Positions 1-64,000 of a stretch of 64,000 nt of DNA are shown here, piece after piece. Position 1 is the stretch's first letter. Each line of letters starts with the position of its first letter. Position numbers and translations under genes: made by a program. The stretch covers positions 1,936,117-2,000,116 of the forward strand of contig NW_003314261.1 of assembly GCF_000143415.4 (NCBI RefSeq). Reading direction: 5' to 3'. The notes beneath the pieces were generated by a model. That model saw only the letters and a program-made list of their open reading frames with translations. It did not search any database and was not told where the DNA came from. This stretch comes from Selaginella moellendorffii (taxonomy: Eukaryota > Plantae > Lycopodiophyta).

Positions 1-609
1 TCCTTTCTTTCACCAGACAATTAGGACTCAATTAGGACTTTGCTGCCCAACATCACGTTCCTCTTTCTCCTACCATATGGGATTTGAGGGTTGAAGGCAT
101 TGGTGGGCATTTTGTGTCTCCATCTTCTGGACTTAGGGAAACGTTGCCCGTTTGAGTACATATCGGGTCCACCGTCACCGATATTGCCTTCAACATCATC
201 AATAGCAAGTCCTCCTCTGTGGTGCTCGGTCTTCCTTGGTTCTAACTACATCAACCTCAGATCAGTTGGAAGGAATTACAGCTCCTCTCTCCCACATCAC
301 CATCTCCCACGGCTTCCCCTACTGTTCATCGAGTCTGAATCAGGAAAAGTTGCCTAAACTCATATCAGGGTTCTGTTCCTGACTCTACGAAGTTTTCACC
401 CTCTTCTTTTTCCTCTCTTCCATCTTATACTGGACAATATCCTCGTCTCATCATTCCATTTAGTCATATGCCTTCTCCTATCTCCACAATCACTATGAAA
501 GAACTCATTCATGAAGAACCTCTTTTCCTTTTTGCTTTGCATGTTTCTCCTGTCAGTCTTCCTGAGAAGTATCATGATTTTGGGGATGTGTTTGACAAGA
601 AAAAAGCTT
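1..609 (+). mobile_element. Truncated chromovirus pol fragment (protease to RT linker), same family as 30066-35664
   Basis: Near-identical to about 31632-32285 (ORF 91-357 mirrors ORF 31767-32033). Similarity ends abruptly after gacaagaaaaaagct at 608. Confidence 0.9.
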
Positions 610-1434
610 GATAAGCCAAAAGAGATAATATAAAAATTCAGTCAAAAGTAGTATACTGAGAAGCCTATCACACAATGCTGTCATAAAAGCCATTGGATTC
701 TTATACCATCTATTAGCATCTTAATGACCTCATTGATGTCGAATAAGTGATACTAAATTGTCACCATAGTGGCTACAAATTGCATCTTCATCAAAATTGA
801 CAAGGAACTAGATCTACTCAATATCATGCACTAGGCTTTGCTTCTACATTGCAAACTATCTTAGCTTGCAAAACACAAATTGTTAAAAGTGATTGAAGAG
901 GGAGAGGTACTTACACATTAATTTTGTGACAAGTTATCACAAACCTTGCCATATCTAGAGATCCTGTTGTGTGTACATGTCCGACCAGAATATTGATATG
1001 ATAGACAAGATCATCTCAAAAGCATTCATTGATGTACTTCATCCATACACACTAATGATGATTCTCATCAATAATGTAGAACATTTTCCCCACAAATTGT
1101 TGAGTCTTAGGACAATTCATAAGCATGTTGTCAAATTTGTGGGACTTCATTTTCCAAATATTATCCCAAACCCTCTCAATTTCCAATGAAATGGAGAGGG
1201 TATTTGTTGTTTCTGGCTTGAAAACTAATACAAGGAACATATCTATATTTGTCCTAAAGCCATTCAATTTATAAAGAATATAAATATCTATATTGACGAA
1301 GTGAGGTGAATCAAACAAAACAATGCTTGTCTGAGTGAATCGATATAATGAGATCTCTCGAATCATATTTCTAGGCCTTCCCACTTGAGAGACTCTAGAA
1401 TTGTGTGAATGGCCTTCTCTTTGATTCTCAAAAC

Positions 1435-1623
1435 TGTTGGGGAAAGGAGGGGTGCCTCCCCCAACGCTCGCTCAAACACGAGAAATGCTTCAATGCTCTT
1501 TACAAAAATGCCCCTTCCTTGCCCTTGTGAGGTAAGGGTTTTATACAAGGAAGATGGGGAATATTTCGAGGACCAAAATATTCCCTCTCTCTCTCTCACT
1601 CTCTTAGTGGCCATGCCCTAACA
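1435..1623 (-). repeat. 3' LTR of element A (about 190 bp)
   Basis: tgttgggg...ccctaaca. Homologous to 28747-28842, and in reverse complement to 29324-29513 and 47052-47237. Confidence 0.9.
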
Positions 1624-3316
1624 TGCGACCACAGTGGATCGTGCTAGCTCTAGACACACAAGAACCCTCCGAAGAGTGTAGAGTGTACCTCTACTACTGA
1701 TGCCAAGTGCTGGTAACTGTGCAAAATAGTAAAAACTCTAGAAGACAAAGTGGAAAAGAAAGAAAAGAGGTAGGTGTGAAGTTTGGAGACAGGGAGGAAA
1801 ACTTAGTGGGAAACCTTGTAGTCAAACTGGACCCTAAAGTTAAAGGAAAAGTGCAGTAAAAGTGTGAAAAGAGGAGAAAAATAGGGGAAAAGGAGTGAGT
1901 ACCAAAGAACTTAACCCGTACCTGGATTTCAACTCAGGAAAGTGTAATATGCAAATGCAGCCTCTTGATGACTTCCAGTATACTCCAAGGATTGGCTGAA
2001 ATCGAGAAAGAAAGAGAGGTAGAAGAGGGGATGCATTGCCCAAGGGCAGTAAGTGTAGAAATGATGAAAGATGGAGTGATATGGTGGAGCGCCAAGATGG
2101 TGGTGGCACTCTGAAAAGGTGGCCATCGATAACCGTTGGCTTGTAGAGTAAGCATTGACCTCTCGGAGTAGCCAGTAACCGGTAACCAGTAACTAGTAAC
2201 CAGTAATGGGGGACCTGTAACCGATAACCACTTGCTCTCGCGCTTACTCCTGCGCCTGCTCCAGCACCGATATGGTGGAGTGATACGGTGGAGTGCCGAG
2301 ATGGTGGTCACACTTTGAGAAGTGGTAGGCCAATGGACTGATATGTCGGATTGAGAAAGACAGCAGCTGAAAAGGACGGCGCAGTTGCTGGGTTGCCGGT
2401 AAAGAGAGGTGGCATGTGTCCACTGAGTGCTAGAGCCGAAGAAGGTGGCTATGGCTTCTGTGGCCTCACATAAAGATCCACCTAGGTGCCTTGAGTGAAC
2501 AGGCTCACCCGGTTGGAAGAAAGTCGCTCCAGAAAAGCTAGTGCGTCATCGGCAAATGGTCATAAGGATATCTCGGAAATGGCACATCCAAATGAGGTGG
2601 TGTCTTTTGCTGCTAGTGTATGTATGTGTATCCGTGGTATGGTGTAACTATGACCTTAAACAGAGATGTGAATGATGGTGAAAGAATGAAAGATGCAAGA
2701 CAGACATCTAGAGATAAGTGCGGGCAACGCTACTGGAAGTGATTGGTGATGGAACTATGAGTGTAGATAATATGGAATGAGAAAGGGGAATGTGTGGGGT
2801 GTAGTAATGGTAAGGGAAGAGCCAAAGAACCTGGAACATAGACTGGGTCAAGCAAGGAACCTCCATACAAACGGTAATGCAGCCTGAGCACAAAATCCAA
2901 GGCATGAGCCACAGTCCAATGGAGAAACACCCTCTGAAAGTAAGAGAAGGAGCCACAAAGGTAAAGTGAAAGAAAGGAAAAAAAAGGAAAAGAAAAAGAA
3001 GAGAAGAGGAATGCCTCACCAGATGAAGCATTTGAGGTGAGAGTGGTTGTGAGCGTGTGGGAGCTCACATCCATTAGCATCAACTAGCCCATATGCTCCA
3101 CCTCCAATGTGTTGCTGTACAAAGTAGGGACCGGTCCAGCGAGGGGAGAACTTCGATGGTGGCGTAAACTCCTTGAGTAGAACAAGATTGCCATCCTCGA
3201 ATGGTTCGGCAAACTGCTGGTGATCAATGATTGACTTGATCTTCTGCATACCTCGAAGGAGATGTTCAATTGTGGATCATCACTGTTCTTCCAAGGCAAG
3301 AACCTCCAAGTCACGT

Positions 3317-3741
3317 TGGAGAAAGAGGAAAAATCAAGCTCGGAAGTTCAAGCTTAGGAATACAAACTTGAGAGAGGTTCAAGGTTAGGACTGTATTTCT
3401 AACCTTGATGTGAGCAGTAGCGACTATAAAAGTAGGACTTAGAATGTTTTTAAACTTATCCCTAATACAAAATACATTGCAATACATCGTCATTCTGCCT
3501 ATCTCTTTGGTTCTTCACAGCAATGTCTTACTTACCCACCGCCTTCAAGGGATCAAAGGCGTGGGACTAGCACCTTCAAGCACGTGTTCACAGTCTCTAC
3601 TTGGTTTGGCACAGGCAGGTAAGTGCATTCTTCTTGTAATGTAGTTTTAGATTTAGGGACTAGAATAGATTTGAAACTTCTAGGAAGATCTCGTGTGGAC
3701 GTTTTCCTCCCAATTTAGAGAGATTTCAGGAGTTTTTTTCA
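3317..3741 (+). repeat. 5' LTR of the 3317-24817 element
   Basis: Direct repeat of 24395-24817 with scattered substitutions. Confidence 0.93.
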
Positions 3742-5504
3742 CTGGCAACCACGGTGGGATAAAGCGTCGTGAAGAGCTCATGGGATAGAGCAGATCAAGA
3801 TGATCATTTCCCCCAAAACTTCAAGGAAAACAGACCAAAGACGCACAAGAAAATGGCATAGGAAGAGAAAGACCCAAAAATCAAGAAAAAACAAGACTAT
3901 AAAACAAAAACGGTGGAAGAGCATGAAGAAATGAAGAAAAAAATGGAGCGTAAGACCAAAAGATGAAGAACACTTGAAGATTGAAGCCACCCAAGTTGTG
4001 GAAAACTTGGAGCGTACACGTAACTGTTTTTGGCGAGAGGTTGAAGAAAGTGAATATTCCAAGAATCTGCGATAAGGAAATGACCAAGGAAAAATTCTAG
4101 CGGCTAGAGATGGAGGAAGAATGAAAAGGCACGACTGCCCATTTGGAGACACAAGCTACACAAGATACGAAGATTGCCTTTTATGTGGTTTTAGAAATTA
4201 TGCCAAACCATACAAGCAATGCTATCCAAAATGGTGATGCGACACTTGCAAACAAGCAAAAGCAAGACTCTGAATCAAGGATGAAAATGCCACAATGGAA
4301 AAGAGAAAGAAACAAGAAGAAATAGCCCAAGAATATGACACCAAAAAGAGTGATGATAGTTTAGAAAACGAAGAAAAACAAAGCACTAGTTGCTTTCAAA
4401 AATTCAAAGAAACAGTCTTGTGACTGTTGCACAACTTATCCAACAAATAGAAAGAACCAAAGGGGAGGAATGCTAAAGGGGAATGAACAATCACCGAAAT
4501 TTTGTAGCACACATGAGGAGAGTGATAACAATGTTGCAAAATGGAATTTTTGGGCTCGCACGAGAAACCAGCGAGATGAGGAAATCCCTTGATAGATGCA
4601 AGACTTTAAAAACCTTTTAGAAGCCATCAGGCAGCTACCATCTGAGATTTAGGAACGAATCTCCAATTTAGTTCATAACACATTAGATCAGGAAAACTAT
4701 ACACCAATTTGTAACAATGCTATCATACACGTGCACATTTTATAGGAAAGCAAGATAAACAAGAATTGTATACGTGGACAATCATCCTCGAGCTTTCGTG
4801 GAGACCTTTCGTATACATTGATCAAGAATTTATTTGTCTCAAGGAAGAAGTTGAGTGGCATACTTGGGACACTATCACTCGAATTTACGAAGAAATTCCA
4901 AGGTTCCTGTTTAGAGAAATTTAGGAAATACTTGGACAACATTTTGTAAGAGGATTTATTACACTGGTTGGGAGCACAATACATGAGCTTACTAACCTCC
5001 AGATAAAAGAAGGACTATGGGCAAAAGAGTGCTGGATAGATCTGCGCACGCATAGGCTTAAAGCAACAAAACTTTGTTGGAATCCATACTTTGACGTGTA
5101 GACGTCATTTGAGACAAGAAACATACAAGAATTAGGACATTAAAATACAACCACTGCTATATTCAGCATTTTCTAATATTACCATCGATTGGGAAACACA
5201 AAAGCTCATAATGAGAGCTTGCATTCCAATATGACCAACACATTGTAAGAGATTAAAACAATTGTTCAAGATTGAACTACTAAAGAGAGTTGCAATCGTT
5301 TGCACACCTGCTCGATCCCAAAGTTGGCGAGCAGTATCCAATATTACTAGCAAACAGCTATATTGATCAATTTATGACACAACCGACCTCCTTCCACAAA
5401 TAAATTCGTATTTACTTACACCACCAGATTTTTCAAATACAAGTCCTTTCCTGAGCTAAACTCGTGAAAGTGACCTCGAGAAGAAACTCGGGAAGAATCA
5501 AGAA

Positions 5505-5670
5505 AGAAACACTCGATTGAAGACTCAAGACACAAGAGCTTGACTTCACATTTATATGACAAAATTGAACTTGTAGAAGACTCAAGACACAAGAGCTTGA
5601 TTTCGCATTTATACCATAAAATACAAACCTGCAAAAGACTCAAGATGTAAGAGCTTGACTTTGCAATCTA
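5505..5670 (+). repeat. About three tandem copies of a roughly 60-bp unit upstream of gag
   Basis: agactcaagacacaagagcttga recurs near 5521, 5578 and (diverged) 5636. Confidence 0.75.
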
Positions 5671-5764
5671 TGAAGAACAACATTTGACTTAAGACACTGT
5701 AGATGAATCACAAAATTCAAGAAGCTTACCTCGGTATTTAAGTCGAGAAGATTTAAAAAGCTAA

Positions 5765-7270
5765 ATGCACAAACACAAACCAGACCCAATCAAGATCCGG
5801 GAAAGAGATCTTCATCAAAAGACTCGAGAAGTGAGAAAGGAAGAGATAGATAAAGAGAAGTTAGAGGAACAGCAACAACAAATTTTAGAAATGATATTAG
5901 AGAAGTACGATAAAGATGATAAACAAATTCAAGTACCCAAGTCAAGCAACTCGGCAAAAGATAAAAAAGAACTAAATATCGAAGACGCCCCAGAGTTTGA
6001 GGCATTTGAAGAAGTAGAATACATAGCACTAGAGTTTTACTCAAATCCAGACTCACCAGAACAACAACTAAACCAATAAAGTCTACAACTTCAAATGACA
6101 ATCATCAACCCAACAACAGCTATAGGGAACATGATTTCCTATCCCATTTTTACTGGTGGAAAAACCAAAGATGCGAACCAGCATCTTAAACAATTTGATC
6201 AAATTGTAAAGATGAACAAATAGGAAATGCATCGAGAAATACTTTTCCCATACACACTTAAAAGAAAAGCACTCGATTGGTATAATATATTCGATGATGC
6301 TTTGACCCATGACGAAAAGGTCACACAATTCAAGGAGCAATTCCAAACCGGTGGAACTCCAGAAGAACACTATGAGATCATCAAAAACTTCAAACAAAAA
6401 TCACGTGAAGGAATTCAAAATTACACACGAAGATTTAAGTTTCATGCAAAGCGTTGCAAGGATTTGATAACAGATAAAGGAAAGAGCTTATCCTATATCC
6501 AAGGACTAAAAGAAATCTATGGAAACATGGTAGCAATTGCTGCTGCAACAGAGAATCCAGATGATGAAAGTGTTGATACACTCTCCAAAGAAATCCTCAC
6601 ATTGAAAAAGCGATTCAAGCAATTCACAAAAGCTATACCTTCACAAATTGATAATGGTTCAGATGATGAAGAAGAGGAAGAAATACGCATTAAGACAAAG
6701 AAGAAAACACCAAAAGACCAAGACTTGAAGGATATAATCAGGAAAATCTCACAAACCGAACTCAAAGCAGGAGTGTGGTGTACAAAGTGTAAAAACAAGG
6801 GACATACATATTTGGAATGCAAATTACAGCTTCCAAAGTGTCAAATTTGTGAAAGAGAAGGCCATACAGCCAAGAAATGTTGATACAGGAATCAAAATGC
6901 ATAACCACCACGAAATCAACCTCCAAGATACAACAATTATTATCAACGTGATGATAATTTGTATAATCAAAGACAAAACTATTACCATTGAGACAATAGC
7001 AACTACAATAGAATACCCCCTCAAGATCAAAGACCAAACAACTATACTAGAAATTATGGAAGAAACTACAATACATATCAGGAATGTGATGGACCTCATG
7101 ACAACTACCAATGTTCTCTTACAATTATGATCAAGAATCATATCGGAATTATAATCAAAGACCACCCCAGGCTCAAGGTTACAATTACAACCAGCAACCT
7201 GCACCGCAGCAAGATAATTGTCCTTGACAACCTTACCAAAATGCAAATTGCGAAAATAACTAAGGAGTAA
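5765..7270 (+). pseudogene. gag: gag with two CCHC zinc knuckles, disrupted by stops
   Basis: ORFs 5765-6079 and 6227-6883 are in the same frame. Motifs FPYTLKRKALDWY, CTKCKNKGHTYLEC and CQICEREGHTAKKC, then an Asn/Gln/Tyr-rich tail. Confidence 0.85.
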
Positions 7271-7497
7271 ACAATCAGGCTCCAAGGCCAAGACCACTAG
7301 TAGCACAGAATATTGAGGTGGAAATTGACGAATCCCAAACTTTTGAAGAACCAGCAATATGAACTATCACGAGACAACAATACAAGTATCAGCAACCAGA
7401 TAATCTGGAAGAACAAGATTACAATGATGAAGTTGAAAGTATCCCAAAAACTGAATGGAAGAAAAGCAAGAAAATACTTCAAGCAATTCAGGCTGAA

Positions 7498-9666
7498 TTG
7501 CAGGAACAAGAACCACAGGTCATCGAAGACCATAACAAACAATCCAACGATCAAGGAACAACAAGTTTCTCTCAAGAAGAGCACACCTCACTTGCAGAAC
7601 AAATACTGCAACATGGAATCACATTAACCTTACAACAAATACTTCAAATAGCACCATATCTTAAGAGCCAAATACTTAAGATTTGTTGTCCACAAATTCC
7701 TGATGCTCGCACTCAAGAAAAGCAATTTCCATGTAAATCTGAGAAAGAGGATAAAGTAAAAATCCAACTTGGAGATTACGATGATAATGTACCTTGTATT
7801 GACCTCAACATAGGCAAGAATCAAATCACTGGAGCAATACTCGATGGAGGCTCGGGCGTGAATATAATCGAGCATGGTATATGTAAAACAATGGGACTTG
7901 GACCCATACAACCTACTCCCTTCAATGTCCGCATAGTAGACCAACATGTTGTAAGACTAGCTAGCATAATAAGAGATATCACCATTAGAATCAAAGGACA
8001 CAAGTTCAAGATCAACTTTGTGGTATTAAAAATGCCAATTGAAGAATCCTCTTACGAACTCTTGCTTGGAAGACCATAGCTGAACAAAGCGGTTTATGCT
8101 CAATATTGGATGGACCATGAAATTTGTATACAATCAAACAAAGGTCAAACAAAAATAGCTACAACTACAACCAGGAAAATTCCGAAAAGATTTCAACCAA
8201 TTCAAGCCCAAGAATACAATTGGCAAGAAGGTTTTGACGACCTTGAAGAAGCCAAACTCCTTGAAACTTACCCAGAGCTACGAGCTTTTCAAGAAATTGA
8301 TTTACACCATGTTCTACCAGTAGTGGATCAAGACCAACACCACAACTTAAACTTGATGGACCAACCACTCTACTCTACAAAGCTACACGCTCAAAGTCAA
8401 CAAAGATTAAAGATAAAACAACAAAACGAGAAGCCAACTCTCAAGCCTGAACAATTACAATCTAAAGAATACAATATTCAGATTGATGATAATCCAGCCC
8501 TACAAACTAGAAATGACGACTTTACACCCCGAATTAACCTCAATGAAGAAACTGAAGAACTCAATCTCGGACTTCAAGAAGATCCACACAACATAATCAT
8601 TGCTGCAAATCTTGACAAAAACTTCAAGATCAAAGCTCAACAATTACTCATAACCTACAAGGACATTTTTGCCTGGTCATACAAAGATCTCAGGGGAATA
8701 CCACCGGAACTATGTACACATCGCATAAAGTTGCTACTAGGAACTCGACCAATTAAGCAAACAGCTTATCACATGAACCCAAACTTTGCTGATAAAGTCA
8801 AAACAGAACTCCACAAACTACAAAATGCTGGATTCATTTACCCTATCAAGAATGCACAATGGTTGTCACCATTGGTTATCATCCCGAAGATGAACGGCAA
8901 ATTGCGAATTTGTGTCAATTACAAAAAGTTGAATGATGTGACGGAAAAAGACTCATTTCCCATACTATTCTCAGACGAGATACTCAACACAGCTGCAGGA
9001 CATGAGATGTATTCATTCCTCGACGGATTTTTGGGATATAATCAAGTTCATATAGCGCCAGAAGATCAATACAAGACTGCCTTCATAAGTCCATGGGGCG
9101 CATATGCATACTCCAGAATGCCATTCGGATTAACAAATGCACCATTTACTTTTCAAAGGATAATTACCAACACATTTCAGGAATACTTGACTGATTTTAT
9201 ATGCGTCTTCATGGATGACTTCAGCATTTTTGGAGCAAAAGAAAAACAACTTGAACACTTAGAAAAGTGTTTCATTAAATGTCGACAAAACCGAGTTGCA
9301 CTTAATCTAGAAAAGTGTATTTTCTTTGTCAAATCAGGAATACTCCTTGGCCATGTCGTTTGTAAAGACGGAATTCTCATTGACAAAACAAAAACAGAGG
9401 TCATCGTCAAAATGACTCCACCCATGGATTTAACGAGTTTGAGGAGATTTCTCAGAAAAATGGGTTACCATAGACATTTTATTCAAGACTATGCAAAGAT
9501 TGCTAAATCGCTTATGGAGCTACTTAAGAAATCTCAAGTTTACGCATGGACACAAGATTGCCAACTGGCCTTTAACACACTTAAGGATAAGCTTATAAAA
9601 GCCCCCATACTGGTTCAACCAGACTGGACACAAGAATTCATTGTACAAGTAGATGCATCTGATTAT
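7498..9666 (+). pseudogene. pol: pol 5' part: aspartic protease, reverse transcriptase, start of RNase H
   Basis: AILDGGSGVNII (protease); [22 protein letters not shown] and FMDDF (RT). VDASDY is cut by the DNA transposon. Confidence 0.95.
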
Positions 9667-9690
9667 AAGCTCTATTTCGTTAAAGTGGGA
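9667..9690 (+). repeat. Left terminal inverted repeat
   Basis: aagctctatttcgttaaagtggga. Confidence 0.95.
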
Positions 9691-11305
9691 TTTATTCAGT
9701 AAAATGGGACTAGGTACAAATTTTCAAGTATTTGAAAATGATGTGAAATTATATGTTTTTTGTCCAGGGGCTAGACATATCTGGGGCATGGTGACTAGCG
9801 CGGTGACTTTGTGTCCAGACTGAGTCCATCTGGTTGTATAATAAATCTCATTGTCAAGGTGAACAAGCCGAATCTGAAGCTAAAGAAGAGCGATGGCATG
9901 CGCACACACACTATTTGTTTGTTCATTGAGCGTGTGGTGAGCTTTCCAAGATGAACGTCATTCCTATTAGCCAGACATATAACTTAATGGTGAGAAAATT
10001 TAGATATTATTCAATGTTATCTTTTTCTAGCGAATCTAACTGTGAAGGTGTAGCAAGAGGCATTGCTAGTCTGGAGAAGTCATTTAACTCATTTAACCCT
10101 TAGTGTATTTTTATGAAACTAAATAACATTCATATTATTAAGGAATTTCTCTAATACCTTTTTTTTACGACATAGAGGCTTGCATTTCTTTCAAAGGTGA
10201 TTTAGTAAAAGGCCTGAGGGCACATGCCATTCTATTTCTCAGACCGGTATTAAGATATACTAGTGCAAAGGGAAAAAGGTATTTGGTGATCAAGTAAATG
10301 GCATGAGGGCACCCGCCATTATAAGCTTAAGCGCTAGTGGACACCTCCTTTTTGGTACTCTTAGCGGTACTATCATCCTTCTCCGGGTCAGTTGTTTTGC
10401 TTTGGATTGTTGTCTCTGATGTTACTGGGGCGTTCTCAATAGTTGTTAATGTTGCCGTTTGTTCAGAAAAATGATCACCTAGAGTATAGTACGGGGAGTT
10501 TGGAAGACTTATATATTTTACATCTTCACCTATCTCCTTCTCCGTCTCCTTTTCTGCCTCACTTATAGATTTTGTGCTTGCCATGAGAACGCTCTTCACC
10601 CTAAAATATGGAGTTCGTTGTGTTATAAAAGGAAACCAACACACACGCTACAAGGGAATGATGGTACATAAAGCACGTAAGCCCACAATATGGGTTTATG
10701 TGCCATTAATATGGGCCACACGCCATATTATTAGATTTATGCACGTGTGATTGGTAAATGCATATGTCACATCATCTTTGTTTTACCTCACACACTATAT
10801 CAGGCCTAATGAACCATATCACATGTGCGCACATGCTATATATATGGAGAAGTATTATGCAAGGATAGAAAAATTCAATGCATGATTGTGGAGAGCAATG
10901 GCATGATGGCATGAAGCCACATGCTAAATAACATTTTAGAGAAAGAATTAAAATAGAAACATGCAAACAGTATTGAGTGGACCAAGATTTAGAAGTGCAC
11001 AATTGAATGAGGTATTTCTAATAAATATTTCACTCACCTCATATAGGAATGGCTACCACTCTCAAATGGTGTATCGCCTCATGCCATCACCTCGCAATTT
11101 GTTATAACAATCCGATGAATTCATATTCGGCTTGTTCACCTTGAACTTTAAGTAAGATTTGCTAGAACAACTAAGAATTTATACTTGTTATTTGTATCAT
11201 CTCACCTAGGAATGGCGTAAGGCCACATGCCATCACGCCTCCTCTGATTCAGATTCGGATTGTTCACCTTGAAATAAAATACATTAGAAACTTAGTAAAG
11301 GAATA

Positions 11306-14300
11306 TTAATGAATCTCACCTTGAACCCGGGTTATGAATGCTCTTGCTGCATCTCTTGCATGGTCTGGCAAGGTGATGGTGGCACTCTGCTTCCGCATCC
11401 AACCATGCACAACATTATCCACCGATATACTCATGCTGGGATCCCTTGGATTCAGCACCCATATCTTTTCTAGGCAATCCTTCGTATATCCGGAACTTGG
11501 CTTGAACCACTCCACAGTTACATTGAAGGAGTTAGTTTCCGCGTCCTCCTCTGCATCAGTGATGCAGCGCCCCACCCATATCATTTGTTTTTTATTACTG
11601 GGTCTGACAAGCACGACCATTCCTTTGCAGACCTGTACTGGATTGAATGCTGAATCCGGCTTCTTGTTCCTCGGCCCACAATAGTGATCCTCAACATCAT
11701 TATCTGTCACTGCATTTCCAGAGGACATTGTTCCGCTACTATCTGGTGCTCTGGGTTCTGGCCAAAAGGACTCTTCCAATTCTTCATATACAACCGGCCC
11801 ATTTTGGATAGCAGATATAATCTTCTCCCAGTATTCGAGCAAAGGCTTGCACCTTTTAAAATAGGATTCTCCACCAAACACCAACCCCCTCTTCCAGAAG
11901 GCAATATGCTGTCTAATCCCGGCCACTATACTTTCCTGGTCTTTGAGTCCATCCGGGTGCATCGGCCGTGGAGAACCCTGAGGAATCATAGGTTCCCCAG
12001 TTATGGGATCTCTCTTGAAGAGTTCAATGCCGTCCACTGGCAGCCACACTGTGTCCCATTCTCTCATCTTGTACCTCATCACTAGAGCACCATCACGCAT
12101 GCTGAAATGAAACTGAAGAGGCTTGGAGTGGCCAATTAGCGTTTCGGATCCGTCCCTGATGTAGCCTCTTACAAACCCCTTAAAGTCTAGGACCTCTGTC
12201 ACAAGTGCAGTTTCAACAGTGCCTTTGATGCAATTTTGGAATTCATCGTAGAGTTGTGGGAGGGTGAGGACATTGGATCGCCAGAGGGACTCTGCCAGGT
12301 GAGTAACATGGCATCGACGTCTTCATGAGTGTGCCCAACCATGAGAAAGCCAAGTGTAACTGTTTCAAATATGCCTTTGGCAACAAGCATCGCCAAGTAC
12401 GCGAAGACGTACATGTTTTTGTTCTCACTGCCAGCATTGTCTGTTTGGAGTAGAAGATGGGGTGGAAGGCCACATCGGCCGTAAGAACTTCCTTGAGATT
12501 CTGCTTCGTTTGGATGAGGCTGTGCATTCATCGGGCGACCAGCCTTGTCGGAATGGCATGAGGCCTCACGTGATAACCCTACAATCTGACGGCCAACATA
12601 TTCACTGGGATGGCATGGGGCCCCACGCGATGCTGCAAGCCTTTGCTCCTCCTCCAGTTGAACCCTGTATGGGGTTCGATCGACAAGGGCCTTATACAAG
12701 GGTTTGCCGTTCAGCTCAGTCTGCGCACTTTGCAGAGACCTTAAGTGTTTTGCTAGGGACGCAATCATCATGTTTGCACCCCCGCCACCCCATAGAGGTA
12801 CAAAGAAGTTCCCATAGTTCTGGGCACCATGCCCATGAGCGATTATGCCAAATAGAGACACAAGCAGCTGCATGGATGAAGAGATTGCCTTGGGGGTAGG
12901 ATTGAGTCGAGGTAAGCACGTCTTTTTCTGGTCCATTTTGTCATGGATGATGCAGAGGTAAGAGTCAAGTCTCTCCATGGAGAGAATCCTGTTATGATAA
13001 TATGCAGTCCTACAGCTTCTCTGCTTGATGTTCTGGTCGAGCCGCCTTTTAACCAACGTCTCTCGCTCTTGAGCGCTGCAAGAATTCTTCGACAAAGCCA
13101 TTTTGATAGCAGTGCACTCGTCACACTTTGAAAAGCTGGAGTACTTTCCTATATTCACATCCCTGAACCTGTTGCTCCACAATCTACTAAATCTAGATTG
13201 GCTCAGCTTCCTGTAGCCATTACTCTGGAGTTCCCGATTCACATCTTCCAATATGGCCCCCTTGGTATACATGGAAGGGAGAACTCGTTGGGTGTCTCGT
13301 GTTCCATCTTCCAAGAGGCGGGTTTTATGTGGTTGCTGCTCGCTACATGTCTCGACAAACCTCTTGAAGATTGCCTCTCCATATACAACATGACCCCTGG
13401 TTTTGTGCGTACCGTCGTTCCCATGGACTGCCTGTTGAACCCTTTGTTCCTCGAACTCAGTTTTGATTCTGTAGAATGTGGTTCGAGGGACTCCATAAAT
13501 GATTCTCCATGCCTTCATGCAGACCAAACCCCTCTGGAAGACCATGCCCCCCACCTGATGTTCTAAAGCATCAACAGATGACCGTAATGCCTCATACACA
13601 AAATTGCGAGCTGCCTTCCAGGACAATGTCTTGTATCTTGCTCTCTCCTCTTCAATAGCATCCCAATTAGCATGTTGACAGCACCTCCTCTTGCAACAAG
13701 CAACTGTCGAGACCATTCGAACCTCCATCACCATTTTCTACCTTTTCGGTTCGTTGCTCAGATCCCTTTGGCTGCGCTTTAGGAAGGTGTACTTTCTTTT
13801 CCCATGAAGAGATGTTCTGTCATCAGTTGTAGTGGTGTTTGATTGTGAATCCTTCACATTCTCAAACACTAAGTGCCTCAATTTCCACCGCACAATGCTT
13901 CCAATAGTCAGATTGTTTTCTTCTGTGTCAACAACCTCTAAAATCGCAACTCCAATATCATCCCAGCCCAATTCTTGATTAGCAACCGCATCTCTTGGAT
14001 CGACAACTGTGGCTAAGCCCTCAGCTACTAGCTCCCCCTCGGGGTTGTTTAGAAACACCTTTGCCTGAATCCATGTAGCACGGTTCTTAAGATCCACGGA
14101 GGGAACATGCATCGCACTTGTGCTGTCCTCAACATCTGCTTTCTTCTGAAGATTTTTCAAGGCAACAACAACATTTACCCCGATGACCATCTCTCCTCAT
14201 TCAATAGCGACCACATTCCCATCGAAGACAGTCTCTACTGATACAGCAGCATTGCCTTCCCCAAGCCTTTCACAGTGTATAACAAAGTTTCGATCCATAG

Positions 14301-14373
14301 ACACAAGGGTCCCTTTTGCAACTCTCTTCCCACCATTCAAAATGTAAACCTTTTCCCCAACCCTGAAGGCCAT
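11306..14373 (-). pseudogene. Sola-like DDD transposase (about 1,020 codons reconstructed; two stops and one frameshift)
   Basis: ATG at 14373 is in frame with ORFs 13738-14190 and 12199-13734 across stops at 14197 and 13738. Motifs: CCKRRC, FSKCDEC, HDKMDQKK, LQTDNAGSENKN and FLMVGHTHEDVDA. A 1-bp loss near 12305 joins it to ORF 11306-12202 (...HLAESLWRSNVLTLPQL...VTEVLDF). Confidence 0.85.
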
Positions 14374-14869
14374 TCTGAAAGTGCAGAAAAGAAGTTAAGA
14401 CCATACAAAAAATGATTGGAGAATGGCCTAAATCATAACATACCAAACAACCTCAATAGCATGAGGCCACATGCCATTATTCAAACATGCTATTGACACC
14501 CACGTGAAATTTCGCATTCACAAAATTGGTATGAGCCCTCATGCCATTAGTGGTACCACTAATGGCACCATGTGTGCGTGACTAGTCACCCATACAAAAA
14601 TATATACAGTTGCAGCAAGGCAAAAGGAATATAGCAACAGGCTAGCAGGGGCCAAAGATGGCATGAGGCCTCATGCCATCTTGATATACACACAGCTGTA
14701 GGCAAGTAAAAACATACATGACAATACGCTAGCCATGAAATTGCAAGGGCCCAAGATGGCATGTGGCCTCATGCCATTTCTAAATGTGGTCCTAAGCCAT
14801 TCCATGGTGAACATACCAGGAAGCACAAGTGCCGAATATCAAGAGGAAGCGGTAGCCACACCAAAGACA

Positions 14870-14990
14870 GTGCCGCTCGCAACACCACAACTACTCGTAA
14901 CGCCGCTCGCAACACCGCAACTGCTCGTAGCGCCGCTCGCACAAACTGCCATTCGTATAAACTGCCGCTCGCAATGGCGCTCGCAATGCT
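14870..14990. repeat. GC-rich tandem repeat with a roughly 30-bp unit (gccgctcgcaacaccrcaactrctcgtarc)
   Basis: gccgctcgc recurs at 14872, 14902, 14932 and 14964, upstream of the transposase start. Confidence 0.8.
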
Positions 14991-15778
14991 ACAACCGCTT
15001 GTAGACGCATAAATCATAGCTCACAACGCCGCTTACACAAGCAGCGCTCACTGCGCTCAGCGGAACCAAGAACACGGCGCACAAAAATGATAGACCTAGG
15101 AATGAGTTCGAGAATTCAAAAATAACACACGCTTGAACGTCACATCAAATCCTCTGACAAACTAGATCTTATGATTCCTCTGACAAATTTCAAACTGAGT
15201 AGCTTCTAGACTTTGCTGTCGGAGGTTGAACTTTGTCACATCATGTCCTTGCCTCGATCCAGCTGTGCCATGTCATTGATTCGAACTTTGCCATGCCGTG
15301 TCAGCGATCCGCGCCAAGATTATTCGCCGTGTAAAGGAATAATTATGCTGTGTGTGTACGTCCATTTATGGCAATATAAGGCCACACGCCATTCAAAGAA
15401 TAATGCTAGTCGAGTATTTTTTGGTGCATTTTTTGGTTCAAAATTGCATGAGCCCACACGCTATAAAGTTTACCTGTACCAAAAATAGAAACAGCTTTAT
15501 TTACTTGGGAATTTAAGTGGTTGAGGCATTTTAAAACTTACAAACACATGCCCTACTTACATTCCTTTGGTTGCTTAAAATTCAAAAATATTATAAACCT
15601 TTCTTTTTGCATTTTTAATGTTTTCAATTATGGTTTTTGATTTTCGCAGGACCAGCCTAGTAATCTATTTGCATCCCGTTTGTCCCCTTCGCTAGCCTGA
15701 GATACATCTGCTCGGCATCTGCCTCTTACAGCATTTGCCCAGAAAGGGCATCTTTCTTCACGCAGCATTTGCCACATG

Positions 15779-15804
15779 TTTAGGGTTTAGGGTTTAGGGT
15801 TTAG
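15779..15804 (+). promoter_or_regulatory. Telo-box, (TTTAGGG)3.7, between the divergent genes
   Basis: tttagggtttagggtttagggtttag. A regulatory role is inferred. Confidence 0.6.
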
Positions 15805-16833
15805 CAATTCAGTAGCTTGATAAACATGCAAATACAGAACTTGATGCAAAATCCTTTGATATGTCACAATGCCCCTAGGACCATAAACACATTTCAATAG
15901 AGAGGGTCCTTTCATTTCATAACTCCTTACGTTGATCTTGGTGAAACTAGAGTTAGTGAAGTTAGTTTCTTGTGATCCCGCATCTGATTATGATGTCCCT
16001 TTGCAGTGTCGATGGAAAGGTCAATGCACACCAAACTGTAGAACCTTGGAGCAAAATAACGGTCAGATCTATGGCAAATGCCCCTGAAACATTGTAAGGC
16101 TCGTGTGGTCTCATGTGGTGTCCGATCGAGATGCTTCTTTGCAGGGTCATCAAGAAGGACATTGTATACCATTCTTTATTTAGCTGAACATCTGGCATTT
16201 TTGGAAATACAAGATGCTTTGGAATATCCAATCATGCATGGTATAAATATAGTGAGGGTATTAAATGATATCCCAATCATGATCTTTCTTTTGGATTTCG
16301 CGTGCATGCAGTCCGAGGAATGATGACGTTGCAGATTTCTTTTGGATTTCACGTGCATGCATGCGCGCGGCAATCCAGAAATTAATCGTGGCGCCCAAGT
16401 CCGAGGAATGATGACGTGGCGGGATTACCAACCGTCGTGACATTTCGTGCATGTGAGGTTAGGTTTTGCATTTTGCTTCATACTCGCGCTTGCACACTCG
16501 CGCTCGCATCGCGCTCCCACTCGCGATCATGCTCACATTCGCGCTCATCTACCTTCTCTACAGGTTTCTCGTGTGCATCGGCGTCCACTCGCGCTCGCAT
16601 TGCGCTCGTGTGCATCGGCATCCACTTCAAGACACACCCAGTTTGTAACTTCGCCGCCAACTCCGCCGCCCACTCTGCCACCCACATGCAGCCCACTTGG
16701 CGTCCCGGGAGATTTCAGTGCCACTCTCCAACTGTAAGTGGCAGAGTAGCCTTGCTGCTACGATCCGCTGCACACACAGTGCACATTCGCCAGCGAGTCC
16801 AGCCTCGATTGTCACGCCTCCATTCGGCTTCAA

Positions 16834-19800
16834 ATGGTAAGTCTTTTAGGCCAACTTGAAAATGGCATGAGGCCACATGCCATTCAGTAACAACATTGGC
16901 ATGCACCGATTGGGCTCTCGAATGTAGTCCGGTTACAGATGGCATGTAGCCTCACGCCATCTTAGGATGCAGCCTCAAGACATCTGATGCAGTGGTGAAT
17001 GGCATGTGGCCTCACGTTATTTCCAGCTGCTAGCTTTTCATCTGTCAGCTCTAATTGTTGTGCATTTCTGAACAGGCGAGGAATTGCGTTCTTCTTCCAG
17101 GAACTGTCAATGTGGATGCAGAGAAGGGGGAGGAGCTCACCAGTTGGACTTTCGGGATGGAAGGCAAGGATCTGAGGCTGTACAACACAGATGGTGGGAG
17201 AAAAGAATGCATGGGGATCCTCATCCAAGTGACAGACACTCCATGCAGTTCCATGCAAGAATATGGACTAGCACTTGTGGTAGAGACAGCATCCGCCTTC
17301 AAGATCCACCTTGCACATCCTAGCGGCTTCCCGGAGGGGGGCAGCTGCTATGAGGAATTCCTAGAGGGAGCTAGGGAGAGGTTGTCCAGGAGGCCCACAA
17401 TTTCAAAGACGCTGCGGGTCTATGAAGATCACATGGAATCTACGGACCTCACCTACGGCGATGTTCAAAAACTATATTCCAACATTGAGCCGTTGAGAGT
17501 GCCTCCAGTTCGCGAAGCGAAGGGGAAGGGGGTCGATCTGGAAACTACCCCGAAGCAGAAAAGGGTGGTCAAGCTCAAGCCGACGTCCGACTCTCTTGCT
17601 CCAAAAAAGAAGCTACTCGGTGATGCCATTGCCTCGGGTTCGAACACTACACCCACCAAAAAGAAGAGCCACAAAGAGCAGAAAGAGCAAGAAGAGGCAG
17701 CAAAAATCGTCGCAGATAATAGTACTTGTTACTATTCCAACAAAGTATATACAATCGACGTGAGCCGTATTGACATCCAAAGCAAATACAACCACAGGCT
17801 AGTATCTGATGAGTGGGTGGAGAAACTGAAGCAGAAGATGCTGGCAAGTCCAGTAACACCTGACATCGCAGACGTGATCCCCTACTACCGAACAATGAAG
17901 GGCGAGACGAGGTTTCTAGACTTGATCAATAGGAAGGTGTTGGACGATCAGAACATCCAGTTCTATGCCGTCTCCGGGCAGCATTCTAGCTTGGCGATGC
18001 AAGAGATAGTTGTGGATATTATGGTGGGCGAGAAGGTGAAGAAAGTCTTCAAGACAAGAGTTGTCCGCCTGATAAAAGGCAACTCGCCCCTCCGATCTAT
18101 CATATACATCTCCCACGCGCAGAATGTCAAGCAAGAAACGTGCTACAAATCGGGTCTGCACGAGACATTGGCACGAACACGGAAGCTCTGGGTTCAATTG
18201 AAGAAGCCACAAAAACCAGGACAAGGACGTGCACTAGGAACTAGCGCCTGGCAGGTAAGCCTCGTTGCATGTGGCATAGCATGTGGCCTCACGCCATTTC
18301 CATTGTAGGAATTCTCGAGTCTTCTCTCGAAAACACTGGGGGTCAATGACACACTCAGCATCCATAACATTCTGCTTGCGACAAAAGTTGTTTTTGACAA
18401 ATGGGTACATGTGCTGAGGAAGTACCATGACGGGGAGTTGCTAAACTCAATAGGTGTGGAGGACGGCCAGAAGCCCAATGATTTGAAGCTCAACGCCTTG
18501 CGTTTCTCGTGGTCTCTAGACGACGACGACCTTCTAACAGTGGCTAATGCTCTTTTACGTGGTGAGGTAGTCTTCAACAAGACCAAAATGACTCCCGGCC
18601 ATATTGTGACATACGAGGACTTGTGCACGACTCTGAGAGCTCGTGCGCTATTGAAGGATTGGATCTTCGAGCAAGTGGCCGTGGAGAGGGTGAGCATCGA
18701 CACCACGCAAGAGATGATGGAAGCGCTGGAGTTGTCAAATGAAGACATCGATGAGTACGTGAAGGGGGCCCTCAAGTTCATCGATCTGCTGCGGGATGCC
18801 ATGAAAAGTAAAGCTGAGAAGTTGGATCAGTATCCAAATTTCATTAAGAGGGATGTCGACCGCCGGCTTCAGAAACAGCCCGACCCCACAGCAGAGGCCT
18901 ATCGAGAACCTTACCGGGTATACGTGAATTCGGATGAGGATCAAAGGTGGAGGAGCATCGTTTCCCGCGGATATGAGCAGTTCAAGAACATCTTTTGTGT
19001 GATGGACTTCACAAACGAGGAGATCACTCATGCAGACAAAGTCAGCTCCATCATTGACTTAATGGTGGGACTTGCAGAGGTGGAATCTTCAGTCCACTAT
19101 ATGATCTACAACTCCGAATCCTATCACAAGTTCTGGAAGGCCTTGAATGAGGTGAAGGCTCGGTTGAAAGGCAAGGAGATGCAGGAGATCCATGGGATAA
19201 TGGCTAAGAAGAAGATACCGACGAATGTCCGCATCTTCACACTCGCCCTTGTTATTGGTCCTGCAGCAGAGTGGGACTGGAGTGACTTCCCAGCTTCGTT
19301 CGACAAGGCCGATCGAATTGATCTGAGGGAGGTCAATTTACCCGTGCCTGAGGAACTGAAGACGGCTATGGAGGTTTCGAATCCAAAGAAAGCTCCAGGT
19401 GCAGCATGGGAAATGCTCAACTGGGTCTTCAACGCAATAGCGGGTGGGTCACCTGCTTCTGCCTCCAAGGGCAAATGCGTTCTCAAGTACAACTGCGGCG
19501 GACTATTCTTTCGAGCCGCACTACTCAAGGGTGTCCCGTGTGTTGCGGTGACAAACTCCATTGAAGAGGTGACTTCAATGGAGCATATAATTACAGTTGC
19601 CAAAGAAAAACAGTATCTTCTCTGCGAACCTAGTGAGTACGCACTTTAAGTTTAAATGTTATCTCACAAGCTCTGTATGCAGGAGCGTGGCCACCCCCAG
19701 ATGCTGAAACAGCGTTAACAGCTACTGTTGAAGATACCCATGTTGGGCCGAGCTCACAACCTGCACAAGGTAAGGTCACGTGAGGCCTCACGCCATTTTG

Positions 19801-22444
19801 ATTATAGATCGTTGTGAATATTCAGACACGAGGACTGAAAAGCGCACTGGTGGCGCGTCGAAAAAGGACAAACAGACAAGCAATAGGAAAAAAAGAGGTA
19901 CAAATTATATTTGCAATGGCATGTAGTCTCATGCCATTCCTTGCAGGAGACACTTCTTCAAAGGCAAAACAGGCAAGCACCAGCCAAGCTCAAACTGACA
20001 GTGGTCATAAAAAGCGAAAGCACGTTGGACAGTTGTCGGGATCAAAGGCGTTTGATTCGAAAAGGAAGAAGGGCAACGAAAAGATGATAGGTAATGCCTC
20101 ACGGTTATGGCGTGTGTGCTCATGCTATTCATTGCAGATCAAGGGCTGAGTGAAAGTAGCCAGTCACCACCTCCTGACTCAGACTCCTATGGCAGACTCC
20201 CCTTCCCCAATCTCAATGGAGAGGTACAATGGATGAGGGATGCTTTTCAAGTCAGGGCCACGTTTTTCTCATCTCGTCGTCTTCGAAGGATGCAAGAACG
20301 TGCAGAAACCATGTTAAGACAGTTGGGTGAGGATACGGTCCTAGGTCACGCACTAAAACAGGCTATGGATGTCTTGTATTTTGAGATGGAGACTCGGCCA
20401 GATGATTTTCCCAAGATGGTCCTGGAAGAACAAGCCATCCAGCCTGAGCAGCCTATGGAAGAAATGTAGGAGGGGGATGAGGAGCCAGAGAAAGATAATG
20501 AGCAGGAAGAGCAGAAGGACGAAAAGGAGGACAAAGAAGAGGAGGACGAAGAGGACTTGGATGGTCCTCACAATGGTGACGATCACAATAATGACGACGA
20601 CGATGATGACGACGATGGCCAGCCTGAGGTGGCCAAAGAGCAGCGGAGGAAGGTCATACAAGACAAACCATCAGGTAAATAATAGTACATCCATTCCTAA
20701 CCTTTTACCATTTCTAACATTGTCCATGTAGGTCGCAGAGCAAATGGTAAGTAGAGATTATTCAGTTGAATTTACAAACTCTAGCCTTTAGTGTCGAGGA
20801 AGGATAGTGCCAAGCAAGGGTCGAAACGTATGTCCAATCCTTCAGAATCAGCAGTGCACCCAAGTGATATCGGTCCTAGTTCCTCAATAGCAGTTGATGG
20901 TAAATACAGTATAGTCGATTCAATGTGCTAATGAGTTTGTTTTTAGTAGCCAGTAGGGAGGATACCATCTCAATCGAAGGGAGATATTTGGACATGCATA
21001 TGGATCCGCCAGTGGACTCTACTTGCCTGCAAGAGTCATCAGAGCTGGTGGAGGCTACTATCCATATCAACGCCAAGCAAGCTGACCACGCTCCACTTGA
21101 TGCTGCCCATACCACTGAGTCAATCTTGTCCACGTATCCAACTGACGGTGACCAGGCGCCATTGGACCCGCATGAGGCCGCCCCAGCCGCCGAGCCGGTC
21201 GTATCCTCATTTCCAACGGACTCAACGTGTGCCCAATCGTCTGACTACACGCCATTGGAACCTCCCTACACTGCCCCTGCTGCCTGTTCGGTCATGTCCA
21301 CTTTGCCAACGGAGGCACCAGCTGAAATGGCGTGTGATCACACGCCATCGGAACCACCCCATGCCACTGTTGAGCCAGTTGTACCAGAGTCTACAGCTGA
21401 AATGGCATGTGCCCACACACCATCGGATGCGATTGACCCCACATTGCAGAGGAGAGTATTTCCGCCCTTCACGTTTCCTCGACTAAAACCCTCTCAACGA
21501 CCTTCGGGAGCACCATTCGCTAATATTGTAAATGGTAAAATTGACTTGTACCATTTTTTATGCTGACGCATTTCATTTCAGAGTCACGGCGAAGGTACTA
21601 TATCGTTTTTTATCTGAACGGTGTCCTTTTCTCCCATGAGCGTGGCTCGTCCTCGAATTTCACTGCACCCTCCAAAGCCTGCGGTCGCAAGTTGGTCAAA
21701 AGAGACAGATTCACATTAATCACACGGGAGAAACTGCAGGATCTAATAATGACCATGCGACACTTAAAACAGAGGGCCGGGTTCAATTTGCAATTGGGAG
21801 TTTGGACATCCATGATGCGCCACAATGCATTAACGTTGCTACAGATGATGCACGATCAGACGCGAGTAATATTACCATTTGACTTTCTCCTAACGCAGGA
21901 GGATTGCTTGACTATGGTCCATGTGAGGGGTAGCAAGCCCATCTTTATCAAGCTAAAGGCTGTAGTGATGAACCGGACTGCTAGGTCAAGTGAAATCCTC
22001 ATCATCGATGACTCGCCGATTAAAACTGCAGCGAACACGCACACATATGCAGTGCACCCCATTTCTTGCAGTATGGAAACTAGGGAGAAGAAACCGTATG
22101 TTCTGGGGGACCTTGCAAAATGGCTTGGAGTGATGGTGATAGAGAACCGGCCAGTCCAGGAGGTGGCTGCAGAAATCAACCAAATGGCAGATGGAACGGT
22201 ATATCAGAAGCCATTTGATCGGACAGACACCAGTCATCATTTATGGCATGTATATTGTCTAGCCAAGCACTATCCGCATCTCCATAATCTGCTCAACCGG
22301 ATGGGTTCTTCGACCACTGAACATGAGCGTGGACGTATTAGAGAAGAGATGGCATTACTATTGGGTTTAAATCCTGATAGTGTGGAGAGTGATGAAATTC
22401 CAAGATTATTGTATAGGCGTTGGAGGCAAAAAATAACAGTCTGA
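16834..22444 (+). CDS. Multi-exon cargo gene (about 1,639 aa): ParB/Srx-like domain, degenerate amino-MTase-like region, acidic tract, FCP1/NIF HAD-like domain; one premature stop
   Basis: Manual GT-AG model with exons 16834-16836, 17076-18254, 18309-19632, 19683-19769, 19826-19897, 19947-20090, 20138-20674, 20732-20746, 20792-20899, 20947-21534 and 21582-22444. Total 4920 nt, with frame preserved at every junction, linking ORFs 17055, 18411, 19814, 20107, 20925 and 21560. A single in-frame TAG lies at 20467-20469. Exon 1 is the least certain. Confidence 0.78.
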
Positions 22445-22862
22445 GGTGGCATGTATTTATTTAAAAATGTAACTTATTATGGCATGGGGTTCCATGCCAT
22501 TGTATTAATATTAAAAGAAAATTCTTTGAGAGGATTTGCATTATACTAGAAGTGTTACAGCATGTTATTAGAAGTCTACAAAGTTGTTTTATTAATAAGG
22601 GGAAAGTAAAGATTGAATGGGGACTTGGGCTCCACCTAGACTCGGAGCAACTGAGCCAATATTAAAAGGATGGAAAGAAATTGGACGACGATGACAAGGA
22701 GAAGAGAGAGGTGAAGCAGTGGCAGGGGGAGGAGAAGTGATTGAGTAGACATTTCCTTGTTTAAAATAAAATGGCATGTGCCTCAATGCAGTTGAATTTT
22801 GTTATATTTATATACTATATAAAGGTTTGGAAACCTTATTTTACAAGTGGGATAATGACAAT

Positions 22863-22886
22863 TCCCACTTTAACGAAATAGAGCTT
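22863..22886 (-). repeat. Right terminal inverted repeat
   Basis: tcccactttaacgaaatagagctt, the reverse complement of 9667-9690. Confidence 0.95.
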
Positions 22887-22890
22887 TTAT

Positions 22891-24060
22891 GCACTTGGAG
22901 CTATACTTTGCCAAAGAAAAACTAATAATAGAGACTATCCAATATACTACGCAAGCTGCAGACTCTCCCCACCAGAGATGAACTATACAACCACGGAAAA
23001 AGAGGCATTAGGAATGGTCTATGCACTCACCAAATTTCAACATTACCTCCTTTCAAACAAAGTCAAGATCATGGTTGATCACCAAGCACTCTTACACTTA
23101 CTCAACAAGACAATACTCACTGGAAGAATTGCACAATGGTTTCTTCTACTTCAAGAATTCAACTTTGAGATTATTCACAAGCCAGGCAAACAACATATGC
23201 AAGCTGATCATCTTAGTCGACTTACCACGGGGGAACAAGTCACGAAATCCAACGATGACTTACCTAATTCACACCTTTTTAAGGTCACAACTCAAGGAAT
23301 GCTCCAAGATATTTACAAATTCTTGACGACAACCAAGATTCCCAATCACTACTTCACAAACAATCAAAGGAAACAATTCGTCTTGAGGACACGACGATAT
23401 TCAGTCGTGGGAGGCAAACTATATAAGCTTGGACATGACAACATCTTAAGAAGATGCATAGAATCACATGAAGAGATTAAGGATCTACTCGATGAAGCTC
23501 ATGCAGAACGATTAGGAGGTCATTTTGCCAAAGAAATTATGGCCAAGAAAGTGTTACAAGCTGGATTATGGTGGCCGACACTCTGGAAAGACGCCACTCA
23601 GCATTGTCAAGAATGTGATATATGTCAAAGAATGAAGTTTCCACCGAGGAAACAAACTCAGGAACTCAATCCAACAACAGCATTGGAACCCTTCCAGTGT
23701 TGGGGACTTGATTTTGTTGGACCTATAGCAAAAAGTAGCAAAGGAAATCAATACATTTTAGTCGCTACCGACTATATGACAAAATGGGCAGAAGCTCTCC
23801 CACTAAAGAAAGCCACAGCGAAAAATACAGCCAAGTTTCTCTATGAAACAATTATAACACGATATGGATTACCGCAAGAAATTGTTACAGATTGAGGAAC
23901 ACATTTTCTGAATGAGACCATCGACATTCTTGTTAAAGAATTTATCATCAACCATAAAAAGTCAACACCATATGTAGATGATGAAAAATTGCAAGTAGTT
24001 AACTTGAACAAATTGAAGATTTACAAGCAACCACAAGTGCTTCACACTATGGTGGAATAC
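22891..24060 (+). pseudogene. pol: pol 3' part: RNase H and integrase, internally deleted
   Basis: NYTTTEKEALGMVYAL; zinc finger H..GGHF..CQECDICQ; WGLDFVGP, ATDYMTKWAEA and EIVTD. The sequence jumps to the integrase tail after KSTPY near 23975. Confidence 0.92.
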
Positions 24061-24394
24061 TAAAAATTTCAAAAGAAAATGCTCAGAGAAATCAACAAAA
24101 ACACATTCGAATGCATGCAAACACTTATAGAAAATTTGCCTCAACAAGAATGGGACCTAACCTTAATCTTGGCGGCTGAGAGACAGTGCATGAGGAAAAA
24201 GAGAGCCCACTAGGGGCAAACAGTGATCAAGGCTGCAGCAATTCTTGGTTTGGTGAAAGCGCAGCTTCAATGAGGACTAGAGTTGGGTCAAGGGCTCCAT
24301 GCCATCCACAAGAAGAGGAGGAGGGGAACAGCTACCCATGATGCAGCAATGGAGCAGTGACTGCGGGACGCAGCACAAGGCAGTCGTGGGAGAG

Positions 24395-24817
24395 TGGAGA
24401 AAGAGGAAAAATCAAGCTCGGAAGTTTAAGCTTAAGAACACAAACTTGAGAGGTTCAAGGTTAGGATTGTATTCTTAACTTTGACGTGAGCAGTAGCGAC
24501 TATAAAAGTAGGACTTAGAATGTTTTTAAACTTATCCCTAATACAAAATACATTGCAATACATTGTCATTCTGCCTATCTCTTTGGCTCTTCACAGCAAT
24601 GTCTTATTTACCCACTGCCTTCAAGGGATCAAAGGCATGGGACTAACACTTTCAAGCACATGTTCACAGTCTCTACTTGGTTTGGCATAGGTAGGTAAGT
24701 GCATTCTTCTTGTAGTGTAGTTTTAGATTTAGGGACTAGAATAGATTTGAAACTCCTAGGAAGATCTCGTGTGGACATTTTCCTCCTAGTTTAGAGAGAT
24801 TCTAGGAGTTTTTTTCA
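24395..24817 (+). repeat. 3' LTR of the 3317-24817 element
   Basis: Matches 3317-3741 and is followed by TSD CACGT. Confidence 0.93.
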
Positions 24818-25554
24818 CACGTGCATGAAGCTTGTCCTCATCACTAAGCTACATCGCTGCTGCGTATTGAAGTGAAAGTGAGAGTGATGGCACTTGGATC
24901 TCCACTGGAAGCACGGCCTCTGTCCCATAGACAAGGGAGAATGGGGTCGCGGAGATGGATGTCTTGAAGGATGTCCGGAAGGCCCACAATGCCGTAACCA
25001 ATTGCTCATGCCAATGCCTTGGGTGATCCTCCACAAGCTTTGAGATGACTATCTTCAATATCTTGTTGCTGGACTCGGCCTAGCCATTACGCTCAGGATA
25101 ATAGCTGTTGCTCTTCACGTGCTTAACCTGCAGCTACTGGAGAAGATGCATCACACACTTCCGCCGCATGTGAAAAGTTGGCTAGAACTCTTGGATGGTC
25201 ACAATCCAAGATAAAGTATGAGGACTGTGAACCGATCGCTGTAAAACAAAGGTCAGCATAGTAAAACAAACATGGGAATGGATACATGCTCCAGCAAGAA
25301 AGTGACGAAATCCCTCCAAGGTATAGACAATAGCCACTGCTTCTTTTTCCGCATCCACGTACTTCTTTTTAGTCTCCTTGAACGAATGTGAGGCATAATA
25401 TGTTGCATGTGGTGGCTTCCCAGGCTATGAATGTTGGAAAAGACGTAGTCCAAAAGCCTCTATGCCCGTCGTGATGTAAATTTTGAAAGGAAGTTGTCGT
25501 TCTGGTGGTTGGAATACCAAGGGCTCCATGGTAGGAAATTCTGAACTCAAAAAG

Positions 25555-27395
25555 CTATAAGAGCTCTGCCATGGTTGTTGAGAAAGGTGGCGCTATGGGT
25601 TCCATCGCTAATCTCCATCTTGCTTTATGCACTGTCAATGGTGCAATGGGCTGTGAATTGCCATGAGCAGCTAAGGATGATAGAGTCCTTGAAAGAGGAC
25701 GTTCCAAGATGTTGGTATTCAACCACGAGGAAATCCACCTGAGAAATAACACCCTACACAGAGACCTTGACACCACAGCAAATGCCCACTAGAGGAACAG
25801 TGTGGTTGGCGAAGGTTTTGAGCATGATGGAGGAGGTCTCAGTGATCTGTAGCTGTGCCAAAAGGGCAACTTTAAGAGAGATAATGTTGCTTCCAAAACC
25901 GGAGTCAACCAAAGCATCCATCTTACAAGAGGAAGTACCAATCTGCACCAGGACGAAGAATGAACTAGGATCTCCACCGTATCTTATCATGTCGACAATG
26001 TGCACATCTTAAGGAGTCCTCTTGAGAGTGCTCTCTGGTGTTCCTGACTATGCAAACTCCTCTAAACGCTGGCTGAATCTTGGGACAAGACACAACTTGT
26101 CTCGAAGCGAAAAGGTGATGGGAGTGTCAACCAATTGTTGAAGAACCGGCTCTAGAATAGGAATAGCTATTGGTGAGATCTTAGGAGAAGAGAGTAGTGA
26201 CTTGAAGGGGAGCTTACAAGCCACCCTCTGTGTCACTGGATTTGGTGCTAACAGAGATTCACTCTCAACCAACACTGGGGGATCGATGCCAGGTTGAGCG
26301 GTTGCCTTCTTCTTTGCTTGGGCTCGAGTGGCTGCGGTTTGCTGCTATTGCCTATAGAGTTCCTCAACTACCAAAATTGTGTTGATCAATGAGGCTGGTG
26401 CCTTGCTTTTGCTTGACGAAGGGGCTACCTCAATTGCTTGTGGCTCCAATTGCTCTTGATATGTCTCTATACCGCAAGACAATGTGAAATTATCAGTGAA
26501 GGGACGTTGTTGGACACGTTGAGAAGGTGGAGGCCGAAGCTCAGGGTGAAGCTTGAAGCAGCGCTGCAGGTTGTGTGTGTTTGTCTTGCAGTGAGTGCAC
26601 CAATGGGACTTAAATCTGCGTTCCCGAGCTGTAGTGGCCTCTTTTCTGGACTCCACCAGCTCCTGGAGTAGTTTGTCATGGTGTGATTGCTGCTGAAGAA
26701 TGATCTCCTTCAGCTGCCGCATCTCGTTGGCAAAGTTCTCAATAGCCGGAGGTGTATGCTCAATAGCGATGGGCTTTGGTATGGACGGGTGAAGAGTTAC
26801 ACAAGGTGACTCTGATGGGGTGATGGCTTGGTCAAAATCAACTCTAGCAATCCTTAGGTCGACAAGGAGCTCTCTTTCCAACTTCGTGGCAAATGAAAAT
26901 GCCTCGCAACAAGACGTGAATGTCTTCTTAAGAAGTTTCCCCTGCAAATTCCCATGCAGACCTACTGTGAATGCCGTGATCCCCATCTTGGACCACTCTG
27001 CAATCCCAACACTACTTCCAGTATGCTCAAAACCGAGTGATATAGTCAGCAACAGACTCGTGAGCACCCTGCCAGAACGAAAAGAGGTCGACAAGTAGTC
27101 GATTTGTGGGTTTTTCTTCAATGAAACGTTCTCTAAAAGAAGCAAGTAGTGTCTTGAAGTCTGTCTGGTCCTTTGTGAGGAGAGAATTTGCCCAAGTTGC
27201 TGCTTTGCCTTCAAGAGACTGCAAAAAGTTGCGACACATACAATCATCATTGACGATCATGTTTGTGGTGCAATAATAATCAAAGCGACTGATATGCGAT
27301 GTTGGAGAGACTGCTCCAACACCTGAGAAGGTCGGTAGATCACTCCCCTTCTGTAGAACATGGAGCTGAGGTTGAGTTAAAGGTGGCTGCACCAT
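25555..27395 (-). pseudogene. gag: gag-protease of element A
   Basis: FLQSLEGKAATW (gag), CTHCKTNTHNLQRC (knuckle), ALVDSGFGSNII (protease). Confidence 0.85.
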
Positions 27396-28874
27396 AGCTC
27401 ATAAATCAAAGTCATTGAAATTTGCCGAGGATGAAGAGGACTCGGCCCGAGAAGGTGTTATGTCATACCTAAATTGCCTTTGGATGTTAGAAAGTTTACT
27501 CCATACCTAGGGCCTTGAGGTATGGTAAAAGGGTACCAATTTGTCGCATGTCTAGTTTGTACTGGCATCAAATACCCTAAACACTGCAAATGCCCGGTGA
27601 AGGCAACTGAGTTGATAGGAGCAAAGAGACTATAGGGTAATGCTCAAGTTGCTCAAAGTTTCCCAAAATGCCTGTGATGAAGAGAAATAAGGGTGAAAAT
27701 GGAAGGAGATGTTGGGCTCGAGAACATATAACCGTTGGCCCATAGAGTAAGCGCTGACCTCTTAGCATAGCTGGTAACCAGTAACTAGTAACTAGTAACC
27801 AGTAACTAGGAACTTGTAACCTATAACTGGTAACCACTTGCTCTCACTCCTACTCCTATGCCTACTCCAACACCAACTCCTACCCCTGCGCCAACTCCTG
27901 TTCCAGCTCCTGTTCCTGTTCTTACACCTACTCCTGCTCCCTAAAGATTGCTTCGTTCCCAAGAAACTCCTAATAAAGTTTAGCCCGAAAGAGAAAAATG
28001 AGTCCTCTGGTCTCGATCCTTCCCCATTTTGATGAAGGTGAAGGAAACCCATTTGCCTCTTTAGGAGACTTTGGTCTCGATCCTTCCCCATTTTGACTGT
28101 TGGTGAGCTTGTTGGAAAGGGCTCAGCCCCATCTACCCTCTATCACAAGAATTTGTGAAGAAGCTACCTCAATATTCCCCAAAATCCAAGAAGAGGTAGC
28201 CCAAAACACTAATATTGTGGAAAAAAATGTGCATGTCACTAATGTAGATCAATACTAAGGCACCGTTGGTGCTTTTGGAAAGCCTAGGACCAGGAGCACC
28301 TCCAGAGAAAAGCGGCATCCAAAACAAAGCCCGAAGAGGCACGAATTCCTACTACGAAGATGACCCAATCTAGCCAGAGAAGAAAATCCTTTTGCATGCC
28401 ATCAATTCACCCAAATTTAGCACCAAAAATCACCACTACTTGTAGATTTAGGCTAGATCTACAAGCCTAAATGCACTACTTTGAGAAATTAGGCCCCATA
28501 TCTAGGTGAAGAAGTGAAAACCCCAAAATGTTCATCCAACCGAGACAAGAAACATTGTATTTCTTCAAATACTATACGGCTTGATGAGCGCTATACCTTG
28601 CTAGAAAGAGGACTATCCAACACGCCCAAGATCAAACAAAACCACCACCAGAAGAACAAGAAATTCCTTCCCAAATTCTGTGGCCAAAAGAAAAAGAGAG
28701 AAATGATGCCTCAAAAAGTGCTGCACATCACGCCGGGTTCACCATTTGTTGGGGGAAGGAGGGGTGCCTCCCCCAACGCTCGCTCAAACACAAGAAATGC
28801 TTCAATGCTCTTCACAAAAATGCCTCGTCCTTGCCCTTGTGATTGAGTTTGACCTTTAGATTGAGATTTCTACA

Positions 28875-29170
28875 GTGACAACTCTGCCATCCACATTGCC
28901 AGCTCTGCAACCAAATGGCTCCAATGCACATCCACCCCCATTTGTACCACCACTGCCATTGCTGCCACCACTACCATTATCACCACCACCACCTTCACTG
29001 CCATTGCCACCACTACCTTCATCACCACCATTACCACCACCGCCGCTATCATTGCTATTACCACCACCACCACCACTCTCATCACCACCACCAGCACCAT
29101 TGCAAACATTGTCATCATTGCTATTGCTGCCACTATTGCTGCCACCACCACCTCAAATGCCACTACTCTT
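28875..29170 (+). repeat. Degenerate (CCA/CCR)n low-complexity tract
   Basis: Imperfect trinucleotide runs that give Pro-rich, His/Cys-rich and Val-rich translations in different frames. Confidence 0.75.
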
Positions 29171-30548
29171 AACATATTCACAAAATATGGCAAAAATTAG
29201 CTACATTACAAAGTAGTGCACAATAGTGTCTAAGAGGTAATGGTGCTATTGGAGGTGTAGTTGAAGTTGAAAAAGAAGTGGAACTACCTGAACATGTCGT
29301 GGACAAGCGCTTCTAAAAGACAATATTAGGGCGTGGCCACTGAGAGAGTGAGAGAGAGAGAGAGGGAATATTCTAGTCCTCAGAATATTCCCCATCTTCC
29401 TTGTATAAAACCCTTGCCTCACAAGGGCAAGGGGGGGCATTTTTGTGAAGAGCATTGAAGCATTTCTTGTGTTTGAGCAAGTGTTGGGGGAGGCGCCCCT
29501 CCTTCCCCCAACAAATGGTGAACCCAGCGTGATGTGCAGCACTTTCTGAGGCATCATTTCTCTCTTTTTCTTTTGGCCGGAGAATTTGGGAAGGAATTTC
29601 TTGTTCGTCTGGTGGTGGTTTTGTTTGATCTTGGGCGTGTTGGGTAGATCTGGAGCTCCTCTTTTTAGCAAGGTATAGCGCTCATCAAGCCGTACAGTAT
29701 TTGAAGATTCTTGTCTTGGTTAGATGAACATTTTGGGGTTTTCACTTCCTCGCCTAGATATGGGGGTTTAATTTCTCCAAGTAGTGCATTTAGGCTTGTA
29801 GATATAACCTAGATCTACAAGTAGTGGTGATTTTTCGTGCTAGATTTGGGCAAATTGATGGCATGCAAAAGGATTTTTTTCTCTGGCTAGATTGGGTCAT
29901 CTTCGTAGTAGGAATTCGTGCCTCTTCAGGCTTTGTTTTGGATGCCGCTTGTCTCTAGAGGTGCTCCTAGTCCTAGGATTTCCGAAAGTACCAACGGTGC
30001 CTTAGTATTGATCTACATTAGTGACATGCACATTTTTTTCCACAATATTGGTGTTTTGGGCTACCTATCAGGAATCCCCCAATTCTTGCCACATTCCTGA
30101 CTCTCACCGAATTCCTGACCTGCAGACCACATTCCTAACTCTCAAAACACTTCCCTATTCCTGACTCTCGAGACACTTCCCTATTCCTGACTCTCTGATT
30201 TCCTGTATGATTCTTGAGTCTTGAGATAGATTCCTATTGATGATGTGGCACCTCCTCGACCTCAGCTATATTTAAGCCGTCCTTGATCTAAGAGTGGTGG
30301 AGCTTCATCAACCTATAGTATATATAGGTTAGCCTTGTTCCATTTCTCCACAATCTGAATCAACACCAGTCTAAGGCCTTTTCTTTGTTTCCACTAGCTT
30401 TTCTCTTTGTGTTTTGCATTTTCTAGTCTTGATCTTGTTGGGGGTCTTGATAGTTTGATTCAGATTGTGTTTTTTTGTTTTTTGCTTTAGCTCGTTTTGA
30501 TTGTTTGACTACCTTTGCCTTTTTTCCCCTTTTTCTTTCTTCTTGTCG

Positions 30549-31490
30549 ATGGAGTCTCCAAGCCATCCTGATTTCTTTGCCGAAGTTCTTGCAAAAATCC
30601 AGTCTGAGAATACCGATCTGAAGGCGACCCTTCTTCGCATGCAGCAGGAGCTTGCTTCACTTTCGGCTCAAGGATCCAGCAAAGTTCCTGAACCGAAGGT
30701 GAGTTTCCTGGCAAAATTTTTAGGCAAGCGTTTGGAGCTTCATGGATTCCTGAACCAAATGGAGCTGATTTTCGCACTTCAACATCGGCGGTACCCCACT
30801 CCCGAGTCTCAAATCGGCGTGATTGAGACGTTGCTGGAAGGTGCAGCTTTGTCATGGTTTTCTCCTCTTCTGGAGAAGAGCATGAAAGGGGTCGTGGTTC
30901 CGAAGCTGATGGATCTTCAATTGTTCAAAGAGAAGTTCGAAGCATGTTTTGGCGAGACGGATCGGGTTCGGGCTGCTACCACAAAGATGAGACGTCTCTC
31001 TCAGGGGTCTCGTCCCGCCTCGATCTACACTACAGAGTTCCAACTCCTTGCCTTGGACACTTAGTGGGATGAGCGGGCCCTGATTGACCAATTTCATTTC
31101 GGCCTCAACAACAGTGTCAAGGATTTGTTGCTCACCATGGAGGATCCCAAGGACCTGTCGGACGCCATCAACAAAGCTGTTCGATGTGACAACTGTCTCT
31201 TTGAACGTCGTCAGGAAAGTCCCCGCGTCGCTGTTTTTCCGTCCCAGACTCAGGAATCCCAGCTTGAGTCTTCGGGGCATACTCCTGAACCTACTGCTCC
31301 GGTTCCGATGGATATTTCTGGTACTCCCCGACTCATTAGAGGGAAGTTGAGTCCTGTTGAGAAGCAACATCGAATATCTCATAATCTTTGCCTCTACTGT
31401 GCTGATCCTAATCACAAAGCAGCTGTATGTCCCAAGAAGCCTCCCCGATTGCTTGAGTTCACTCTGCCTCAAAGTCCACCTCTATTGTAG
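30549..31490 (+). pseudogene. gag: Chromovirus gag
   Basis: LLEGAALSWF, PVPMDI and CLYCADPNHKAAVC. Stop at 31062. Confidence 0.88.
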
Positions 31491-31599
31491 TCAGAAAACG
31501 ACCCTGTCCAAACAGAGTAGGAGTTGTCTGTTTGGACATCCCGAATAAAAATCACTTTTCTTCTTTATCAAGCTCCTCACCACCTTTCATCAAAGCCAC

Positions 31600-34500
31600 C
31601 ACCAATTCCCGCAACTTCTGCGTCCCATGTCTCCTTTCTTTCACCAGACAATCAGGACTCAAGGCTCTGGTGCTACTGGACTCGGGTGCAACTTCCTGCT
31701 TCATGGACACGGACTTTGCTGCATGACATCACGTTCCTCTTTCTCCTACCATACGGGATTTGAGGGTTGAAGGCATCAGCGGGCATTTTGTGTCTCCATC
31801 TTCTGGACTTAGGGAAACGTTGCCCATTCAAGTACACATTGGGTCCACCGTCACCAATATCGCCTTCAACATCATCAATAGCAAGTCCTCCTTTGTGGTG
31901 CTTGGTCTTCCTTGGTTCCAACTACATCAACCTTAGATCTGTTGGAAGGAATTATAGCTCCTCTCTCCCAAATCACCATCTCCCACGGCTTTCCCTACTG
32001 TTCATCGAGTCCGAATCAGGAATAGTTCCCTAAAATCAAATCGGGGTTCTGTTCCTGACTCTACGAAGTTTTCACCCTCTTCTTTTTCCTCTCTTCCATC
32101 TTACACTAGACAATATCCTCATCTCATCATTCCATTTAGTTGTACGCCTTCTCCTATCTCCACAATCACTATGAAAGGACTCCTTCATGAAGAACCTCTT
32201 TTCCTTTTTGCTTTGCATGTTTTTCCTGTCAGTTTTCCTGAGAAGTATCATGATTTTGGGGATGTGTTTGACAAGAAAAAAGCTAGTGTCTTGCCTATTC
32301 ATCGGCCTTATGACTGTCCCATTGATTTACAGGAAGGAGCGTCACCTCCGTGGGGGCCTATCTACGGGTTATCCCCGTCCGAGCTTCAGGCCCTCAAAGA
32401 GTACGTGGATCAGAACCTTGCCTCGGGGTACATTCAGCATTCACAATCCCCAGCTGGAGCACCTGTCTTCTTTGTCAAGAAGAAGGACGAGAGTTTGCGG
32501 CTAGTCATCGACTACCGAGGTTTGAACAAGGTGACTGTTCGGAACCGTTATCCGATGCCCCTGATCTCGGACCTGTTGGAACGCCTCGGCGGTGCCCACT
32601 TCTTCACCAAGATCGACCTCCGTGGAGCATACAACCTAATCCGGATCCGGCCTGGTGATGAATGGAAGACTGCGTTCCGAACCCGCTATGGCCACTTCGA
32701 GTACATTGTCATGCCATTTGGCTTGACAAATGCTCCAGCAGTTTTTCAACACATGGCAAAGGACATCTTTCGGGAGTTTCTTGATCAGATGGTGATCGTC
32801 TACCTCGATGACATCCTCATCTACTCAAAAACTCAGGAGGAGCACGACGAACATGTACGTAAGGTGCTAGCAAAGTTGTGAGAACACGGCCTATACGCGA
32901 AGCTTGAGAAATGTTCCTTTGATCAGCAGTCTGTGGAGTTCCTTGGGTACATTGTCACTCCTGAGGGTATCACGATGGATCCTGCCAAAGTCAAGACTAT
33001 TCTCGAATGGGAGCTTCTCCAATCAATGTCGGACGTTCAGGTTTTCCTTGGCTTCGCCAACTTCTATCGCAAATTCATTGATCACTACTTTGACATTGTC
33101 CTTCCTCTCACGCATCTCACTCGCAAGGATGTTCCCTTCTCTTGGTCTACTGCTGCCCAGCAGGCCTTTGACACACTCAAGGCGGCCTTCAGTTCTGCTC
33201 CCGTCTTGATCCACGCTGATCCCTCACAACCTTTCTTCATCGAGGCTGACGCCTCCGACTTTGCCATTGGTGCTGTGCTGTCTCAACTCGGAGCGGATCA
33301 AGAATTTCATCCAGTCGCTTTCCATTCTCGGAAATTCCAGCCGGCGGAGATCAATTATGAAATCCACGACAAGGAGCTCCTTGCTATTGTGGATTCCTTT
33401 GGAGAGTGGCGTCGTTTCTTGGAGGGGGCAGGCCATCAAACAACGGTCTGAACGGATCACAAAAATCTCGAGTACTTTGCCACTTCCCGAGTTTTGAGCC
33501 GTCGTCAAGTAAGGTGGGCACAATTCCTGAGTTGGTTTGACTTTGTTATCAAGTACAGACCTGGAAAGCTTCAAGGCCTTCCTGATGCTCTTTCAAGGCG
33601 CTCCTATCTCAGTCTCAGGCCTGGTAATCCTGCCTTCGATCAACAAGATCAAGTTATCCTCAGTCCTGATCGGCTTCAAGTTATGGCAATTTCCCTGGCC
33701 CCTTAGGACACCTCCTTGATGGATGCGATCAGAAACGATCTTCAATTTGATGATCTCGCCAATGACATTTTCCCCCATCTTCAGGCTGGACACCAAGTGA
33801 CTCCCGACTGCCAGCGATTTGAAGAGTTTGAGTTCTTAGATGGCTTATTGTACCTTGGGGAGCAGCTTTACGTTCTTGAAGGTGATGCTCGAAGGTTGGT
33901 TCTGATGGCGTGCCACGATAGCCTGACTGCTGGTCACTTCGGCATTGCGAAAACCTATGAGCTGGTTGCACGGGATTTTTTGTGGCCTCACATAGATGAC
34001 TATATCAAAGCCTTTGTTACCTTCTGTGACACTTGCGCTCGGAATAAGGTACCTCGTCACCTTCCTTCAGGTTTGTTTCGATCCCTCCTGGTCCCTTCAG
34101 GTCCTTGGAAATCCATCTCCATGGATTTCTTGAGTGATCTTCCTAGTTTTGGAGGCTTTAACAACATTTTAGTTGTGGTGCATCGCTTCACAAATATGGC
34201 GCACTTCCTGCCATGTACCAAGGAGTTTTCGGGTGAGGACATGGCAAAACTGGTATTCAGGGAAATTTTCCGACTTCATGGGATTCCTGCAGATGTGGTT
34301 TCGGATTGGGGACCTCAGTTTATCTCTCATTTTTGGCAATGGTTTTTGCAACTGCTAGGAGTGAAGGCCAACCTCTCCTTAGCATATCATCCTCAAACTG
34401 ATGGACAGTCCGAGCGAACGATTCAGACGTTGGAACAATTCTTGAGGTGCTTCATCAACTATCATCAGGATAACTGGTTCGATATCCTTCCCCTTGCTGA

Positions 34501-35266
34501 GTTCTCCTATAACAACTCTATTCACTCCTCTCTTCAAGTTTCCCCCTTCTTTGCGAACTCTGGTCGAAATCCTTGATTTAATCTCTCACTTCCTTCTCCA
34601 TCCGACTCCTCTTGTTCAAATCCCCACTCTGAGGCATTTGTCTCCAACCTCCAGGAAATCCACAACTCCATCTCCTTCCATCTCCATCGTGCTCAGGAAT
34701 CTCACAAAACATTTGCCAATATCCATCGTCAGGATTGTCCCCCTTACAATATCAGGGATAAAGTCTGGCTCCTCAGGAGAAATATCTCCACCACTAGGCC
34801 CTGTCCAAAACTCGATTTCAAATGCCTTGGTCCATTCCCTATCACTGCCATCATTAATCCTGTCACTTATCACCTTGCACTTCCTTCCTCATATCAAATT
34901 CACCCCGTTTTTCACTCCTCTCTCCTTGAGCCTTATATTCCCAGTCCTATTCCAAATCGGGTCATTCCTCCACCTCCACCAGTGCAGCTCGAGGATGGGT
35001 CTGAGTACGAGGTTCAAGACATCCTTGATTCCAAGATTTCACGGTCTAAACTCTACTATCTGGTCGATTGGAAGGGGTATGGACCTGAGGAACGCACTTG
35101 GGAACCTGCGGACAACCTGATTCATTCTCTTGACCTTGTTCAGGACTTCCACCACCGCTATCCTTCTCGTCCCAGTCCCCATTCTTTTTCTCCATCTCCC
35201 ATCCCTTGCCGCTCATCTCATCCTCCTCTTTGTTCACGTTCACATCCTCGTTCCTCTCGTTCTTGA
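31600..35266 (+). pseudogene. pol: Chromovirus pol with C-terminal chromodomain
   Basis: [54 protein letters not shown] and YEVQDILD...YLVDWKGYGPEERTWEP. Confidence 0.93.
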
Positions 35267-38200
35267 GGAGGGGGTGCTGTCAGGAATCCCCCAATTCTTG
35301 CCACATTCCTGACTCTCACCGGATTCCTGACCTGCAGACCACATTCCTAACTCTCAAAACACTTCCCTATTCCTGACTCTCGAGACACTTCCCTATTCCT
35401 GACTCTCTAATTTCCTGTACGATTCTTGAGTCTCGAGCCAGATTCCTGATGATGATGTGGTGCCTCCTCGACCTCAGCTATAATTAGGCCGTCCTCGATC
35501 TAAGAGTGGTGGAGCTTCATCAACCTATAGTATATATAGGTTAGCCTTGTTCCATTTCTCCACAATCTGAATCAACACCAGTCTAAGGCCTTTTCTTTGT
35601 TTCCACTAGCTTTTCTCTTTGTCTTTTGCATTTTCCAGTCTTGATCTTGTTTGGGGTCTTGACACTACCTCTTCTTGGATTTCAGGGAATATTGAGGTAG
35701 CTTCTTCACAAATTCTTGTGATAGAGAGTAGACAGGGCTGAGTCCTTTCCAACGAGCCCACCAACAGTCAAAATGGGGAAGGATCGAGACCAAAGTCTCC
35801 TAAAGAGGCAAATGGGTTTCCTTCACCTTTATTTCTCTTCATCATAGGCATTTTGAGCAACTTGAGCACAAGTCTATAGTCTTCCTGCTCCTATCAACCC
35901 AGTTGCCTTCACCGGGCATTTACAGTGTTCAGGGTATTTGATGTCGATACAAAGTAGACGTGCGACAAATTGGCACCCTTTTACCATACCTCAAGGCCCT
36001 AAGGTATGGAGTAAACTTTCTAACCTCCAAAGGCAACTTAGGTAGGACATTACACCTTCTCTAGCTGAGTCCTCTTTATCCTTCGCAGATTCCAGTGACT
36101 TCGATTTACGAGCTATGGCGCAGCCACCTTTAACTCAACCTTAGCTCCATGTTCTACAGAAGGGGAGTGATCTGCCGACCTTCTCAAGTGTTAGAACAGT
36201 CTCTCCAACATCGCATATCAGTCGCTTTGATTACTATTGCACCACAAACATGATCGTTGATGATGATCGTATGTTCTGCGACTTCTTGCAGTCTCTCGAA
36301 GGCAAAGCAGCAACTTGGGCAGATTCTCTCCTCCCAAAGGACCAGACATACTTCCAGACACTACTTGCTTCTTTCAAAGAATGTTTCGTTGAAGAAAAAC
36401 CCACAAATTAGTTACTTGTCGACATCTTTTCGTTCCGGTAGGGTGCTCACGAGTCTGTTCTTGACTATATCACTCAGTTTTGAGCATACTGGAAGCAGTG
36501 TTGGGATTGGAGAGTGGTCCAAGGTGAGCAATAGGGGATCATGGCATTCACAGCAGGTCTGCGTGGGAACTTGCAGCGGAAACTTCTTAAGAAGACATTT
36601 AGGTCTTGCCGCGAGGCATTTTCATTTGCCACGAAGTTGGAAAGAGAGCTCCTTGTCGACCTAAGGATTGCTAGAGTAGATTTTGACCAAGCTATCACCC
36701 CGTCAGAGTCACCTTGTGTAGCTCTTCACCTGTCCACACCAAAGCCCGTCTCTATTGAGCATACACCTCTAGCTATTGAGAACTTTGCCAACGAGATGTG
36801 GCAGCTGAAGGAGATCATTCTTCAGCAGCAATCACACCATGACAAACAGCTCCAGAAGCTAGTGGAGTCCAGAAAAGAGGCCGATACAGCTCGGAAATGT
36901 AGATTTAAGTCCCATTGGTGCACTCATTGCGAGACGAACACACACAACATGTAGTGCTGCTTTAAGCTTCACCCAGAGCTTCGGCCTCCACCTTCTCAAC
37001 ACTTCCGTTTGCTGACAATTCCACATCACCTCGGGGTCCAGAGACATATCAGGAGCAGTTGGAGCGACAAGCAATTGAAGCAGCCCCTTCGTCAAGCAAA
37101 GGCAAGGCACCGGCCTCATCGGTCAACACGATTTTGGTAGCCGAGGAACTCTATAGGCAACAGCAACAAACTGTAGCCACTCGAGCCCAAGCGAAGCAGA
37201 AGGCACCCGCTCAGCCTACTACAGATCCCCCAAATGCCGGTTGAGAATGAATCTCTATCAGCACCAAATCCAGTGATACAGAGGGTGGCTTGTAAGCTCC
37301 CCTTCAAGTCACTACTCTTTTCTCCTTTTGAGATCTCACCAATAGCAATTCCTATTCTGGAGCTGGTTTTTCAACAGCTAGTTTACACTCCCATCACCTT
37401 TTCGCTCCGAGACAAGTTGTGTCTTGTCCCGGGATTTGGCCAGTGTTTAGAGGAGTTTACACAGTCAGGAACCGGTTTAGGGTTTAGGGTCCCTTTGCTA
37501 ACAATTCCACATCACCTCGAGGTCCAGAGACATATCAGGAGCAGTTGGAGCGACAAGCAATTGAAGTAGCCCCTTCATCAAGCAAAAGCAAGGCACCAAC
37601 CGCATCAGTCAACATGATTTTTGTAGCTGAGGAACTCTATAGGCAATAGCAGCAAACTGCAGCCACTCGAGCCCAAGTGAAGAAGAAGGCAGCCGCTCAA
37701 CCTGGCATCGATCCCCCAGTGTTGGTTGAGAGTGAATCTCTGTTAGCACCAAATCTAGTGACACAGAGGGTGGCTTGTAAGCTCCCCTTCAAGTCACTAC
37801 TCTCTTCTCCTTCTGAGATCTCACCAATAGCTATTCCTATTCTGGAGCCAGTTCTTCAACAGCTGGTTGACACTCCCATCACCTTTTCACTTCGAGACAA
37901 GTTGTGTCTTGTCTCAGGATTCGGCCAGCATTTAGAGGAGTTTTCTCAGTCAGGAACACTAGAGAGCACTCTCAAGAGGACTCCTCAAGATGTGCACATT
38001 GTCGACATGATAAGATACGGTGGAGATCCTAGTTCATTCTTCGTCCTGGTGCAGATTGGTACTTCCTCTTGTAAGATGGATGCTTTGGTTGACTCCGGTT
38101 CTGGAAGCAACATTATCTCTCTTACAGTTGCCCTTTCGGCACAGCTACAGATCACTGAGACCTCCTCCATCGTGCTCAAAACCTTCGCCAACCACACTGT

Positions 38201-39314
38201 TCCTCCAGTGGGCATTTTCTGTGGTGTCAAGGTCTCTGTGTAGGGTTTATTTCTGAGGCAGATTTCCTCGTGGTTGACTACCAACGTCTTGGAACGTCCT
38301 CTTTGAAGGACTCTATCATCCTTGGCCACTTATGGCAATTCACAGCCCATTGCACTATTGATAGTGCAAAATTTAAGATGGAGATTAGCGATGGAACCCA
38401 TAGCGCCACCTTTCTCAACAACCACGGCAGAGCTCTTCCTCAGCAAGCCTAACAGGCTCAAACTAAGATGGCCTCCACACCACAGTTCCCTCTTGAGCTC
38501 ACAGAGGTTTTTCCTGAGTTGGCGGTGGAGTCGACCATTTATATGATGGATGCTGTCTCATGCAATGCAATTGACATGGTTGGAGGTGAGTCAGATAGCT
38601 CGAGACATCTCTCAGCTTTACTCTCTTTATTTTAGGGTAAGGCCGAGCCTCTCGCCATGCCCTCTTTATTTGATGGCGGGGCATATATGGTACGGGCTCC
38701 CATATCCAGCTTTTCAGAGTGTTTCTTGATAGAGGAAGGGCTTCTCGATTCGTTTCTTGCATAGGACCAACTCTCTCTTATGGAGCTTGATGACACAATC
38801 ACTCTAGACCAGGTCCATCTTTCATAGGACACAGTTGAACTCAATCCTCCTCAACAACTGTCTGAGGTGTCACACAGCCTGCATCTTCCTACAAAAATCA
38901 CTATAGCTGATGAGTCCGAGCATATTTTGTCATGATATTTCTTGGAGACAGAAGATGACATCCAGACACACAACTGGCAGAAAGAATCAAGCCAATCAGA
39001 CATGCTGCATGCGAGTTATGGCTCTTTGAGTTCAGAATTTCCTACCGTGGAGCTCCCGGTACAGGTCCCAGTGTATTACACTGAAACTTCAACACCAAAC
39101 TTGGACTAGACTTCGGTGGAGGATCTTCCTTCACTTGCAGAGTACTTGGCTACAGTCCTTGCATTGGACATTGAGCGCTCAGAGCATTAGAAGCAAAGAG
39201 AACAACAAACAAAAACTCCGAATCCAACAACAATGTTCTTGCTTGACTCGCCAGAGACAGTCTTACCAGATGTGGTGTCCCCAACATCTTTATTGAAAGA
39301 AGAGGACACTCCTA

Positions 39315-39700
39315 TGATTACAGCTTATTTTGATGGTGCTTTCTGCCCCAAAAACCAGGTTGCCGGCATTGGAGTTTGGATGATTGATTCTGCGGAGAAC
39401 AAAGTAGCCGACCTCTCTATCACTTTGCCAGCAACATCAGCTAATGAGGCAGAGTACTTGGTGGCTATCAGTGCCATGAAGTTGGCCACAGATCTCAAGT
39501 TTAGGCGAGTTACCTTCATTGGGGATGCAGAACTGATCATGCGCCAACTTACTAGAGAATACCAAGTCCGTAAAGAGAACCTGAAAGAGCTATAGCAGCG
39601 GGTGGTCAACCTGAAGGATGAGTTCTCCCAGATGACTTTTCAAAGTGTCCCTCATGAAGAAAACTTATGGGTAGACAGGTTATCACATCAAGCAATCACC
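39315..39700 (+). pseudogene. Additional archaeal-type RNase H (aRH) domain between protease and RT
   Basis: AYFDGA...AGIG...NEAEY...IGDAELIMRQL...VPHEENLWVDRLS. Confidence 0.9.
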
Positions 39701-41186
39701 ATGATGCGAGAGGTGAAAGGCACTCCCTACTCTTTGGTTTCTAGGGTCAGGGAGGAATCAAAGATAAATGAGCCCCCTAAGCCCAAGGTTTCTCCAGACT
39801 TTAAGGTTCATGCCGTTTTCTTGGGTGATGACAAGGACCAGGTCTTTATCGCCACATCACTTGCTTCAACAAACGCAGCAAAGCTCTTGGATCTCCTCCA
39901 CTGTTTCAAGGACGTGTTTTCTTGGGACTACAGCCAGCTTCTAGGAGTTCCCATGGACACAATCATGCATAGTATTGTGCTTTTAGAGATAGCCAAACCA
40001 GTCCGTCAAACGATGCGGCGTTTCAGCCCGGCAGCTCACTCCGAGATGAAGTTGGAGATCAAGCGACTTCTGGCAGCCAGCTTTATTTACCCTTTGGAGA
40101 GCTCAGAGTGGGTGGCCAATCTCATCCCTGCATGCAAGGCAAATGGAAAACTCTGCCTCTGCATTGACTTTCAAGACTTGAACAAGGCAACTGCAAAATA
40201 TCACTTTCCAACTCCATTTATCAATGCAATTGTAGATGAGATGACTGGACACCATTACTACTCTTTCATGGATGGCTTTTCAGGGTACAATCAGATCTTC
40301 ATTCATCCCAATCATCGAGATCTTATGGCCTTCCGAACACCTTGGGGCGTCTTCGCTTTTAACATCCTCCCTTTTTGCTTGTGTAACACCGGAGCTACCT
40401 TTCAGCACTTTATGACCCACGCCTTTCATGACTTAATTGGAGACGCCTTGAGGGTGTATATGGTTGATCTGTGCACAACCTCTGACTCCTGTGAGGACCA
40501 CCTTGTCCACTTGGAGCATATCTTCACTTGCTACCGACAACACAGGTTTTTATTGAACCCAGCAAAGTGTAAATTCGGGGTGAGTGAAGGCCAGTTGCTA
40601 GGCTTTGATGTCTCACAGGATGGGATCAAGCCCCAGGTAGTCAAGGCTCAGGAGATTCTGGATTGGAACCCACCAACCAACTTGAAGCAGCTTCGCAGCG
40701 TCCTCAAGCAAACGGGTTTCTTTCGCCGTTTCCTCCACAACTATGCTGCACATTCACGGCCTCTGATAGCTTTGCTACAGCACAACATTCCATTTGTTTG
40801 GGGTGAGTCCCAGCAACAAGCCTTTGAATCACTGAAGCAGTCACTTCGCATGGCCCCGGTACTCCAACCACCAGAGCGACAACTTCCTTTCGACATCTAC
40901 ATCACAACGGGTACAGCGGCTTTTGGAGTATGTATTTGCCAATGTTCACAATCTGGCAAGCCACCACATGCAACATACTATGCTTCACATTCGTTCAAGG
41001 AGACTGAGAAGAAGTACGTGGATGCGGAAAAAGAAGTAGTGGCTGTTGTTTACACCTTAGAGCGATTTCGTCATTTTCTCGCTGGAGCCTATATCCATTT
41101 CCACGTCTATTTTAATGTGTTGACCTTTCTTTTACAGTGACTGGTTCACAGTCTTCATTCTTTATCTTGGATTGTGACTATCCAAG

Positions 41187-41696
41187 TGTAAGCAACCAAA
41201 GGGAACGACTTGAGAGACGATCCATAGGGTTCAAATATAGAGGGAAAGGGCCCATGAACAAAAGTGCACCCCCTTTTCTAATCGGTTAAGGGTCTTGGGA
41301 TACTTGGGATTAAGCGTCCTTGGGTTTGAATAGTACTGAGCTGGGTGACCTCCCGAGAAGTCCAGACTCAGGAGTTTACATTTGGTATCGAAGCGGGGTC
41401 TTGGGTCTGACTCTGTTGGTTGTCTAAGAGAATCACACCACATGTTGATTGACATTTGGCTGGTCCAGTTTGCTCCCGTTGGTCCATCTATGCATGGTGG
41501 ATTGTAAGCAACCAAAGGGAACAACTTGAGAGACAATCCATGGGGTTCAAATATAGAGGGAAAGAGCCCATGAACAAGAGTGCACCCCCTTTTCCAATCG
41601 GTTAAGGGTCTTGGGATACTTGGGATTAAGTGTCCTTGGGTTTGAATAGTACTGGGCTGGGTGACCTCCTGGGAAGTCCAGACTCAGGAGCTTACA
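41187..41696 (+). mobile_element. Cassandra TRIM (5S rRNA-derived LTRs)
   Basis: 194-bp LTRs at 41187-41380 and 41503-41696 containing ttaagcgtccttggg...agtactgggctgggtgacctcctgggaagtcc (5S A/C-box-like). PBS tggtatc; TSD CCAAG. Confidence 0.93.
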
Positions 41697-43860
41697 CCAA
41701 GAGTTCCAGCCGACTTTTCACATGCGATAGAAGCGTGTGATGGATTTGAGTGAGTTCCTGGTTGCTGAAGCTACTTCCTTTGTGGTCCCAGTAGCATTAT
41801 AGGACATTGTAGTGTACTTGGATTTAGGTCAATTCTCAACAAATTCCTCACCAGTGCAACAAAATGCATTGGAGATCCGAGCACGGAGGTTTTGCCTTCT
41901 CGACAGACACCTTTACAGGAGGACTTCTCAGGAAGTTTTTTTGTGGTGTGTGGGGGAACACGAGGTCTCTGAGCTCCTTCGTGCTCTCCACTCTTGTGTG
42001 GGGCATTTCTCGGGATGGGTCACAACACAGCTCCTCTTGTGCCATGGCTACTTTTGGCCTTGGATTCACCAGGACAGCTTGGCCTATGCAAAGGCATGTG
42101 AGCAGTGCCAACGGTTCAACCCCCAGAGCTATGTTCCACATCTTCCTTTCCAGCTCATCACTTCTCCAGGTCCCTTTTTCCAGTGTGGACTTGACTTTGT
42201 TGGCCCGATCAACCCACTGAGCTCAAAAGGGCAGCGATACATCATTGTGGTGACGGACTATTTCACAAAATGGGTTGAGGCCACCCCTTTGTGACAAGCA
42301 GATCAACAGTTTACAGCAAAGTTTGTCTACGAGTACATCATTTGCCGATTCGGAGTTCCTGCTATTTTGATTTCTGATCGTGACAGCGGCTTCCTTAGAC
42401 AGGTGGTGCAGCATCTTCTCCAGCAGCTGCAGGTCAAGCACGTGAAAAGCAACAGCTATTATCCTGAGTGCAATGGCCAGGCTGAGTTTAGCAACAAGAT
42501 ATTGAAGACAGTCATTTCAAAGCTTGTGGAGGATCACCCAATGCATTGGCACGAACACTTGGTTACAGTGTTGTGGGCCTTTCAGACATCCTTCAAAACA
42601 TCCATCTCTACGACCCCATTCTCCCTTGTCTATGGGATAGAGGCCATGCTTCCAGTGGAGATCCAAGTGCCATCACTCTCACTTTCACTTCGATACACAG
42701 CAGTGATGCAGCTTAGTGATGAAGACAAGTTTCATGCACGTGACTTGGAGGTTCTTGCCTTGGAAGAACAGCGACAATCCACATCAGAACATCTCCTTCG
42801 AGGCAAGAAGAAGATCAAGTTAGTCATTGATCACCAGTGATCTACCGAACCATTCGAGGATGGCAATCTTGTTCTACTCAAGGAATTTACACCACCATTG
42901 AAGTTCTCCCCTTGCTGGACTGGCCCCTACTTTGCCCAGCGACACATCGAAGGTGGAGCATATGTGCTATTTGATGTTGATGGACGTGAGCTCCCACACG
43001 CTCACAACCACTCTCACCTCAAACACTTCATCCGGTGAGGCGTTCCTCTTCTCTCTTTTTTTTTCTTTTTCTTCCTTTCTTTCACTTTACTTTCATGGCT
43101 CTTTTGCTTACTTTCAGGGGGTGTTTCTCCATTGGACCATGGCCCTTGCCTTGGATTTCATGCTAAGGCTGCATTGCTGTTTGGATAGAGGTTCCTCACT
43201 TGGTTTGGTCTCTGTTCCAAGTTCTTTGGCCCTTCCCTTACCATTACTACACCCCACACATTCCCCTCACCCATTCCATATCATTTGCACTCACAGTTCT
43301 ATCACCAATCGTTTCCAGCAGCGTTTCCTGCACTTATCTCTAGATGCCCATCTTACATCTTTCATTCTTTTACCATCATTCACATCTTTGCTTGAAGTCA
43401 CATTTACACCATACCATGGACACACATATGTGCACCAGCAGCAAAAGACACCACCTCATTTGGATGTGCCGTTTCCGAGATGTCCTTACGACCATTTGCC
43501 GATGACGCACTAGCTTTTCTGGAGCGACTTTCTTCCAACTGGGTGAGCCTGTTCACTCAAGGCACCTAGGTGGATCTTTAGGCAAGGCTACAGAAGCCGA
43601 AGCCACTTTCTTATGCTCCAGCACTCAGTGGACACATGCCACCTCCCTTTACCGGCAACCCAGCAACCACACTGTCCTTTCCAGCTACTGCCTTCTTCAG
43701 TTACTCTTGTTTCAGAGACGGCCACCTTTTCAGAGTGCCACCACCATCTTGGCACTCCACCATATTGATGCTAGAGCAAGTGCAGGAGTAGGAGCGAGAG
43801 CAAGTGGTTACCGGTTACAGGTCCCTAGTTACTGGTTACTAGTTACCGGCTATTCCAAGA

Positions 43861-46495
43861 TGTCACGAATGTGACTTTAGGTATCGAAAGTTACCTGCCA
43901 GTCAGTCCTTACGGACACTCTTTCCTTACTGCCACGACGACAGGAGTGTCACGAATGTGACTTCGGGTATTGAAAGATACTTATCAACCAGTCCTTACGG
44001 ACACTCTTTCCTTACTGCCATGATGGCAGGAGGTCGGTACTACTGGTTCCCATAATTGGCCCCTCTTGTCCAAGTGTTAGTAAATTGGGCTTAGCATCTG
44101 TACTTAGCCAGATGGACATAAGGTAGGAACTCCTATGTGTTTCTAGTTGAGCATTCTCGGCCTGGCTTTTAGTTCTCTTTTGCTCTGTCTTGCACTGGCT
44201 TAGCAAGAACCCTCGCATATTGAGACTAGTCCCTCAATATTGCCAGATGATAGCTTACCGTGTCTGCCAAACACCCTTGCTATCACGCCCTTTGTGTTAG
44301 TCTCATTTCGGTTCCAAATGCTATTTATGGAAAGTGTCTAGATTCACTCATTTGGCATATCTACGGAATGTAGAGGTTGGCCTGAACACAATGGTATTCG
44401 TCCCGTGTCCAAATTCGCAATCTAGCGCCATTCCATATTTAGTAAGTTTCAAGCTTGGGGTATAAATGGGGATAAAATAGCTACTAAGGGCTTTTTCATC
44501 AAGCAATTGCCCCTTTTCCAGTTGGCTTAAGGGGAGAGAGATAATGTGCACTACATATGGTCATGAGTTTGAGTTAACAATGGTTTTGAAAGATTATTAG
44601 TGGGCAAACTTAAGTGAGATGCTGGATTACAATGGTTTTTGAAATCCTTTATTTTAGTTCAAAGTTATAGCTTCAAAGTTGGTTTAAGCATTTAGTAGCT
44701 GTATATGAAGTTATAACTAGTTTATTGAGATTCTATAGTTGTTGGGTGATGTTTATACTATGGCCTTGGGTTTTGTTTCAGTTATAGTTATTAGCAACTA
44801 GATTACTAGTTCTGTGGGAGCTTCAAGTTTTCATAGTAGTTTATAATCACTTAACATAAATTCTAAATGTTCCATCTAATTTATTGTCATCACTTTTTCA
44901 TCTTCTAGAGGGGAGGTGTAAGGTCTATAAATACATACCCTATTTAGGTAATACACTCATTATAGTACTATAGTATATATATTGTCCATTCAGGACTTAA
45001 TATCCCAGAGACTAACTCCTGGTACTAAGGGAGGCTTGGGGTGAAAGCCTAAAGCATGTGTTCCTCAAGGAGGGGGGGGGTGGCTATGGGGGTTCCAAAT
45101 GTATAGTAGGGATAGTGGTTGGAATGCATGTCCGACCACCTGAGATATTAGTTTGGCTCCTGCTGGGCTGTGTCGCTCCTTGTTCTGCGTCCAGCTTGGG
45201 TCTAAGCCCAAGCTCCACGCTACTCTAGTTGGTGGAGTACCCTCCTCCTCGCGTTAGGCCACCGGTATGCCAAAATTGTGCTAGACTCCGTCTGACACCA
45301 TTTTGTGTGCAGGTGCTGGATACGGGGAGCTGGTGCTCGCGGGATTGTACTAGGCCCTCTTTCGTAGCGCAACGGGCTTGGAGTTCAACTCCAAATTCAG
45401 GTGTGCTACAGGAGGTCGGTATTGCTGGTTCCCTTTATCAGCCCCTCTTGTTCAAGTGTTAGTTTTACTGGGCTTAGCACCTGTACTTAGCCAGATGGAC
45501 ATAAGGTAGGAACTCCTATGTGTTTCTAGTTGAGCATTCTCGGCCTGGCTTTTAGTTCTCTTTTGCTCTGTCTTGCACTAGCTTGGCAAGAACCCTTGCA
45601 TATTGAGACTAGTCCCTCAATATTGCCAGATGATAGCTTACCGTGTCTCCCAAACACCCTCGCTATCACACCCTTTGTGTTAGTCTCATTTCGGTCCCAA
45701 ATGCTATTTATGGAAAGTGTCTAGATTCGCTCATTTCACATATCTACAAAATGTAGAGATTGTCTTGAACACAATGGTGTTCGTCCTNNNNNNNNNNNNN
45801 NNNNNNNNNNNNNNNNNNNNNNNNNNNNNNNNNNNNNNNNNNNNNNNNNNNNNNNNNNNNNNNNNNNNNNNNNNNNNNNNNNNNNNNAAGGGAGGCTTGG
45901 GGTGAAAGCCCAAAGCGTGTGTTCCTCAAGGGGGGGGGGCTGTGGGGGGTTCCAAATGTACAGTAGGGATAGTGGGTAGGTCGGGCATGGCCGACCAACC
46001 TGAGGCATAGTCTAGCTCCCGCTTGTGTGCCTGTCCTTGTTCTGCGTCCGGCTTGGGTCTAAGCCCAAGTTCCATTCCATGCTAGCTGGTGGAGTACCCA
46101 TGTCCTCGCGTTAGGCTATCGATATGCCGAAATAGCGCCAGACTCCGTTTGGCTCTGTTTTGCATGCTGGTCCTAGCATTGGGATGCTAGTTGCTCTAGG
46201 ACTATTCCAAGTCGCTCCGGGCTCCTGTCCCTTTGCTCCTTGGGCTGTATGCTTGGGAGTTGCTCCGTGGTTCGATTCCGTCACTCCTTAGCTCCAAGCT
46301 TGGGAGTTTGGCACCGTTCCTTCATTCAGTGGCCCAAGGCCCTGAAACTCGGGTTCCACATGACTGTCCTTTGGACACGTGGCATGTGACATGTGGCATC
46401 TGTCACGTGGCACAAAAAGGGTTTAGGTTCCACTTTGTGGTGTTATCCTATGGTAAATCATCATAGGATAAAGGGTCAAAACCACATGCGCTACA
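43861..46495 (+). mobile_element. Composite solo-LTR-like insertion (family C) with internal duplications and a nested fragment
   Basis: TG...CA ends. TSD CAAGA at 43856-43860 and 46496-46500; removing it restores the B sequence as seen in copy A. It has an 87-bp head duplication, and 44028-44404 is repeated at 45409-45787. Confidence 0.8.
45788..45887. other. Assembly gap (100 N)
   Basis: Run of N. Confidence 1.
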
Positions 46496-47237
46496 CAAGA
46501 GGTCAACACTTACTCTACAGGCCAACGGTTATCGATGGCCACCTTTTCAGAGTGCCACCACCATCTCAACGCTCCACCATATCACTCTATCTTTCATCAT
46601 TCCCACACTTACCACCCTTGGGCAACGCATCCCCTCTTCTATCTCTCTTTCTTTCTCGATTTTGGCCAATCCTTGGAACATACTGGCAGTCATCAAGAGG
46701 CTGCATTTGCATATTACACTTCCCTGAGCCAAAATCTAGATACGGGTTAAGTTCTTTGGGTACTCATTTTTTCTTTTTCTTTCTTTTCTTCTATTTTTCT
46801 CCTCTTTTCGCACTTTTTCTACACTTTTTCTTCAACTTTAGGGTCCATTTTGACTACAGGGTTTCCTACCGGGTTTTCCTCCCTATCTCCAAACTTCACA
46901 CCTACCTCTTTTCTATCTTTTCCACTTTGTTTTCTAGAGTTTCTACTATTTCATGCAGTTACTAGCACTTGGCATTAATAGTAGAGGTACACTCTACACT
47001 CTTCAGGGGGTTCTCGCGCGTCTAGAGCCAGTGCGATCCACCATGGTCGCATGTTAAGGCGTGGCCACCGAGAGAGTGAGAGAGAGAGAGGGAATATTTT
47101 GGTCCTTAAAATATTCCCCATCTTCCTTGTATAAAACCCTTGCCTCACAAGGGCAAGGGGGCATTTTTGTGAAGAGCATTGAAGCATTTCTTGTGTTTGA
47201 GCGAGCATTGGGGGAGGTGCCCCTCCTTCCCCCAACA

Positions 47238-47976
47238 CTCCACCAGTTAGCATGGTATGAAACTTGGGCTTAAATTTAAATTGGACACAGAACAAGGATT
47301 GACATATAAGTGGGCACTAGACTATGCCTCAAGTTAGTTGGCTATGTATAACCTATCCACTATCCCTACAATATATTTGGAACCCCCACATGCCCCCCCT
47401 TATGCCCTCCCTTGAGGAAAGCATGCTTTGGGCTTTTATCCTTAGTACTAGGAGTTAGTCTTTGGGATAAGCTTGAAACTTACTAAATATGGAATTGCAC
47501 TAGATTGTGAATTTGGACATGGGACCAACACTATTGTGTTCAAAACAATCTCTACATTTTGTAGATATGCCAAATTAGCAAATCTAGAGACTTTCCATAA
47601 ATAGCAATTAAGACTGAATATGACCAACACATAAGGCATAATAGCAAGGGTGTTTAGCAAACACGGTAAGCTATCATTTGGTAAATATTGAGGGACCAAG
47701 CTCAATATTGTGGGGGTTTTTAATACTAACAAGTGCAAGCTAAGATATGAGTTTCTTATATCATGCTAAGTATGCTTAGCAAGAAACATATAAGAGTTTT
47801 TACTTTATATTTATCTGGCATAAATACACATGATGACCAATTTCTCAACTAGCTTAAGTGGAGACTAATAAAGAATCCAGCAATATTAACCTCCTACCAT
47901 CGTGGCAATAAAGAAAGAACATCTGAAAGGACTAGCCGATAGGTAACTTTTGATACCCATATTCACATTTATGACA
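47238..47976 (-). mobile_element. Partial family-C LTR (3' LTR of a decayed minus-strand element)
   Basis: The reverse complement starts tgtcataaatgtgaa like 43861 and is preceded by the purine tract aaggggcggagag (47977-47989). Confidence 0.75.
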
Positions 47977-49386
47977 CTCTCCGCCCCTTAGGGAAGATTA
48001 ACATCCTTGTCAATGCATACTCTAATCTAGACCACCACCAAGAAAACAACTCCAAAAAAAGTTCAAAGTGTTCTACAACTTAGACACCTTTCGGCTATCA
48101 CTAACAAAGAGATGACCAATGGAATTAGCCATCTTTGTTACTTTAGGTATCACCCAGCTTAGAAAGATGATATGCCCTTACTTGTAGATGACATAGAGAG
48201 AGAAGCTAAAGGCCACAACCCTTTTAAGAAAGCAAACCAAACTTGTTAGTAAAGTTTAGAGAAACTATTATAAACAGATAGTTAGAGTTGTTTACATAGT
48301 CACACTTTTTTTAAATAGAATAAAGAACATCAAGAGAGAGATGGGTAATGTGTCCAATCAACTGTAACTACCCCATAACTAAAGACTTCACTATGTATAT
48401 GAAGTGTCAAAGCCAATCTGCTTATATTTGCCCAAACCCAAAGATCAACAGATGGACAATATCAAAGTCATAAACAATGATATCTTAAAGAACTAAGTAT
48501 TAGTGAATAAATCTTAGATTAAAACACAAAAATATCCAATAAACTAGTATTATAAGAACCACCAAGATCATTAAAAGTTAAAGTCATAGGATTAACTAGC
48601 CAATAAAATTTAATAGTAGTGTATTATAAAAAAAACTCAATGATAAAGCTTAATTACCAAAGATTGTAGATAGTATGCTAAACAATTTACATAAGTTAAC
48701 TCAAAAAACTCAAAATATCATCGTCTGGCAAACAAAATGCTGGAAAATATAGTACCCAAAGGAAATAATATTCACTCTATTAGAACCAACGGTAACAACA
48801 ATCAACAAAATATAATCAAAGCTGCAAAACTATCAAATACTCGTCCATACCAACTATCACACGAGCCATTTAAATAAATCTTGGTCAATGCAATGAACCA
48901 ATCAAATCTTACTTCAATTGTTAGATCTTTGGACTAGGGCCTAGAGTGAAGTCTTTTGCTTTTGGCCAATAGAAAGGCTTACAAACCATTTTGCCAAAGA
49001 AGAACAAATTGTAATATATATCTTAGGGTATGTGATCAGTTATCAAAATGAACAACTAACAATTATAAAATATCACTAAGTTGGAGACATGAGTGATAAA
49101 ACTAACACTATTCCCATAGAGATGCATAGGAGATTTATAAGAAAAGGTAAGGTAGTTAAATTTATTAGTACATTTCTAAGCAGAAGCAAAGTAAAATAAG
49201 CTTGGCTCAAATGCTTGAATGTGAATTCTCTTTACAAAGTATATTATTGTGTTTGTAGAAGAGTATATAGTCAAAATAGAAAGTGGAGAGTATACAATTG
49301 TCATTCAAGACCTTTCTTCTTGCACATGTCCAGACTTTATAAAGTGTGAGGAACATAGGAAGGTATGTACTCCTTGCAAGCATATG

Positions 49387-52300
49387 TGTTATGATCTAGC
49401 GCAAAAAGACAAAGATCTAGTCTCCCTAGACTATGCTACGCCACCTCTTGAAGTTCTTTGCCACCCAACCACCCTCGAGCTAGCTCAAAAGCTTTACTGT
49501 GCCGCCACTCCACTATAAGCCCTAGGGTATTAACATGCCTTAATATACCCTTGAGCCTCCCTTTGATCGACGTTGACCACCTAATAATTCTTCCCCCCTG
49601 TAAGCAACCAAAGAGAACGACTTGAGAGACGATCCATGAGGTTCAAATATAGAGGGAAAGGGCCCATAAATAAGAGTGCATCCCCTTTTTCAATCGGTTA
49701 AAGGTCTTGAGATACTTGGGGTTAAATGTCCTTGGGGTTGAATAGTACTAGGTTGGGTGACCTCGCGGGAAGTCCAAATTCAAGAGCTTACATTTGGTAT
49801 CAGAGAGGTCTCAAGTCCGACTCTGTTGGTTGGCTAGAGGAATCACACCACATGTTGATTGACATCTGGTTGGTCCAATTTGCTCCCATTGGGCTCGACC
49901 CAAGGGGTAGGGTGTCAAGAGAGCAGGGCTCTTAGGAGAGCTGTGGCTCTCAGCTTCCGTTCATGAGGGTGTGAACTTGTAAGAAAGTGTGGTGGATTGT
50001 AAGAAACCAAAGAGAACAACTTGAAAGATGATCCATGAGGTTCAAATATAGAGGGAAAGGGCCCATGAAGACTGCATCCCCTTTTTCAATCGGTTAAGGG
50101 TCTTGGAATACTTGGGGTTAAACGTCTTTAGGTTTGAATAGTACTGTGCTAAGTGACCTCCCAGGAAGTCCAAATTCAAGAGCTTACACCCCTAAACAAA
50201 GTCTTTGTCTCAAGGATGAGTTGTACCAGTGATCACCCTTTCTGGGGAACCTTGCTTAAGCTCTTGGTCCATCTTCCATAGCCGTATACATCAAGGAGGC
50301 ATTGGGCCTATCATTTCAAGATAGTACACCTTTCAACTGGCTGATATAAAATATTAAATGAATTTTCACCTCAGCTGGCAATTGCACCCAATAAGCCATT
50401 TTACCAATGCATTCCAACACTTCATATGAACCAGCATATCAATGGGAAAGTTTGTCACTCTTCCTTGTCCGTAAAAGCACCAAGGTGTTCTACTGCTCAC
50501 TTGACAGAAAGATTATTCACACAAAGACAAGATCACCCATTTTATATTTCTAGAATTAACGATACTCATTAGCAAACTTCTCCACTCTATCTTGAGCTAC
50601 TTGCAAATTTCGTTTGCATACCACCAGAATTTTATCAAGTTCTATGGCCAGGTTAGTCACCTCTGAATTAAACTTGTCTTGAACATCCTTACTCAAATGC
50701 AATCCCAACTCCACCATTGTTCGGAGATGCTTTTCAAACATGGCAAAATAAGGACTTAGTTTAGTTCCATTATGTTAGTTATTGTTGTAAGAAAATTGCA
50801 TTAACAGAAGATATAGATCCCATTATCCTTGCCTTTGACCAATGCTACAACCTCCTACACCACTTGATTCACATGCTTAGTTTGCCCATTCATCTAAGGA
50901 TGATTTCCACTCGAGAGTTTTTAAGTCACTTGCATATCCTTTGCAAAGCACTTCCAAAATCCACTTGTGAACTTTGAATCTCGATCACTAATGGTGTCCT
51001 TCGACAAACCAAAATCAGGAAAAACCATCTCCAAGTAGACCGTAGCTAAGTCTGAGGTGGTGACAGTCTTTTGAAGAGCTAACAACCGCACATATTTCGT
51101 CAATCGATCCACTATAGCCTATATTTTCTCCTTTTGCCTCTATGTTTGTGGTAAACAAGTGATGAAGTCCATAGAGATACTACACCAATGGCTTTGAGGA
51201 ATAGGTAAAGGTTGCAAAAGTCCCCCCAGCTTCTCTTGTGGCACCTTAACATGCTAATAGAGTTTAGATGATTTACAATACTTAAGGATATCAGCCTTCA
51301 TATTCCTCTAATAAAAATTGCACTTAAATCAACTCATACATCTTCCTCCCCTTAAAATGACCAGCCTCTGGACGATCATGATAGTGGAATAAAACTTGAG
51401 TAATTAATGCATCCACCCATGGCAAATATACACGGCCATTGTAGTAGAGAATCCCATCCACCAATGAGAAAGGGGTTTCCATCTAGTCGCGTAAAGAGGC
51501 CACCTTAGCATTTTGAGCCTGAGCATGCTCAACCAATTGCCCAAACTTGCTACCACTTTACCCAAATGATGACAAAACAATGTTTGTAATGCCATCATAT
51601 AACAAACACGAGATAAAGCATCCGTCACCACATTTGATTTTCTTGGACGATGCTCAATAAGAAACTCCCCAAACTCCATGAGTTTAACCATCTAACAAGC
51701 TTACCTAGTATTCAACTTCTTCTATGTGAAAAGATACACAAGTAGTTTGTGATCTATCAACACTATAAATACTGCACCATAAAGATAATGCCACCATATT
51801 TGCAAAGCATGAACAATAGAGAGTAACTCTTGCTCATATATGGAATAGCATTGTTCTGTGGGATTCAAAGTTCAACTCTCATATGCAATAGACTGTCCCT
51901 CTTGCATGAGAACTCCTCCCAGTGCATAACCACTCGCATCGCATATCACCTCATAAGGTTTTGATGGATTAGCAATGCAAAGCATTAGAGCCTCACTCAA
52001 AAATTGTTTCAGTGCCACAAAACTCTTTTTTTGTGCTGTCTTCCACTCGAATGGCATATTCTTGCACTACAACCGTGTCAAAGGAATAGCCACCTCCACA
52101 AACTTATGTAGGAAATATCAGAAGTAACAAGCCATACCAAGAAAGCTCCGTAACTTGGCTACTGAAGTTGGTGTAGGCCAATTTTCCACCATAGCCACCT
52201 TCCTTAGATCCATCTTGACACCTTAGATGTCATAATATGGCCTAGATATTTCACTTCTGACTTTGCAAATTCATATTTTCTTTTTTTTGGATAAAATTTG

Positions 52301-54815
52301 TTGTCACGGAGTAACAAAAGAACCTTGCATAAATGCACCTTATGCTCCTCTATATTTTTGCTGAAAACAAGAATATCGTCCAAGAAAATTTCCACAGACT
52401 CATGAAGATAACGCCCAAAGACCTTAGTTATCAACCGAGTAAATATGGCTGATGCATTCGTCAAACCAAATAGCATAATTGTAAACTCAAAATGCCTGAA
52501 GCTTGTGTTGAATGTTGTCTTAGAGATAGATGTATCATCCATTGCAATCTCATGATATCCACTCCTTAAATCAATCTTAGTAAACACTCGTGCTTCACTA
52601 AGCTTGTCCAAGATATCATCCACATCCACGTGTGTCATTTTATCCCTCACTATCTTCTTGTTCAAGGCACAATAGTAAATACACATTTACATTGAACCGT
52701 CAAGACTGGAGCACCAAACAGAGACTTACTTAGTTGAATACATCCAAACTCAAGTAACTCCTTGACTTGTTATCAAACTTCTTACTCTTCTACATAACTT
52801 AACTGAAATAGACACTGATAAATTGGCTGTGTCCCCGGCTCCAATGTAATCCCATGCTCCACACCTCATAATGGAGGTAATGTATGAGGAAGTTCAGATG
52901 GAAATACATTGGAAAACTCATTGAGTACATCTCATACTACTGCTTCGCCCCCACACATGCCGTGGTCCCCCAAGTCACGAATAAATAGCAAGTAATTTGA
53001 AAGTGTTTTTCCATTATGACAAACCTTCTTCAAAGATGTAATAGAGAGCATAACAACTAAAGGTTGAACTCCTTTCCAAACCTGTGAAAAATTATAGACA
53101 AGGTTGTTATTATTGCGGCGAGTTTAGACACTACAAGGTTGATTGTCCATAGTTGAAGAACAAACAGCAAGGTAAGAAGAATGGCCAATCTTCTATTGAT
53201 GGTAAGTCGAATACTAAAAAGTTGCAAGCTTTGTAGCGTGAAAATGATGGGGACAGCTAGTTTGGTCAAAAGAAGAGGCTTTCAATCGTTGCTCGTCAAC
53301 TCAACTGTATATGGAACAAGATGGAGCTCGAGGATACTCATGAATTAGCTTTAATTCTAGAGGGTGTGTTCCGTGGCGGTCCAATGCAGATTTTACTGGA
53401 TAGTTGGAGTGATAACAACTTTGTTTCAACAAAGTTTGTTGCCTTAGTCATATGAAGAGTTCTTCCATACATGGTGGAAGGTGCAGCTACCTCTGCTCAA
53501 CATTTCAATATTTGTGTAGAGAGGCTGGAAGTGTTGGTTGGCAAAACCACACTTGTGGAGATTTTTTATCTCACAGATATCTATCGTGTGGATTTCATAG
53601 TTGGTGAAGGTGGATCCAGAGATAAAATGGAGTATTAAGCATGTCTCACTAGAGTACAATGGCATTAAAGATGTGTATAAATTTTTGCTTCTTTAACCCC
53701 TTTGCATTTGGAGTAGTCACCACAGACTTCAACTTGTGGTACTTATTCCCATTCTTGTGTCCATGGTGATCATTACAATGATTCTCGATAGAAGGACTCT
53801 GTAAATGCTTGTGAGACTTGTGATTGTCATTGTAAAGTTGACAAGTTGCATCAAAGAGCTCTTCCAAACTCTTTGTAAGCTGAGAATGATGCAAGTTTTG
53901 TTGCATGCTCTCACTATGAAAGCCATCAATGAAGTAGGACTTGTTTTGATTTGGATCCTTTGTTGGAACACGGCTAATCAAGTGAATAAGCTTCTCAATA
54001 TAGTCCCCAAGCATCATTTTCCCTTGCTGAAAATATCGAAGTTCTATACAAGCATTTTCCACATCATAGTGAGGGCAAATGTAAATGAAAAATAACCTTA
54101 AACTCATCCATGGTAGACACTAATGGTTTCTTATCTGTAACACAAGACTCCTCAAGCCAATTCCACCACCGAAGACCCTTATCATGCAAAACCATTGGAA
54201 TAACTACTAAAGCCTTTACATCTGGAGTTCCTCTAGCGGCCAAGAACTTCTTCACATTGGCTAGCCAAGTGAGACACTTGTTCATACCACCATCACTAGA
54301 AAAAGTTGGAATCTTGAGTCGATCTACCAAGGAAGGCTTACTTGGAGCACTACCATGTCCAGCTTCGAGTGCCTCAACATGCCCATGCATAGTATCCATC
54401 ATGCCATGTATCTCATCTTGCATCTTTTACTAATTTCGATTAAGGGCTCGCAGCTCATGAACAACATTTTGAATAGTCTAAACCTCTGCATCTCCATTGG
54501 CACCATCTTCGACACCACCATCAACAATAGGATTCTAATGTTCAGCTTGGCTGGCCATCATAATCAACTCCTTTGATACCAATATTATGATCCAGTGCAA
54601 AAAGACAAAAATTTAGTCTCCCTAGATTATAATACACCTCTTATTGAGGTTCCTTGCCACCTAACCACCCCTAAGCTACTTCAAAAGCTCCACTATGCTG
54701 CCATTCCATTGTGAGCCCTAGGGTAGGTTAAGTCCCTTACCCTAATATGCCTTAATATACACTTGAGCCTCCTTTTGACCGATGTTGACCACATGGTCAA
54801 AGCTAGTGCCTAATA
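49387..54815 (-). mobile_element. Degenerate Ty3/Gypsy LTR retrotransposon (chromovirus-branch-like RT, tRNA-Met PBS)
   Basis: LTRs at about 49387-49586 and 54583-54815; TSD ATATG; PBS tggtatcaaagg. RT KIDLRSGYHE and FLDDILV; RH CDASGYALGGVL; INT SDRDSKFTSGFW. Confidence 0.9.
49599..50188 (+). mobile_element. Cassandra TRIM, second copy with a longer internal region
   Basis: LTRs at 49599-49792 and 49998-50188; PBS tggtatcagag; flanks ccccc / cccct. Inserted in the PPT of the host element. Confidence 0.9.
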
Positions 54816-56699
54816 ATATGTACTATATCTTTATCAACATCTTATACTAGAATCCTAAAGTGGATATTCATCTAAACTAAGTAATCCTTACTATTGCTGA
54901 GTTGTAGAAGACTTCTAGAGCTAATTAGATTTTCTAAGACTATTGATGTTTATTCTCTATCAATAATATAAACTTATTATACTTTATATAATTAATAAAT
55001 AAATATTTTTTCATTTTTTTTTCACTTCATATACTTGCAAGTGTTCTTTTTGCAATACTACCCATAATACTCGTATGTCTTTATTGCTATCTTTACTATC
55101 TCAAAAAATATTTCATAGCATTCTTTTGGGTGTATGATGTTACAATGTGTCATGAAAGTATATATACCATCATACTAATTATTGCCATTGTTTCTGCTAG
55201 AAGCCAAAAAATATATAAGGCATTTTTTGAAAGTCATAGAGTTGCAATTTTCTAAAATAAGTAGGAGAGCATTCTTTTTCACTCAATTTATTGCACCCTC
55301 TATCATTACATTTATCTCAAACTCATGATCATTATCTTTATTATCCTCTCTTTCTTTCTCTTGTATGCTTTATGGGACAACTATTGCAACTTCTAGTCTT
55401 TAAATTACTACTTTGGGAAAAATGATTGCAAAAGTTAAATTACCAACATTAAAACTTATAAAACGTTTATGTGTATATCCCTCTTTTTAAATAAGAGTGC
55501 AAATGAAAGATCCATAAATTGTAGATACTATACTATGAGAAACCGCTCAAAAATGTATTGTAGAGAAGAATCAAGTTTCTCATTTATATGCAACAAGCTT
55601 ATATTAACAATTGTTTTTCTTCCTTTCAAATGGTTTTATAGCCTTACATAGAATCTTTTTTCAAATTTAATAATTTTTAAATTCTGACAATTTTATATTT
55701 ATTAGCCAAAAAACATAGAGTAAAGATTTAAGAAAGTGATAAGAATACTTTTTCTATAAATATCTTATTTTATGTTCTAACAAACATCTCTACTATGGCA
55801 TATAATTAATATTTAAATTGTTAGAACAAGAATTGTCCTTTAGAATATTTTTATCTATATAATATCTAGAGAGTTATGAAAATTATTAGGTTTTCCATAA
55901 CCATAATATTTAAATTTTATAATGTTTATTTTAAATTATAATTGAAAATTGAGCTCAACTTGTGAGCTCAACACTTTAGCTCGTGAGCTCAAAAGTGGTC
56001 CACACTCTTCCTCTTTATATAAGTATGATATATTGTATCTTCCACAATTTCTACTCCTTCCTAGATTTGATGACATGATAAAATCCTTTTGAATTATAAC
56101 TTAATCATACAGGTCTGCTATAATATGACTATTCCATAATGAAATAATGTGGTAGTCACATGTGTGGAATTGATCACAGTACAAAATTATAAATGAGAAT
56201 TATGTGTTTTCTTGCACATCATAGAATCTTGTTATAAAATATAAGATTCTTAAATTCATAAACTTTTATAATTATTTTTCTTATTATATGTATTTGTATT
56301 ATTCTTATCTTATGAAGGTGTTATTCCAAACCAATGTGATAGAGAATTTACTATAGGTGATAGATGGTAGTACACAGATGGAATATATTAAAATGAGTAC
56401 AAAAGAATGTGATGATTTTTGGCTTTAATCAAGTACTGAATATATGTACAATATTTAAAACTAAGACATTTCTACTGTATAATTTGTTTTGCAACAATTA
56501 ATCGATAGTAGATCCTAGAATAAAATTATTCCTATCTTTCACATTATGGCTCATGCTTGAGGTGATATTTCTTTCCGTTTTCCTGAAAGTTAGTCTATAT
56601 AATAACTTTGAGTATGTTTTTGAATTCAATGTGTACAGACTTTTAATATTGTACAACATAGTTCTTTATACTTCAAATAGATTTTATTATAACAGTGTT

Positions 56700-57155
56700 A
56701 ATCGATGGTAGATCCTAGATTAAAATCTTTCTTACTCTGCCTACTCCAACTTCATTGGTATTCAAAATTGTTTGCAATGTTTTTCAATTTTCCCACCTCT
56801 CTATCGACGTGCACTCATTTTTACATAGGCCCATAAGCAAACTCCCATCCATATACAATGGCAAGATCTTCTTTGAACTACAATTTTTTGTCAGCTCAAA
56901 ATGAAAGGGAATGGAGACTAAGCAAGATGTCCATAACTAATGCAAGATCAAAACCACATACTTCCAACATTTCAAAGGCACAGTGTCCATGGTTCACTGT
57001 GGTAAGTATTTGGATTATGTGAATGAAATATGTAATCAAGAACATGATAAAAATTCTATATTTTTTAAAGGATCTACAATTAATCTTCCTATTTATGACA
57101 CTATTGGTGTTGGATTCAAGTGCAAGTCTTGCAAGAATGCTCCATTGTATCATGC
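56700..57155 (+). pseudogene. Fragment of a Mutator-like transposase N-terminus
   Basis: YNGKIFFEL...KGMETKQDVHN is homologous to minus-strand 62300-62620. Confidence 0.75.
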
Positions 57156-57748
57156 TGTTGCAAATATGACTTCGGGTATCAAAAGTTACTTGTCAGTCAG
57201 TCCTTACGGACCCTCTTTTTTTACTGCCACGATGGCAAGAGGTCGGTATTGCTAGACCCTTTATTAGTCCCTTTTGTGCTAGTGGAGTTAACTAAGCATT
57301 TCAAGTGTATTTAGACTAGACGAGCATAAGGACGGAATTCCTACGTGCTATTAGCTAAGCATACTTAGCTTGGTAAGGAGTTCCCATCTCGTTATGTTTG
57401 CTCATTTGGCATATTTACGGAATGTAGAGATTGTCCTGAACACAATGGTGTTCATCCCGTGTCCAAATTCGCAATCTAAGGACATTCTATATTTAATAAA
57501 TTTCAAGCTTGTCCCAGAGACTAACTCTTGATACTAAGGGAGGTTTGGGTGAAAGCTCAAAGCATGTGTTCCTCAAAGGGCAGGGGGGGCAGGCTGTAGA
57601 GGGTTCCAAATGTATAGTAGGGATAGTGGGTAGGTCAGGCATAGCTAACCAACTTGAGGCATAATTTAGCTCTCGCTTGCGTGCCTATCCTTGTTTTGCG
57701 TCCGACTTGGGTCTAAGCCAAAGATCCACACCATGCTAGCTGGTGGAG
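57156..57748 (+). mobile_element. Partial family-C LTR
   Basis: Homologous to 43948-44457 plus 45002-45237. Confidence 0.78.
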
Positions 57749-59286
57749 GGGCGCAGACCATACTTGAGCTCATGAGTTGAAGAGTTGAGCTCACGAGTTG
57801 AGCTCAATTTTCAATTGTAATTTAGTACAAACATTATAAACTTTAAAATTTTAAGGTTATGACAAACTTATTAATTTAATAACTCTTTATATATTATATA
57901 GATAAAAATGTTCTTTAGAACACTTCTTGTTCTAATAATTTAAATATTTACTGCATGCAATGATAGGGACATTTGTTAGAATATAAAATAAAATGTTTGC
58001 AAAAAGAGTATTCTTGTCACTTCTTTAAATTTATACTCTATGCTTTCTAGCTAGTAAATGTCAGGTTTGTCAGAATTAAAAAATTATTAAATTTGAAATA
58101 AGATTCTATGGAAAGCCATATAACTTTTTGAAAGGAAAAAAAAAACCGTTGATGTAAGCTTATTGCATATAAAAGAAAGACTTGGTTCTTTTTAGAATAC
58201 ATTCTTGAGGGGTTTGTCATAGCATACTGTCTAGAATTTAGAAATCTTCATTAACACTCTCATTTGAAAAAAGGGAAATATATATAAATGTTTATGGGTT
58301 CTAGTATTGGTAATTTTAACTCTCACAATCTTTCTTCCTAGGGTTCAAGGGCTAAGAGATGCAATAACTATCCCATTACACAGCATAACCAAACCATACA
58401 AGAGAATGAAAGAGAGGATAGTGAGGATAGTGATAAATGCAATGACAAAGGGTGCAACAAATTGAGTGAAAAAGAATACCCTCTTACTTGTTTTAGAAAA
58501 GTGCAATTCTGCCACTTTCAAGAAGTGCCCCATATGTTTTCTAGCATTTGGTGGAAACAATGGCAATGATCAGTATGATGGTATATATGCTTTTGCGACA
58601 CACTGCAACATCACGCACCTGAAAGACTACCATGAAATCTTTTTTGAGATGGTAAAGACAGAAATGGAGACACACGAGTACTATGGGCAGTATTGCAAAA
58701 AGAACACTTGGAAGCATATAAAATGAAAAGTGAAATGAAAAAGCACATTTTTATTAATTATATAAAGTATAATAAGTTTTATTGATAGAGAATAAACATC
58801 GATAGTATTGGAGAAATCTAGTTAGCTCCAAAAGTTTTCTGCAACTTAGCAATAGTAAGGCTTGCTTGGTGTATATGAATATCCACTTTAGGATTCTGGT
58901 GCAAGATGTTGATGAAGATGTAGTACATATGCTTGCAAGGAGCATATGCCTTCCCATGTTCCTCGTGCTTCATAAAGTCTGGACATGTGCAAAAAGGAAA
59001 GTCGTGAATGACAATTATATACTCTCCACCTTCTATTTTGACTATATACTCCTTTGCAAATGCAGTGGTGTACTTCATGAAGAGAATCTCACACTCAAGT
59101 GTTTGAGCCAAGTTTATTTTACCTTGCTTCTGCTTGGAGACAGTACCAATAAATTTAACTACTTTACCTTTACGTGCTGGCCTCTTGTGCATCTCTGTAA
59201 GAATAGTTCTACTCTTGTCACTCATGTCTCCAACTCTCCTCTCAAGATTAAAACCAGATTTCTCAAGGTTTTCAATCTCATCTGAG

Positions 59287-59481
59287 TGTAAGCTCCTGAG
59301 TTTGGACTTCCCAGGAGGTCACCCAGCCCAGTACTATTCAAACCCAAGGACACTTAACCCCAAATATCCTAAGACCCTTAACCGATTGGAAAAGGGGGTG
59401 CACTCTTGTTCATGGGCCCTTTCCCTCTATATTTAAACCCCAACGGATCGTCTCTCAAGTCGTTCTCTTTGGTTGCTTACA
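59287..59481 (-). mobile_element. Cassandra solo LTR
   Basis: Reverse complement of the Cassandra LTR, with TSD CTGAG on both sides. Confidence 0.93.
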
Positions 59482-59823
59482 CTGAGGTGAGCACGACCCC
59501 ATTAACAACTGGCCATTCTTTAGGTACTACATCAGGTTTAGTCACTATAGTGTCTTCAAGCCGCTTCATATGGTTAGCATCAGTGTTGCAACAATATAGG
59601 CAACACCATCTCGAAAATCCTGCTTGCTTTTGTTCCCCATAGAAACATGGGGCTGGAACAGAAGCAGATTTGTCACCACAAATCCAGGCCCAACACTTGC
59701 CCCTCGGAAGCATCCCCACACACCTTACATTCAATTTTGTTGGAACGCGTCGGATTGCCTATTGCTTCAGCTCCACGCTACGGTAAGAAATTTCAACCTG
59801 TTGCGATGCACTCTCTTCATCAG

Positions 59824-60500
59824 TGTAGCGCACCTTATCTCTCTCCCCTTAAGCCAACTGGAAAAGGGGCAATTGCTTGATGAGAGAGCCCTTAGTGGCT
59901 ATTTTATCCCCATTTATCTCCCAAGGTTCAAAGGATCCACGGTGACAGTATATCCAAATCTCATCCCATGATCACATGCGCTACACTCACCCCCCCCTTC
60001 AGAGATGTCAATGTCCTCATTGACTATTGACTAACAACCCCTACTGAGCCAAGGGGAACCAGTACCTCCATTTCCGCACTCAATCTACCAATCCTTCCAT
60101 TGTGTAGACCAGCTATTCCACGTGAGGCAACTAGTCATCCACCTGTACCGCAGTCCCACGGTGGATACCTTCGTCCGTAGATATTCCACACAAGAGGAAG
60201 GACGTACACATGGATGCCCAATATGTACGATTTCAAATTTAGGGGTAGGAATATACCTTGCTCAAGGGTATATTATACTTTTAAGTAGCCACTAATCAAT
60301 GGGAATCGAACCCGTGCCATTTGCTCTCTGATACCAACTGTAGCGCACCTTATCTCTCTCCCCTTAAGCCAACTGGAAAAGGGGCAATTGCTTGATGAGA
60401 GAGCCCTTAGTGGCTATTTTATCCCCATTTATCTCCCAAGGTTCTAAGGATCCACGGTGACAGTATATCCAAATTTCATCCCATGATCACATGCGCTACA
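59824..60500 (-). mobile_element. TRIM (non-Cassandra) with 162-bp near-identical LTRs
   Basis: LTRs at 59824-59985 and 60339-60500 (tgtagcgca...tgcgctaca). TSD ATCAG; minus-strand PBS tggtatcagag; PPT gaagggggggg; 353-bp non-coding interior. Confidence 0.93.
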
Positions 60501-63500
60501 ATCAGCCACTTGAGGTGGCTCGGTCTGAGAGCAGTGTCTTGGAGTAGAATGGTACTCGATATCAGGCCTATGAGAGCTTTTCGCTCCAAGGTCCATACCA
60601 ACATCTTCCCCAGCAAAGGAAAAACGACACTTTGAGTGGACAGTCTTCATATCACCAATAAAAGCTCGGGGAGTGTACTCCATAGATGTGCCACGGACCA
60701 CTTCCTCAATTGCAGTTGCCACTGTTCGGGCGGGTGGAGTTAATTTTCTCTTCATCCTATCATGTAACATCTCAACAGAAGGCCCTGTTCCCATGTATCT
60801 TCCTTCCTCAAATGCCAGTGCTTTTGAAGATTGCTCTATAACATGTATCAAATCTGATAGACAAGCTTCGTATAGACTCATCTTTCCTTTCCCTGCCTCA
60901 AAGGAACACTAACTCCAATGCTTACTTTTGGAGAGATTCACAATTGGGGTGTATGCGAGGTCCTCAAGTGGTTGATCCTAATGGAAAAGGCAATATTAAG
61001 AGGTAATAAAAGGAGAAGAAAAAATACAAACCAACATGAAAAGAGTGATGTCCCCACTGGAACATCCTAACTTCCCACCATCCTAACTATGACTCAAGTT
61101 GTGGTAGGCAACTTATGTTTGTATGGCCATCTTCACGCCACCACATTCGGATCTCGTTTGCTTTTGCCTCATGCTCTTCTTCAGAAGGTGCAACCTGCCA
61201 TTATTTGCACAACTCCTTAAATATTGATTGAAACTCTGGCTTGATAAAGTGGCAATGTTGGTTTAGGCTTTGAGCCAAATGGAACTCACAAGTCCTCTCA
61301 CGACCTTCCAATGGCTAACCATTCCCAAAAACTGCTCGGATACCATTCCAATTTGCACTAGCCCCATTTGCCATGAAACCGTGAAAGTTTGCAGGCTTAC
61401 CAGTCCGCTTTAGGACAATATCAGAGAGGGACTTCCAAAATATTTCTTGTGTTGTTTGGTCTTGTACTTTAAACTCTACTGTCGCAATTGTTAAGTTATA
61501 ATGTAACCTATAAAAACACAAATATTATAACAATTTCAATATAATGAGAATAAAAATTACCTTGGATTATACACACGAGCTCCCATGGTTGTCCAACCCG
61601 ATACGTGCTCCATATGGTCAAAATGTACCCATGCATTTCTAAGGTCACTAAACCCAAACATGTCCATTCGGGAGACAAGATCTGTGCTAGAGGTAGAGCT
61701 CATGGTAGACATTTTGAAGATGAAGAGGCGCTCTTGCTCATTCACAACTTGGTCTGGAAACAAAATTCTGTGGATGAACTTATATGGATAGGTCTGTTTT
61801 TTGATTGCAACTTCCCCCTCGAGATTCACATATCCAAGATTTTATCCTAAACAATATAATGTAAGAAAAAATTATTATTATAACGTATGAAAAATAACGG
61901 ATATACCTCCTTAGGCTAGTAGCAGGTTGTACTCCTCGTAGTAAGTCCCGCAAGCTAACCTCATTTAATTGAGTCTTTTGGCAACCTGGATTGAGTAAGG
62001 TGTTTGCGATAAAATCCTTAAGGACGGTCTTCTGAACATGTTTTGGAGTTGCAGATGAGTTTCTCATAGTCTCTTTCTACACAACATCTTTGAAATGGTT
62101 GAAAGAACTCCTTTGCATCCCTTCCTGCATTGGATGCATATGTGTGCCAACATGCACTACAGCTCTTCCAGCCACTCCATCCCGTAGAAGAAAGTAGTAC
62201 ATCTTGGCCTCGCATATAGCATAACATAGAGGAGCATTTTTGCAGAATCAACATTTGAATTCAACAACAATAGTAACACAGGTTGGAGGATTGACTGCAG
62301 ACCCTTCGAAAAATATAGAGTTTTTAGAGCAGTCTCAATTGCATGCTTCATCCACACAATCTAAATGCCCGCCACAATGAACTATAGACACTGTGCCTTC
62401 AAAATGTTGGAATGTGTGGTCTTGATTTTGCACCAATTGTGGACATCCTGCTTGGTTTCCATCCCCTTCCATTTGGAACTTGTACTACTGACAAGAGGTG
62501 GTAGCTCGAAGAAAATGTTGCCATTATAGGAGGATGGAAACTCATTCACAAGCCTATACAAAAACAAGTGCACATCGATTGAAAGGTATGAAAACTAGAA
62601 AGCATTGCTAATGGTTTTGAATATTGTTGAAGTTGGAGCTGGAGCTGGTGAATTCGGTGCCGACACTAGCATGACTTCTCCACTTGAACTAGAAGAGGAC
62701 GAGAGGATAACGACTGACTCTTGCTTCACATTCACTTTGGCTGGAGCGCATTTTGGCATTTTGACTGGAGATCCAAACACTCAAATTTCCTTCGACTTGG
62801 AATTCTGTAAATCCCATTGTTGTCCACCCTCGCCCACACCAAAACGAAGAAACTCCATGTATGCAACTATACCAGTGTCGTTGCGAATCACAGCCTCTAA
62901 AGAAATAGAGCCAAGCAGAAGATCAAAACGCCTATATAAAAAACTTTCAGAAACAATACTTTGAGAGAATGAAAGAGGTGGGTGATCTCGAAAATGAAGA
63001 AGAAACCTCTCCATCCTTCTCAATAGGTTTTGGAGTTCTCTCTCTTTATGCTACTTGTAAAAATCCATAGTGAAACATAATTAAAATTTAAATAGAGTAA
63101 TAAGAAGACAACGTACAAAATGAATTTAAATTTTATAGCAAATTTAACATGTTCAAGTGTGACAGCATTAATATTACTATCATCTATTATGATGTTTGAT
63201 GCATGTATACACATAGATCCAAGGAAAGATTTTCAGCACGTGAAGTTTGATAGTTAATAATGATACCATTAATGACATTCTGCTATAACGTGTCAAACCA
63301 AGAGATCCAATCTAACTATCAACACATGTGATATGTCAAGTTGTCAAATTTTAAGTGGTAGATGATAATAAATCTTGTCAAATCTTATTCTTCAATGATA
63401 GATTTGATTCGTAGTACAACTCAAGTTTTATCCATAATTGTGAACACTGCTCAATGACATTTAAAGCACGTGCCTATTGTTTAGGATCTAATACAACACA

Positions 63501-63899
63501 AAATAAATTTCTGGATGAGGATTCATCAGTTCATAGATGGATATAGTACAACATATTTTAACGTGCCTTATTTATACTCTTTAAAGTTTTTGTAATGATT
63601 CCAAAATATGCACAAAATATTGATGAGAATCCATCCTTTCTAGATAATTTGTAAAATATAATATCATATCTCTAATAACAGAAATGTTGATAGGTGCTAG
63701 TTATACCATCATTAAAATATACAAAATAAAGAAGCATAATTTACATATAATAATAATGATAAGATAAAATAAGATCAAAGATATTGTGATGGTTAAGATT
63801 TAGGTTATTCGGAATGAACGGCCAGGATGAGAGATTGGTTAGGGTTAGGGCAGCCGTCAGGATTAGGGTTAGGGTAGCTGCCAAGATTAGGTTGCGAAG

Positions 63900-64000
63900 G
63901 AGATTGAGCGCGAGCAAGAGAGTTTGAGCCCGCGAGCGGGAAAGATTGAGTGCACAAGTAGGAGAGATTGAGCACGCGAGTGGGAGAGATTGAGCGTGCG
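63900..64000. repeat. Tandem subterminal repeat of about 21 bp (gagagattgagcrcgcgagtgg)
   Basis: About five copies of gattgagc up to the window end. Confidence 0.8.

Follow-up and report, generated by a model that had tools for sequence, protein, structure and literature searches.

A dispersed 22-bp palindrome as a candidate binding site of a predicted ParB-fold accessory protein in a Sola-like transposon of Selaginella moellendorffii

Results

The locus holds a Sola-like transposon with two divergent genes

The window analysed here, a stretch of 64,000 nt from Selaginella moellendorffii, contains a DNA transposon of 13,220 bp (9667..22886, no strand assigned) that was delimited by its terminal inverted repeats (TIRs) and target site duplication (TSD). 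The left TIR, 24 bp long and perfect, occupies 9667..9690 on the plus strand and the right one 22863..22886 on the minus strand, and the 4-bp TSD TTAT lies at 9663..9666 and 22887..22890 (both plus strand). The transposon interrupts a Ty3/Gypsy pol gene in its RNase H region, where the Pfam domain RT_RNaseH_2 is split across both sides, with positions 1-41 to the left of the transposon and 38-100 to the right. Contigs of run X4 showed junctions of other insertions at 9667, 9669 and 22884. The combination of a 4-bp TSD with TIRs, which defines the Sola superfamily (PMC10741241), was found, and the element is a cut-and-paste, Sola-like transposon. Its TSD does not fit the AWWT target preference that is the hallmark of the Sola1 subgroup (PMC3845634), a comparison that covers one site and three one-sided AT-rich junctions only. 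The copies of the family are close to each other and have recently spread; among the differences listed (40 of 215), other copies showed many transitions relative to the window copy, and family variants had gained or lost segments running from motif to motif. No reads lay over the genes of the window copy in one RNA run, of which 12% was covered, and no RNA data were listed for 16500-22600.

The transposase gene is found on the minus strand (11233..14373). Its sole family label was Pfam DUF7869 (PF25273, E 1e-25), whose GHT motif we take to be linked to Sola, 19 homologs at 29-40% identity were found, and tblastn gave an extent of 11339-14373. Three conserved Asp motifs were kept in all nine aligned sequences, with a D2-D3 spacing of 42 in each of them, and probably form the catalytic triad. 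A short last exon was predicted, as was a 5′-UTR intron (14375..14816, minus strand) on the basis of splice consensus read from the sequence. The gene is broken in the window copy, including by a frameshift near 12304, a position at which the X1, X2 and X4 contigs show a 1-nt indel relative to it.

Divergent from the transposase gene, on the plus strand, lies an accessory gene with about 10 predicted introns (16834..22444). The encoded protein consists, in this order, of a predicted ParB-fold domain, a helical region, a methyltransferase-like domain, a low-complexity linker and a NIF-like domain, an architecture common to the liverwort Riccia proteins P0019 and P0022-25. The exons between 17076 and 20674 could be spliced in frame with one stop, and the window copy of the gene as a whole carries at least one stop and further breaks.

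The accessory protein combines a predicted ParB/Srx fold with degenerate enzyme-like domains

Structure modelling predicted a ParB/Sulfiredoxin (Srx) fold for a domain encoded at 17712..18251 on the plus strand (model pLDDT 85.5). With this model, Foldseek retrieved Noc (E 2.3e-4) and ParB (E 2.1e-3), and VIA retrieved PadC at Z 9.8 (rmsd 6.2, 121 aligned) and KorB at Z 9.1 (rmsd 2.8, 94 aligned). All of the 8 highest VIA rows were of ParB/Srx type, with unrelated rows at 3.7 or below. The fold matches included Srx, SerK and SbnI, which do not bind DNA, with scores similar to those of the ParB type. Searches by sequence gave no Pfam ParB match for the accessory protein, 0 of 441 candidates in a word-based search limited to the ParB region, 2 chance matches only in a PDB search with the ParB alignment, and a best E of 0.006 for 9 proteins against PHROGs.

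Box II, which we identify from fold and position, reads SGQHS in the window, and the GxxR arginine is absent from all 21 sequences compared, which have GQHS or GQHT instead. This arginine is required for NTP binding, according to the relevant passages of PMC12704722. Since not one of the 21 sequences has it, the protein is unlikely to form a CTP sliding clamp; other invariant Arg residues might substitute for the missing one. The exon that follows the ParB domain was modelled with a pLDDT of 33.7 and reached an Atlas TM of 0.41-0.46 to ParB/Noc clusters, under threshold, and neither the model nor the Atlas comparison identified a DNA-binding domain (HTH) at this place. Phage ParB-like activators can do without any DNA-binding domain. 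No ParA ATPase was detected among the 7 transposon ORFs scanned, which were the longer ones.

Alignment with Riccia homologs placed a degenerate beta-class N6A/N4C methyltransferase-like region at approximately 18970..19632 (plus strand). The Riccia homologs matched PF01555 in 5 of 5 proteins with E values of 6e-4 to 0.02, below gathering, and the window's own exon had no Pfam match to a methyltransferase. Homology to the beta class was found with a profile that included the Riccia homologs and matched M.RsrI (E 5.9e-5) in its C-terminal SAM-binding part only. The catalytic motifs of this class are a DPPY-type word and FxGxG. They were not retained: no DPPY-type word was visible in the aligned region, and the window reads YNCGG at the place of FFSGG in Riccia. 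Similarly, a degenerate NIF/FCP1-like phosphatase domain (21583..22444, plus strand; PF03031 E 6.5e-4, below gathering) aligned with the Riccia NIF domain at E 2e-14, and the FCP1/NIF phosphatase motif DxDxT is replaced by FYLNGV in the window and by LDVEGL in Riccia.

A 22-bp palindrome is confined to the transposon and conserved against unrelated flanks

The first-pass annotation had described about 25 copies of the palindrome ATGGCRTG-N6-CAYGCCAT between 9893 and 22500. The copies proved real: at up to 3 mismatches, the threshold that defines our count, 25 were found inside the transposon (24 within 9893-22500, the 25th at 22771) and none in the other 50.8 kb of the window. The inside/outside counts were 7/0 for exact matches, 14/0 at up to 1 mismatch, 22/0 at up to 2 and 26/6 at up to 4. 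The weak 26th copy, at 15371, had a PWM score of 12, compared to 2.5 for the best site outside the transposon. The enrichment also exceeded chance, as 200 Markov-3 simulations of the transposon yielded a mean of 0.6 palindromes and a maximum of 3.

As claimed earlier, the length of the 6-bp centre is fixed, since of 18 pairs of good half-sites that face each other at up to 30 nt, 15 had a spacing of exactly 6; its sequence, in contrast, is not free to vary, and the full consensus is ATGGCRTG-WGGCCW-CAYGCCAT. Across the 50 half-sites, position 9 was A/T in 44, position 10 was G in 44 (1.4 bits) and position 11 was G in 34. The variable arm position showed CA in 32 half-sites, CG in 13 and TG in 3. 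Decay of methylated CpG from ATGGCGTG, which had been offered as the source of this variation, should have produced CA and TG in similar numbers and was rejected on the imbalance of 32 to 3 (P about 4e-7). CA is therefore the normal form, and methylation-sensitive binding does not follow; if anything, binding would be methylation-tolerant, because the tolerated T stands where 5mC would.

Most pairs of copies showed no relation between their flanks (on average 13.1 of 50 positions identical, versus 12.6 at random), so that it is the 22 bp themselves that are conserved. Only 2 of 600 flank comparisons exceeded the 99.9th random percentile, and the pairs with common flanks were 21327/21402 and 9893/11212, with weaker likeness in 14658/14756 and 10209/10298. 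The possibility that the copies are remnants of a micro-element with its own TSDs was ruled out, as there was no excess of flanking direct repeats around them. When metagenomes were scanned for the exact motif, 118 loci were obtained, and blast matched none of them to the transposon or to 25 related proteins; 101 of them carry a single site at up to 3 mismatches, and one is a simple repeat with 17 overlapping motif matches.

The copies lie mainly outside predicted coding DNA, and the best ones lie in predicted first introns

Seven palindromes (9893, 10209, 10298, 10818, 10906, 11066 and 11212; 9893..11233) are located in the left arm and the transposase 3′ region, and two (12553 and 12610; 12553..12631) within a hypervariable insert of the transposase coding sequence. 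Those at 14456, 14526, 14658 and 14756, all in the predicted 5′-UTR intron of the transposase gene, form a cluster with 15443 and the weak copy at 15371 (14456..15464). In the accessory gene, three (16862, 16939 and 16999; 16862..17020) lie in predicted intron 1 (16837-17075), four (18276, 19775, 19916 and 20107; 18276..20128) occupy one short predicted intron each, and two (21327 and 21402; 21327..21423) belong to a tandemly duplicated low-complexity linker. The last two (22479 and 22771; 22479..22792) lie past the accessory gene, close to the right end. No strand was assigned to any of these groups. The clusters and the intron and exon copies were thus where the first-pass annotation had put them, and its view that they are not subterminal repeats also held.

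Predicted coding DNA was overlapped by 4 of the 25 copies, all in the variable insert or the linker, compared with 15.4 expected by rotation (P about 0.001), and predicted introns hold 11. The TIRs contain no copy. The two copies closest to the ends, at distances of 227 and about 95 bp, are the weakest of the 25 (scores 20.5 and 15.6); the best-scoring ones are 5-7 kb inside the transposon, and in each gene the strongest ones are concentrated in the predicted first intron. The largest gap between copies is 1.85 kb. The clusters appeared evenly spaced only marginally and in a post hoc analysis (gap CV, P 0.045; largest gap, P 0.20).

Discussion

On balance, we consider it probable that the accessory protein, for which a ParB fold is predicted, binds the 25 palindromes as a dimer, and that it would thereby label the whole element as self and control the transcription of both genes. 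On duplex DNA, each dimer would recognise a pair of 11-bp half-sites. Control would act through the best sites, which lie in the first predicted intron of each divergent gene, and the remaining ones would coat the transposon with gaps never above 1.85 kb. Because the Box II arginine, the methyltransferase motifs and the phosphatase Asp look degenerate, the accessory protein would act as a binder or scaffold and neither as a CTP clamp nor as a writer of methyl marks. The outcome would most likely be protection from host silencing, as with VANC, or, with the alternative sign, self-repression of the KorB kind. With the many transition differences of the window copy and the lack of reads over its genes in the 12% of one RNA run, nothing points directly to anti-silencing.

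Alternatively, the transposase could bind the palindromes, either to pair the ends or to drive transcription of the element. The palindromes are element-specific, two of them lie near the ends, and an Arabidopsis Mutator transposase alone activates its cognate copies in a sequence-specific manner (10.64898/2026.08.24.746577). However, the TIRs are without a copy, the end-proximal copies are the weakest while the best are far inside, and a conserved ParB-fold gene would be left without a role, and we regard this explanation as distinctly unlikely. The clustering of the strongest copies in predicted first introns would also suit a host transcription or chromatin factor that recognises the palindrome as a composite site and is exploited for expression. 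Parts of the palindrome may resemble plant E-box/G-box-type words, but 22 informative bases are long for a plant factor and not one copy at up to 3 mismatches was found in the 50.8 kb outside the transposon, which leaves a host factor with a small chance.

An action in RNA, as a small hairpin or a branch-point cassette that helps the splicing of short introns, is suggested by the 11 copies in predicted introns, three of which stop 9-11 nt short of the 3′ splice site in short accessory-gene introns, and by the predicted folding energies of good copies (-11 to -13 kcal/mol). Yet the arms vary independently, the variable position giving a non-pairing combination (A-C or C-U mismatch) in 10 of the 25 copies, which argues against an RNA hairpin and bears out the earlier preference for an operator on duplex DNA. 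In addition, 14 copies fall in no predicted intron, no copy is present in 4 of the 9 accessory-gene introns that were examined, and Rfam gave no family at gathering score, its 3 weak miRNA-precursor matches, all far below, being due to two palindromes that lie near each other. We therefore hold a role in RNA to be very improbable. A last idea, that local duplication or an independent micro-element left the copies behind as relics without function, draws on the few pairs with common flanks and on the family variants that gain or lose motif-to-motif segments; with 2 of 600 flank comparisons standing out, no excess of direct repeats, and 22 bp conserved where the flanks are not, it is already largely refuted and has the slimmest of chances.

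Published systems offer parallels to the proposed binding by the accessory protein. The transposon does encode a predicted ParB-fold protein, but the name parS-like, which the first-pass annotation had given to the palindromes, holds by analogy only. In the parts of PMC7333895, PMC12704722 and PMC11790492 that describe them, ParB-parS, Noc-NBS and KorB-OB share the predicted N-terminal fold and dispersed palindromic sites with our element; the window protein differs in that the GERRxRA/GxxR arginine is absent, no ParA was seen and no HTH is established, and the element in its 22-bp site and a eukaryotic gene with predicted introns. In the main text of PMC12477816, Sola1-1_Ec32 of Ectocarpus is also a large Sola-type element with a ParB-like and N4C/N6A methyltransferase gene opposite the transposase strand, and its authors propose that the protein binds and modifies its own element. 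The window element is distinguished by a plant-type host, the added NIF-like domain and degenerate catalytic motifs, and by a 22-bp site in 25 copies, whereas that main text gives no binding motif and lacks the string "palindrom". The red-algal Plavaka elements with PAG3/PAG2, in the relevant passages of 10.1101/2025.02.11.637652, are giant DNA transposons with a ParB-like accessory gene and inverted repeats as proposed sites, but they belong to the EnSpm superfamily, their ParB is fused to a 2OG oxygenase with the methylase as a separate gene, and their repeats are tandem arrays adjoining PAG3, unlike palindromes dispersed through introns and variable coding inserts. VANDAL21 of Arabidopsis, as presented in sections of PMC5735166, encodes an accessory protein, VANC21, that binds family-specific motifs in its own element, in introns and elsewhere outside coding DNA, with motif copies partly multiplied through local duplication. 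It differs in being Mutator-like, with a 9-bp non-palindromic motif in tandem repeats, and in that binding and demethylation have been shown for VANC21, while the window protein is a putative binder for which we claim no homology to VANC21. Algal transposons that carry ParB-methylase genes, and inverted repeats next to such genes, have thus been described before. The literature searched yielded no land-plant transposon that combines a ParB-like gene with dispersed palindromes, and no land-plant-type element with a defined element-wide site; relevant cases may be found in Repbase, in Iyer et al. 2011 or in supplements to the two algal papers.

A wider proposal, which we put forward as speculative and rather doubtful, is that transposons of seed-free plants carry a self-recognition system derived from prokaryotes. 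A ParB-fold pseudoenzyme with a dead methylase and a dead CTD-phosphatase-like domain would read a family-specific 22-bp palindrome placed every 1-2 kb, even within the transposase frame, bind it whether methylated or not, and reactivate silenced copies, as a second plant anti-silencing system independent of VANC.

ParB-like accessory proteins that bind and modify their own transposon were proposed in passages of two algal genome papers of 2025 (PMC12477816; 10.1101/2025.02.11.637652). The window element supplies a sharply defined 22-bp candidate site, along with relatives in a sequenced liverwort. With such a site, close recent copies and the liverwort relatives, the idea can therefore be tested with one binding assay. 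If it is true, plant transposons would have a second route to self-recognition besides VANC, and a sequence-specific binder for a long site would be gained.

A 22-bp palindrome is enriched within a recently mobile transposon

The palindrome ATGGCRTG-N6-CAYGCCAT matched the DNA transposon at 9667-22886 (13,220 bp, perfect 24-bp TIRs, 4-bp TSD) 7 times exactly, 14 times with at most one mismatch, 22 times with at most two and 25 times with at most three, all 25 copies falling within 9893-22792. At the last threshold no copy was present in the 50.8 kb of the window outside the element, and 200 Markov-3 simulations yielded a maximum of 3 matches. The palindrome is thus far more abundant than expected by chance and is enriched in the element over the rest of the window; the roughly 25 copies counted in the first-pass annotation are confirmed. 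A PWM rescan added a weak copy at 15371. The annotation had described a centre of nearly constant length and varying sequence. The length held, 15 of the 18 pairs of facing half-sites having a 6-nt spacer, but the sequence of the centre is constrained: each half-site extends over 11 bp, giving the full consensus ATGGCRTG-WGGCCW-CAYGCCAT.

The transposon interrupts a Ty3/Gypsy pol gene within its RNase H region. Contigs from runs X2 and X4 spanned 30 of 30 element bins, with identity in most of them at 95-99% or above, and three further end junctions were present in X4 contigs; the family is therefore mobile and has recently spread. Among the differences listed, the window copy mostly carried A/T where other copies carried G/C, a bias that would be expected from deamination of methylated DNA. 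The X4 junctions (9667-9669 and 22884) suggest a subfamily with a different second TIR base at each end. A joint from 9710 to 22845 in X2 and X4 contigs skips nearly the whole element; it may come from a short, non-autonomous derivative or may result from TIR similarity. The rest of the window holds nested Ty3/Gypsy-like pol fragments at 7363-9666, 22891-23895, 31958-35266 and 39596-41140 (the last two identified by eye) and a 100-N gap at 45788-45887.

The copies avoid predicted coding DNA and mostly carry CA in their arms

Predicted coding DNA makes up 60% of the element and is overlapped by 4 of the 25 palindromes, against 15.4 expected by rotation (P ~0.001). Of these four, two fall within the only hypervariable insert in the transposase core; the other two occupy a low-complexity linker that is duplicated. 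The largest gap between copies is 1,846 bp, and evenness of spacing was marginal. Between the two genes, three tandem TTTAGGG units (telo-box-like, 15779-15799) adjoin CpG-rich stretches (CpG o/e ~0.95); this region is likely a divergent promoter.

Arm variation had been attributed to CpG decay, which predicts equal CA and TG. This explanation was rejected, since the 50 half-sites carried 32 CA and 3 TG, together with 13 CG, 1 TA and 1 CC. The X1 contig that covers palindromes 12553 and 12610 has 13 differences, and of the 11 that are listed none lies inside the motif. CA is thus the normal arm form. Because the tolerated T occupies the place of the 5mC methyl group, binding would appear to be methylation-tolerant rather than methylation-sensitive.

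Products of the two divergent genes

The minus-strand gene encodes a DUF7869 transposase with three conserved aspartate motifs. Together with the 4-bp TSD it fits the published description of Sola; this TSD departs from the AWWT preference of Sola1. The nearest named homologs of the element proteins are from Riccia sorocarpa and Diphasiastrum complanatum, which, with the telomere words of plant type, suggests that the host is a seed-free land plant. The predicted last transposase exon and its adjoining palindrome are repeated (9854-9915, 11066-11145, 11211-11272), the two additional units being one tandem and one inverted near the left end. An acidic, low-complexity open frame of 106 codons in the left arm (10327-10647, minus strand) may be an exon belonging to a small third gene.

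The plus-strand gene is multi-exon, its predicted exons at 17076-20674 joining in frame with one stop. The product of 17712-18251 had 15 homologs at E ≤ 0.001 and a confident predicted fold (pLDDT 85.5) matching Noc, ParB, PadC and KorB; Srx, SerK and SbnI also matched, at similar scores. Several homologous ORFs on unannotated contigs stop right after the ParB domain, at predicted intron 2 (18251-18255), suggesting a conserved intron position. Five Riccia proteins share the ParB-like then methylase-like order, with NIF next in four, and their profile matches M.RsrI. Neither structure prediction nor structural comparison established a DNA-reading domain in the accessory protein. Its methylase and phosphatase motifs are disrupted, and all 21 sequences have Ser or Thr in place of the Box II arginine, so that the ParB-like, methylase-like and NIF domains all look degenerate. 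Passages of PMC12704722 describe that arginine as required for NTP binding, and passages of PMC13229309 state that ParB-like partners can function without conserved NTP residues or an obvious DNA-binding domain.

The palindromes as probable sites for the accessory protein

We consider it rather probable that the accessory protein reads the palindromes. A dimer would bind them, mark the element as self and, as binder or scaffold, control the two divergent genes; the outcome would probably oppose host silencing. In one RNA run (12% sampled), 198 reads were nearly all partial matches on one 40-nt stretch, with almost none over the genes, and this scarcity weighs against the anti-silencing step. 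About 170 RNA reads of run X8 fell at 16731-16770, a 40-nt stretch upstream of the accessory gene, running into unrelated sequence on both sides. Their continuation resembles large-subunit rRNA, and the stretch may be a captured rRNA fragment; an Rfam scan reported no family there.

That the palindromes are transposase sites is unlikely, as the two weakest copies lie closest to the element ends and the best-scoring ones in the two first introns. Sites for a host factor are improbable given their absence from the rest of the window. A splicing role would agree with the 11 of 25 copies in predicted introns (4 in the transposase 5′ intron, 3 in accessory intron 1 and 1 in each of four short introns), but 4 of the 9 accessory introns examined have none. 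Moreover, the two arms vary independently at the variable position, and in 10 of 25 copies this breaks the hairpin pairing. Both points favour a site that is read on duplex DNA, in line with the annotation's preference for an operator over an RNA hairpin, and make a splicing role very doubtful. Least credible is that the copies are relics: a few pairs arose through local duplication and copies were gained and lost among family variants, but nearly all pairs have unrelated flanks. Since the flank comparison detected no TSDs around the copies either, a nested micro-element or plain repeat was rejected.

In the passages that describe them, VANDAL/VANC (PMC5735166) is alike in layout, and Ectocarpus Sola1-1_Ec32 (PMC12477816) and the red-algal PAG cassette (10.1101/2025.02.11.637652) are alike in build. 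The element does not appear to belong to ParABS: Box II lacks the arginine, structural comparison established no HTH, and no ParA was seen among the 7 element ORFs scanned. Passages of Iyer 2016 include other algal ParB-linked methylases, this architecture not among them, and the literature searched, apart from supplements and Repbase, gave no land-plant example of a defined site in dispersed copies. The palindrome array is a real, precise and testable feature; this kind of element has recently been described, and the palindrome system found here is a variation on it.
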